64,000 nt of DNA from Eledone cirrhosa (taxonomy: Eukaryota). Made by a program: the position numbers and the translations under genes. The notes below the pieces were generated by a model. That model searched no databases. It was given only the letters and a program-made list of their open reading frames with translations, and had not been told where the DNA came from. Position 1 is the stretch's first letter; each line of letters begins with the position of its first letter. This document shows, one piece after another, positions 1 through 64,000 of the stretch. The stretch is taken from assembly GCA_964016885.1 (NCBI GenBank), contig OZ024746.1, positions 12,896,001 through 12,960,000 of the forward strand, read 5' to 3'.

Positions 1-1505
1 TTAAATTACGAGGAGCAATTCTTTCCTTTTTTGGAGGGTCTTTTGTGTTGTATGTGTGTGTGTGTGTGGGGGGGGGGGGTCATCTTTCTTAGTGCCTTTA
101 AGAACAAAATATATAAGTGAATCCATAGCGAATTCAAGCAGAGTAACAACCAGTATATCTTAATTTCCTTGGTGGCTGTTATATTTTCTCTATCTACCAT
201 GCCTTAGAGAGACTTCTTTTGTTATGTGAGCAATTCTGAGTAGTTGTGCAATTGTAAGTGGACTGTTGAGATAGGAGGAGTAACTATAGGAAAGTTTTAG
301 ATCAGATGTGGGCACCTGTTTTTGAGCAGTGGGCCACATGAGATATGGCTCATTACTAAAAACATTCAAGGTAATTTTGAAATCAGGCATGCCATTCAGA
401 GAGCGAAATAAGCTGTAGTTTGTTTGTGACTGTTTTAGATTGTGATGTGAGATCTGGGAAATTGACACATCTTCCCATGGTGGATTTTCTTAGTCTGCCA
501 CACACAACCACCAAAATACTGACCTACAACCTCAGAGCCCCATAACTTAGATACCATTCTCTTGTGGAAGGATTAACAGTGCCAATTGTACACAGGTAGA
601 ACAATAGATAAATTTCCCTTGTGGAAAGACAGTTTGTTCATTCAGCCTTACAATGTAGCGACACAGTCACACACACTCGCTAGCCAGCTTACAACACTAG
701 TTGAGAACATTTACCAACACAGGTTAGTTAAATATTACTATATTTACATACATAACACACTACAACTATACATGCACCTTTTTCCGTTGTTCATTGCTGC
801 ACATGATTTCAAAGTAATTCATGTTACAAATAAAAACATTAAAATTAGTAGTGTCTTGTTCATTTGTTAATTCTTATCCATGTGATATGGGAAAAGTCAT
901 CTTCCCCCATTGTAATATCACTTTACACCACAACAAGTGAGTATAACTTCTTGTTTCCCTGAATATAGCAAAACTTCTCTCAACTCACTGAGACAAACTT
1001 CACTTCTTCACTTGTCATTATTTGACTGCTATTGTGCATTTTTACTCAAGCTTATTGTAAACCTCCACTGTCCGCGTCTTTGTATTGTCCCCTACATATC
1101 GGCCCTTGTGGCCAATAAAATCATTATTTGACCTACAAGCTACTCTCTCATCATCTTCACACTTCATCATTACTACTACTACTGCTACTGCTACTACTAC
1201 TACTACTGCTGCTAATGAATGAATCAACCAAACAACAGCAAACAAACCAAAACTCATATCAACTGCTGCTAAATATCTTGGGCTGCACTATTTTGAAAGA
1301 CTGATTAGAGAAAGATTTAGCTGCTATTTCTAGTCTGTCAATCTACCACATTGGCTTCTTGTTGTAGTTATTGTTGGTGGTGATTATTACGATGATCATA
1401 ATGATAATAAATGCGATAACAATGATAGTGGTGGTGCTACTGATTACCTAAAACATATGTGAAATTATAAAAATGTCACATCATTGTTGATGTGACAATA
1501 TTATA

Positions 1506-1687
1506 ATTGTTTCTACTTTAGGCACAAGGCCAGCAATTACCCAGTACAACACTGGTACTTTATTTTATCGACCCCGTAAGGATGAAAGGCAAAGTCAACC
1601 TCGGCGGGATTTGAACTCAGATCGTAAAGGGATGTAACTATGCTGGAAAGCATGGCGTCGGACCCTCTACCAATACTGCCAATCCAC
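1506..1687 (-). mobile_element. tRNA-derived SINE, main family of this window
   Basis: Reverse complement matches the consensus GTGGATTGGCAGTATCGGTAGAGGGTCGGAC...GAGTTCAAATCCCGCCGAGGTTGACTTTGCC...GTAGAAACAAT, with A-box- and B-box-like motifs, seen more than 15 times in the window. Confidence 0.85.
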
Positions 1688-1767
1688 ATAGCAGCCTATA
1701 TATGGACGAGTGAGAAAATCTTTATATGGTCGCCCAACTTGCAATCAAATCTGTCACTAATCATGCC

Positions 1768-3225
1768 CTATGATAGAGAACTATTGTCCAGTCAGTCTTA
1801 CTAGCTGCATTGCTAAGCTGGTGGAATCCTGTGTCAGAGAAACTCTTTGGAACTTCTGGAACTCTCACAGTCTTTTCCGGCCCTCACAATTTGAATTTAC
1901 CCCTAACTCCAGCTGCTGTGATCAATTTATCGAGTTTCTTGAAGACATCACCCGGAACACTGATGGCAGCTCATGGGTGGATGTTGCTTACCTTGACTTT
2001 GCGAAGGCTTTCAATTCTGTGCCACACAAAAGGCTTATGGCAAACTCTCTGCAATGGGTGTGAAGGATGATCTTTTTAACTGGTTGAAGTCCTTCATTCT
2101 CAGTCGAAGAGAGGTAGTCACGGTTCTGGGACAGCATTCCTCACCATATGGGATGTCATCTGGTGTACCACATGGATCTGTTCTTGGCCCCCTTTTGCTT
2201 GTGGCATATATTAATGACATAGATGCTAACTTAAAGAATGCCACAGAACTGAAGTATGCAGATGTCATCAAGCTGTACCTTGAGATAAAAAGGACAGATC
2301 CTGAACACTATAGATCTTGCTTGCAGTCTGACCTGGACACAATGCAACAATGGATCACAGACTGGCAACTCAAGCTAGCTGTGGACAAGTGTACCACCAT
2401 GCATTTTGGGAGTAAATACCCAGTGTCCACATACTCCCTCCACAGCACTAATATCAAGAAGTCTTCTTGTGAACGTGACCTGGGAATTATGGTCAGCAGC
2501 GATTTGTGTTGGACAAAGCACGTCTCTAAAATTGTCAAGAAGGCCGAGGGTGTCTTAGCATCACTCAACAAGACCTTTGTCAGCCGCTCTCCAGCTATCT
2601 ATTTAAAGCTGTATATAGCTATGGTGCGGCCACACTTAGAATTTGCATCACCAGTCTGGAACCCTTATCTTGCTCAGAATATTGGCCGCCTGGAAACTGT
2701 TCTGAGATGTGTAACCAAGCGAATACCCTCCATCAGGCATCTACCATACTCTAAACGCCTTGCTTCCCTGGGCATGGACACATTGAAGTTCTGATGTCTG
2801 GCAACTGACTTGGTAAACACCCACAAAATTATTAACCATCTTGCCAACAACAATCCTGAGTACCTTTTTGATTTCCATGTGTCTAACACACGTGGGCATC
2901 CCACAAAGTCAGAAAATAGCACAGCTCCCTTGACTTTCGAAAACATTTTTTCACGCTCAGAGTTGCTGAAGCATAGAACAAACTGCCTGCATCAGTTATT
3001 AGCTGTCGAGACACTGCATCCTTTAAAACTTCCATGTTTCCTGAGATTCGCCAACACAACACCTAATATTCCCCCTCCATACACACGCACACATGTATAT
3101 TATGACTCACACTATTCACCTCCCTGATATTTGTATTTTATTCTATGTACTATACATGCACCTTTGATGAGTTGTAGTGCACCTGGCACTACACAATAAT
3201 TTCATTATTATTATTATTATTATTA
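1768..3225 (+). mobile_element. 5'-truncated CR1-like LINE: decayed RT and 3' UTR with (ATT)n tail
   Basis: ORFs 1770-2063 and 2054-2794 carry NYCPVSLTS, YLDFAKAFNSVPH, SGVPHGSVLGP, YADV (mutated YADD), ERDLG and VRPHLEFASPVWNP. There is a frameshift, and the element ends in (ATT)n at about 3205-3224. Confidence 0.88.
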
Positions 3226-3941
3226 CAATGTAGATCAAGTTACATTGCTTGAAGACTGTTCTTTCTCCAGCATGCACAATTTTTCAAGAATTTATTCCAA
3301 TTTTTTTTTAAATTATCTCACCTACAATTGCATCGATAAAAAATTAAAGATATACTAGTGTGCACTATATGAGTCATTAGAGTGGCAGATAAAAAGAGGC
3401 TTCAGTATTTGTTCCAGCTCACTGCACTCTTGCTGAGGTCAACTTTGCCTTTTATCCTTACAAGGTTGATAAACAAAATACCACCCCAGTACGGAAGTCG
3501 ATCCACCCCTGTGTGCGTGTGTATAATACAAATTCAAAAGCTATATTTTGAAAAACTCATAGTATTTTGTACACATATTTAATACAAATACTATTCCGCA
3601 AAAAGTATACATACTTAAGGTGGAATAATAAGTGATATTCCTGACAGTACTGTTTTACAGTTCCAAGAGAATATTAGGCAAGTGAAAATCAATCCAAATA
3701 ATTGATTACTGATTATTGAATCCAGAAAAAATTGCCGTAATTCCTTTTATTGATTAACTAACTATGCAATCCACACCTGATGATGTTGCCAAGATCTTGC
3801 GTAACCAGGCCATTGACATCAATACAACTTTAAAGGGATATCAACAGGCCGATCTCATGTTACTTTAATCAAATTAATATTTAACTCTGTTCCTGCACCA
3901 GCCATAGTTGTCGTACAAGGAAAAGAGCGTCTGTGGTACTT

Positions 3942-5900
3942 TTACCTGACACAAACCCAAATTCGCTCTCTGATTAGTTGCGCTATAACTCTTTCTGTGA
4001 CCTTCATGACCTGGTCAATTAACTTAATGCCTCTATAGTTTCCTCTATCTAGAGCATCTCCTTTACCCTTGTAGCAGTTAATGATGATGCTGCTACGCCA
4101 GTCTTTTGGTATGACCCCATTCTGTATTACTTGGTTAACTATACGGGTGACCATAGTATGTCCCACCATTCCAGATGCCTTCAACATCTCAGCAACTATC
4201 TCTGAAGGCCCAGCTGCTTTGCCTGTCTTCATATCTTTGATTTCCTTACTTATTATACTACCTTTAACTTGCACCGCTGATCCTTCTATTGGATCGATTT
4301 GGGGCAGACTATCTTTTTCCCACTTATTCTCCTCATTTAATAGTCTCTCGTAGTAACACTTCCAGGCTATCTTCTTATCAGCATCAGTGAGGGCAAGTAC
4401 ACCGTTATCATTACGGACACACTTCTCCCTGACAATATCACGGTTTTCCTTGACACATCGTCTAGCAATCCTGAACACCTCGCGTTTTTGGTCCTCGAGT
4501 TGTAGAACATGCTTGAACTTTCTATCCTCTGCTTCCCTTTTTTGCAAGGTACACTTGTCTCCTAGCTTTTCTCCTGGCTACTTGATAGTGCTCTCTACTT
4601 CCCCCATCCTGCCAAACTTTCCAAGCCTGCTTTTTGGCCTTGATTGTCTCTTCTACCTTACTGTTCCACCACCAAGTTACTCTCCTCCTGCCAATAGGTC
4701 TGCTCTAGCCACAGATTTCATCCGTTGCTTTCAGCAGGTTCACTTTCAAGAATTGCCACTGTTCCTCTATATCACACGTCTCTAATTGCTCTTCCTTATT
4801 GTCAAAGGCATAAGTAATAAGCTTTTAAATTTGTCACTGGCTATGGGGTCCTTCAACTTCCATATTCTTCTCCTCAAGGTAGGCCTCCTCTGTCGTCGAG
4901 TACGTCTCGTCCTGACTATGAGGTCACTAACTACTAGGCTATGTTGGGAGGTACATTTTCACGGGGGAGGGATTTAGTGTTTACAACAGACACTTTGTCC
5001 CGTCTTCTAGTAAGGATATAATCTATCTGGCTGGCGTGTTCCCCTGATCTACAGGTGATCAAGTGGTTTTCACGTTTTTTGAAGTTTGTGTTACAGATAG
5101 TTAGGTTATTGGCGTCACAGAATTCCAGGATTCTGAAGCCTTCCTCATTTCTATTTCCAACCCCATAGCCTCCATGGATTCCATCATAGCCATCACTATG
5201 TTGTCCAACGTGGCCATTTAGATCACCAGCAATAATTAGGTAGTCGCTGTCGGTTATTTGGGAGGTAGTGTGCATTAGCGTCTCATAGAACCTGTCCTTT
5301 ATAACGTCAGGTAGACCAGATTGGGGTGCGTAAGCGGATATTATTGTCACAGTTATTTTATTTAGAACTAGTCTTATTTTAATTATTCCGTCATTTACTC
5401 TATTTACGTCAATTTCCTTATCTACCCATTTTTCAGCTAACATAATTCTTACTCCACCCTGTCCATTGTCGTTTCCCACCCAGAAAAGTTTATAGCATCG
5501 TTTTTTACCCACAATGAATCTGGCAGACCCCCCTCTCCACCTAGTCTCTTGAATACAACAAACATCAACATCTTTACGTTCAAGCATCTCTACAACCTCA
5601 TTTAGAGCGACCTTTCAATGTGCCTACGTTCATGGTACCAACTCTGAAGTTGGGAGGGTGGGATGGATGGGTTGGAGGGGCAGGGAGGGGTGTGGGAGAC
5701 GGGATTTTGTTGGTCATCCGTGTCTGAAATAAAGAGGGGTCCTTGTATTCTCGTCTTGCAGCGGGAGGTGAATTTATCTTTATCTGTGACATTGTCATTG
5801 AGTGCTTAGACTTTTCAAATTTCCGCAGTCAACCCATCAAACAGGTCTAAACTTAAGGAGTAGTAACCGAGGTGGTAGCTTTGCTATACTGATTTGTTAG
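3942..5900 (-). mobile_element. RTE-clade LINE 5' portion (APE endonuclease and start of RT), decayed
   Basis: RVGTMNVGTLKGR, CCIQETRW, SAYAPQ, AGDLNGHVG and QIDYIL (APE, 4934-5798); GKAAGPS and YKGKGDALDRGNYRGIKL (RT start, 3942-4547). Stops and frameshifts are present. Confidence 0.88.
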
Positions 5901-6359
5901 AGAACTTACTAAAGCCGCAGAGTTCTGATTGGACCATATAACAATGGTGGTGGGCGGGAAATGGGTAACTTTAGGAGAAGGTTAGTTTTTAGGAAGGGTC
6001 CAACAGCCAACAGACTGAGACATATTAAAAACATGTAAATATATAAATAAACGGAGAATTTGAATTTTAGACTGGCACAAACTAATAGTTTAAAGCACTG
6101 CCTATATAGAAGATTACGGAGAGAAGAAAAGACAAGTATTGCTTACATTCTCAAAATCGACAAATCGCCTGTAAGATAGATTGGATAGATAAATTCTGTC
6201 CTTGGGACTAGCAAGATTTGTTTTATACTTGCGATCAGGCATGGGGGGGGGGGTATGAGAAGGAACAAGGGTTTACAAGCAGGGAGCGAAATGCAGGAAG
6301 GTTCTAGAATAATTATTCAATAACAATACTAGAATGCATAAATATATATATGTATATAT

Positions 6360-6965
6360 ATCATCATCATCATCATTTTTATGTCTGCTTGCATGGGTTG
6401 TATGGGTCCTTCTCAGCACAGCATCTCTCCACTTGTCACATTTCTTCGTCATCTCCTCTGCCAGTCTTAGCAATTTGAGGTCCATTCTCACAACCTCTGT
6501 CCAGGTCTTTCTTGGTCATCCTCTATTGCAGCTTCCTTCCACTGGGATGTTCTGACACTTCTTCACCTATTGGTCATCATCCAAGCGCATCACATGTCCA
6601 TACTATTGCAGTCTTCTCTCTGCATACCACCTCAGATTCCTCTTAAACTCAGTTTCTCCCTCAGTTCATCCAAGCTCTGCCTTTCTCTCACACTGACATT
6701 GCCCATCCAATGAAGCATGGTTGCTTCATTTCTCTCCCGTTTACGCATGTTCTCTGCAGTCACAGCCCATGTTTCACTACCATGCAGCATCGCTCACTGC
6801 ACACAGGTATTATACAGTCATCCTTTTGTACATAGGGAGAAACCCAACAGTGGGAGTACCTCTCTAAACTTCTTCCATCCTATCCTTATTCTAGCTATTA
6901 TACTCTCAGCTCACCTTTTTCTGTTGCTAATTAAGTCACCAAGATAGCAGAAACTATTAACCACC
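6360..6965 (-). mobile_element. RTE-clade LINE 3' fragment ending in (GAT)n tail
   Basis: Minus-strand remnants of the RTE C-terminus (RGRPRKTW-like, KWRDAVLRRT) followed by (GAT)n. Confidence 0.7.
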
Positions 6966-7790
6966 TGTAAGCTGATTGTGTGCATTACAGGTTCCGTTCA
7001 TCTGATGGGCTTCCAAACAATTTCCATCAACACAATTTCACTCAACATACATGAGTTGACATGAATGACCCTTGCCCAACATCCAATACTGCTGTTACAA
7101 GAAATGCTCAGTCCACTCCATAAAGTAGTGCGGCTTAAAATAAAATTTCACTGGAGATAGATTAGCAAAATATAATAAGCGGGGAGTTGGGTGGAATAAG
7201 AGCGGAATCTGAAAAATTAATAAGCAGGGGGAAGGGGGTGAGGGGGTACTAGGGTGGTGGGGGTGGGGTGACCATTATTCGAGACACCAGAGTATGTATA
7301 ATTCTCTGAGTTACTACTTATCTTTCTCTCTACGTTTTTCACAATGATCATTGCCTTATTATTTGCTTTGAATAATTTGTATTGTTGTATTTCATGATGG
7401 AACCTCTCACCCAGTAACGCAGCAATGAATGGTAAAAGCAATGCTGACATATCTGATAGCATCACACCCTTCTAAATACAAAGCTTCAATGTCCATGACG
7501 AAACAAATAAGCTATCTATTTATCTCTCTATCTCACCACACATTTCTGTATACATGCATGCATAAACACACACACACATATATATATATATATATGTGTG
7601 TGTATATGTTGTGTTCTACCCAGCACTACATTACAGTATATATATATATGTGTGTGTGTGTGTTAATAAAAAACCCATGATCACATGACACACTTTTGGT
7701 TTCTGTTGCAAGGAATTTGCAATATGTACATATGCAATTGAAGTGGATGTACCACCAATAATATGAAAAAGACAAAACAATATATATATA

Positions 7791-7868
7791 CAGGGTGTCC
7801 CAAAAATGTATACACACTTTGATTAGAATGCTGTTGAAGTGTGTATACATTTTTTGGGAACACTCTGT
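7791..7868. mobile_element. Tc1/mariner-type MITE (short palindrome)
   Basis: TA-CAGGGTGTCCCAAAAATGTATACACACTT...AAGTGTGTATACATTTTTTGGGAACACTCTG; a related left end lies at about 56695. Confidence 0.6.
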
Positions 7869-8754
7869 CTGCACTTTGATGATGATATATATAGATGATG
7901 ATGATGATATATATATATCATCATCATCATCATTTTACATCTACTTTTCCCTGCTTGCAAGGGTGGGATGGGTCCTATTCAGCACAGCATATATCTATAT
8001 ATACATATATACATGGTGGCTGCCAACTCGTTTTCCACTACTTTATATCCATGTAGGAGAACCCATACTGATGCACTGAACGAGTGTGACTTTTTAGTCC
8101 AGCCAGCGACTTGAAAACTCTGGTACAAACACTACACTTGTGACAATTATTGACACATAGTGCTGGGCCCATGGTACCATGTGATGACAAGTGCAGAGAG
8201 ATCTCCAGATATAAAGCAATGCCTGTGCCGTGAAGCTTTTATAGTGAGCAAAGGCACTGCACAAAGCCAGTCCCACTCTCTTAACCAACGACCTGACCAT
8301 GAGACAGGTTGTACTGTGATACATGTTACATATATACATATATACATTCATACATACATACATATATATATACATACATACACACATACATATATATATA
8401 TACAGTATATATATATATATATGTCCCAGCACCTTAGCCATACTATCACCCACAGTAATACTCCCAATGTGTTGACTTTCCTCAAAAAGTATTAGACAGA
8501 GACAACGGCACGCCATGTGATGCGTGACTGATTGACCCACATTTCTTAATGTTGACTTAATATTTCCTTTCATTTTGATTTTCATGTGAAATATTCATGT
8601 AATTAAGTAATAGAGATACATCTGTGTATCTGTTGATTTTTCACAGCTATGGCATTTGTGTTTGTAATTTCAGTCTATCTATATTCTCAACATATTTGTT
8701 TTGGAAAAAAAATATCAAGTTTGCTATTATGTAATTATATGTACATCCTGTCAT

Positions 8755-9095
8755 TTCATTTTCATTTCACTTTACGTCCGCTTTTTCCCTACTTACAAGG
8801 GTGGGACGGGAACTGATGCTGGCTTGATTTCTACAGCTGGATGCCCTTCCTAACACCAACCTCATTTACAGTGAGTGCTGGGTGCTTTTTTGTCGTGGCA
8901 CCTCCACGACCACTTTGCAGTGGAATGATATGGACCCCAGTCCCTATCAATCTCATTTCTACAGCTGAGTAAACTGGAGCAATGTGAAATAAAGGGTCTT
9001 GCTCAAGGAAACAACACATCACCCGGTCTGATAATTGAACTCACAACCTTTCGATTGCAAGGCCAATGCTCTAACCACTAAGCCATGTGCCTCCA
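8755..9095 (-). mobile_element. tRNA-head CORE-like SINE with RTE-type 3' tail
   Basis: The minus strand has TGGCTTAGTGG (A box), GAGTTCAAT (B box) and CORE-like TGTTTCCTTGAGCAAG. A near-identical copy lies at 57365-57667. Confidence 0.75.
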
Positions 9096-9115
9096 TATTT
9101 ATTTCGATATAATAG

Positions 9116-9159
<44 letters not shown>

Positions 9160-9224
9160 ATGTGTATGAAAATACAACAAATAATATGATATGATTGGTT
9201 GACTTATGATAATAATAATAATAA

Positions 9225-9351
9225 TTGTTTCTTATATAGGCACAAGACCAACAATTTTGGGGGCAGGGGAAAGTCGATTAAATCAACCCCAGTGCGTGAC
9301 TGGTACTATATTCTATCGACCCCGTAAGGATGAAAGGCAAAGTTAGCCTCG
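9225..9351 (-). mobile_element. 5'-truncated SINE (main family) inserted in an (AAT)n tract
   Basis: Matches the SINE 3' half; GATAATAATAAT is present on both sides. Confidence 0.7.
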
Positions 9352-9600
9352 ATAATAATAATTCTTTCTTTATTAACCACAAGGGTTGACATAAAGTATA
9401 ACATTAAGGACAGCACAGGACAGTACAAATGAGCATTTCTGCGTGTAAAAAAAAAAATTATATATATAAAAAACAAGAACAAAAAATGTAACAAAAAAAA
9501 AATGAAACAAGGAAAAATTCCCGAATAGTTGGGAGACTTTGGAGAGCCACTTGTGAAGAAAGCCCAGAAAAAGGTACGGTCATCCTGACTGCTAGGGCAA
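9352..9600 (-). mobile_element. Solo 3' UTR fragment of the Tx1-type element
   Basis: Highly similar to 38747-38960 (TTCTTTATTAACCACAAGGG...CATTTCTGCGTGTAAAAAAA...). Confidence 0.8.
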
Positions 9601-9747
9601 TAATAATGAAAATGATTGTGTACAGTGCTCAAGTGCACTGTGTATGTGTGTGGAAATATATGTAGGTGTAAAAAAGAAAAAGGGAAACAGTGCTGAATCA
9701 GGATGAAAGCTGATATACTATTTATTTATGTTCATACACAGAACAAG

Positions 9748-9834
9748 AGCACTACCTAAGGTTTCAAGACCCAATATTGACCAAATCTCTAGATTGTAAG
9801 AGAGATCAAAATTGTGACCTAATCTTCAGATGCT
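9748..9834 (-). ncRNA. Type I hammerhead ribozyme with extended stem II
   Basis: Minus strand: AGCAT CTGAAGA [~57 nt hairpin] GAAA CCTTAGG TA/GTGCT. Stem I is 5 bp; stem III is A-U, C-G, C-G. Confidence 0.7.
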
Positions 9835-10126
9835 TAAACAAAGGAGTTTAAAGTCCTTGAAAATGATGTCACAATTTTGATCCCTCTTATATACTCAATG
9901 TTGGGTCTTGAAACCTTATGTAGTGCTTTTGTTCTGTGTATGAACATCAATAAATTATGTATATATATATATATATATTATTGTAATTGTAATTTTGAAT
10001 CTTATTGTACAATTATAGTATAACATAATATATGTCGCATCCATCCCACACTGTTGTCCACAATATGTATCTGTATGACTCTTCAGCAGAATAAGAGGTT
10101 GATTATATGTACAAACATTATTAATA

Positions 10127-10175
10127 ATGCTCCGAAGACTCCAAGCCTAGGCTTGGAAGAAACAATTGTCAGCAA
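10127..10175 (+). ncRNA. Hammerhead-like motif with core variant CCGAAGA
   Basis: TGCT CCGAAGA CTCCAAGCCTAGGCTTGGAA GAAA CAATTG TC/AGCA, with a palindromic stem III and a U-to-C change in the core. Confidence 0.6.
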
Positions 10176-11537
10176 TTAAATGTTCTAACATAGCTTTGAT
10201 TCTTGTGTATTCTATATATATATATATATATGAAAAATGGTGTGCTGCGTAGTTGCAAATGGGTTGCATATGAATAAAATTAGTCCTTCATCAGTGATCT
10301 TCCAACCTTCATTGGTATTTCTTCGCTTTAAAGATCATATACCTCTGGTTGGTGCGAGCAATAACTAAAGAGAGTTATTGGGACACGTAAAATAGGGTGA
10401 AGCGAGCGAGACATGTAAACAAACAAAGATGGTAAAGCAACGGAAAGAGAGGAAGAGAAGAGACAAGTCCATGATATCTATGAACTTAAGTTCTGTGAAA
10501 TCATAGACGAGAGGTAAAGACCATCCGACCTGCATGAGATGTGAGCGAGAAAAGGATTTCACGCAGGTCAACGAAAGGAAGTGAGAGAGGGGGAGTAGCA
10601 GAGAGTGAGTGAGTGAAAGTGTGAGGAAGAGGCCAGCTGAGAGAGAGACTGGCAGAGGGGGTAAAAAATATATAGACATATATATAAATATATATATAAA
10701 TCCCGCTGAGGTTAACTTTGCCTTTCATCCTTACGGGGTCGATAAAATAAAGTTCCAGTAATACACTGGGATAATTGCTGGTTTTGTGCCAAAAGTAGAA
10801 ACAAATATAAATATATATATATATATATATATTATTGTCATCATCATCATAATCACTGTTTAAGATCTTTTTTTTTTCCATGGGTTGTCTACGTTATGAT
10901 GGCTGCAAACTCTGCTAAAAGTATTGCAATCGCTTGTCAGATTATAAAGTTTGGTGCTATTTTAGGCTATAGCCAGCCACACAAACCTGTAACATATCCT
11001 GAACAAGCAATGCCTGTGCTTTGAATGTTTTTTAAGTGGGGAAAGGCCTTTCACTCGACCAATCTCACTTTCTGAGCATCGAAAACACTACTTGAAAAGG
11101 AGAACTGGTCAACATCCTCGGATGCTTCTGGAGCCACAGGTTTTTTTTCAGAGTTTCCCTCTCCTAGAAAGTTGTTGAGACAACAACTGGGGGCTTTCGC
11201 AGGTAAAACAAAAAGTACTATTTGGATGACCGCTGACTCTGTTGAGTTCTTCTGCCCTTTGCCAGGTCTTTTATTTCATCCCGCAGGGTGTCCTAATATC
11301 ACCCTTCTCACCAAGCTAGCTTGGTGGGTTTGCTGGTTTAGTCACCGACGACCCGACCATGAGACAGGTTGTATTGGGTTACATGTTACCAGTAGCACTC
11401 GAGATCGACCTGACATAAGGAAAAATAGAGATAGTTCTATTGCCATAGAAGATCTTAACTTGAAAAAGGCTTTAGTATACAATAGGGTGACATATAAAAT
11501 ACCACTATATATATATATAGATATATATATATATAGA

Positions 11538-12680
11538 AGATCTACACCCAAAATGAGGGAGCAGCCATTGGCGTCAGCAAGCTGGTGACGTTGCCAACCT
11601 TTTTATGGTTTTATGGTGGAAAAGGAGACTCAAAGATCTCCTTGATGAGAGCTCCATAGACCTCATCATGTACTCTCGTTACGTAGACGATATCAATATA
11701 GTAATAAGAACATCCGCACAAGAGAGTACTAACAAATATGATTTAGAATGTAGCACAATGGAAAGCATCCAGCAGATAGCTAATTCCATACACCAGAGTA
11801 TAACTGTAACTATCGACTACCCTTCCAAACACCCTAACAGTAGACTACCTGTATTAGACATGGAACTCTGGATTAACACTATAGACGAGAAGGCCCAAAT
11901 TCTCTACTCACACTACGCTAAACCCATGGCCTCCAAATACCTGATACTCAAAAACTCATCAATGTCCAGTAGTGCTAGGTTTAATATTCTGATCGCAGAC
12001 TTGGTACGAGTGATGAAGAACGTGTCACGCATGTGCAACCCAACAGAAATGGAAAGACACATCCAACACTTCATCAACCGCATGCAGTTCTCTAGCTACA
12101 ACCAAAGAGACAGAATCAGAGTATACAAAGGAGCCACGGAGAAGTATAAGACCCTCATAGAACTGGACATGAAAGGAATTTGCTCATTATACAGGAGCAA
12201 ATCATGGAATAGCTTAGATAGGACTAAACATAAGATAGGGAAAGCCACCTCATGGTACGACAACCAGAGATACCAGAGTGTCATGTTCGTGGACGCTACC
12301 CCTGGAGGGAAATTAGCTAACCAGTGTAGAAAGGTCCTGAGAAAGACCCACTTAAAGATTAAGGTGGTAGAAAAGCCAGGAACTTCCATAAAATCCCTGA
12401 TCAGCAAAACATACCCTTTTAAGAAAACCCACTGTACTAATAGGAAATGTATTATATGCAAAGTAAACCCCTGGATAAACTGTAAAACTAGAAACGTAGT
12501 CTATAGCATATGTACAGAGGGTACTTGCAGAAACATGACAACAACAAACAACATACATAGGCGAGACAGTTCGTAGCATAGGTGAAAGGATAGACCAACA
12601 CTTGGGGGGGTCGGGGTTAAAAGGACGAAAAAACGGTTCAGTACTATATGAACACGCCAGACAACAACATGATATTACAT
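11538..12680 (+). mobile_element. Penelope-like element fragment (RT C-terminal half, Cys-rich linker, start of GIY-YIG)
   Basis: ORF 11605-12576 has YSRYVDDI, LPVLD, HYAKPMAS, FVDATPGG and CxxxxCxxC...C-NVVY, then a frameshifted YIGET...GER...H. Motif B (QNEGAAIG) lies upstream, and the fragment starts right after (TA)n. Confidence 0.85.
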
Positions 12681-12740
12681 GATATTAAATGATATTAAAT
12701 GATATTAAATAAATGGAAACTATATTTATAAAACCATATT

Positions 12741-12801
12741 TATTCTATTATATATATTTCAAGGGTACCAAAACTTTGGTACGCTCTCATCAGATAAAAT
12801 A
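12741..12801 (-). ncRNA. Minimal type I hammerhead ribozyme
   Basis: TATTTTAT CTGATGA GAGCGTACCAAAGTTTTGGTACCCTT GAAA TATATA TA/ATAGAATA. Confidence 0.8.
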
Positions 12802-12931
12802 CAAAGTTTGTTTTATAAATATTGACATAACCAGGAAGAAGAGCTTAACGGTTCAAGTTTTCTATCCAGGAATAACTTGAACAGTTAAGATCCTATTCCT
12901 GGTTATGTCAATATTTATAAAACAAACTTTG

Positions 12932-12992
12932 TATTTTATCTGATGAGAGTGTACCAAAGTTTTGGTACCCTTGAAATATATATAATAGAATA
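12932..12992 (+). ncRNA. Minimal type I hammerhead ribozyme
   Basis: TATTTTAT CTGATGA GAGTGTACCAAAGTTTTGGTACCCTT GAAA TATATA TA/ATAGAATA; 8-bp stem I and palindromic stem III. Confidence 0.8.
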
Positions 12993-13031
12993 AATATGGT
13001 TTTATAAATATAGTTTCCATTTATTTAATAT

Positions 13032-13088
<57 letters not shown>

Positions 13089-13229
13089 GTATATCTCTAA
13101 TGACTTGATTTTTTATATATATATATATGTACGTATGGATTCACCGAACATTTATTATAATGCTCGGTGTGTTTGTAAACAAACATCCCGTATTAAGCCG
13201 TAGTGTCTAGCAACCATCGTTGCTCGTTT

Positions 13230-13316
13230 GTTCAACACTGACAAAGGAACGCTGTACTAGTTTCAAGCTTATTAGCTATCGTCAGCAACGTATACCTTCC
13301 TGCCAGATTGTTGAAC
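13230..13316 (-). ncRNA. Type I hammerhead ribozyme with long extended stem I
   Basis: Minus strand: GTTCAACA ATCTGGCAGGAAGG TAT ACGTTG CTGACGA TAGCTAATAAGCTT GAAA CTAG TA/CAGCGT T CCTTTGTCAG TGTTGAAC. Confidence 0.8.
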
Positions 13317-13731
13317 GTATATACTTACCTTATGCATATTAACAGCTGAGTAGCCCAATTTGCATATCGAGTGGGTTAATCGGCCGGGTGCACTGAAAAC
13401 GATAAACGTTTCTCTGGCGACGAGCTCAAGGCACAATCGATGTAATGATCGAACCTGACTCCGAAAATCGCAAAGTCCTCAGATACGTCTTGATTCTACG
13501 AAGCAGATTTTCCTATTTACCGCATACGGACGCTTTAAGCATCCAACACCGATTATATATATATATATATATTTGATATATCTCATATGAAATAATACAG
13601 CCAATTTTCCACACAATACAATTAGTTAGCACCCCGAACGTTTAATTAGGAATATACTCACTTATTTCCTAATGTTTGTTGAGTGAGTTGGGATTTGGCC
13701 GGAGTATCGCTATTAGCTTTCTCCGATAATG

Positions 13732-13776
<45 letters not shown>

Positions 13777-14689
13777 TCAGGTTATCAATAATGTAGTGAT
13801 AATATATCGTTACGTTAGAGATGAACAGCGTACGTGCAGGTTTGCTCAACGAGTATAAATTATATTCCGGAGAAAATGTAGAAAGGATGAATATAAAATG
13901 AAAGTGCTTTTTTTAAAAAGGAATTTATTAGGTATTGACATATGTTTCTGTAACAGACGGAATACCTATGTATCGCTGCTTGCGTAATCATATAATGTTA
14001 GCAAGTATTCGATAGCAAATGTATAATCAGTTGTCACTTCTTCAGAGATTTTGGATAAATTGGATAAAATCAGAAAAATTGAAGTATTTATATTAGTAAT
14101 AGAGGAAGAAAAAGAGGGGATAGTATATGACAGATGGTAAATCAATTTACTGCTAAACAAGTATATAATGGGTTTCTAATGAGAATACCATGAGTAAATG
14201 GTTCATTTTATCTAAATATGAATTTTTGGGAGTGCCAATTTTAATATCTACTTGACCAATTGGACAGTGGACAGGACTGGTCATTTGGTGTAGTAGTATT
14301 AATTATAAAGTGTCAATTGGGGAAGGGGGAGATTTCGATTGCTACTGAATAACATCAATCTTAGTAGCCAGCTGGTATATGCATTAGGGAATTGAATCAA
14401 GAAATCAGAAATCTCATTTTATCTATAGCAGTTTATATTAAAAGGTAAATAATAGAAGAGTTGATAGAATTAAGACTAATAAAGAATGTTAATATCTATT
14501 TTGACAATCAAACGGAGATAGAGACAGGCGTTCAATCCTGGTAGTATTTATAATATGAAAATGTAGATTTTAAGCGATGGTTACAGTATAACGATCGCTC
14601 TATTCTGTTATTTAATAAAATGTTTTTGGATTTCATAATACAAAATAATTCTACATTACATAATTTACAATATTCCTGTCCATGGGATT

Positions 14690-14915
14690 ATATGGGGGGG
14701 GGGGGGGGGGCAGCTGCTATTATATCCCATTTTAGGTGAAATTGTTGGTTATTTTCACGCAGCTGCCAAGCCTTGTCTGCGAGTGTTGTTACATAACGCT
14801 GGTTTTCATGTTTTATCGAGTAACGATGTCTATAAAGGCGTGATTTGAAGGAGGTGGCTGTAGATCCCACATAGTACCACTTCTGTCTATCCGATTCGAT
14901 AGTACATTTGTATAC
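14690..14915 (-). mobile_element. PLE GIY-YIG endonuclease fragment
   Basis: YKCTI...YYVGSTATSFKSRLYRHRYSIKH...TTLADKAWQLR...LKWDIIAAAP is a GIY-YIG pattern typical of PLEs (Naiad-like). Confidence 0.78.
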
Positions 14916-15367
14916 GTGTATATATATATATATATATACGTGTATATACCTATATATATATATATATATAGGTATTTTATATGTCACCCTATTGTTCACT
15001 AAAGGCTTTTTCAAGTTGATTGAGACCCTCTATCGGAATATAGCTACAAGCTGAAGGGAAATAACTCGTGCAAGGCATATTTGTTTGAAGATATGTACAT
15101 GTGTTTATGTTCTTTCAAAATTCTTCTGATCTTTTTTTCTGGATGTGGTTGTTGCCATTGAAGGCAAGAATCGGGGGGAAAGCTGTTATTTGTTATTCTG
15201 TTATTCCAGAATTTTGCGTTACCCTTGTGTTTCCACACCAATATTTTGCCCAGAAAATTCCACAAAGATTTGAGTTAATTCCCTTAGTTCAACTTTGTTC
15301 TTTGTTTTCGTTTCGTTTTATGTTTTAACTATTTCATTTTCTTCCTTCCTCCTCCCTCTTTTTTTTT

Positions 15368-15420
15368 CTTCTTCTTCTTCTTCTTCTTCTTCTTCTTCTT
15401 CTTCTTCTTCTTCTTCTTCT
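15368..15420. repeat. (TTC)n microsatellite
   Basis: Direct reading. Confidence 0.95.
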
Positions 15421-16119
15421 CCGCTCTCTTATTCCGTGGAGGGTCATGGGGGCAGAGTCCTCAAACACACCCCCCAGCGGGTTCTGTCAGAAGCAATCGT
15501 CTCCAACTGATCCGGCTGGATTTTCAAGCGAGACCAGCCAAGCTCATGGATCTTATCCAACCATGTGGCTCAGGGTTTACCCCTGGGTCTCCAGCCGGTT
15601 GCATATCACGAGACCCCACTTTGGGGTCTAGGGATACGCAGCCTCCCGGAAAAACAAAAACAAAGGGAAAAAACAAAAAAAAAAAAACGTAATGCGAATG
15701 AAGTTGATGGTTGAGCTCCCTAATTCTATTTTATTCTTATCTTTAATTTACGCCCAAAGGAAATCTTCCAGTACGCGGTGTAGCTTGATAGCCGTTCGGT
15801 TGGAGTGCTGCAGCTGCGTGGGAGGGAGAGAAGAGAGGGGGAAAAGTATCGAACCTCAATCATTGACTTTTCCTTTTAGTCAAGCATTGCCCACTATAAC
15901 AATATATTTATTTATTTTATTTATTTATTCAATTTTTTCATTCTTTGCTTTCCCCTCCTCCTCGCCCCGCCACCCCCGCCTTTATATTTGATTTTACTTG
16001 CTCTCTTTCATTCGGTCATGCATTTAGATATCTAATTTTCTAAAGAAAAACATTTTCTTTGTGAGGGTTTTTTCCTCTTTTTAAGGTCTATACATCTTTT
16101 CTCTTCGTTCTCTCCCTTT

Positions 16120-17600
16120 ATAGATCCCATTCAAGTCTGAAGTGGTAAACGTTAGCTACGATGAGGCCGTATTCAGCATTAATCCCATCTTGCCCGAAGC
16201 TTGGCTAACGTTCAAAGACGCCACCTGCATTTTCAGCTCTCCAATTTTCTCGAAAGCCATACAAGAGTGCCTTGTTGACCAAGCCCGGAGACCTGCCGAG
16301 AATGGCGGAGAAGTTGCGCCTTTTTGCCGTGCACTCGACTCAAGAGGAACAGCTTCGCCCTTCCCAAATTTTTGTCACCCTCACGCAGATTGCCTCTGTG
16401 AACTCTATGTCATCACCCGATGCTGTGTGGAACTCATCTGCAATATCGGTTTCAACAGTGCCGGCTGGCTACGGGCGAAGCTCCCTGTGAGGTTCGATGG
16501 CCTCAGCCTAGGATCCGCATTGGGTCTGGCACTGCCGGCCTACCTCTCCCCAACCTCCTCCAATCGCACCCTCATTTGTGAGGTCCTCAGCAAGAAAGCA
16601 GAACCTGACATAGTCCTAGAACTGAAGCGGGTTCTAGCCGACTGGACAGGAAAAGGACTCTCTGTCCCCTAGTATACAAATGCCCAATGTAACTGGGACG
16701 ACATCAAGTGCAGGACTACCTTCTGGCGGATCGAGTCTGTCTTGGACCAACACTACCTAGCCTGCATCCATTCCGCTTCGCAGCTAAACAGCGGTGTATG
16801 GTTCAATTTGGTGCCCTCTTCATCAGCCGGTAACCTTGTTGATGAGTGCACTCGCATCGGAGTGGTCCAACACCTCAGCCTCCCCGTATGTGATTCACAT
16901 AAATGTCGTTGTGGAGCTGTCGTCGATGAATTTGGCCTGCACCCACTGTCATGCCGCCAGAGCGCAGGCTAGTTTTTCCGACATGCCGCACTCAACAATA
17001 TAATAGGAAGGAGCCTGGGTACAGCCGGCTTCCCATTACAACTGGAGCCTGCAGAGACGGCAAGCGCCTGATTAAATTACCCTCATGGCATTCGAAGGAG
17101 GTAAATCTCTCATTTAACACACAACATGCTCTGTCAGATTTTCCTCCTCCAAGTTAGTCGCTTCGGCTACAAACCACGGTACCTGCGGCCTGCAATGCAG
17201 ACAACAGGAAGACAAGCAAATAATGGGGTTTGTCCTGCCGCTTTTTCTTTGTACAAGTAACCGTCGAGGCCTCAGGCGTCCTCGGACCCCGTACAGCCGA
17301 GCTCCCCCGTAAAATTGGAACGACAGCAGCCTGTCTGGGGAAGGAGCCCGGCGAGGTGGACGTGACCATTGTCCGCGGAAATGCCTTTGCCTAATAGTCC
17401 TTGGCCTTTCTATCTTTTTCTTCTCATTTATGGCATTTATAATCATTTCCTTTATATTCCTATACAGCCAGATCTGCCCTTCTTTACCCCCTTCTCCTTT
17501 TTTTTCATTATTTAGTTTTGTGTTTATCCTTTTTTTACTATCTTCATCATTGTATAACGTTTATTCAATAAATTCATTTTTAATTTCTCTTTAAAAAAAT
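16120..17600 (+). mobile_element. CRE-clade (RLE endonuclease) non-LTR retrotransposon 3' fragment
   Basis: AKLPVRFDGLSL, SGVWFNLVPSS, CRCG...GLHPLSC, RHAALN-like and DGKR.. RLE remnants; pyrimidine-rich 3' UTR with AATAAA. Confidence 0.75.
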
Positions 17601-18599
17601 AATTAATCAGCACATCTCAGCGGCAGACAACATAGCGGCAGAGTTATCATGAAGAATGATCTCCCTTGATTCGTAAGCGTACCAAAATTAAGTTACTACG
17701 TGACTGACGTTTTAAGCCATCAAAAAAAAACAAAAAAAACACACCCTCTCTATTATTTTCCAACGTCGGCTTCGTTGACAAATCTTACTTATTTCTAAAT
17801 TCGACTGATGATATGCGTAAATACAAAAATATCTAAATGAATATTTAAATGATACAAACATGGATGCTATATATATCAAATTTATTCCACCCCATTGAAG
17901 TTGACTTGTAAAAAATATTGTATAACCTCTGTATTTATATACAAATGTAATTAAACAGAAATATACGATTACTTTCTAGATTGAGCTATCATATCAGCGA
18001 CTACGTTCACACTCAGTTGACATACATATACATACACACAGGAATTTTGTTTGTTTTTTTAGTAGTGTGCGTGTGTGAGAGAGAAATTTAATATAAACAA
18101 TCGGCCTGGTTGTCTGGTGTTCGGACACAAATAATACTAAACACCATTTGTTGCTGGTTTATATCTTTAAACTATTTTTTTTTTTAAATAATTATAGACA
18201 TTGCCCATTTTTTATTTAATTATTTTGATAGTGTAGAAAAACTATTGCCTCTACAACTATCCACGAAACCTACAAATAGAACGAGCAGTTGTATACAAAT
18301 GATATCAGTTATATACAACTCCTATCAGTTTTATATTGGCCTTAATAATATTGGCGGGAACATTTTCGTGAACTTTTATTCTAAAATATAGTTAACAATT
18401 AGAAAGTATATACTAAAGAAAATAAATATTTTATATTTTATTGAAAATGTCTTCTCTTGATTGTCAATATAGGATAAGTTCTCCACTAGTAAATTATTGC
18501 CGCAGATTTAGTGGGTACTAAAATAACGAATTTTAACAGAAATTACATTTTTCAGCTCGCGATTTGCGGTCGGATGGTCGAAGTTATTTATGTACTGTG

Positions 18600-18915
18600 A
18601 GGGCGGTGAATTGTTAGGGCATCGAACAAAGCCTTAATGTTCGTTCTGGGTTCAAATCCCTGCGAGGTTAACTTTGCCTTTCAACCTTCTGGGGTGAGTT
18701 CCAATGAAGTACTATTCAATTTAATTACTGGCTTTGTGCTTTAAGTAGAAGTGATTATCTATGTACTATTGAGCTCGCGTCGTCAAAATTCACAAAAAAT
18801 ATTGGTTTCTTATATAGGCACAAGGCCAGCAATTTTTGGGAAGGGGAAATTCGATTAAATCGACCCCAGTGCGTGACGTACTTTATTTATCGACCCCGTA
18901 AGGATGACAGGCAAA
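18600..18915. mobile_element. Two decayed SINE copies (about 18600-18755 plus, 18805-18915 minus)
   Basis: Similarity to the main SINE consensus. Confidence 0.65.
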
Positions 18916-19259
18916 ATTCATAAAAATATTAAAAGTTGTTCATATGCATGAATTATTGAGAGTTAAAACCCACATTCTATGGGTAGAGGTAAAAACTCAA
19001 TTCGGTCACAAATGACCATGGGGTTTACACCTAGAAAGTTCTAATTTAATAATGACATATCTATTTGTAATCAACGATCTTTATCTTTAATATTCAACAG
19101 AAAAAAGAAAGAATAAGAACAATTTCTTACTTTGCATTTAATATTTGACAAAACTCGAAAGTTTTCTCTTATGGTTGATATACTACAAAATATGTTTTTA
19201 ATGGGAAAATATTTTATCACTATCCAATTTATTTTTTAAAATATAGGATGACATGGAAA

Positions 19260-20720
19260 TCGTTGACAGAAAAGGAACTCAGAAACAGATTTGCGGATAC
19301 TATTGCATCCAAATTCAGAGAACTCCCTGAGCAAACTGAGGATGTTGAAACGGAGTGGACTGTTCAGTTCGGCAGTTTCTGTTTAAGCTGTTAGATGCTG
19401 CGGGCGAAAGAGGCTTGGTGTGGTGCTGGGTGCGAGGAGAACCCTTTGGTTCAATCAAGAGGTCAAAGATGCCATCTGTACAAAGAAGGAGGCCTACAAT
19501 GTTTGGCTTGGAAATAAGTCCTCCTTCTTGCACTTGCGGTATAAGCAGGCGCGAAAAGTCGTAGCAGGGACAGTAAAGGTGTACAAAGTTAACACATGGG
19601 GAGACTTTGGGGTTAAACTGGAATCCGATCAGCAAATAAAGATTTCCTCCACTCATGCTATCAGGAACGCTTCTGGGGTTCTCCTCTCTTCAGAGAGGTG
19701 CATTCTCGCGCGGTGGAAAAAATACTTTGCTGATCTCTAAACCCGGTCACAACAGCATCAGATGTACTTGAGGTGCATCTGGGAGCGATGACTAACCTCT
19801 CGGAGGCTGAAGTCACAAGAGCAATTAAAGAGCTCAAATGTCGCAAGGCTGTTGGAGAGGATGAAATTCATCTTGAGATATTAAAAGCTTTAAATAGAAA
19901 AGGTATTCTCTGGTTAACTTGTGTAGCCTGAATCATTGGAAAGGCAATCGGGAATGATAACGCCAATTTTCATAAAAGAAGACAAGAGAAATTGCTCCAA
20001 TTCTAGAGGGATCTCCTTGTTAATCTTCCCAAGTAAAGTCCATACTAAGTGTCTGGCAAAGAGATATAGGAACATTATCGAGTTCAAGCTAACAGATGAA
20101 CAGTATGGTTTTCGCTTCGGACACAGCACAGTCGACCAAATATTCACTCTTGCGGCAGGTTTTAGAGAAATCGTGGGAGTACTGCCAAAGGCGTATTCTT
20201 GCTTCGTAGACCTCGAAAATGCATATGACCGCGTTCCACGGGACATGTTGTGGAAGGTCCTGCAGGAGTATGGGATCGATGGTCAGCTTCTTGCTGCCCT
20301 GATGTCTCTTTACGAATGGCCGAGTATTTGTGTTCGGATAAATGGTGTTTAAATCGAAACCATTCAATGTGGTAGTCGGACTCTGCCATGGGTGCCTAGT
20401 CACCTTGCTTGTTCATAACCTCCGCAGACAGGGTTGACATGAGCAGTTGGGTTGTAAGTGGCATCGAGACTGGTGAGTGTAGAATCAGTTGGCTGGAATT
20501 TGCGGACGACATGATGTCACTTAACACGTTAGAAGATGATTCCCGACATGAACTTGGTGGGTTTGATGCCAAGTGCTGCTCGGCAGGAATGAAAATCAAT
20601 GCTGCGAAGTCTGAGACACTCGCCCCTCAGGGAAGCCTGCATAGTGCACGCTAGATGTGATATTTCACTGAAGCAGGTGGAGAAGTTCAAGTATCTTGGG
20701 GCCACGTTTACAAGTGTTGA
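19260..20720 (+). mobile_element. RTE-clade LINE RT fragment, decayed
   Basis: PIFIKEDKRNCSNSRGISLL, EQYGFR, STVDQIF, FVDLENAYDRVPR, LEFADD and VEKFKYLG. Confidence 0.85.
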
Positions 20721-20774
20721 AAACCAAACCAAATTGCGCGTTTCACTATTTTATCTGGCAATATTAGGACAACA

Positions 20775-20962
20775 AGGGCGGTGGATTGTCAGTATCGGTG
20801 GAGGGTCGGACGCCATGCTTTCCAGCATAGTTACGTCCCTTTACGATCTGAGTTCAAATCCCGCCGAGGTTGACTTTGCCTTTCATCCTTACGGGGTCGA
20901 TAAAATAAAGTACCAGTAATGCACTGGGTAATTGCTGGCCTTGTGCCTAAAGTAGAAACAAT
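20775..20962 (+). mobile_element. Full-length SINE with ~15 bp TSD
   Basis: Flanked by AATAT(T/G)AGGACAACA at about 20760 and 20960. Confidence 0.9.
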
Positions 20963-21299
20963 ATGAGGACAACATGACCTTCCCCTAAAGCATACAACAT
21001 TCTAGAAATTGTGACATATATAATCTTCTAAGAATTGTGATGTAATTCATATTCTAAGAATTGTGATAAGAATTATATATACGTAAGAATTGTGATAAGA
21101 GTCATTAAGCTACTCCCAGGCGTGTTGCACCAAACTACAACTTTGACTTCGATGTTTATTTAATAAAATAACATTACGAACACTAAACTATATTAAACCT
21201 GTTTTACATGTCAGGTTTCGATATCTACCGTTAAACTATATCAAATTTATTTTACATGCTGCAAGACAGTTTATAGAGAATTCATGCCTCCTTCGTCAT

Positions 21300-22360
21300 C
21301 CAATCTCCTTGTGAAGCCGGACTAGAGAAACACCTTCAACAGCGTTTTGCGGGACCACGTCCTAGATGTGTCTCAGACGAGCCCCCTTCTATTTACCCTC
21401 TCGCACAGAAGACAGAGTTATTTCCACAACGCGTATCCAGCAAGGAGACCCACTCGGCCCGCTCCTCTTTGCGCTAGCAGTTGACAACGTTGCCTGCTCG
21501 GTCCGGTCACCCTTCAACGTTTGGTACCTGGACGACGCGACCCTGGGTGGCTCGGTTGAGACGGCAGTTGAGGACCTTCGGCTAATCATCCCAGTTCTAA
21601 AGCTCCTTGGATTCGAGGTCAACCCATCCAAGTCCGAGGTGATAAACGTTAGCTACGGCGAGGCCGAAGTCCACGACGCCGTATTCACTATCCATCCTGT
21701 CTTGGCTCGATTAACGCCCGAAGACGGGTCCCCCGACATGCAGCTCTCAACGACTTATAGAGAAGGATCTTGGATGCAGCTGGCTTCCCATCACAACTGG
21801 GGCCATCGAAGACGGCAAACGCCCCGACCGAATTACCCTCTTCCCATTCTGGGACGCCACATATTGTAACACGTTCTCCGCTTCCAATTTAGTCGTTTCG
21901 GCCACAAACCCCGATGCCTGCGGCCCGTAATGCAGAGTACAGGAAGACAAATACCGGGACTTGTCCGACCGCTTCCTCTTCACACAGGTCACCGTCGAGA
22001 CTTCAGCTGTCCTCGGACACCGTACGGTCGACCGCAAAACCGGAATGTCAGCAGCTCGTCTGAGGAAGGAGCCCCGCGAGGTTGGGTGGCTGTTGCAGTG
22101 AGTGTTGCCGGCCATTGTCCACGGAAACGCCTTTGTAGTTTTGTCCGTGGATCGCAGCCCAAACACTGCCCTGCCTTAGGCTCAGAGCCCTCTCCACTTC
22201 CTCCTCCCTTTCTTCTGTGGCCCAAGAATCCTTGATTTTCCTCTCATTTGTGGCATTTATAGTTCTTTCCTCTATTTTCCTATACAGCCAAATCTGCCCT
22301 TCTTTATCCCTTCCTCCTTTTCTCATTACTTAATTTTATTTTTATCTCTTTTTTATGTAA
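21300..22360 (+). mobile_element. CRE-clade retrotransposon fragment with internal deletion (RT to RLE)
   Basis: IQQGDPLGPLLFALAV, WYLDDATLGG and VNPSKSE, then a jump to DGKRP-type RLE. The 3' UTR is similar to 17400-17530. Confidence 0.82.
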
Positions 22361-22448
22361 TCAATGTTTTAAGCCAACTTAGTGAATAATATATATATAT
22401 ATATATACGATATTAAACAAATGGAAACTATATTTATAAAACCATATT

Positions 22449-22514
22449 TATTTCATTATACATATTTCGGGGATACCATATTAAAAATATGGCATGCCTT
22501 CGTCAGATAAAATA
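22449..22514 (-). ncRNA. Minimal type I hammerhead ribozyme
   Basis: TATTTTAT CTGACGA AGGCATGCCATATTTTTAATATGGTATCCCC GAAA TATGTA TA/ATGAAATA. Confidence 0.75.
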
Positions 22515-22593
22515 CAATATATAAACAGTTTTATAAATAATTTTGACGTACCATAAATATGAGCGACCATTATGTAGGAAGTTGGTTTGGTAG

Positions 22594-22654
22594 TTTATCT
22601 GACGAAGGCATGCCATATTTTTAATATGGTATCTCCGAAATATGTATAATGAAA
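22594..22654 (+). ncRNA. Minimal type I hammerhead ribozyme
   Basis: TTTAT CTGACGA AGGCATGCCATATTTTTAATATGGTATCTCC GAAA TATGTA TA/ATGAA. Confidence 0.72.
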
Positions 22655-23019
22655 TAAATATGGTTTTATCAATATAGTTTCCATTTGTTTAATATCGTAT
22701 ATCTACTCCAAAAACTTGTCGAGTACTTTATATCAGTTATAAAATATTTACTTGTTGTAACCCAACAATTTTAAATAAAACTTTTGCATATATATATATA
22801 TATATATAGGGATTAAAATACTAGAGCGTGTTGGAGTTAAACACCCTCTTCGTATTATAGAAATGACAGTAAAAGGTATAGCTCAATGTAATTAAACAGA
22901 GCCGAAGAATTATGAAAGTAAAACAAAGAAGCCTTCAATACATCAAAAGTCTTTATTAGCCAACAATGTTATATATATATAATATATAAGAACAAAAGAT
23001 GGTTAAAGGAGTTCCATGT

Positions 23020-23088
23020 ATTTTATTATGCGCATTTCAAAAACAAATATCATCATGCAATAATATTTGTGTTTTCATCAGATAAAAC
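23020..23088 (-). ncRNA. Minimal type I hammerhead ribozyme
   Basis: GTTTTAT CTGATGA AAACACAAATATTATTGCATGATGATATTTGTTTTT GAAA TGCGCA TA/ATAAAAT; identical to 52259-52327. Confidence 0.8.
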
Positions 23089-23257
23089 AGGAGGACATGA
23101 TATGAAGGCTAAAAAACATTTGTGGATAGTTCAGTTTTAAATCAACATATCATTGTCTTAAATATTATGTATACTCCAGTCCCACAAACTGTAGAGTGCT
23201 TCTTATCCGATATCTGCATTGCTTTATTGTACTACAATAAAACTCATATATATAAAA

Positions 23258-23327
<70 letters not shown>

Positions 23328-23929
23328 CGTGTATCTTCAAATGAAAAAATATATTTTATTGATAAAAAAAATTGGACTTCCCGATTTCAGTGGTTTCTGA
23401 GAAGACATGGTGGATACTTAGCAAGTGATCAAAGCAAACCATCTGAGAACAGAGAAAATAGAGACGTCTATAAGTATGTATAATACGATGGAGTGTACTA
23501 AAGTATAACATGTGTATAAAACAAGAGTCTACACAATATAAAATACATATATTGCATACTTGTATATTTCACCACCATAACAAAGGAAATGAAGCATACT
23601 AAAGTAAAGATACAATGTCATTTCGTTTTTGGACACGTAACACTTGCAATGACTAATGTTTCCTAAAAGGAGGAGGGGTGAATAATTTGTTGGAATGATC
23701 GTATCTATTTGTGTTACATCAGTATGAGTTTTCTCAATGACTACCGATCTGGTCGGACTCGCGGTGGGGGTGGGGGTCGGGTTACGAAATACTTTGAAGT
23801 GTAAAATTAAAAAAATATCTAAAAAAAATATCTATTTTATATTTATATATTTATTTTAGTGTTTGTTGCTGTTCAATGCGTAGGTGTAGAAATAAGGTCG
23901 ACATCGTGAAGTATTATTTACTTCTCTCT

Positions 23930-24187
23930 AGGGCGGTGGATTGGCAGTATCGGTAGAGGGTCGGACAGGTCGACATCGTGAAGTATTATTTACTTCTCTC
24001 TAGGGCGGTGGATTGGCAGTATCGGTAGAGGGTCGGACGCCATGCTTTCCAGCATAGTTACGTCCCTTTACGATCTGAGTTCAAATCCCGCCGAGGTTGA
24101 CTTTGCCTTTCATCCTTACGGGGTCGATAAAATAAAGTACCAGTAATGCACTGGTAATTGCTGGCCTTGTGCCTAAAGTAAAAACAA
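23930..24187 (+). mobile_element. SINE with duplicated 5' junction and 17-18 bp TSD
   Basis: TSD is TTATTTACTTCTCTCTA; there is a 72-bp tandem duplication at 23895-24038. Confidence 0.9.
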
Positions 24188-24439
24188 TTATTTACTTCTC
24201 TCTACATTCTGAGTTCAAATCCGCCCAATGCCAACTTCGTTTTAAATTCTTGCGAATTGTTTATTCGTTGTTGTATAAATAACATGAGTTTATTTTTAAT
24301 TTCTTATGATAATAAACACACAAATACTATATACAATACTTATTTACATAAATATTTTACTTAAAATACAAAATCAAAACGAAAGAAAATATTAATTCGA
24401 CACTGTGCCAATCGGTCACACACTACAAGGGGTACCGGA

Positions 24440-24860
24440 GGCTCCCTCTAATAACTTTTGAAATAAGCCAACACATTCGCAGCATTACCGTGGGCAAGGC
24501 GCTAAAAAGAACCAACACTCCCTCGAGCATCACCTCATACTTCGGTAAGGCGAGCCGCCAACGATGTTGTCAACAGCTCCTGCAAACGTCTCGAACGCCA
24601 CAGGCTGGAAGAGATAGTTTATCGATAATTTCCGGTATTTTAAGATGTTATTCTATTCGGTTACGAAAGCCGTAACCCTCACTTTTACTACATCATCCAG
24701 GATATGGTAAGGAGCAAAAGAGTCACTAACTGTGGTGTCCAAAACAAAATATCTACTTATTACCCAGGGACAAAAGATATGACCATCTGGTCTCTTCCTG
24801 TCAAGTAGCCTGTTCCAGAATTAAAAGGATAGTTACCCGGGCCAGGTCCCGCTTAGTAAT
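24440..24860 (-). mobile_element. Highly decayed CRE-like RLE fragment
   Basis: Minus-strand translation gives PDGHIFCPW and FQPVAFETFAG, resembling the PDG and P.A.ET.G RLE motifs. Confidence 0.55.
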
Positions 24861-25429
24861 TAAGTTTAGCTCAGTATTGCCAGCGAAGTGCAGGGGCAGT
24901 GGAAGTATTTCTGAATTGGTGGGGGGAGGGGGGCCAAATTTGGTCAATTTAGTTGTAGTGATTAGTTTAGCTGTTATTATCAAATATCAACCAAGATATA
25001 AAAACTTCGATAAACATAACATTTACATAAATTGAAGCATAAATAGATGTTTTGGTAGAAAGGGCCTACCACAGCGACATTTTAGGTTCCTATTCTGAGT
25101 GCAATAGAAATACGGAGCTCGTCCAGACAGAATAGTCCAATGTTGACCACAGACCAGAGCATTAACCCAGTCCTCCCAGGATTTTTAACTGCCAAATACT
25201 CACCACTTCATGTCTTAAGTTTTAAATTATTTGAATTCATTACTATATTTATGTCTCTCTTACTAATAAAAACACGACAACTATTGAGATGATGGTTATC
25301 TGCGTTATTTCACAGCTTGTATGAACCCGTAACACCTGATGGAATCGTTGGGGTGCCGTAGTGATATCCCACTGCTTACGAAGGGTGAAAAAAAGCTTAA
25401 CACCTTTTATTAAGGGCAGAAGCTGGCTT

Positions 25430-26045
25430 TCCATCTCAACTGGAGCCAGCAGGCCTAGACCACGGAGATAGCAAGCGCCCCAACGGAATCACCCTCTTCC
25501 CATTCGAAGGAGGTAGATCCCTCATCCGGGACGCCACCTGCTGCGACATGTTCTCCGCCTCCAGCTTAATCGCTTTGGCCACAAACCCGAGCATCGCGGC
25601 CCGCCTCGCATTAGAACGTAAATTAAACAAATACCGGGGTTTGTCCGGCCGCCGTCGAGACCTCGGGTGTAATTGGACCCCGTACTGCCGAGCTCCTCCG
25701 CAAGATCGGAGCGTCGGCGGCCCGTCTGAGGTGGGAGTCCCTTGAGGCTGGGTGGCTGTTGCAGCGGTTGTCACTGGCCATTGTCCAGAGGAATGCTTTT
25801 ACCGTCTTGCCCGCGGAGTGCAGCACTCCTGGCCCCTTGCCCTATGCCAAAGCCCAATCACCCTCCCCTTTCACCCCACCCGCTCTCTTCTGTGACACCA
25901 GAGCTCTTGCAATCCCTTCCCTTTCCCGTTCTTTCTCTTCTTTCTTTCTCTCTTTTTTTCCCCTATTCTTTATTTCCTTTTGTTTCCTCTCTTTTATATT
26001 TTTTCTTACTAAATAAGGTTTGTTTTTTGCTTTTGAATAAATAAA
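25430..26045 (+). mobile_element. CRE-clade 3' fragment (RLE) with 3' UTR
   Basis: DSKRPNGITLFPFEGGRSLIRDATCCD and QRLSLAIVQRNA; pyrimidine-rich tail with AATAAA. Confidence 0.8.
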
Positions 26046-26364
26046 TTGGGTATTTTTATTATTGTGAAACAAGTGTTCAACAGAAATATATGCGGGGGAA
26101 AACCAATATTATTTATAATATTGTTTGTACATATGTTACGTGGATGGAGGAAGGGTAAAAGAGAGAGAAGTGTTTTAATGGGAGGGGAAGTGAGACAGAG
26201 AAAAATGTTAATAGAAGCAGAAGACAGAGAGAGAGAGAGAGAGAGAGTACAGTCATTAGAAGTGGGGGGGGGGTAAAGGTGTGTGGTGGAAGGCAGCTAG
26301 AGAGGAAGAGGCAAAAAGACTAAGTGGGGGGGGGGCACAATCATACACACACTGAAATCTGAAA

Positions 26365-26540
26365 GTGGTGACGTACATGGTGGTGGTGATGGCGGTGGCA
26401 GTGGTGATGGTGGCAGTGGTGATGACAGTGGTGGTGGTGATGGTGGCAGTGTGGTGATGGTGGCAGTGTGGTGGTGGTGGTGATAGCAGAGGTGGGGTGA
26501 TGGCAGTGGTGATGGTGGCGGTGGTGGTGGTGGTGGTAAG
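26365..26540. repeat. Degenerate (GGT/GAT/GCA)n low-complexity tract
   Basis: Direct reading; it produces spurious poly-His and poly-Pro ORFs. Confidence 0.9.
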
Positions 26541-26839
26541 GAGTGAAGATAAAGACTAGTCGTTTTGTTTTCATTAAACAAAAAAATTTTTTAATCGTCA
26601 GTTAACTCACACGCTTTAATGCAATAGCTGTCGTCTGCTTGGCTGAAACTTTTACAAAGAACTCCGTTTCTATTTAGATTCGCTTAATCAATGACAATCA
26701 ACGAAGCCCAGGGTGAAACATTTCATAGGGATTTATTTACTACCAGTATTTAGTCATGGTTAAATCATTGTATATGAAGAAATATTAAATTAATAGTATA
26801 AATTCTGATAATGGTGTAATAATTCAAACAATAAAATAA

Positions 26840-27360
26840 ATGTTTGTGTATATACTGTTACACACCTTAGTTTGTGTATATACTCTGTCACACACCTTAG
26901 TTTGTGTATATACTCTGTTAGACACCTTAGTTTGTGTATATACACTGTTACACACCTTAGTTTGTGTATATACTCAGTCACACACCTTAGTTTGTGTATA
27001 TACTCTGTTACACACCTTAGTTTGTGTATATACTCTGTCACACACCTTAGTTTGTGTATATACTCTGTTACACACCTTAGTTTGTGTATATACTCTGTTA
27101 CACACCTTAGTTTGTGTATATACTCTGTCACACACCTTAGTTTGTGTATATACTCTGTTACACACCTTAGTTTGTGTATATACTCTGTTACACACTTTAG
27201 TTTGTGTATATACACTGTTACACACCTTAGTTTGTGTATATACTATCACACCTTAGTTTGTGTATATACTCTGTTACACACCTTTGTGTATATACTCTGT
27301 TACACACCTTTGTGTATATACTCTGTCACACACCTTAGTTTGTGTATATACTCTGTGTAT
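26840..27360. repeat. 30-bp minisatellite, about 17 copies
   Basis: Unit TGTGTATATACTCTGTTACACACCTTAGTT; the last copies are shortened. Confidence 0.97.
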
Positions 27361-27419
27361 TATTTCAATAATCGCTATTATAGAAAATAACACAAAGTCG
27401 TACGAGCCGTAACCATTCA

Positions 27420-27630
27420 GTGAACTGGCAGAATCGATAGAGCGTCGGGCCAAATGCTTCGCGGCATAGAATTACGGCCCTTTACATTCTGATTTCAAAT
27501 CCCACCGAGGTTAGTGTTGTCTTTCATCCTTACGGGGTTGATAAAATAAAGAACCAGTAATGCACTGGGGTCAATTTAATCGACCCCTCCCCCCTTCAAA
27601 TTGCTGGCCTTGTGCCTAAAGTAGAAATAA
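27420..27630 (+). mobile_element. SINE (older subfamily)
   Basis: Similarity to the main SINE consensus, with a longer 3' part. Confidence 0.75.
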
Positions 27631-27764
27631 TTATTATTTATGCAATTAAAATACCGAAAACTGACATCTCATTTGACATCTGTGATATCCTTGATGGGTG
27701 AAGATCGGACATTGTTTTTTCCGTTTGTAACGTTTCATTTTGTCCACAATTTGATTTACAGAAT

Positions 27765-27812
<48 letters not shown>

Positions 27813-29329
27813 TGAGAGAGAGAGAGAGTGTGTGTGAGAGAGAGGGTGTGTGTGTGTGTATGTATATATTTCACATTAAATGATTTTAACATTATATCAA
27901 AGGAGGGCGTTCCTATATGATAGTGCCGGAAATTACCTATTATATTAATCCTCGTTATATTTTTAATGATTTTCGGGTTGGTTAAAACAACAATCGCAAA
28001 CCTGTTTTACCGCCGAAAGATGTTCCGAATAAAACATTGTGGGGCAATATATTAAAATATCGCAAATGTGGAAGGTTTCATAAAATACTGGAATTTTAGG
28101 TAAAATGTGTGATGAGAAAACAAATGCAGGAAATTCCCGTATACATAGATCTCCAGTTCTTCCACTGCAAGGCCATTTGCTCAAATGACTCATAAAGTAC
28201 ATTGGTTGCTGAAAGAGTTATTCTACAGTTTGAGCGGCCTTATTCATCTTGATAAGTCTTTCAGGTTGACAGGCTTGGTTTCTACCTGTTATGAAATACA
28301 TTAAACATTATTATCTGACTTAGTTTCAAAGAATAAATAATTAAAAAACACGATTTATTTCATTTTCTAGCCGAGTTTCACTGTCGATTATGTACGGAGA
28401 TTGCCGAATTTCTTCTTTCAATGTCATGATACTTAAAATGATAGATTATCAAAAAGTCTCGCAAGCAAATAAATTAATGAAACTTTCACTCTCGCCCATG
28501 AAAAAAGTCCATTTTAAAGAAAATCTCTGAATTCAACTAGGAATTCTCCGAATTCAACTTGGATTCGACAGGTAAATATAAAAGTTTTACTGTCTTAGGT
28601 CTATGGAAATGATAAAAGCGCTACATTTACTACAGACACAAGTTGAAAGTATTCAGTTAAAGAAAGCATTAACGAACAGAAGTATGCAATAAGATACTAA
28701 AAACATTTCATTTATTTTCTTTTAATTGCATCAATACTTTCGCAATCTACACCTTCAAGAATATATTTCTGTGGAATTTCATTAGAAATATGTATTATTA
28801 AGAATGTTGTGGGAAAGGAAAATGTGTGGTGGGGGTAAGTAAATAGCAGTTAAACCCACCTACGGGCCTCCAAGTCAGTAAGTGACCTTTAACACAGCAC
28901 ATACAATATATTTGTTGAATATATTAGCATACAGAATTGCTCTTGAAGTTTGAAAAAAATGACAGCAGTGAGGTGGTGATTTGACAACCAGCCTCAAAGG
29001 ATTCAAAGTTCAGGTTTTTAAGATGAAAACAGTTCTGGGTAATAGGTACAAAGAGTTATTATATACCTGACTCGTACATAATGTAAAATAAAAAATGTTT
29101 AAAGCGTAAACTTTGAACATTGTTTTACTTACCATCTTAGTAGTTTTGTTTATTTTACATATTTATAAGTTGGTGTCTTTTCTTTTTAACGTCATATTGT
29201 GGTAGATTTATTCCGCTGTTCAGTTTATTACTACTGCTGACCTCTTGAGTGACTTTAATGAAATCTCCAATACGAGTATAACGTACCTGTTGCAGTCACA
29301 GAGATTGTGTAAACATGTATATATTTTTA

Positions 29330-30060
29330 CATACTTCACTGCGGTACGAAAAGAGTGAACGATCTCAATCAAGTTTCGATTAAAAGTGGTGTTGTCTTCA
29401 TGACGATATAATTAATCGTATAGAGAAAGCCACAAGAACATTTGGCAACCTCTGTTATCGCCTTTGGAATGAGAGGGGCATAAAACTGGACATCAAGATA
29501 CAGATTTATAAAGTTATTGTTATGACCACACTCTTATACAGATCAGAATATTGGACTCCATATAGGTAACACATCAACCAACTAGACGTCTTTCATAAAG
29601 ATTATCTTCGTGCAATCTGTGGGTATACACTCGAAGACAAAATATCTAACACTGACCTCGTCATTAAGTGCAAGATTGGAGACATTGAAGCCTTTTTTGT
29701 GAAACCACACCTATGCTGGGTTGGTTATGTCATCAGAATGAGTGACAAAACAATACCAAAAGTCCTCATGTACAGCTAGATAGATGGTGGATATAGAAAT
29801 GTTGGACTGCCATGTACCTTATGAGACATTTGAGCAAGTGGCCTTGGAGTGGAAGAACTGGAGATCTTATGTGTCATAAAGGGATCAGTAACTTCGAGAC
29901 CTGTTGTATCCATAGGTTACAAGAAGCAAGAAGGAGGAGAAAAGCATTATCAAACAAACTAGCAATACTATCCAGTAAACACCATACACGATGTGTGGAC
30001 TTGCTTGCAGATCCTTAGCAAGTCTAAAATGCCATGCCCGATATAAACATCCAAACTGAA
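29330..30060 (+). mobile_element. RTE-clade LINE 3' fragment with C-terminal C2H2-like finger
   Basis: FGNLCYRLWNERGIKLDIKIQIYK, TLLYRSEYW, CWVGYVIRM...IPKVLMY and CGLACRSLASLKCHARYKH. A short related fragment lies on the minus strand at about 28144-28290. Confidence 0.8.
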
Positions 30061-30098
30061 TGAACTGATTAGGTTGTTCGGATCCTTCTAACCCTAAC

Positions 30099-30146
<48 letters not shown>

Positions 30147-30160
30147 AAAGTGTTTAACCC

Positions 30161-30224
30161 CGACGGCAGAGCTCAAGCCGATTCGACGGAAATAGCCGTC
30201 GAATCGGCTTGAGCTCTGCCGTCG
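30161..30224. repeat. Perfect 29-bp-arm GC-rich hairpin between (TA)n tracts
   Basis: CGACGGCAGAGCTCAAGCCGATTCGACGG-AAATAG-CCGTCGAATCGGCTTGAGCTCTGCCGTCG. Confidence 0.97.
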
Positions 30225-30599
30225 TATATATATATATATGTATGTATATATATATATGTGTGTGTGACCAGTGTATATAGGTCACAGACACCCATATATA
30301 TATATATGTGTGTGAGATTTTACTTTAAAATGTATTAACTGGCAATAAACAAAGAACTCCTGTATATATGACTAAATCAATCATATATACAAGAGTTGTA
30401 TATTTGTTTATTGCTGGTGTTGCTGAATTTAGGAGCATTTAATATTATTTTTATTCAAAAACTTTTATGTAGAGATATATATATTTATAATTTTTAACAA
30501 GCTAAGTGTATTTCTCTATATCATTGTGTTAAAATCCATGATCAACATGATGCTTCAGAAATCAGAAGAAAAAGGTCACTATAATGCAGTAAATATTAG

Positions 30600-31240
30600 A
30601 AGGTCCTGGATTGGTAGAATTGTTAGAGCGTTGGACAAATTGCTTTGCAGAATTTAGTTACAGCCGTTTACGCAGTGCCGGATTTACAATTGTGCTTAGG
30701 TGAGCTTTAGCAGAGGACCCTGTTGGCGCGGGGGGGGGGGGGGGGGGGGGGCAATTAAAGTTCCATTAAAGATGTGACCAATGAACTAACTATAAATTAT
30801 AGAAAGTTAAGTGTGCTGCTTTTCTAACCTTGGATGATCACAAACCTGATCAGGCAACCTACAGATTCATAAACCCAGATAGAACAGAATATTTTAAATA
30901 AATACACAAACCATCAACAACACAAGCCTGTTTGAACAATACATCTGTTATACCCTGGTTAAAAAAACAGCTCATCCTAGACCTTCTTGACAAAAAATGT
31001 TTTTACCTCCTTCAGGGGGGCATAATAATAAGGGGCATCATAACTTAACTAGCACAGAGCCTCATTTGTCCTAAATCCGGCGCTGCCTTTACGATCTGAG
31101 TTAAAATCCTGCCAAGGTCAACTTTGCCTTTCATTTTTCAAGGTTGATAAAATAAAGTACCAGTCATGTACTGGGCTCGATGTAATTGACTTTCCCTTCA
31201 CCTCAAATTGTTGGCTTTGTTCCTAAATTAGAAATTATTT
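30600..31240 (+). mobile_element. SINE interrupted by a hAT-type element
   Basis: SINE head at 30600-30672; the remainder at 31086-31240. Confidence 0.8.
30673..31085. mobile_element. Non-autonomous hAT-type element with captured sequence
   Basis: TIRs CAGTGCCGGATTTA / TAAATCCGGCGCTG; 8-bp TSD CGTTTACG / CCTTTACG. Confidence 0.85.
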
Positions 31241-31592
31241 AAACATATTTTGTCGTATTCAATCACATGAAGAATAATCATGACATGGCTAACACTTTAA
31301 TCATTACATTTCAGTGATGATCTTTATGGAAAGTTGCTCTTTACAGAATTTACTTTAATGTTCACCGTGTAAGTTGTTTGCTCCAGTTATCAAGCGTAGT
31401 TAAAGAAGCAGTGGTTCGGGGAAGTGAGATAAGGCATAGTTATAAGGCATAGTTGTGTGATTTATCATATGATTTATAAAGGGACAAAATAAAATAAAAT
31501 AAAATAAAATAAAATAAAATAAAAATAAAAGATTTAATGCTCTTTATATACATTCCATATCCCCAAATAACTGAGTGAACAATACTTTAGAC

Positions 31593-31766
31593 CAGAGGTC
31601 GCCAAACTTTCAGATCTCACGGACCACTAAATTCATAATTTTAAATCCCGCGGATTACTAATATGATTTTTAAAAAAAAAGATAAATACATTAACATTTT
31701 TCTGCGGACCACCAACATTTCTCTCGGACCACCAGTGGTCCACAGACCACTGGTTGGCGATCGCTG
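31593..31766. mobile_element. hAT (Charlie-like) MITE
   Basis: TIRs CAGAGGTCGCCAA / TTGGCGATCGCTG; perfect 8-bp TSD CTTTAGAC. Confidence 0.9.
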
Positions 31767-31844
31767 CTTTAGACTACCAGCTTATGGGTTATGAGTTCAT
31801 ATCTATTGGAGGTATTTGTTTCATTGCATCTGGAAGCCAACTGA

Positions 31845-33640
31845 GGTGGCGAGAGCAGCCCCAGGTCGGGTACGATGGTATGAGAGTGGTCAATGGTCTA
31901 TACTCGGAGTGGAGTGGCGAGAGCAGCCCCATGTCGGGTACAATGGTGGAGAGTGGTCAATGGTCTATACTCGGAGTGGAGTGGCGAGAGCAGCCCCATG
32001 TCGGGTACAATGGTGGAGAGTGGTCAATGGTCTATACTCGGAGTGGAGTGGAGAGAGCAGCCCCATGTCGGGTACAATGGTGGAGAGTGGTCAATGGTCT
32101 ATACTCGGAGTGGAGTGGAGAGAGCAGCCCCATGTCGGGTACAATGGTGGAGAGTGGTCAATGGTCTATACTCGGAGTGGAGTGGAGAGAGCAGCCCCAT
32201 GTCGGGTACAATGGTGGAGAGTGGTCAATGGTCTATACTCGGAGTGGAGTGGCGAGAGCAGCCCCATGTCGGGTACAATGGTGGAGAGTGGTCAATGGTC
32301 TATACTCGGAGTGGAGTGGCGAGAGCAGCCCCATGTCGGGTACAATGGTGGAGAGTGGTCAATGGTCTATACTCGGAGTGGAGTGGAGAGAGCAGCTCCA
32401 TGTCGGGTACAATGGTGGAGAGTGGTCAATGGTCTATACTCGGAGTGGAGTAGCGAGAGCAGCCCCATGTCGGGTACAATGGTGGAGAGTGGTCAATGGT
32501 CTATACTCGGGGTGGAGTGGAGAGAGCAGCCCCATGTCGGGTACAATGGTGGAGAGTGGTCAATGGTCTATACTCGGAGTGGAGTGGCGAGAGCAGCCCC
32601 AGGTCGGGTACAATGGTGGAGAGTGGTCAATGGTCTATACTCGGAGTGGAGTGGCGAGAGCAGCCCCATGTCGGGTACAATGGTGGAGAGTGGTCAATGG
32701 TCTATACTCGGAGTGGAGTGGCGAGAGCAGCCCCATGTCGGGTACAATGGTGGAGAGTGGTCAATGGTCTATACTCGGGGTGGAGTGGAGAGAGCAGCCC
32801 CATGTCGGGTACAATGGTGGAGAGTGGTCAATGGTCTATACTCGGAGTGGAGTGGAGAGAGCAGCCCCATGTCGGGTACAATGGTGGAGAGTGGTCAATG
32901 GTCTATACTCGGGGTGGAGTGGAGAGAGCAGCCCCATGTCGGGTACAATGGTGGAGAGTGGTCAATGGTCTATACTCGGAGTGGAGTGGAGAGAGCAGCC
33001 CCATGTCGGGTACAATGGTGGAGAGTGGTCAATGGTCTATACTCGGGGTGGAGTGGAGAGAGCAGCCCCATGTCGGGTACAATGGTGGAGAGTGGTCAAT
33101 GGTCTATACTCGGAGTGGAGTGGCGAGAGCAGCCCCAGGTCGGGTACAATGGTGGAGAGTGGTCAATGGTCTATACTCGGAGTGGAGTGGCGAGAGCAGC
33201 TCCATGTCGGGTACAATGGTGGAGAGTGGTCAATGGTCTATACTCGGAGTGGAGTGGCGAGAGCAGCCCCATGTCGGGTACAATGGTGGAGAGTGGTCAA
33301 TGGTCTATACTCGGAGTGGAGTGGCGAGAGCAGCCCCATGTCGGGTACAATGGTGGAGAGTGGTCAATGGTCTATACTCGGAGTGGAGTGGAGAGAGCAG
33401 CCCCATGTCGGGTACAATGGTGGAGAGTGGTCAATGGTCTATACTCGGAGTGGAGTGGCGAGAGCAGCCCCATGTCGGGTACAATGGTGGAGAGTGGTCA
33501 ATGGTCTATACTCGGAGTGGAGTGGCGAGAGCAGCCCCATGTCGGGTACAATGGTGGAGAGTGGTCAATGGTCTATACTCGGAGTGGAGTGGCGAGAGCA
33601 GCCCCAGGTCGGGTACAATAGTGGAGAGTGGTCAATACTC
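31845..33640. repeat. 67-bp minisatellite, about 27 highly homogeneous copies
   Basis: Unit GAGCAGCCCCATGTCGGGTACAATGGTGGAGAGTGGTCAATGGTCTATACTCGGAGTGGAGTGGCGA. Confidence 0.98.
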
Positions 33641-34423
33641 CACAGAGAGCGATGGGGTGACTGAAGGATGATCTGTAGTCAAGTTACTTGAATGTGTGTG
33701 CTGCCAGATTTTCTGGAAACATTTATCATAAACTACATATGTAATATATATATCATTATGCTGTTTATATATTGTAGTGTTTATGTAGAAATACTCCCTG
33801 TCTATATGACTAAATACCCCCTGCTGATATATTTTTTATAAACTTTTATATATATGTGTGTGTGGGCGTGTATATATCCCCCACCCCCACCCCCGCCCGT
33901 TTGATGTCCATTTTCCATCATTGAATCGGTTAGACGGGATGTCACGTTCTGAGAGAGTAGACGGGTCAGGTGACTACATCTTGCTCATGCGTTCTGTGTT
34001 TAGCTTGTTTGCTACAGCTGGATGTCCTTCCTAATGCCAACCACTTTACAGCGTGTACTGAGATCATTTTATCACGACTCCGGTGGACTGGGTGTTTTTC
34101 AACGTAGCTCTCCCTCCTCTCATCTTACAACCCACATCCATCACTGTCCACCCCTTAGCCTGGTCAAGGAGACAAAATGAGCGGACTTGTGTTATAATGA
34201 GGTAGTGTTGGTGCCACATTAAAATGCACCAAATCCACTCTGTAAAGTCGTTGCTGCTAAGAAGAGCATCAAGCTATAGAATCTATAACACATGAAATAT
34301 ATGAGCAAGATATGGCTATCCAACACTGGTAGTGTGACAACCTGGCCAACACATGCCAGCATGAAAAACGGATTTAAGATTATATAAATACAGCCCCCAC
34401 CCCACCCACACACACACATATAC

Positions 34424-34461
<38 letters not shown>

Positions 34462-34789
34462 GATATCTGTAGATATAAGGTCAAGGAAAAACAGTACTCA
34501 ATCTAGTAAAAGAGAGTTTATTTAGTTTATATTAAAGATCATAAACTTATCATGCACGACCTTGGTTTTCGGAGTCCAGTTATGACCACCATTGTATTGT
34601 GAAGTAGCGGTTCCTTGACCTTTTATCTGCGGCGGATATTCTACATATACATATTGCTCCCAGCGCATTTTTTGTAGCAAAGACCAAGATTATACCAACT
34701 CCAACAAACTTCTCCTCCTCCAAAATGTTTCTCAAGAAAGTGGAGGATGTAGTAGGAAGATTGAGATAGAGGGCTCTGCTTTTTGACGG

Positions 34790-36070
34790 AGATATGGCCA
34801 CTACCACCACTGAAAGAATTCAAACTCAAGTCAACTAAGTATTCACTCAGAGTTAAGAATTTAACTGGTTTCGAAGCAGACCTCTTAGATTTAGTTGCCA
34901 ACATTAAATTCCATAAGTATCATAATCCCTTAAAAAAAAAAAAAACTTCATAAAAAACATGAAATTTAGATCGTCAAAAATAAAAATGTGTTTGTCTTTT
35001 CTGACATAATGAAAAATCTCTATCAAGTAGATAGAAATAAATATAAACAACTTATACTGAACAATATAACAAATATATATCAGGAAGTTAAATTTGACAC
35101 AAGCAGTTCCATTAAAGATGTGACCAATGAACTAACTATAAATTATAGAAAGTTAAGTGTGCTGCTTTTCTAACCTTGGATGATCACAAACCTGATCATG
35201 CAACCTACAGATTCATAAACCCAGCTAGAACAGAATATTTTAAATAAATACACAAACCATCAACAACACAAGCCTGTTTGAACAATACATCTGTTATACC
35301 CTGGTTCAAAAAACAGCTCATCTTAGAATAGGGCTAAATTCACCCAGTTCGATATAACCGATGTTTACCTCTCTATTAGTGAACCACTATTAGACATAGC
35401 ACCAGGATGGTTACACTGGGGTACATGGTGGGCACGGTTACGGCTCAAGAAATGAAGAAGGAGTGAGACTTTTTGAATTTTGTGATGCAAATGCACTAAC
35501 CATTTGCAACACTAACTTCAAGAAGCCTACCAACCACCTAATAGCCTACAAATCAGGTCAGCACATAAACCAGATTGACTTCTTGCTAGTTAGGCAGTGA
35601 GACAGACAGATGGTGTCAAATACTAAATCATACCCTGGGGAAGAATGTACCCCACAGCATAGGTTAGTCGTTAGTGACATTAGTATCGGTAGAGGGTCGG
35701 ACGCCATGCTTTCTAGCATAGTTACGTCCCTTTACGATCTGAGTTCAAATCCCGCCGAGGTTGACTTTGCCTTTCATCCTTACGGGGTCGATAAAATAAA
35801 GTACCAGTGAGGCACTGGGTAGTTGCTGGCCTTGTGCCTAAAGTAGAAACAACTATTAGACAAGGCCTTAAACTTTGCCCGTACCTTCGGGTCCATCAGC
35901 GACCAAGAGCTAGACCTAATTTACCACACCCGAAGAACCCTTCTATTTAACAGCGATACTGCTTGGGTAAAAAAATCTGACCCAGAGGATTCATTCGACG
36001 TCTCGATGGAGTGCTACGACAAGCGCTGATGATGTAATCTTGGTGGATTATACATATTTCAAACGCCTAC
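34790..36070 (+). mobile_element. Decayed Penelope-like (Naiad-like) RT fragment interrupted by an insertion
   Basis: FEADLLDLVANIKF, VFSDIMKNLY, RFINPAR, FTQFDITDVYLSISEPLLD|KALNFARTF, YHTRRTLLFN...WVKK and FDVSM.CYD motifs. Confidence 0.75.
35397..35851 (+). mobile_element. Chimeric insertion: RTE APE fragment fused to 5'-truncated SINE
   Basis: Bounded by the 11-bp TSD ACTATTAGACA. 35397-35681 encodes GYTGVHGGHGYG..NEEG..EFCDAN..NTNFKK..QIDF; 35682-35851 is SINE. Confidence 0.85.
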
Positions 36071-36904
36071 ACGAAGATTTCCCAACTACACCATTGGTCT
36101 CTCTCTCTCTCTCTCCAGCTATGTAGGTTATCAATGTATCGTATCTTACTATATAATTTAGACACTGACGATCTGCGAAAGTCATAGCTCTGTAACTCTG
36201 TTATAATTTAGCGGAAATTATCTAAAAAAAAAAAAATACAGGTTTACTAATTTATTATATAATTAGTGGACAAATCATTGTGAGAATTTCCAGTATTAGA
36301 GTAAAGCATTTAATTTTCAATACAATGCCGTTATTCTGCTGTTTTACTTTTCAAGAATGCATAACTAATGCAGTTTCGTGTGGTACAGGATTTTAAGAGT
36401 TATCGAAATTCTTTTTCGTCATTTACTACATTCGTTGATAATACTCTCCTTTAATTACACATTCTGGTTAAAACAGAACGACGTACTCCAGAAATATATT
36501 GCCCATCCTATTAAAATCAAAACTGCTTGTGATGTAACTATGGCAATAGCAAAGTTGTAAAGCTGTTTAGTATTTCACATAGTAACCGAAGAAACTATAT
36601 TGACGACATAACATACAACCAACAGAATGATTCTTAAATAAAAATGTTGTTGGGTTCTATTAATTAGGAACTATTAGATATACAGGAAATATTATCATTT
36701 ATATTGTTTTTAATGTTATTTAGTAATTAGTCGAATGCTAATGACTTTATATTTAAATCGTAATATTTCTTACTTTTGTTTACTTCATATTTTACATATT
36801 TTCGAGTCATACAGTGCAATGATAGTAGGTTGATACCAAATGCTATCATGTGTCTGAAACTGTTTCCTCCTATCATTGAAAACCTTTCTAGTTTGTAGTT
36901 AGTA

Positions 36905-37120
36905 AGGGCGGTGGATTGGCAGTATCGGTGGAGCGTTGGATAACATGCTTTATGGCATAGAGTTAGACCCTTTACGGTCTGTGTTTAAATCCAGCCGAGG
37001 TTAGCTTTATCTTTCAACCTTACGGGGTCGATAAAATAAAGTACCAGTAATGTACTGGAAGTCAATTTAATCGACTTTCCTCTCTCCCAAATTGTTGGTC
37101 TCGTGCCTAAATCAGAAATC
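36905..37120 (+). mobile_element. SINE
   Basis: Full consensus match. Confidence 0.85.
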
Positions 37121-37140
37121 AATATTTATATAGTTATTAA

Positions 37141-37335
37141 CCCTTTAGCATTTAAACCAGCCATATCTGGCCACGATTCTCTCACCTCTTTCTGTTCAAA
37201 CTGGCTGTTCCTGGCTACTCATACTGATGTTAAAGTATTGTACTCAAAATAAATAACATCAAAATCTCATAGATTCGATATTATGAGAGATAAGTATGTA
37301 AGGTCTTTTACAGTGAAAATATAATAGTAAATATC
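37141..37335 (+). mobile_element. piggyBac-type MITE, partial
   Basis: TTAA-CCCTTTAGCATTTAAA left end; similar to 60632-60839. Confidence 0.75.
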
Positions 37336-37792
37336 GGTCTAAAAAAATATTTATGTTTAAATTAAAACCTCCTGTAATAATTTCTCTACCTTTTAAGTTA
37401 AGATTCAAACACCAGAAACTGAGTTATTTTGTTGAATCTATTCATGTAATATATTTCAGTAGAATTATTCTCATGAATAGGTTAATGTAGTAGCTTTTAA
37501 TGTATAGGCAGGAGTTTAACACACTATAAAATGTCAAAGTAGGCTACTAAGGATTTCGTATCAAGCTACTGGGAGTGTCATAATAAATTGTAATGGATGT
37601 CTCAGGCTATTGCTAAGTATGTCACATCAAACTATTGAGTAAATTGCCTGAGTTATCGCGGGTTTTTTTTTTAATCTTCTTTCTGACATTTCCAATATTA
37701 ATTGTACTGTAGCAATTGATAGACTCCCAACAACCACAGATTGTGATATGGCTTCAATAAAGCTATTTCATTCCACCTATGTTGCTATTAGC

Positions 37793-37976
37793 CTTTCTGT
37801 TGACTCTCCCTGTCGGACGGGAAGATTTTGGGGTGGGTGAGAGATGTCTTCTCTTGTGAAAATGGCTATAGCTTTCATTGTGTAAAATCTGCCCATTTTG
37901 CCTTATTTCTACCCGTTTTGGGGCACTTTTTTTCATGGTACTCCCCGTTTGGGTTTTTAGAGGTTGGCAAGTCTGC
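37793..37976 (-). mobile_element. TIR MITE family (CAGACCTGCCAAC ends)
   Basis: Similar copies at about 38477-38627 and 51173-51387. Confidence 0.7.
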
Positions 37977-38696
37977 AATTATTCCAATTAAACTTGTTGC
38001 TGGGTTTTGGTGCTTTGAGGGACTCCAGAATATTCTGTGGACATTCTATTTCCCATGGGAATTTTTCGAGCAGCTTCTTTGGTTAACTTTTTTGTTTGTG
38101 TTTTAAATATATTTTTGTTCTTTGTTCTTGTTTTGAGAAGAAAAGTGAGTAAAGTTGAGACCCCAAGGAACGTGTTTCAAGGCATTTTTTTTTCCTTCTA
38201 GAACTAACGATGAAACGTAATCCTTGGGGTGTAGCTTTTTAACAATATTATATATGTGGTTAAGGGTGGTGGAATTGACAATCATTATTGCATCAGATGA
38301 AATTGCATTACAGTATTTCATTACGACTCTTTACATTCTGAATTCAAATCCACAGCAACCAAATTATGTCATTCTTTATTTCTTTTAAAACTTCAGCTCA
38401 CAAGAAACATTCATTTATAACCTAGGCACCTCATAAAAGATCTGCCCAGCTTTCACAAGCTGAGACCACAAAATAGTAGACCTGCCAACTTCTAAAAACC
38501 CAAACGGGGAGTACCATGAAAAAGTGCCCGAAAACAGGGAGAAATAAGGCAAAATGGAAAGATTTTACATAATGAAAGCTATGCCCATTTTCAGAAGAGA
38601 CGATATCTTTCACCCACCCCAAAATGGGTACTTTATTTTATCGAGACCGTAAGGATGAAAGGTAAAGTTAACCTCGGCGGGAACTCAGAGAAGGGG

Positions 38697-38747
<51 letters not shown>

Positions 38748-38989
38748 TTTTCTTTATTAACCACAAGGGTTTACATAAAGTAGACATTAAGGACAGTACA
38801 GGACAATACAGGACGGTACAAATGGGCATTTCTGCGTGTAAAAAAACAGCGGATGAAATAAAATAACAAAGAAAAATTCCCCAATAGGGGGGAGACTTCC
38901 GAGGGACATTTGTGGAGAAAGCCCATTAAAAGACCACAGTGGCCCTGACCACCAGGGCAAGTGCCCTCTCCCAGTTTTCCACCTTTAAT

Positions 38990-41900
38990 TTACAGACACA
39001 TACTCAGAGAAGGCCCATTCATTCGGGCCATACTTGCTTCTCTCACCCATCTTTCAACAAAATGCTGGGAAGAGAGCACTTCCCTCTCTACCCTGATTTT
39101 CCTTTTCAAATGAAATTTGAAAAAGTTAATCAGGGCATCACCGAAGAGGTAAGTGCTCGTCTTCAGCCCTTTCAAACGTGTCCACCATACTATCTCTTTC
39201 GCCATGGCCACCAGACAGATAAAAACTGCCTGCCCTTCCCGGCTAAAGGAAGGGGGCGGGGCAATCCTCACGATGGACTCAGCTGATAGCTGGATCCGTC
39301 CTACACGTGACAGCAGGTGTTCGACATAAACCCACAAGTCAGCAATGCTCGGACACTGGACGAGTGCGTGCAGGACGGTTTCGTCGCCCTGTGCGCATCT
39401 CGGACATGCTCGGCTGACGGCACCTCCATGCCTGTAAAGTTTATCCCGAACTGGCAAAGCACCCCGGTAGCACTGCCAGGCCAGGGATTTCTGGAAGTTG
39501 TCCATAGGCCCCGGCCCGAAAGTCCTTCCGAAGAGATTGGCTAGTTGATTTTCGTCGACGCCTAGAGTTTCTCCAAGTACGTCGTGGCTCTTCCCCTCCA
39601 CTAATCCCCTATAGAACGCCAAGGTGGAGTTTCCACCGATCACATTGCCCGATTGGTCGAGGGCTGTGAGCGCCTGAAGACATTCCAGTCTCCAAGCGCT
39701 CCCTCTCGGTCTTCGCTTGACCCAGGACTGCAGCTCCGTCAAGGAGACTAGCTGGTGAAAAACGTGTCTAGCAAACGGCGACCACACCTGATCACCGTCG
39801 AGGAAGAGGTGGAGATGTCGTAGCCTGAGCGCGTGTCTGCGCATCATCAGCCACGGCATGCCCAGCCCTCCACGTAGCGGGTGTTGACAGCAGATGGACC
39901 GCCTGACCATCGGAGCGCGTCCCTTCCACAAGAAGCGAAAGAGCAAACTCTCCAGCGCAGTCAGGCGGGGCTTAGGACAAGGTACGACGGTCAGGCGGTA
40001 GTAGATGACGGACGCGATGTATGCGTTAGCCACCTCCGCTCGACCTTTCAGGGATAGCTTCCTCTCGGCCCATTTCTGGGTGAGAGAAGCCACCCTGCTC
40101 GTCACCTCGTCCCAGTTTTTGTCCGTCTGGAGGTCTGGACCGAACCAGACCCCTAGCAATTTAACCGGTCCGTCCGTCCAGCGCCCGACGACGCTGTTGG
40201 ACGGCATGGACCTGCCTCTCCAGGTGCCGAGCTGCAGGCCCACTGACTTTTCCTGGTTGATCATTGCTCCTGTCACCGCTTCGTATTCTCTTAGTGTAGT
40301 GCCGATCGCCTCGATGTGTTTGGCGTTCGACACCACTACGGTGACATCGTCGGCATATGCTGACACGGATCTTCCGCATCCTAGTTCGCGCGGGACCCCC
40401 CTCAACGTCTCCAGTTTGTGCAGTAATGGCTCGAGAGTCAATACGTACAATAGGGACGAGAGGGGACATCCTTGGCGGACCGAGCGCATGATGTTGAACG
40501 GTTCCGAAAGGTGACCGTTCACTCTCACTACAGAGCAGATGTCGCTGTGCATGGCAGCGATCCAGCCTCTGAAGACGGGCCCAAAGCCATCCGCCCTCAG
40601 GACTGCCGCTAGGTAACGATGGTCGACCCTATCGAAGGCTTTCGACTGATCTAAATTGATCAAAGACCCACCCGTGCCAGGTTCCCTAGCTACCTTCTCT
40701 ACGATGTATCGCATGAGGTGGAGGTTGTCGTGGATGGATCTGTCGGGAATGGCGCATGTCTGTGCCTCTCCCACCAGACCACCAACGACAAGCGCCAACC
40801 TCTTTGCTAGCACCTTGGCAAAAATCTTGAACTCTGTGTTTAGCAGAGTTATGGGCCTAAAATTATCTATGTTATCCCCCTTGTTCGGATCCTTTCTCAG
40901 TAGCGCCACCGCTCCTCGGCTCACAGAGCTGGGAATTCTCCCGTTCTGTTGCCAGTTGCAGTAGACGTCCGCCAAGAGGCCTCCGAACAAGTCTGGCATT
41001 TGTACGTAAAGTTCATAGGGCAGACCATCCAAACCAGGCGATTTACCCCTTGTGCAACTAGTCATTGCATCCCGTACTTCAGCGGTTGTTATCGGCTTTT
41101 CGCAACACTCCGCCTCAGTGGCCGAAAGCCACGGCAGTCCGTCGAGGTAGACACTAAAGTCCATCCCTCGATCCGGCCCGCCACTGCCCCCGAACAGTTG
41201 AGCGAAGTGTCGCTGAAAAGCTTCACACATTTGCCCGGGATCGAGTAGCATGCGCCCGTCGTGGTCCACCAAAGACCGGATCGTGGCTTTGTTGCCACGA
41301 CGCGCCTCCGCCACTCAGGCCCATTGAACGGCTTTCGTCCCCTCGTGTCTGAGAGCACGCACCCTAGCTCTGACAACGCAGCCTTCGTGCTTTGCATTGA
41401 AGAATTGGTCAAGGCCCAATTTCGCCGCAAGTACGTCGGTCGCGATGCCTTTGCTAAGCGCCTCATCTAATTTTCTAACTAATTCTCCCTCTGCTCTATT
41501 TTTCTCTATTACTAAAGTCTTACTAAACCTAATGGACTCTATTCTAATTGCTCTTTTCAGAGCAAACCACCACTTGTTGTTGACGATGGCCCCCGTCAAC
41601 GCCCGCTTAACTAGTTCGCTAATCCGGTCTCTGTAGGCCTTGCGCGCTGGTAAGGACGCGTTTAGCTTCCAGTAGCCGGGTCCTCGTCTATGAAGCCTAT
41701 CTAAGTCAAGCACACAGATCACAAATTTGTGGTCCGTGTAGCTGACTATCTTGAATTGTGGACAGCCTATGCTAGACCTATCTATTTCCCTACAAAATAC
41801 TCTATCTAGATATGATCTGGATGACCCTATGCGATTTGTCCAAGTCCACATTGGTACATTCGGGAAATCCATTCGGTACCTGTCAGACAGTTCAAAACGT

Positions 41901-42409
41901 CTGAGCAGGTTGGTGAGACTCTTGCACCCTCCTTCCCTATCCACTAATCCAACACAATCCCAGCGTGCATCTAAGATCCCGTTCCAGTCGCCCACTAACA
42001 CTAAAGAGCGGGACGTTCCAAGAAAGGTCTCCAGACGCCGGAAGAAATCAGGCCGCCCTGCTCCTGTCGGGGCATAGACGGCCACTAACCTGAAAGCTTG
42101 CCCGTCTCCGCTGGTCACGTCCAGCACCACCAACTTACCTTCTGGGTCTAGGAAGATGGCCCGTATGGCAAGATCCAAACCTCTCCGAAAAAGCACAGCA
42201 ACTCCTCCCCCCGATCCCGGACGGCTGGGAGATGCGTACACATCGTAGCCGCCGAAGATCGGTGCGAAAGCCTGTGCTTCGGAGATTCTGGTCTCGCTGA
42301 TGGCCACTACATCTATGTTTAGTGACCTGAGGTCGTTGAGCAGGTGGCCCTGCTTCCATGACGACCCCAAGCCACGCGCATTTATGCTGCCTATTCTAAG
42401 TGAGGTCAT
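38990..42409 (-). pseudogene. Tx1-type ORF2 (APE endonuclease, RT, C-terminal CxxC-H-C); one in-frame TGA at 41315-41317
   Basis: Two abutting in-frame ORFs (364 and 774 aa) with SINARGL, ISET, GDWN, LDR, TDH, KSPGLDG, FRPITLLN, DQSKAFDRV, QGCPLS, YADD and CPRC...HALVQC. Confidence 0.95.
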
Positions 42410-42443
42410 GTTGAAAAGGAGTGGAAAAGATGGGAAAGACCAC

Positions 42444-44400
42444 TTACCTTACTTCTCGTAGGGGAAGGACGGTTTTTCCATCCTTTTCACTGCTTGTGGC
42501 CTCCTCAGGAAGGATGTCCTTATAAATCCTCCTGGAGAGTGCTTGTCGGAAGTCTCCGATGTCTTTGGGGAATTTTTTTTTTTAGTGTCATGTACGTTTT
42601 CTGTGTGATGCGAGTGATTTGTATGTGTGGAGGTGGTGTGAATTTTTGGGTTGTTGTGTAGTCTTTTTCTGTGATGCTGGTGTTGTGTTGGATGTAGTAT
42701 AATAATTGCTTGTTGTTCAAATTTAATGCTGTGTAGTGTGTATCGTTTTGGTTGTTTTGTTTTGTTTTCGTTTGTTGTGGGTTTGTTTCTGTTTCGCATT
42801 TTGGTGACTTTTGTGATGTAGGTGATGGTGGTGTTGGGGTTAATGATGGTGATAGTGTTGGTGTTTGGGTTGATGGGGTTGGTGATGCTGGTGTGGATGG
42901 TGGCATATCTGTCCTAACTTTTTTGTTTCTTAATTTATTTGTTTCCCTCTGTATTTTGTTTTTGGAGGGGGAAGGAAGAGTACTTTTTCTTTTTTGGTTT
43001 CTTTTTTTTTTCCGGATATCGTTTCCCACTCCTCGTCGACACAATCTGTCTCCAGTTGTGATAGGCCGGGGAGTGGAAAATCCTCCACAGGCGTTAGTTT
43101 TGCTTGTGGCGTGGTGGATGGTGTAGGCGCTGGTGCTAGTTCTGAAGCGTTGGGTGGTGGTGGTGGTGGCGGTGTTGGTTTTGCTACTGTTGCTGGGGTT
43201 GTTGCTGTTATAGTTGCTTCTGTTGTTGCTGCTACAGTTGTTGCTGCCATCTCTGCTACTGGTGGTGTTGATGGTTGTGTCACTGGGGTGGGTAGGAGAG
43301 GTGGCCTCAACCTTTTAGCCTGAGGGCAGAAAGCCCTTAGGTGGGTTCCTTCACCACAAACGACACACCTAGGTCTTCTGCCCTCGACAATTACCGTGAG
43401 GTGGCTGCCGTCAGTGAGGTCTATTACCTCTGGGATCTCCTCAATGCTTTTTTGGTCCGCTTGGATCAGGAGCTCCATCCCAGATCCGGACCAGTTCTCC
43501 TGCTTTTCTTTTGCTATTGCTATTATTTTTGTGTTGGCTTCGATGCCGGCGAGGACGGCCGCTATTAGCCAGGGAATTTCGATGGCCGGTGGAACGTGAG
43601 TCACCCTGATCTTTACGAGTCTCTGGCCACAATAGCTTGGGACGAGTGTGAAGTCGTCACTTCTTAATGGGGCCATGGAGTGTTCTCTAGCCTCCTCTGG
43701 TGTTTCAAAGAACACGTCCACGGTTCCATACTTCTGCCCACGTCTGATGTGGGTTTTTCTTGCCCACACATGTCCCAAAGCTTTTTGGATTTGGGACTCG
43801 AATGCCCGTTCCACTCGGCGCGATTTTACATTTATTGTTCGATACGACACGGTGCATAGGCGCCGATGCTCCATTTTATTAGGTGGGGGGGGGGGGGCTG
43901 ACCCTGTACCCATCTTTCTTTACCATTTGTTTGGCATTTTCTAAATCCTCCTGAGTTACCGTAACTGCTTCGAACTGTTTTGCTACTCTGGCAAAACTGA
44001 CGGTGGTTTTTATAATGTCATTGTTGTTGTTGTTGCTATCGTTATTTGTGTTAATATTAATTTTAGTTTCAGTTGTGGTGGTGGTGACGTCAGTCGTCTT
44101 TGGTGGGGAAGAGTCCATTTTGCTTGATTTCATTTCGACATCACGAGTTAATTTATTTTTTTCTTCTTTTGTTTCTGTTGTCGCGGTGGTGGTGGGGGTG
44201 GTGGTTGTCGCGGTGGTGGTGGTGGTGGAGGTTTTAACACCTGCAGTCATTGGTAATGGCGGGAAATGAATGTCTGCCTGAGACAAATTTAAAATATTGC
44301 TAGTACTTATATTTTTTGTAGTGTTGGCAAACGTAGTAACATTTACAATGGTGGTGTCGGTGTGAGGTGTTAATTTGTGAGGAAGGCTTTCAGCTGCTTG
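42444..44400 (-). pseudogene. Tx1-type ORF1 (gag-like, zinc knuckle), frameshifted at homopolymers
   Basis: CVVCGEGTHLRAFC knuckle. The segments align with copy B ORF1, and the frame changes at the G-run near 43890 and the T-runs near 43005 and 42578. Confidence 0.85.
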
Positions 44401-44626
44401 GTGCAGAGGTTAATTAGCCAATTTTTTCAAAGAAATTTTTTTGATAATAATAAAAGTTTAAATTTTGGGCACAAGGCCCCAATCTTTTTGGGTGTCCTTT
44501 TCGGAAAACAATGTATGTGCGCTTATGGTTAACAATAAAAATTTTCCATAAATGGCAATTTTTAACAAACGGAAATAACAAACCTTTGCGGAGCTCACGA
44601 TGATACGATTTACTACGTAGGTCGCC

Positions 44627-44661
<35 letters not shown>

Positions 44662-47600
44662 TTTCTTTATTGGCCACAGGGGCTGACATCAAGAAAAACA
44701 TTACAGACGGCACAGGACGGTACAATGTGGGTTTTGTTCGTGTAAAGATTTTTTATTATTTATATAAGAAAAGAAAAAGAAAAAGAAAAAGACATAGAAA
44801 CATATATATAAACAATAAAAATGAAAATTGAAACAATGACAAATTCCCCGATAGGGGGGAAACCTCCGAGGGTTGCTCGTGGCGAAAACCACACAAAAGA
44901 CCACGGCCACCATGACCACCAGGGCAAGCGCCCTCTCTCAATTTTTCCATTTCTCAAACTACAGGCGTATATTTAGAGCGATCCCGTTCCCTCGGACCAT
45001 TCTCGCTACATTCACCCACCTTTCAACAAACTTCCTAGAAGGCAGCACTTGCCTCTCCACCCTGATTTTCCTCTTCAAGTGAAACTTGAAAAAGTTAATT
45101 AGGGATTCGCCGAAGAGGAAAGTGTCTGTCTTTAACCCTTTCAACCTTGTCCACCACACAATCTCTTTCGCCATGGCCAACAGGCAGAGTAAAACCGCCT
45201 GCCCTTCCTCCTCGAAGGAAGACGGCGAGACCATCTGCACAATGGACTCAGTCGATAACCAGATCAGTCCTACACGCGACAGCAACTGTTCGACATAGCT
45301 CCATAAGTCAGTAATGCTCGGGCACTGAACGAGTGCGTGCACGACGGTTTCCTCGCTCTGCGCGCATCTCGGACAGGCTCGGTTGACGGCGCTTCCGTTC
45401 CTGTAGAGCTTATCTCGAACCGGCAGCGCTCCCCGGTAGCAATGCCAGGCCAGGGATTTTTGGAAGTTATCCATAGGCCCTGGGCTGAAAGTTCTCCGGA
45501 AGAGAGCAAACAGCTGATCTTCTTCGACGCCCAGGATCTCTCCGAGAACGTCGTCGCTCTTCCCCTCCACTAGTCCTCTATAGAACGCCGAGGTGGATGT
45601 TCCACCGATACTGGTGCCCAGCTGGCAGAGGGCAGTGAGCGCCTGGAGACATTCCGGTTTCCAAGCGCTATCCCTCGGTCTTTTCCTGGCCCAGGACGAG
45701 TTGTGAAGGAGACGAGTTGTGGGAAAACGTGCCTGGCGAACGGCGACCACATCTGTTCACCGTCAAGGAAGCACCAGAGATATCGCAGCCTCAGTGCATG
45801 TTTGCGCATCATCAGCCATGGCATGCCCAGTCCTCCACGCAACGGGTGTTGACAGCAGATGGATCGTCTGACCATGGGAGCGCGTCCCTTCCACAAAAAG
45901 CGGAAGAGGAGGCGCTCCATTTTGGTGAGAGTTGGGCCGGGGCAAGGGTCGACGGTGAGGCGGTAGCAGATGACGGATGCGATGTACGCATTCGCCACCT
46001 CCGCCCGGCCTTTCAGGGACAGCTTCCTCTCGGCCCATTTCTGGGTGAGGGAGGCCACCGTGCTCGTCACCTCGTTCCAGTTTTTCTCCATCTGGAAGTC
46101 CGGTCCGAACCAGACCCCGAGCAATTTAACCGGTCTGTCCGTCCAACGCCACACGACGCTGTCGGACGGCATGGACTTGCTTCTCCAGGTGCTGAGCTGC
46201 AAGCCCACCGACTTTTCCTGGTTTATCTTTGCTCCTGTCACCGCTTCGTATTCCTTGAGAGCGGTGCCGAGCATGTGGACGTGTCTGGTGCTCGACACCA
46301 CCACGGTGACGTCGTCGGAGTAAGCCGACTCGGATTTCCCGCATCCTAGTTCGCGTGGGACGCCTCTCATCGCCCCCAGTTTGTGCAATAACGGCTCGAG
46401 AGCCTATACGTACAAGAGGGACGAGAGGGGACAACCCTGGCGGACTGAGCGCATGATGCTGAACGGCTGCGACAGGTGACCGTTCACCCTCACAACTGAG
46501 CAGATGTCACTGTACATCGCAGCGATCCAACCCCTGAAAACGGGCCCGAAACCGGCTGTCTCGAGGACCGCCGCCAGGTACCGATGGTCGACCCTATCGA
46601 ATGCTTTGGATTGATCCAAGTTGATCAGGGCCCCACCCGTGCCAGGTTCCTTAACCACCCTCTCTATGATGTATCGCATGAGGTGGAGGTTGTCGTGTAT
46701 GGATCTGTCCGGAATGGCGCATATCTGCGCCTCTCCGATCAGACCCTTGATGACAAGCGCCAACCTCGTTGCTAACACCTTGGCTAAAATCTTGAACTCT
46801 GCGTTTAGCAGAGTTATGGGCCTGAAATTATCGATAACATCCCCCTTGTTCGGGTCTTTTCTCAGCAGCACTACCGCTCCCCGGCTCAAAAAAACTGGGA
46901 ATGCTCCCGTTCTGCTGCCAGTTGCAGTAGACGTCTGCCAAGAGGTCACCGAACAAGTCTGGCATAAATGCATAAAGCTCGTAGGGCAGACCATCCAAAC
47001 CTGGCGATTTACCCCTCGTGCAGTTAGCCATCGCTTCTCGTATTTCACCGGCTGTTATTGGCTTTTCGCAACACTGTGCTGCGGTCGTCGAGAGCTAAGG
47101 CAATCCGTCGAGGTATGCACTGAAGTCCATGCCCCGATCCGGGTCGCCGCTGCTCCCGAACAGTTCAGCAAAGTGCTGCTGAAAAGCTTCACACATCTGC
47201 TCGGGTTCGAGCAACACGCACCCGTTTTGGTCAGACAAAGACCGAATTGTGGCTTTGTTGCCACGTCGCGCCTCTGCCACCCGGCATTGGACGGCTTTTG
47301 TCCCCTCGTGTTTCAGAGCACGCGCTCTAGCTCTGGCGACGCAGCCTTCGTGTTTTGCGTTGAAGAATTGGTCGAGTGCCAATCTCGCCGCAAGCACGTC
47401 GGTTGCGATGCCTGTCCTAAACGCCTCTTCTAGCTTTCTGACTAGCTCTCCCTCTACTCTATTTTCCTCTGTCACTATTCCTTTGCTTAAACCTAATCGA
47501 CTCTACTTTAATTGCTCTTTTCAGGGCGAACCACCACCTGTTGTTGACGACCGCTCCCGTCAACGCCCGCTTAACTAATACGCTAATCGGGTCTCAGTAG

Positions 47601-50200
47601 GCTTTGCGCGCCGGGAAAGACGCGTTCAGCTTCCAGTAACCGGGCCCTTGTCTATGAAGTCTGTCTATGTCGATCTCACAGATCACAAATTTTGGTCTGT
47701 GTAGTCGACTATTTTAAATTGAGGACAACTTATACTAGCCTTATCTAGTTCTCTGCAGAATACCCTATCGAGATACGATCTGGATGACCCGATGCGGTTT
47801 GTCCATGTCCACATTGGCACATTCAGGTGATCCAGTCGACACCTGTCAGACAGTTCAAAACGTCTGAGCAGGTTGGTGAGGCTCTTGCACCCTCCTCCCC
47901 TATCCACTAACCCCACACAATCCCAGCGTGCATCCAAGATACCGTTCCAGTCGCCCACTAACACCAAAGAGCGGGATGTTCCAAGAAAGGTCTCTAAACG
48001 TCTGAAGAAATCTGGCCGTCCTGCCCCTGTTGGGGCGTAGACGGCTACTAGCCTGAAAGCATTGCCTTCGCTGCCGGTCACGTCCAGCACCACCGACTTA
48101 CGTTCTGGGTCTAGGAAGATGGCCCGTATGGCGAGATCCAAGCCTCTCCGAAAAAGGACGGAAACCCCTCCCCCCGATCCTGGACGACTGGGAGATGCGT
48201 ATACATCGTAGCCGCCGAAGATCGGTGCGAAGGCTTGTGCTTCGGAGATTCTGGTCTCACTGATGGCCACCACATCTATGTTTAGTGACCTGAGGTCGTT
48301 GACCAGGTCACCCTGCTTTCAAGATGACCCCAGGCCACGTGCATTTATACTGCCTATTCTGAGTACAGCCATGTTGGATGAGAAACGGGGCAAGTGAGAA
48401 AGGGTCACTTACCTTGATCGTGTGGTGAAGGGACAGTAGAACCGCCCCTTTGACTGGTCATGGGTGTTTCCAAGAGGATGTCAGTGTACATCCTCTTGGT
48501 AACCGACCCTCTGAAGTCTCCAACTGCGTTGGGAAATTTTTGTTTTAAAGGTTTGTACTGTTCTATTGAGATTTCAATGATGCTTATGTTTGTCGGGAGA
48601 GTTCTTGGTGTTGGTGGGGTGTAGTAGTTTTTTTCTGTGATGTCTGTGTGCTGCTTTATATATTGTATGAGTTCTTTTTTTGCCATGTTTATGGCTGTGT
48701 ACTTTTTGGGGGTAGGGGTTATTTTGTTGCTGTTTTCTTCTAGTTGCTATTTGGTGTGTGTGTGTTTTGTTTTGTTTGCGTTGTTGGTGTTTTTGGTGAT
48801 GCTGGTGGTGGTGTGGTTGTTGTTGGCGGTGGTGCTTGTGGTGGTGATAGTGGTGGTGTTGCTGCAAGTTTCCTTGTTGCCTTTACCCCTCTTTGTGTGC
48901 CTTCGATTTTGGAGAGTGAATCTAAGGGGTTTTTTCTTTTTTGTTTTTTTGTGGCAGACCGTTTGCCACTTCACTCCCGCCTCAAACTCCATGTCGGATT
49001 CCATGGCGTCTGGGAAGAGTATGTTCTCCACGGCTGTTGGTGGTGGTAATGGAGCCCTTTTCGACAATTTTGTTGCTGGTGTAGCTACTTCAAATGTAGC
49101 TAGTGGTGTTGCCGCCACTGATGCTGCTGCTTTAGTTGTCCGTGGCCTTGGTACGGGTGCCACGGACGTTGCCCTCCTACTCACCGTGGAAGGGGTTTCT
49201 GCGTTTGTTGCCTGCCCTGCTCTTGGTAGCATCGGACCAGGTATTGGAAGGAGAGGGGCCTTCTTCTTCGCTGTCTTCTGCGGGCAAAAGGCCCTGAGGT
49301 GACCCTTCGACCCACAGAGATAACATTTTGGCCGTCTTCCTTCTACGCTTATAGAGAGTTGGAGTCCTTCCTCGATGTCTATGATATCGGGGATAGCGCC
49401 GATACATTCCTGGTCAGTTTGTATAAGAATTTGCATGCCTATACCTGACCAGTTCTCTCTCCCTATTTTTTCTACTTGCAGCATGGTCGTCCTGTCCTCG
49501 ATTCCAGCAAGGACAGACGCGGCCAGCCAAGGTATGGGCACGTTGGGTGGGACCTGGGTCACTTTGACCCTCACAATTTTCTGCCCGCAGTAGGAGGGCC
49601 CCAAGACTATCTCCTCACCCTTTAGGGTTTCCAAAGAGTGAGACTTTGCTTCCTGGGGGGTGGCGAAAATTACGTCTGCTGTGGCGTACTTTCTGTCTCG
49701 GGTGATGTGGGTTTTGCGTGCCCAGACGCACCCCAAGGCCTTTTGGATTTGAGCCTCCGTGGCTCTCTCCACCCGATGTGATATTTTGCTTACGGTGCGG
49801 TAAGTCACCGTCTATAGCTGCTGGTCCTTGAAAAAATCGGGTGGAGGTTTCAGGGAGACTCTATTGGCGCTTCCGGCCATCTCCTCCTCTGTGACTAACA
49901 CTGCCTCGATATTTCGGGCGACACTCGCAAAAGAAGTGGTCCCTTTTTCAGCAGCACCACTATTGCTGCCACTACTGGTCGTGCTGGTGGTGCTGAGATC
50001 GCTGTTACAGGTATCGATGTCATTGTTGATGTTTTTGTTGGTACAGTTGTTGGTGTTGTTGTTGTTGTTTTCGTTGATACTGTTGCTGTTGTTACTGTTA
50101 TTGTGGCTGTTGTTATTATTGTTGTTTTTATTGATACTGTTCCTACTATTATTGTTGTTGTGGCTGTTGTTATTGTCATTGTTATTGATGATGATGATGA
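44627..50200 (-). mobile_element. L1/Tx1-type non-LTR retrotransposon, diverged subfamily (copy B), several stops and frameshifts
   Basis: ORF1 pieces at 48405-50243 (CYLCGSKGHLRAFC), ORF2 pieces at 44959-48372 colinear with copy A, and an (ATT)n tail at 44627-44660. Confidence 0.95.
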
Positions 50201-50339
50201 TGATTGTGTGTTGTGCTCTTGAACAAGACACTTTATCACACATTACTACAGTCCATTCAGCTGAAAAAAAAAATGAGTCGTGACGTCACTGGTGCTAAAT
50301 TGTATTGATCTTTGCCTTTCCCTTGGAAAAGTAACACAT

Positions 50340-50790
50340 TCCTGCTACCCTTACATTTACAAGTGCCAACCCTTACCTATAGTCATGAATCTCGGGCAAT
50401 GACCGAAGAAAGAATGCGATCGCGAATACCAGCGGCCAAAATGGTATTCCCCTGAAGAGTCTTTGAAGTAACGTTAATCGATAGAGTTCGTAACTCAGAG
50501 ATCAGAGAGTTGCTCCAGGTTGAGCAGCTACTTCTCCGAATTGAGAGATCACAGCTCCGATACTATGGACATGTGGTTAGAATGTCTCAGGAAAGAATCG
50601 CTGGACAGATTTTACGAGTAAAACCAACCGGCAAAAGACTCAAGGGTTGACCCCGAGCAAAATGGTTGGATAACATCCATGAGCTTGGCTGGTCAGTTTG
50701 TCACCAAAAGGGAAAATATCTTTTGGATCTCCGCCAGTTTCGATGGCGGCTGTTGTTCACTCCCCACCCCCCACAAAACAGGCTGCTTGC
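50340..50790 (+). mobile_element. RTE LINE 3' fragment
   Basis: DRVRNSEIRE...IERSQLRYYGHVVRMSQERIA...PRAKWLDNI. Confidence 0.75.
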
Positions 50791-51172
50791 GAAATTAACC
50801 TGAAAATAGCTGAGCATTCCACAGACATGTGTACTCTTAACGTAGTTCTCAGGGAGATCCATCGTGACACATCTGATAAGGTCGACTCTTTGAATTACGA
50901 GTACAACTCATTTTTGCTAGCCGGGTGGACTGGAGTAACGTGAAATAAAGTGTCTTGCCCAAGGACACAACGCGGCGCCAGGAATCTTTAACGTGGTAAG
51001 CCAACCAACGTGCTTCGCTATTTTCCGTATGTAAATTTACTGTTTATTGCTATTGTAACGCTACGATGCTCTCTGTTTACTTACCAGTGTGACAACTGTC
51101 TCTCGCTCCACTCTCTTTCTCTTTGGGCTACTCTCATTCGTAGGCACTTGGCATCAAGAAGAGTACAGGCTG

Positions 51173-51387
51173 CAGACCGGCCAACCTCTAAAAACTCAAA
51201 CGGGACGGACCATGAAAAAAAGGTGCCCCCCCCCCCCCCCCCCCCCCCCAAGCAGGGAGAAATGAGGCAAAATGGGGAGATTTTATATAATGGAAGCTAT
51301 AGCCATTTTCACAAGAGAAGACATCTTTCACCCACTCGAAAGTGGGTGGGAGATCTCCCTGTCGGACGGAGAGAGTTGACAGGTCTG
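51173..51387 (+). mobile_element. Complete TIR MITE
   Basis: CAGACCGGCCAAC...GTTGACAGGTCTG imperfect TIRs; no clear TSD. Confidence 0.7.
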
Positions 51388-51529
51388 CGATTGATGAAGA
51401 CGGCACCGAATTGTACCACGCGCCTCTGTTTGGATGGAAGGTGAAACAGAGGCAGGCGGGGTAGTGTTGGTCCAGATTTGATCTGTTTGAAGGTAAATTA
51501 CGCTAAAGTACTAAAAGTGTTAAATAATA

Positions 51530-51714
51530 ATTGTTTCTATTTTTAGGCACAAGGCCAGCAATTACCCAGTACATTACTACTACTTTATTTTATCGACCCC
51601 GTAAGGATAAAAGGCAAAGTTAACCTCGGCGGGATTTGAACTCAGATCATAAAGGGACGTAACGCTATGCTTCAAAGCATGGTGTCCGACTCTCTACCTA
51701 TACTGCCAATCCAC
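51530..51714 (-). mobile_element. SINE
   Basis: Full consensus match. Confidence 0.85.
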
Positions 51715-52165
51715 ATAAAGAACATTTAAGCAGAGTCACGTTTTAGCAGCAGATCATTTACTGTTCGAGTGTATCATTTACTGTTGAGGATGAGTACCTG
51801 TGTGTGTATGTATATGCGCCTGTGTGTGTGTGTGTATGCGCCTGTGTGTGTGAGAGAGTGAGAGAAAATGTATGTATCAATGTCAGTGTGTGAATGTGTA
51901 TGTATGTACACATGGTGTGTATGTATGTGCACATGATGTGTATGTATGTATAGGTTAGTGGCCACGGTTTTTAAACAATATCATATGCCATGGTACATAT
52001 TCTGGAATTGTTTTTTTTTGTAGGTGGGATTGTTTGAATTCCTAACTGAGTCAACACTCCCGGGCCAACTAAGGAATATCATGTAATGTTCTAAAGTACA
52101 GTAAATTTATTTGATTACCTTACTTTAGGTTAATAAACCTAGGTAAAGCCAAGTACAGCGACTAG

Positions 52166-52196
<31 letters not shown>

Positions 52197-52258
52197 GTGT
52201 GTTGATTTAAAACTGAACTATCCACAAGTGTTTTTTAACCTTCATATCATGTCTTCCT

Positions 52259-52327
52259 GTTTTATCTGATGAAAACACAAATATTATTGCATGATGATAT
52301 TTGTTTTTGAAATGCGCATAATAAAAT
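52259..52327 (+). ncRNA. Minimal type I hammerhead ribozyme in a ~160-bp (TA)n-flanked module
   Basis: GTTTTAT CTGATGA [stem II] GAAA TGCGCA TA/ATAAAAT; module 52201-52360 is nearly identical to the reverse complement of 22985-23146. Confidence 0.8.
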
Positions 52328-52356
52328 ACATGGAACTCTTTTAACCATCTTTTGTT

Positions 52357-52409
<53 letters not shown>

Positions 52410-52419
52410 TGGTACATTT

Positions 52420-52727
52420 AGCTAGAGTGGCACCCAAACGACTGGTTGCACCAGTAGCACATCTAGAGTGGCACCCCAACGACTGGCTGCACCAGTAGCA
52501 CATCTAGAGTGGCACCCCAACGACTGGCTGCACCAGTAGCACATCTAGAGTGGCACCCCAACGACTGGCTGCACCAGTAGCACATCTAGAGTGGCACCCC
52601 AACGACTGGCTGCACCAGTAGCACCCCAACGATTGGCTGCACCAGTAGCACATCTAGAGTGGCACCCCAACGACTGGCTGCACCAGTAGCACATCTAGAG
52701 TGGCACCCCAACGACTGGTTGCACCAG
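52420..52727. repeat. 41-bp minisatellite, about 8 copies (one internally deleted)
   Basis: Unit CATCTAGAGTGGCACCCCAACGACTGGCTGCACCAGTAGCA. Confidence 0.95.
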
Positions 52728-53579
52728 GGAACATGACATGACATATTATTTATGCCCGTCTATGTAATACATGTTGTGTGTTAACTTTTTCTAAATGTGT
52801 CTACTCTATCTCTACCCAAGATGCACTTGGTTCATATGATATACTTTTTATACAATTAGTTTATCATCTTTCGATGACATATCTCTTCTGATATTCACTT
52901 TATTTCATTTGTTTCTCCGCTCTGTCAACGATCAATCTCATCTTCATTTTTTTTTAAATCCCTACACGCCAATCATAGCTTTAGTAACTGTTTTCATCTT
53001 CGTTGTCCTCTCCCTCTACCCGAGATCATTCTCTTCCACCTCGCTAACTCTCAGCACATACTTAAAAACCACTTGACATCAAATGTGTCCTTCTCCCTTC
53101 AACCATGAAATTATGCTTACCCCCTAGCCTATTCCCCTAAACACGACTCACCTGGGATAAGTTACCCCCCCCCCCATATAGGGTAGAGAGGGCTCAGCAG
53201 TCGAATCAATGGCCACAATAGAAACTATGCCAAAAAAAGGTTGAGAGGACCTTTCAGTCTTGGCACGATAACCTCCCCCACGATGTTGCCACGAAAAATG
53301 AACCCATTACATACTGAAAAAATAGTTGATGAGAGGAACGACATCCAGTCATAGAAAAATTGCCAAAGGATCGAAAGGACTCTTCAGTTGTGTCAAAGAC
53401 ATGCTAACTTCCTAGTACTGGTATCACGATAAAACGCACGCAGTTAATTTTGTATTGCACGAGAACGTATGTGACATGCAGCCCCCGGCTCGCCTGTGAG
53501 ATCAATGACACCGGCTAAAAACTGACTTAGTCCGTGACTCTCCGTCCAACCATTACTAGTAGGGGGAAAACAGGCGTTA

Positions 53580-53758
53580 AATGATAATGATAATGATGAT
53601 GATGATGATGATGACGGCGGTGATGGCGATGGTGATGGTGATGGTGATGGCGATGGTCATGGTGACGGCGACGACGACGATGATGATGATGATGATGACG
53701 AAGAAGACGACGGCAGCGGCGGCGGTGGCAACGACGACCACAACGACAACGATGACGT
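53580..53758. repeat. Compound (GAT/GAC/GGC)n microsatellite
   Basis: Direct reading. Confidence 0.9.
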
Positions 53759-54779
53759 CTAGAATATTTAGGCCATATTTTTAGTATAATTATTCTCATG
53801 TAAAAGATAACCAATTTTGAAGTAGGCGTTTTACATCAACAAAAATGTATGTTCAAGTCAGTGTTACCCTTTTCAGATACAGACATTGTAAGTCTTAAGT
53901 AAAATAACCTGTTTTTAAGAAACAAATCGTTTTGTGTGTATGAGTGTGTTTTCAATCTTACGTAATTCACAGTCCAGCCTGTTATATCTTTCTGTGTACA
54001 ATAAAGTAATAATTATTTTGCATGTTATTTAGTTGAATGTGTCTGTATGTCTGTAGCGGTCACATAAAAGTAGGATTGATACAAGTATGATAAATTTTAG
54101 TAACGGAAGATAATACCGATGAAGATCAAAGGGAACACTACATTCGTCAACAAACCGGAGACTTGAGTCTCATCCTATCTCAGACAGACTAAGATACTCC
54201 TTTATTCATATTCTTGTATAATAATAGTAGTTATTGTTGTCAAAAAGTAACTTAGTAAAAATATGTCATCATTTAGATTTAAATCTAAATCATTTGCCGA
54301 GTGAACAGGAGAGCCGAATGGTTAAACGATGTCGTAACATCCTATCAGCCTTTGTCACCCTGTTCCCCACCACCTCCGCCTCATTCTAGGAGACCAAACG
54401 TGTATCCCACTATTTCCTCCACCCTTCTATCCCCTTACTCACCTCACCACTCCCGTAACAACTAGCTTGCCTCTAGTGCTACCCGCAACCCCCCATCCGA
54501 GCCCCACTGCCAGAGATAATGTTGTTCACCCGATCCCCCTCTACCTCTATCGCTAACCTTGCCCACCGTCTTCTCCTCCCCGTCTGAATCCTAATTATAA
54601 TGTTGACCTCTCTGATGCTGTCAATTCGCCACCAAATTGTGTTCTTTTATTTGAAGACCATCAAATGTCACTTATGTCGCCTAAGTTATCACAAGAGCTG
54701 CGTTGGTATTACTCAGGTTCAAGTCGAAAATATTTCAAACTAGACATGTAACCAATGCCACTTCAGCTCCGACTTATTT

Positions 54780-56450
54780 CGCAGGCTATAACCTTGCTCT
54801 GACGTCCAGATCCCTGTTAAGGATTTTGCCGCTGCCCTCCGGGGCTTGTCTGGCTCAACAACCAGATCCCAACGAACATCTGCCTATCCAACAACACCTC
54901 GGATTGGCAGAAGCTGTTCTGATTCCCTTTAATTTCTCTCCACGTGATTAATACGAAAACCGGATCCTTCCCTAAAACGGTAGTTTGAGCTGTTTAAGTC
55001 CACTCCAACTATTGCTCATCTCAGGTCGGTGATCAACTCAGTTCTGAACAAAGGGTGATCACCGAACTTAAAGAAGGTCATCAATGCCAAATTCAACGAA
55101 TTTGACATTAAAGATTGTTTGGCCTCACAAAGCCCAAAGGTGACCTCCGCCCCATATCAGGCTCACAGCGAAAGCATGTCTGTCCTCGATTTCAGACTGC
55201 CTGTTCCCCGAATTTTACCCTACTCAGCTTGGGGTGGGTACCAAGCTGGGCTGTGAGGATCCGCTCACGCTACCAGAACTTTTACCAACTTGCTTTCTGA
55301 GATCTCAAAGTTTATCCTCAAACGAGATCTCAGGAAGGCCTTCAATTCCATAAGTCGGGATGTCATATTCCGTTCAGTAAAGGAGAGCCCCCCGCCCCCC
55401 ACTACAGCTTAATCACTTTGCTTGGCAAGTCTATCTGCATCCCTCTTATCTCTCCTTCTGTGACTATTTCATTCTGTCTCCCTTGGTGGGTCCAACAGAG
55501 TGACCCGTTCGGGCCTGCTCTTTTCGCACTGGGTATTGATGACATCTCGAAGATGGGAGAGGACCTGGATCTGGATTTGAATGTCTGGTATCTGGATGAT
55601 GCTTGTTTTTTTTTGGGGGGGGGGGGGGCTCCAGATAAGGTCCTTGTAACCGCAGAGACGATAATTAAGGAACTGGGTCGGAGGGGCCTTCACGTCACCA
55701 GTTCCAAATGCGAGCTCTGGTACCCCAACCACCAAGCTTGACATCAGCAAACTGTAAACCTTCCCCTCTATCGCGGTTCCTCCCTCATCAGTGTAGAGCT
55801 CCAATTACTGACCAAGCCTTCGACTCCATCTTTCGATCCAAGTTGGCTAACCTCCAGCAACTTTTGAAAAACCTTGAGGCTATTGAACCTCATCAAGGTT
55901 CTTTTTTTTATACTTAGGAATTACTTGTTGATTTCTAAATTATATTTCCTCAGAGTTAGTCCCTCTTATAGATTCTCGTCATCTCGCCATCGCTTTGACA
56001 ACTTAATCTTCAGTGAACTCAATGCTTGGTCAATGTCAGACTCTCTCCAGAGTCTCGTGACCAGGCTGCCTTGCCAATGGAGGTCTCGGTCTGCGTAAAT
56101 GCTCATCTCTGTCTCTACCTTACTTTCTTTCTCGCATCCATGGTTTTCCCTTTTAGTAGGCGACATCCTACTAATACTGACGAGGATAGACGGAAGTAGA
56201 GAGTATGGAACAATCTGCGTTCCAGCGACACCTTTAACTCTCTTTTGGATTAATCTGATCAATTTTCAAGGTGTCGCCTACTATTTGCAAGCCCAAAATT
56301 CTCGGGGGACTGGGTTGATGCCCTGCCCGTGGCCAGCATTGGTGGTCTTCTCAGTCTGGAGGAGCTCCTCATCCCCATTGACTCAGAGTGAGAGCTGATG
56401 TGTGTGTGTGGGGGGGGGGGTCTGAAATGTCGCTGTGGTATTATATTTGT
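54780..56450 (+). mobile_element. Old CRE-clade retrotransposon fragment
   Basis: FGLTKPKGDLRPI, D.RKAFNSISR, VQQSDPFGPALFALGI, WYLDDA and SKCEL; many frameshifts. Confidence 0.72.
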
Positions 56451-56460
56451 GAGCTTCATT

Positions 56461-56640
56461 GATTGGCAGTATCGGTAGAGGGTCGGACGCCATGCTTTGA
56501 CGTATAGAGTTACGGCCCTTGCCATTCTGAGTTCAAATCCCGCCGAGGTTAACTTTGCCTTTCATCCTTACGGGGTCGATAAAATAAAGTACCAGTAATG
56601 CACTGGGTAATTGCTGGCCTTGTGCCAAACGTAGAAACGA
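56461..56640 (+). mobile_element. SINE
   Basis: Consensus match. Confidence 0.85.
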
Positions 56641-56965
56641 TTATATATATTATATGTGTAGACAACTGTGAATAATAACATTTAAAATTATATACAGGCT
56701 GTCCCTAAAAAATGTGTACACACTTTGATTACCTGTACAGACAATATTTAGAATGCACACAGCCTTTCCCCAAAATAAAATGATCTACTGACATAGTTTA
56801 ATAATATGTAAAAAACCCCAAAATCTTTACAAAATTTGAATAATACATATATAACAATTTATTTTAATGCATTTTTTAAAGATTTGAAGTTTGTATATAT
56901 TTTTGTGACAAACATTGAATAAAAATTCCATTCCATTGTATTTCCAACTATTTCTACTTAAAAAA

Positions 56966-57029
<64 letters not shown>

Positions 57030-57364
57030 TATATATATATGTTTATATAATATTACATGACTAATCTTCTGAGTCATACGAGAATAAGCGTCTTCCCCCC
57101 CCCCTCTGTATATGTGTGTGTGCGTGTGTTTGTGTGTATATATATATATATACATATATATATAATATACAGAGACAGAGAGGGGGGGTGAGGGGGGTCT
57201 TTATCCGATGACTAAGAAAATTAGTCATACTATAAAAACAGCTCAATATATTTGATTTATTTTATTTCTTTACAGGTGTCGATCATATACACCCCATTAT
57301 ATATATATTATCGATCCCTTTTTGTCAAACTGCTAAGTTATTAGACATACACACACACATCATT

Positions 57365-57667
57365 TCATCATTTCATTTTACGTCCGCCTTTTCCCTGCTT
57401 GCAAGGGTGGGACGGGAACTGATTCTGGCTTGATTTCTACAGCTGGATGCCCTTCCTAACACCAACCTCATTTACAGTGAGTGCTGGGTGCTTTTTTTCT
57501 GTGGCACCTCCACGACCACTTTGCAGTGGAATGATATGGACCCCAGTCCTATCATCTCATTTCTACAGCTGAGTAAACTGGATCAATGTGAATTAAAGTG
57601 TCTTGCTCAAGGAAACAACACATCACCCGGTCTGAGAATTGAACTCACAACCTTTCGATTGCAAGGC
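57365..57667 (-). mobile_element. CORE-like SINE with RTE-type tail (second copy)
   Basis: Near-identical to 8755-9062. Confidence 0.8.
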
Positions 57668-57668
57668 T

Positions 57669-57950
57669 TATAAGTATGAATTTTCATAAGATTTCGTACT
57701 TGTCTCTGTGGCCTAGTGGTAGGTACTAGAGACGGTGGAAATCCTGGCCTTGGGTTCAATCCTGGTTAAGAGGTACATGTAATCTTTTTCAGTTTTTATT
57801 TTACAACCCATAGAAAAAAACTGAAAAGGTTGATCGGGAACACTACTCTCGACCAGGATCGAACTTCAGACCAGGATCACCAGTGTCTTTGATTCCTCCA
57901 ACTAGGCCGCCGAGACAGCTATAAAAGTATAACGAAAATTGATAATTATA
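57669..57950. repeat. Diverged inverted repeat of two convergent tRNA-like (A/B box) units
   Basis: Plus strand has TGGCCTAGTGG...GGTTCAATCC...TTTTT; minus strand has CGGCCTAGTTGG...AGTTCGATCC...TTTT. The outer ends TATAAGTATGAATTTTC / GAAAATTGATAATTATA are complementary. Confidence 0.7.
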
Positions 57951-59269
57951 AACCTACTTTCAAAATCAAAGTTAAAAAGATGTGGTGTGGTTCATAGCTT
58001 TCCTAGAGCTATTAGTAATATTTAGGGTCGACTTCTGGTCATTATTGAAAGTTTCTGGATTTCACAAAAAACAATATTTTTTATTGGAGAAGGTAAGATA
58101 TTTTTCCGCAAAAATTTGATTGCACTGTTTTGTTTCCACTTATGTATATTTCGAAAATGTTATTTATTCATTATAAAAATTAAATGATAGCATTCTATAT
58201 GTAGGTGGGCCCCCTTCATCTCGTGGCAACCAATATTTTTAGACCCAGTCCACCATTGTATATATGGTATAATTATAGAACACCCCACTAGATTTCAGTG
58301 GGAGTATTCCTTAGTTTTTTCGTTGCTATCAACTAATCTAACCTCCATGATTCTGGCAATCAACTTTTTTCCCCAGAGAACGGAGAGCCTCTCCCCTCCC
58401 CCAGCAGAGTTTTCTAACCATTTTTTTTTCGTATGTTATCAATGAATATGACCTCCAAATCTGTCAAAAACAACTATATTTGTAGAAAAAGTTGGGTCAA
58501 AAGGGGGTCAAAAGACCATTGGAGTTTCACAGATTTACACACCTCTCGCATTTAGTTGGTAATAATACCTTTCCTTATTTGTTTCTTTTTTAGGATCTTT
58601 TAGATGCTTGCAATCGACTTTGAGAACAATACCTTAACGTCAGTATGGGAGCCCGGTTACGGCCAGTTTGAACAGAAAGAGGTGGGAAAATTCTGGCCAG
58701 ATATGGCTGGTTTAAATGCTAAAAGGTTAAATGCTTCATTATTTGTTCTGGTTCAAATCCCATTGAGGTCAACTTTGCCTTTTTATCTTTTTGGGATTGA
58801 TAAATAATGTACCATACCATGAAAAATTGATGAAAAAAATGAAGAAAAAAAGTTTTTTGTTAATCATTAATGCTTTTACTCTTAATGTCTGCCAAACTGG
58901 TATTTTCAGAGAGAAAAGTTATTTTTCTAACATAAAGTAATTTAATCTGCTTTTATTCACATATTTCAAACAGCAATTTGTCAAAAGTAGTGTGATTTCT
59001 TAATAAATTATTTTAATTTGATTCTTCTCAAAGCAATGTTCATGTGGTGTTTGTCATATCACACAATAAAATTGATTCTCAATTGGTCAGTTTTCTGTCT
59101 TCCCTTTGTTTGGTTAAGCAAAGTCTCAAAATATCACTATGATTTCTCAGAAAGGATTTTTATGTTTTAGTTGTTGTGACATAATTATGTCTTAGAAAAA
59201 ATATTAAATGATAGAATTCATAAAACTTCTCTTTATTGCAATTTAGTTATACCAGATAGACTTTATTCT

Positions 59270-59900
59270 CACTTGAAAACAAAATTAGTGATTAATGATT
59301 AAGACTAGAAATTAGATGCACACAGAAATATAAGACAGTCAGGAGAAGGAGGATATGGAAGTTTAAAGAACCATCAATCAGCCATAGGTTTAGTGACATA
59401 CAAAAGGAAACCCTTAACAAGGAGGATGAAGAATTAGAGTTTTATAATATAGAGGCCCACTGGAAACTCCTGAAGGGCATCCTACTGAGGGCCACAGATG
59501 AGATCAGTGGTTGGGGCAAAGTATCAGCTAGATGACAAGTGATATGGTAGTGGAATAGTACTGTATATAGGGTCTGAAAAATACCAAGTAGCTAAAAGAG
59601 AAGGTAGATATCAGGTTCATTTTGTAAGAGGGGCAGGGTAGAAAATAAGGGGTTTACCAGTGTACTGTAGTGTGAGAATGAGAGACATGAGGTGTTCTGG
59701 TTTGCAAAACAAGTGTACTAGAGAGAACTTGTAGGAATGAAGTGTGTTCAAAATAACAGTGGCACACATACCCTTACTGACACTGAAAAGGAAGATGTTT
59801 GGAAGTGATACTATGAGAGGTTGCTGAATGAAGAAAATGCATAGCAGAGTGAAGGTCTACCCTAAGTAAATCCAACTGAAGTATTGTTCCTCAGATTTTA
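59270..59900 (+). mobile_element. Very decayed RTE fragment (APE-RT linker)
   Basis: WKFKEP, LLRATDEISGW and YYERLLNEENA resemble the RTE at about 4300-4900. Confidence 0.65.
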
Positions 59901-60631
59901 GTGATGTAGGTAATTGCCTAAGTGCATAATGCTGACTGTGCTTTTCAGTATTAGAGATAATTCCAGTACTACCCCCCCCCCCCCCCCCCCACCCCACCCC
60001 CCCCACACACCATTATCATTTAACAACCATTTCCCCTGCTAGTTGGACTGAGCATTAATGTATTCATGACAAACTATATTACAGATATAAAAACTCAGAC
60101 AACCAAGCTGTGGTTTGAAAATGGAAACTACTTCCTTGCTCCTCACAAAGTAAAATTATATGAAGGAACTGCTGATACAAACAGGGCCAGCATCTGGATC
60201 AGTTATAATATTAGTTGAACTAGGATTAAAAATCACTTCTTTGTCCTTCAAAAGATATGGACAGCCAGTGTTTTTTGGCTTCACAATGGCAGTTAAAAAG
60301 ATGGGGATATGGTAGTTTATTACTACAACTATATATTATTATTTCTGCATAATTTCACATATGTTGTTTCTAATTTATTTGAGGGTTGGATACCACTGGA
60401 ATCAATTGACATAGTTGTATCTTCATTATGCACCTTCTTTGGTTTTATGTAAGTTGAACATTAATGTTGAGATATTTCAGACTACATTCTATGTAGTCAT
60501 CCTGCTCCCCTTTCAATTCAGATACCACCTCACCAGTTATCTGCCACAAAACTGAGCAATATCTTTGGTTCCCAGTCAGTTACTAAAACAATGCTGCTTT
60601 TTTTATCCAGACAATTGGAGACCTACCTTAA

Positions 60632-60839
60632 CCCTTTAGCATTTAAACTGGCCATATCTGGCCAGAATTCTTCCACCTCTTTTTGTTCAAACCAGCCATA
60701 ACCGGCTGCTCATACTTAAGTTAAGGTATTGTTCTCAAAATTAATAATATCAAAATCTTGTAGATTCAATATTATGTGAAATACAGCCTTTAATGCAAAA
60801 ATACAATAGTATATATAGAGTAATGTAAATGCTAAAGGG
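60632..60839. mobile_element. piggyBac-type MITE
   Basis: TTAA|CCCTTTAGCATTTA...TAAATGCTAAAGGG|TTAA. Confidence 0.92.
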
Positions 60840-61334
60840 TTAAAAAATATGCACAAAACATAATCATAGTCAAGCATACTCCTTAGGAAATCACACTGTT
60901 ACCTGTCTTCTTGTGTATGAGATTGCTTCTGTCTCAGGTTCTTATCATTCACCTGATCAAGATCAGAGATCAATCATCAGTTTCTAGGGCCCACTGTGAG
61001 GAGGTCGACAACTTGGGCCCTTTTGGATGCTGGTTATTGTGGAAACAAACTGATATAATCTTGTGGGGCAAAAGTGAATATTTCTGCATCAGGAATAGTT
61101 TAATGATAGTAATTGATAATATCCAGGTTGGCGTGGGTGAATGTAACAAACAAACAAGAATTTATGGTAATTTTCCCTACTGGAGCAGAGGCTAGCCTTG
61201 CAAACCCGTAATAACTTTAATTATATTCACCATGGGATCCTTTTTGAAGCAATGTTTTATGAAAATGTTCTTCCTGTTACCAACCCATTTATTTAGTTAC
61301 CTTTTATGACACATCTATTATCTCTTCAGTTTAA

Positions 61335-61542
61335 CCCTTTAGCATTTAAACTGGCCATATCCGGCCAGAATTCTCTCATTTCTTTCTGTTCAAATGGGCT
61401 GTAACCGGCCACTTATACTTATGTTAAGGTATTGTTCTCAAAATAAATAATATCAAAATCTCATAGATTCGCTATTATGTGAGATAAAGCTTTTACTGTG
61501 AAAATATAATAGTATATATAGAATAATGTAAATGCTAAAGGG
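61335..61542. mobile_element. piggyBac-type MITE (same family)
   Basis: Same 14-bp TIRs and TTAA TSD; a partial copy also lies at about 58610-58726. Confidence 0.92.
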
Positions 61543-61924
61543 TTAAAAATATGAAATTATTATGTGGAGTTGATAATAGTTCCTCTTTGACTGAAAGAAT
61601 ATCATTTGGCATATTTTCTTTATGTTCCTTTTTTTAAAACTATATATGTAATTGTTGCGGCATTATGTTTTCTTGAACCTAGTATGTAATATTGTTAAAC
61701 TTATTCTTATTATATCTTCTCTACTTAATAGATTTGTATCTAAGAAATTAATTAATATTGTGGATCTCTCACAACGGGACAACCCGTCCTACCCATGCTA
61801 GTGTGGAAAATGTACATCAAATGATGATGATTATGATGTTGATGTATAATTATATTTTGAAAATCAAAGGAAATAATAAGGTGCCAGACTAAATATCTTT
61901 AATATTTAAATCTATTCCTTTATT

Positions 61925-62102
61925 TGCAGTATCAGTAGAGGGTCAGATGCCATGCTTTGCAGCATAGAGTTAACTCCCTTTACGATCTGAGTTCAAATCC
62001 CACCGAGGTTAACTTTGTCTTTCATCCTTACGGGTCGATAAAATAAAGTACCAGTAATACACTGGAGTAATTGCTGGCCTTGTGACAAAAGTAGAAACAA
62101 TT
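61925..62102 (+). mobile_element. SINE with ~20-bp TSD
   Basis: TATTTAAATCTATTCCTTTAT on both sides. Confidence 0.9.
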
Positions 62103-62261
62103 ATTTAAATCTATTCCTTTATATTTTAAATTTAAATCTTATCTAATGTATCTTTAACTATTATTTTCTTCATTATAATTTTACACCCATTTTTCCATGC
62201 TGTAAAGATTGGGCAGATTTTCTACAACTTGGAGTCTTGTCATGTGTCAGAGTTCTTAGTT

Positions 62262-63675
62262 ATCTTCTTCCTTTCCTTCAGCCTCCTTACATCAGATTTC
62301 ATCACTTCTTTCTTTCCTTCAGCCTCCTTACATCAGATTTCATCACTTTTTCCTTTCCTTCAGCCTCCTTACATCAGATTTCATCACTTTTTCCTTTCCT
62401 TCAGCCTCCTTACATCAGATTTCATCACTTTTTCCTTTCCTTAAGCCTCCTTACATCAGATGTCATCACTTCTTTCTTTCCTTCAGCCTCCTTACATCAG
62501 ATGTCATCACTTCTTCCTTTCCTTCAACCTCCTTACATCAGATGTCATCACTTCTTCCTTTCCTTCAGCCTCCTTACATCAGATTTCATCACTTTTTCCT
62601 TTCCTTAAGCCTCCTTACATCAGATTTCATCACTTCTTCCTTTCCTTCAACCTCCTTACATCAGATGTCATCACTTCTTTCTTTCCTTCAGCCTCCTTAC
62701 ATCAGATTTCATCACTTCTTCCTTTCCTTCAACCTCCTTACATCAGATGTCATCACTTCTTTCTTTCCTTCAGCCTCCTTACATCAGATTTCATCACTTC
62801 TTCCTTTCCTTCAACCTCCTTACATCAGATGTCATCACTTTTTCCTTTCCTTAAGCCTCCTTACATCAGATTTCATCACTTCTTCCTTTCCTTCAACCTC
62901 CTTACATCAGATGTCATCACTTCTTTCTTTCCTTCAGCCTCCTTACATCAGATTTCATCACTTCTTCCTTTCCTTCAACCTCCTTACATCAGATGTCATC
63001 ACTTCTTTCTTTCCTTCAGCCTCCTTACATCAGATTTCATCACTTCTTCCTTTCCTTCAGCCTCCTTACATCAGATTTCATCACTTTTTCCTTTCCTTAA
63101 GCCTCCTTACATCAGATTTCATCACTTCTTCCTTTCCTTCAACCTCCTTACATCAGATTTCATCACTTCTTCCTTTCCTTCAACCTCCTTACATCAGATT
63201 TCATCACTTTTTCCTTTCCTTCAGCCTCCTTACATCAGATTTCATCACTTTTTCCTTTCCTTCAGCCTCCTTACATCAGATTTCATCACTTTTTCCTTTC
63301 CTTCAGCCTCCTTACATCAGATTTCATCACTTTTTCCTTTCCTTCAGCCTCCTTACATCAGATTTCATCACTTTTTCCTTTCCTTCAGCCTCCTTACATC
63401 AGATTTCATCACTTTTTCCTTTCCTTCAGCCTCCTTACATCAGATTTCATCACTTTTTCCTTTCCTTCAGCCTCCTTACATCAGATTTCATCACTTTTTC
63501 CTTTCCTTCAGCCTCCTTACATCAGATTTCATCACTTTTTCCTTTCCTTCAGCCTCCTTACATCAGATTTCATCACTTTTTCCTTTCCTTCAGCCTCCTT
63601 ACATCAGATTTCATCACTTTTTCCTTTCCTTCAGCCTCCTTACATCAGATTTCATTACTTTTTCCTTTCCTTCAG
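62262..63675. repeat. 41-bp minisatellite, about 34 copies, within an RTE 3' remnant
   Basis: Unit TCCTTTCCTTCAGCCTCCTTACATCAGATTTCATCACTTTT. Confidence 0.98.
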
Positions 63676-64000
63676 GTTCTCTCCAGTTTGATTAGTTGCC
63701 ATAATTTTTACCCGTCTTCTACAGTGACCACTTATCCATATTAATTTAGACTTCTGTTTACATCAAATTTCTTAAACTCAATTTTTTCTCTGTCCATTCA
63801 TGCTCCATTGTTCAAGAACTCTAACATTATACATCCAGAGAAACATGGTTGCTCCATTTCATTCCAGCCTTTGTACACCCTCCTCATTCAATGTCCATGG
63901 TTTGCTAACGTGCAACATCACACTTCATACACAAATATTAAACAATCAACCTTTCACTCATAGAAGGAATACTGTCATCGCCAACAGAGGTAATAAAATC
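63676..64000 (-). mobile_element. Decayed RTE LINE 3' region
   Basis: Minus-strand remnants resembling A.MLRW, R.W.GH..R and the C-terminal W...IKSD motif, which continue through the satellite. Confidence 0.5.

Follow-up and report, generated by a model that had tools for sequence, protein, structure and literature searches.

The palindrome at positions 12698–13035 of the window (the whole 64-kb stretch of DNA analysed here) is, with a probability that we put at about 80%, the scar left by a Penelope-like element (PLE) of the Hydra clade. Two 5' ends of the element stand head to head in it, likely as a result of priming on both strands, and the structure is predicted to be silent.

Results

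Geometry of the palindrome and its junction

The arms 12698–12859 and 12874–13035, of 162 bp each, paired about the axis i+j=25733 with five mismatches (12783/12950, 12838/12895, 12840/12893, 12843/12890 and 12850/12883). In this register 163 of 176 positions paired, compared with 46 to 66 in 14 neighboring registers, which confirmed the 338-bp palindrome reported in the preliminary description. The true junction was located at 12861/12862. The right arm is a complete pseudo-LTR (pLTR) starting at 12862, and ~10 nt are missing from the start of the left arm; the apparent 14-nt "loop" is therefore mostly 5' sequence of the right arm that has no partner. The features of the locus are the following (family A and family B being the PLE families of the arms and of the host sequence, respectively).

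11536–12673, plus strand: host, a 5'-truncated family B PLE cut inside its endonuclease by the insertion (ORF 11557–12576)
12674–12697, minus strand: decamer from the 3' end of the left arm, reiterated, beginning at a 4-nt host match (from sequence)
12698–12861, minus strand: left arm, family A pLTR without its first ~10 nt, tail-less (sequence comparison)
12741–12801, minus strand: minimal type I hammerhead of the left arm (mirror copy), predicted cut between 12749 and 12748
12862–13036, plus strand: right arm, complete family A pLTR, beginning at the element's 5' end and stopping at the inner 3' end point (one of two), tail-less (by copy L174)
12864–12905, plus strand: pLTR 5' hairpin (predicted fold)
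12932–12992, plus strand: right-arm hammerhead (minimal type I) with an AUA triplet, predicted to be cut after 12984
13037–13085, unstranded: (TA)n target microsatellite, right end (from sequence)

The reiterated decamer at 12674–12697 was likely produced by RT slippage or repeated RT initiation. It was found in one of 82 sampled arm ends, and that one belongs to a duplicate of the 12698–13035 locus; the 82 ends ran into (TA)n in 38 cases, into the tail in 32 and into other sequence in 12. Two 93-nt contigs, among those aligned to 11550–13030, spanned the junction between host and arm; their source may be the assembled sample itself. The two arms differed at three linked sites that are polymorphic in the family and thus carry different family haplotypes. 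This pattern fits two RNA templates, or later conversion, better than a single RNA.

Family A, the element family of the arms

Searching the organism's own genome with the right arm returned 54 matches from 40 scored candidates. The non-inverted copies extended upstream through an AT-rich 3'UTR of ~1.2 kb into a GIY-YIG endonuclease. In copy L172 the order was inverted pLTR, ORF (637 aa), 3'UTR, pLTR and tail, and the near-full-length L174 started after (TA)n at the position equivalent to 12862 and ran through pLTR, tail and ORF; in both L174 and L176 the tail continued into the ORF. From the layout of L172 and L174, the arm covers nucleotides 1 to ~174 of the element, and the ~93 nt that come next form the optional tail. 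This structure supported the earlier proposal of a PLE pLTR hammerhead with an inverted partial pLTR. Copies L172, L174 and L061 show the single ORF, with RT and C-terminal GIY-YIG, between pLTRs that marks EN+ PLEs, and family A also shares with EN+ PLEs a one-ended tail that equals what follows the 5' pLTR.

The family A protein contained RWR, DKT, a CxCX5C linker, CxxC before the E, CxH after the N and a single cysteine inside the GIY-YIG core, with no CCHH. Comparison with Pfam and PDB gave no hit, and its atlas look-alikes scored 0.95–0.98, some of them with GIY-YIG or RVT_1 in a share of their members. The sections of PMC8557442 on the Hydra clade describe C-terminal EN+ PLEs and include one octopus family, Hydra-1_Obim, in the supplement. 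Family A resembles this clade, as presented there, in DKT, CxCX5C, CxxC..E, CxH, the lack of CCHH, the hammerhead and insertion at (TA)n, and differs in having RWR for RWK and in its length. With the ORF and the ~1.2-kb 3'UTR the element reaches roughly 4 kb, above the "generally <3 kb" of the clade. The arms are thus the 5' pLTR of an autonomous PLE, which is assigned to the Hydra clade by motifs and not by a tree.

The host sequence and a segmental duplication

The sequence to the left of the palindrome belongs to another PLE, family B, recognized by an RT with YVDD, a CX4CxxC linker and the start of a GIY-YIG domain. Another 27 family B copies ran past the position equivalent to 12673 into the rest of the endonuclease and then into their own hammerhead-bearing repeat, and ~660 nt of the family B 3' end are missing at the insertion. 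Families A and B were 21–22% identical. The upstream RT-endonuclease ORF was therefore rejected as the owner of the arms, being that of family B with its own hammerhead. At family B loci (L052, L047, L056 and others), inverted 5' copies adjoin the ORF as well.

The exact palindrome junction occurred three times in 3.0 Gb. The two other loci, at C4:11.50 Mb and C4:11.67 Mb, shared their flanks with window 7669–22356 (>14 kb) at ~98%, so that the three occurrences trace back to one segmental duplication. These extensive common flanks also ruled out that the RT fragment and the palindrome moved as one cassette. Window 13772–14919 was missing from both C4 copies, and window 26108–28185 matched C4 sequence beside the left end of the duplicated block, which suggests a rearrangement.

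Abundance of head-to-head pairs

A 32-nt hammerhead pattern had 1270 exact matches in the genome and a 34-nt pattern lying 3' of the cut had 5112. The head-to-head fraction comes from a sample of 57 regions on C1, in which the first 66 of those 1270 matches lie. At least 28 of these regions had an adjacent head-to-head partner (L075 fell beyond the overlap limit) and 15 contained two whole hammerheads, which provided, for this sample, the count of palindromic versus solo copies that the preliminary description had proposed. There were no tail-to-tail pairs in the 57 regions, and adjacent pieces on the same strand were found in only three; L087/L088 and L111/L112 are duplicates. On these counts, such pairs amount to about half of the family A loci, and the palindrome is an ordinary and very common kind of landing scar in this genome. 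From 15 of 57 regions and at least 1270 family matches, head-to-head pairs probably number in the hundreds in the genome.

Non-random searches added 34 further loci, giving 62 head-to-head loci with 58 distinct central 24-mers. Five loci, in two groups, had their central 24-mer in common with another locus, the L111/L112 duplicate aside, and junctions recurred at the 5' self-complementary word, a short sequence near 12865–12871 within the 5' hairpin. A MITE-like unit would show the same junction at many loci with different flanks; here, there were three exact matches with common flanks. The suggestion that the palindrome is a non-autonomous mobile unit was accordingly not upheld, its junction being confined to one duplication, and mobility as a unit is largely refuted. 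It had also been suggested that random inversion points, with no transcription, would reduce the palindrome to a passive PLE integration scar. The inversion points did vary among the 62 loci, as expected for such a scar, but they were clustered at the 5' end of the element.

Hammerhead motifs and their predicted folding

The plus-strand hammerhead is composed of an 8-bp stem I with one G-U, CUGAUGA, a stem II of -9.2 kcal/mol, GAAA, UAUAUA and UA. Both hammerheads of the palindrome have the CUGANGA and GAAA boxes, the UH and the stems I and II of the minimal type I motif, and motif and stem analysis thus corroborated the presence of a complete type I hammerhead in each arm, on opposite strands. 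An Rfam scan of 10000–16000 gave 27 matches at E≤10, all of them microRNA-like hairpins below the gathering score and none from a hammerhead family. In the predicted fold of a single arm, the hammerhead (-5.6 kcal/mol) was not the minimum free energy structure (-11.0 kcal/mol), and stem I pairing in the single-arm transcript was ~0.2. Both the Rfam result and the alternative fold fit the minimal, dimer-type motif as described in the available text of PMC4209133.

We have also grouped 209 motif hits in fetched loci into 25 motif groups, many of them variants of one family. Loop III (positions 15.2–16.2 included) was perfectly palindromic in 20 of the 25, with three different hexamers, and four of the remaining five paired in loop III with G-U. 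Stem I had served as a filter in the motif search, so that only the palindromy of loop III is independent; loop III is thus palindromic and covaries between families.

In the RNA of the full palindrome, the predicted pair probability of hammerhead stems I and II was 0.000 on both strands, with folds of about -235 and -231 kcal/mol. The long duplex (~160 bp) anticipated for a read-through transcript was thus predicted here as well. Because the arms stand head to head, transcription of either strand reaches the antisense arm before the sense arm, so that the hammerhead in read-through RNA would be off and not switchable. These predictions ran against the idea of a self-silencing ribozyme switch and point to a dead ribozyme that would always be off in read-through RNA. 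Transcripts starting at the center of the palindrome would each hold one sense hammerhead, with a predicted stem III dimer of -3.2 kcal/mol.

Neutral decay of the core and context in the window

We have compared private substitutions in the 74 arms of the unbiased set, excluding the 5' half of the core, which is part of the search pattern. The 3' half of the core had 4 in 370 positions and the neighboring columns 48 in 4660 (p=0.79), which suggests that it decays neutrally, like its neighbors. A cruder count, in which shared variants and selected loci were included, gave 10/740 for the 3' half of the core and 181/4186 for the flank. The apparent conservation of the core disappeared once the count was limited to private changes and to the unbiased set, and we read it as selection in the source elements. 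In the 64-kb window, the ORFs of at least 170 aa look transposon-derived or repetitive, with no host gene among them, although the locus may lie inside an intron. We hold with high confidence that the palindrome is a PLE scar without a locus-specific role.

The window contained several other repeats. A second head-to-head hammerhead pair, of a related family (22400–22705), is flanked by (TA)n on each side, and of its two arms only the right one is tailed, as in the textbook arrangement. Solo copies of a third family of hammerhead pLTRs, whose loop III is TGCGCA, were present at 22990–23250 (minus strand) and 52195–52360 (plus strand), one of them tailed. A hammerhead-like core at 13285 lies in another repeat (13130–13330, minus strand) that adjoins the palindrome and has tandem copies in L060. 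Short-spacer palindromes at 9720–9955 and 30112–30257, beside (TA)n and with no hammerhead core by the pattern used, are possibly inverted ends of other PLE families. A 75-nt inverted pair of 89% identity (11457–11531 / 14943–15017), each member beside (TA)n, probably marks the ends of a further repeat family. Within 38993–49811 (minus strand) lie two long copies of non-LTR retrotransposons, with ORFs resembling endonuclease and RT, and tandem arrays were found at 26800–27400, 31700–33700 and 62260–63740.

Ends, tails and alleles of the paired arms

The 5' ends of 49 of 78 arms lay within -10 to +25 of the 5' end of the element, and the 3' ends piled up at two points. Among 48 pairs with both 3' ends (19 unbiased and 29 from non-random searches, with two duplicate pairs left in), 40 had one tail, seven had none and one had two (p ~1e-6 against independence). 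Five independent pairs (L076, L082, L084, L087 and L120) did not overlap, with a near-complete pLTR joined to a tail-only fragment, which rules out that one arm was copied from the other by fold-back. In L076, L084 and L087, the tail-less arm reached the 5' end of the element within a base or two. Among the 36 pairs whose arms were not equally truncated, the tailed arm was the more 5'-truncated in 25 and the less truncated in 11, a weak trend (p=0.03) on BLAST end points that are uncertain by a few nt.

Alleles at one site agreed between the arms in 36 of 37 pairs (against 0.42 when permuted), and the divergence between paired arms was 3.0% vs 4.3%. The common subfamily alleles indicated that both arms usually derive from one source element. 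This concordance ruled out, family-wide, a general origin of the arms from two different templates, an idea that the palindrome locus had raised.

Read by eye, about 72 of 78 arms selected by sequence 3' of the cut continued through the hammerhead, and at most six started within ~10 nt of the cut, mostly at the TA-rich loop III. Copies starting at the hammerhead cut could thus account for at most 6/78 arms. The small number suggests that the copied RNA was mostly uncut, in agreement with the in vitro work in PMC11167929, as far as its available text goes. Two mini-palindromes, L237 (C1:73.21 Mb) and L244 (C1:78.21 Mb), have both arms beginning near the hammerhead cut, that of L244 joined through the TA loop III; they may have been copied from cleaved RNA or joined by microhomology.

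Discussion

Possible routes to the inverted pairs

The one-sided tails, the non-overlapping pairs and the truncation trend favor twin priming over the published fold-back. As read from the end products, we lean towards twin priming, with RT starting at two fixed sites inside the RNA, for the origin of PLE inverted repeats. The GIY-YIG endonuclease would nick both strands at (TA)n or AT-rich DNA. Reverse transcription would then be primed by each 3'-OH on uncut element RNA starting at the 5' end of the pLTR, from one of two fixed positions that lie ~174 and ~267 nt from the RNA 5' end. The two cDNAs would extend towards this end and be linked through microhomology, in many cases within the 5' hairpin. 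At the palindrome locus, both arms would have begun at the inner site, with the loss of ~660 nt of host; the pair was later copied passively in the segmental duplication. The locus is atypical for twin priming in being tail-less on both arms, like the other members of the 7/48 class, and in the two haplotypes of its arms.

The published reading of such junctions is self-priming, in which one strand folds back at the 5' palindrome of the pLTR and is copied into a hairpin. It is the favored model in the relevant passages of PMC3846280, with the one-sided tail ascribed to endonuclease resolution, which would strip it from one arm, in those of PMC8557442. Junctions clustered in the 5' hairpin, some of them centered on the self-complementary word, and paired arms with usually the same alleles are what it would produce. 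We nevertheless consider it unlikely, as it does not accommodate the five independent non-overlapping pairs, three of them with a tail-less arm reaching the element 5' end, nor a tailed arm, the would-be template, that tends to be the one with less 5' sequence (25/36), nor the different haplotypes of the arms at the palindrome locus. Those haplotypes, with their three linked differences, would instead suit two separate family A insertions, the second into the 5' end of the first in opposite orientation, and the accessible part of PMC11167929 reports in vitro cleavage by a PLE endonuclease of its own pLTR. Such a double insertion seems improbable given that alleles of paired arms agree family-wide, that each pair typically has one tail and that tail-to-tail pairs were absent from the 57 regions; these points speak against it as a general route and less so for the palindrome locus alone.

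The preliminary description had favored a host role as a switch or editing substrate, or a palindromic unit moving on its own. Both cores are intact, a ~160-bp duplex is predicted in read-through RNA, and transcripts running outward from the center could in principle dimerize through stem III. Against this, the predicted stem pairing in read-through RNA was nil on both strands, the 3' half of the core decays neutrally, the junction is confined to one duplicated block while 62 loci had 58 distinct junctions, no host gene was found among the window ORFs of at least 170 aa, and cleavage by minimal PLE hammerheads is weak even in dimeric form (PMC4209133, in its available text). We regard either version as very improbable.

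Relation to known systems

The arrangement itself is already known, opposite-strand hammerhead pairs and inverted pLTRs being in print (PMC4209133, PMC8557442, PMC3846280). Opposite-strand dual minimal hammerheads 100–700 bp apart were described in truncated PLEs of Schistosoma (Cervera and de la Pena 2014, PMC4209133), with the same minimal type I motif, a long stem II and a palindromic loop III within a pLTR. They differ in host and family, and the available text of that paper neither analyzes their junctions nor proposes a mechanism. In EN+ PLEs, pLTRs that are inverted, truncated at the 5' end and tailed on one side were reported (PMC8557442, Fig. 2 legend; PMC3846280), and, in the parts available, they are like family A in the head-to-head copy, the tail at one end, the 5' palindrome and the (TA)n targets. 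Family A differs from them in the length of the tail (~93 nt vs 30–40), in that most pairs consist of the pLTR alone, and in its non-overlapping pairs, which point to twin priming, unlike the self-priming proposed there.

A closer parallel for the proposed route comes from Poseidon of Anolis (PAc), for which, in the accessible part of PMC11167929, both strands were cut and extended in vitro, uncleaved RNA was used and the RT started at two internal sites bounding the tail. Family A would share the two start sites, the both-strand cutting and the uncleaved RNA; PAc belongs to another clade, and that text does not tie these properties to inverted insertions. Non-LTR retrozymes, as described in the available part of bioRxiv 10.64898/2026.07.22.740005, likewise have a type I hammerhead, derive from PLE pLTRs and are protein-less, but they form head-to-tail tandem arrays, whereas the palindrome is a head-to-head pair of the end of an autonomous family. 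The palindrome was for this reason rejected as a retrozyme.

The useful addition of the present analysis is mechanistic, namely a genomic argument for twin priming. In LINE-1 twin priming, two target nicks prime on one RNA species, giving a 5' inversion with a microhomology join; the internal position at which the second primer anneals varies, and the two pieces do not overlap. In family A, by comparison, both starts appear to be fixed and the arms usually overlap. A literature search over titles and the beginnings of abstracts, outside subscription papers, returned no paper on twin priming in Penelope.

The palindrome locus has no special importance in itself, being one of probably hundreds of pairs. 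Family A is instead a good data set for the open question of PLE inverted repeats and their one-sided tails, and its thousands of copies make twin priming directly countable. If many of the pairs are intronic, they would be a bulk source of double-stranded RNA. Twin priming, if true, would tie the two start sites seen in vitro to the head-to-head signature in the genome and replace the self-priming model.
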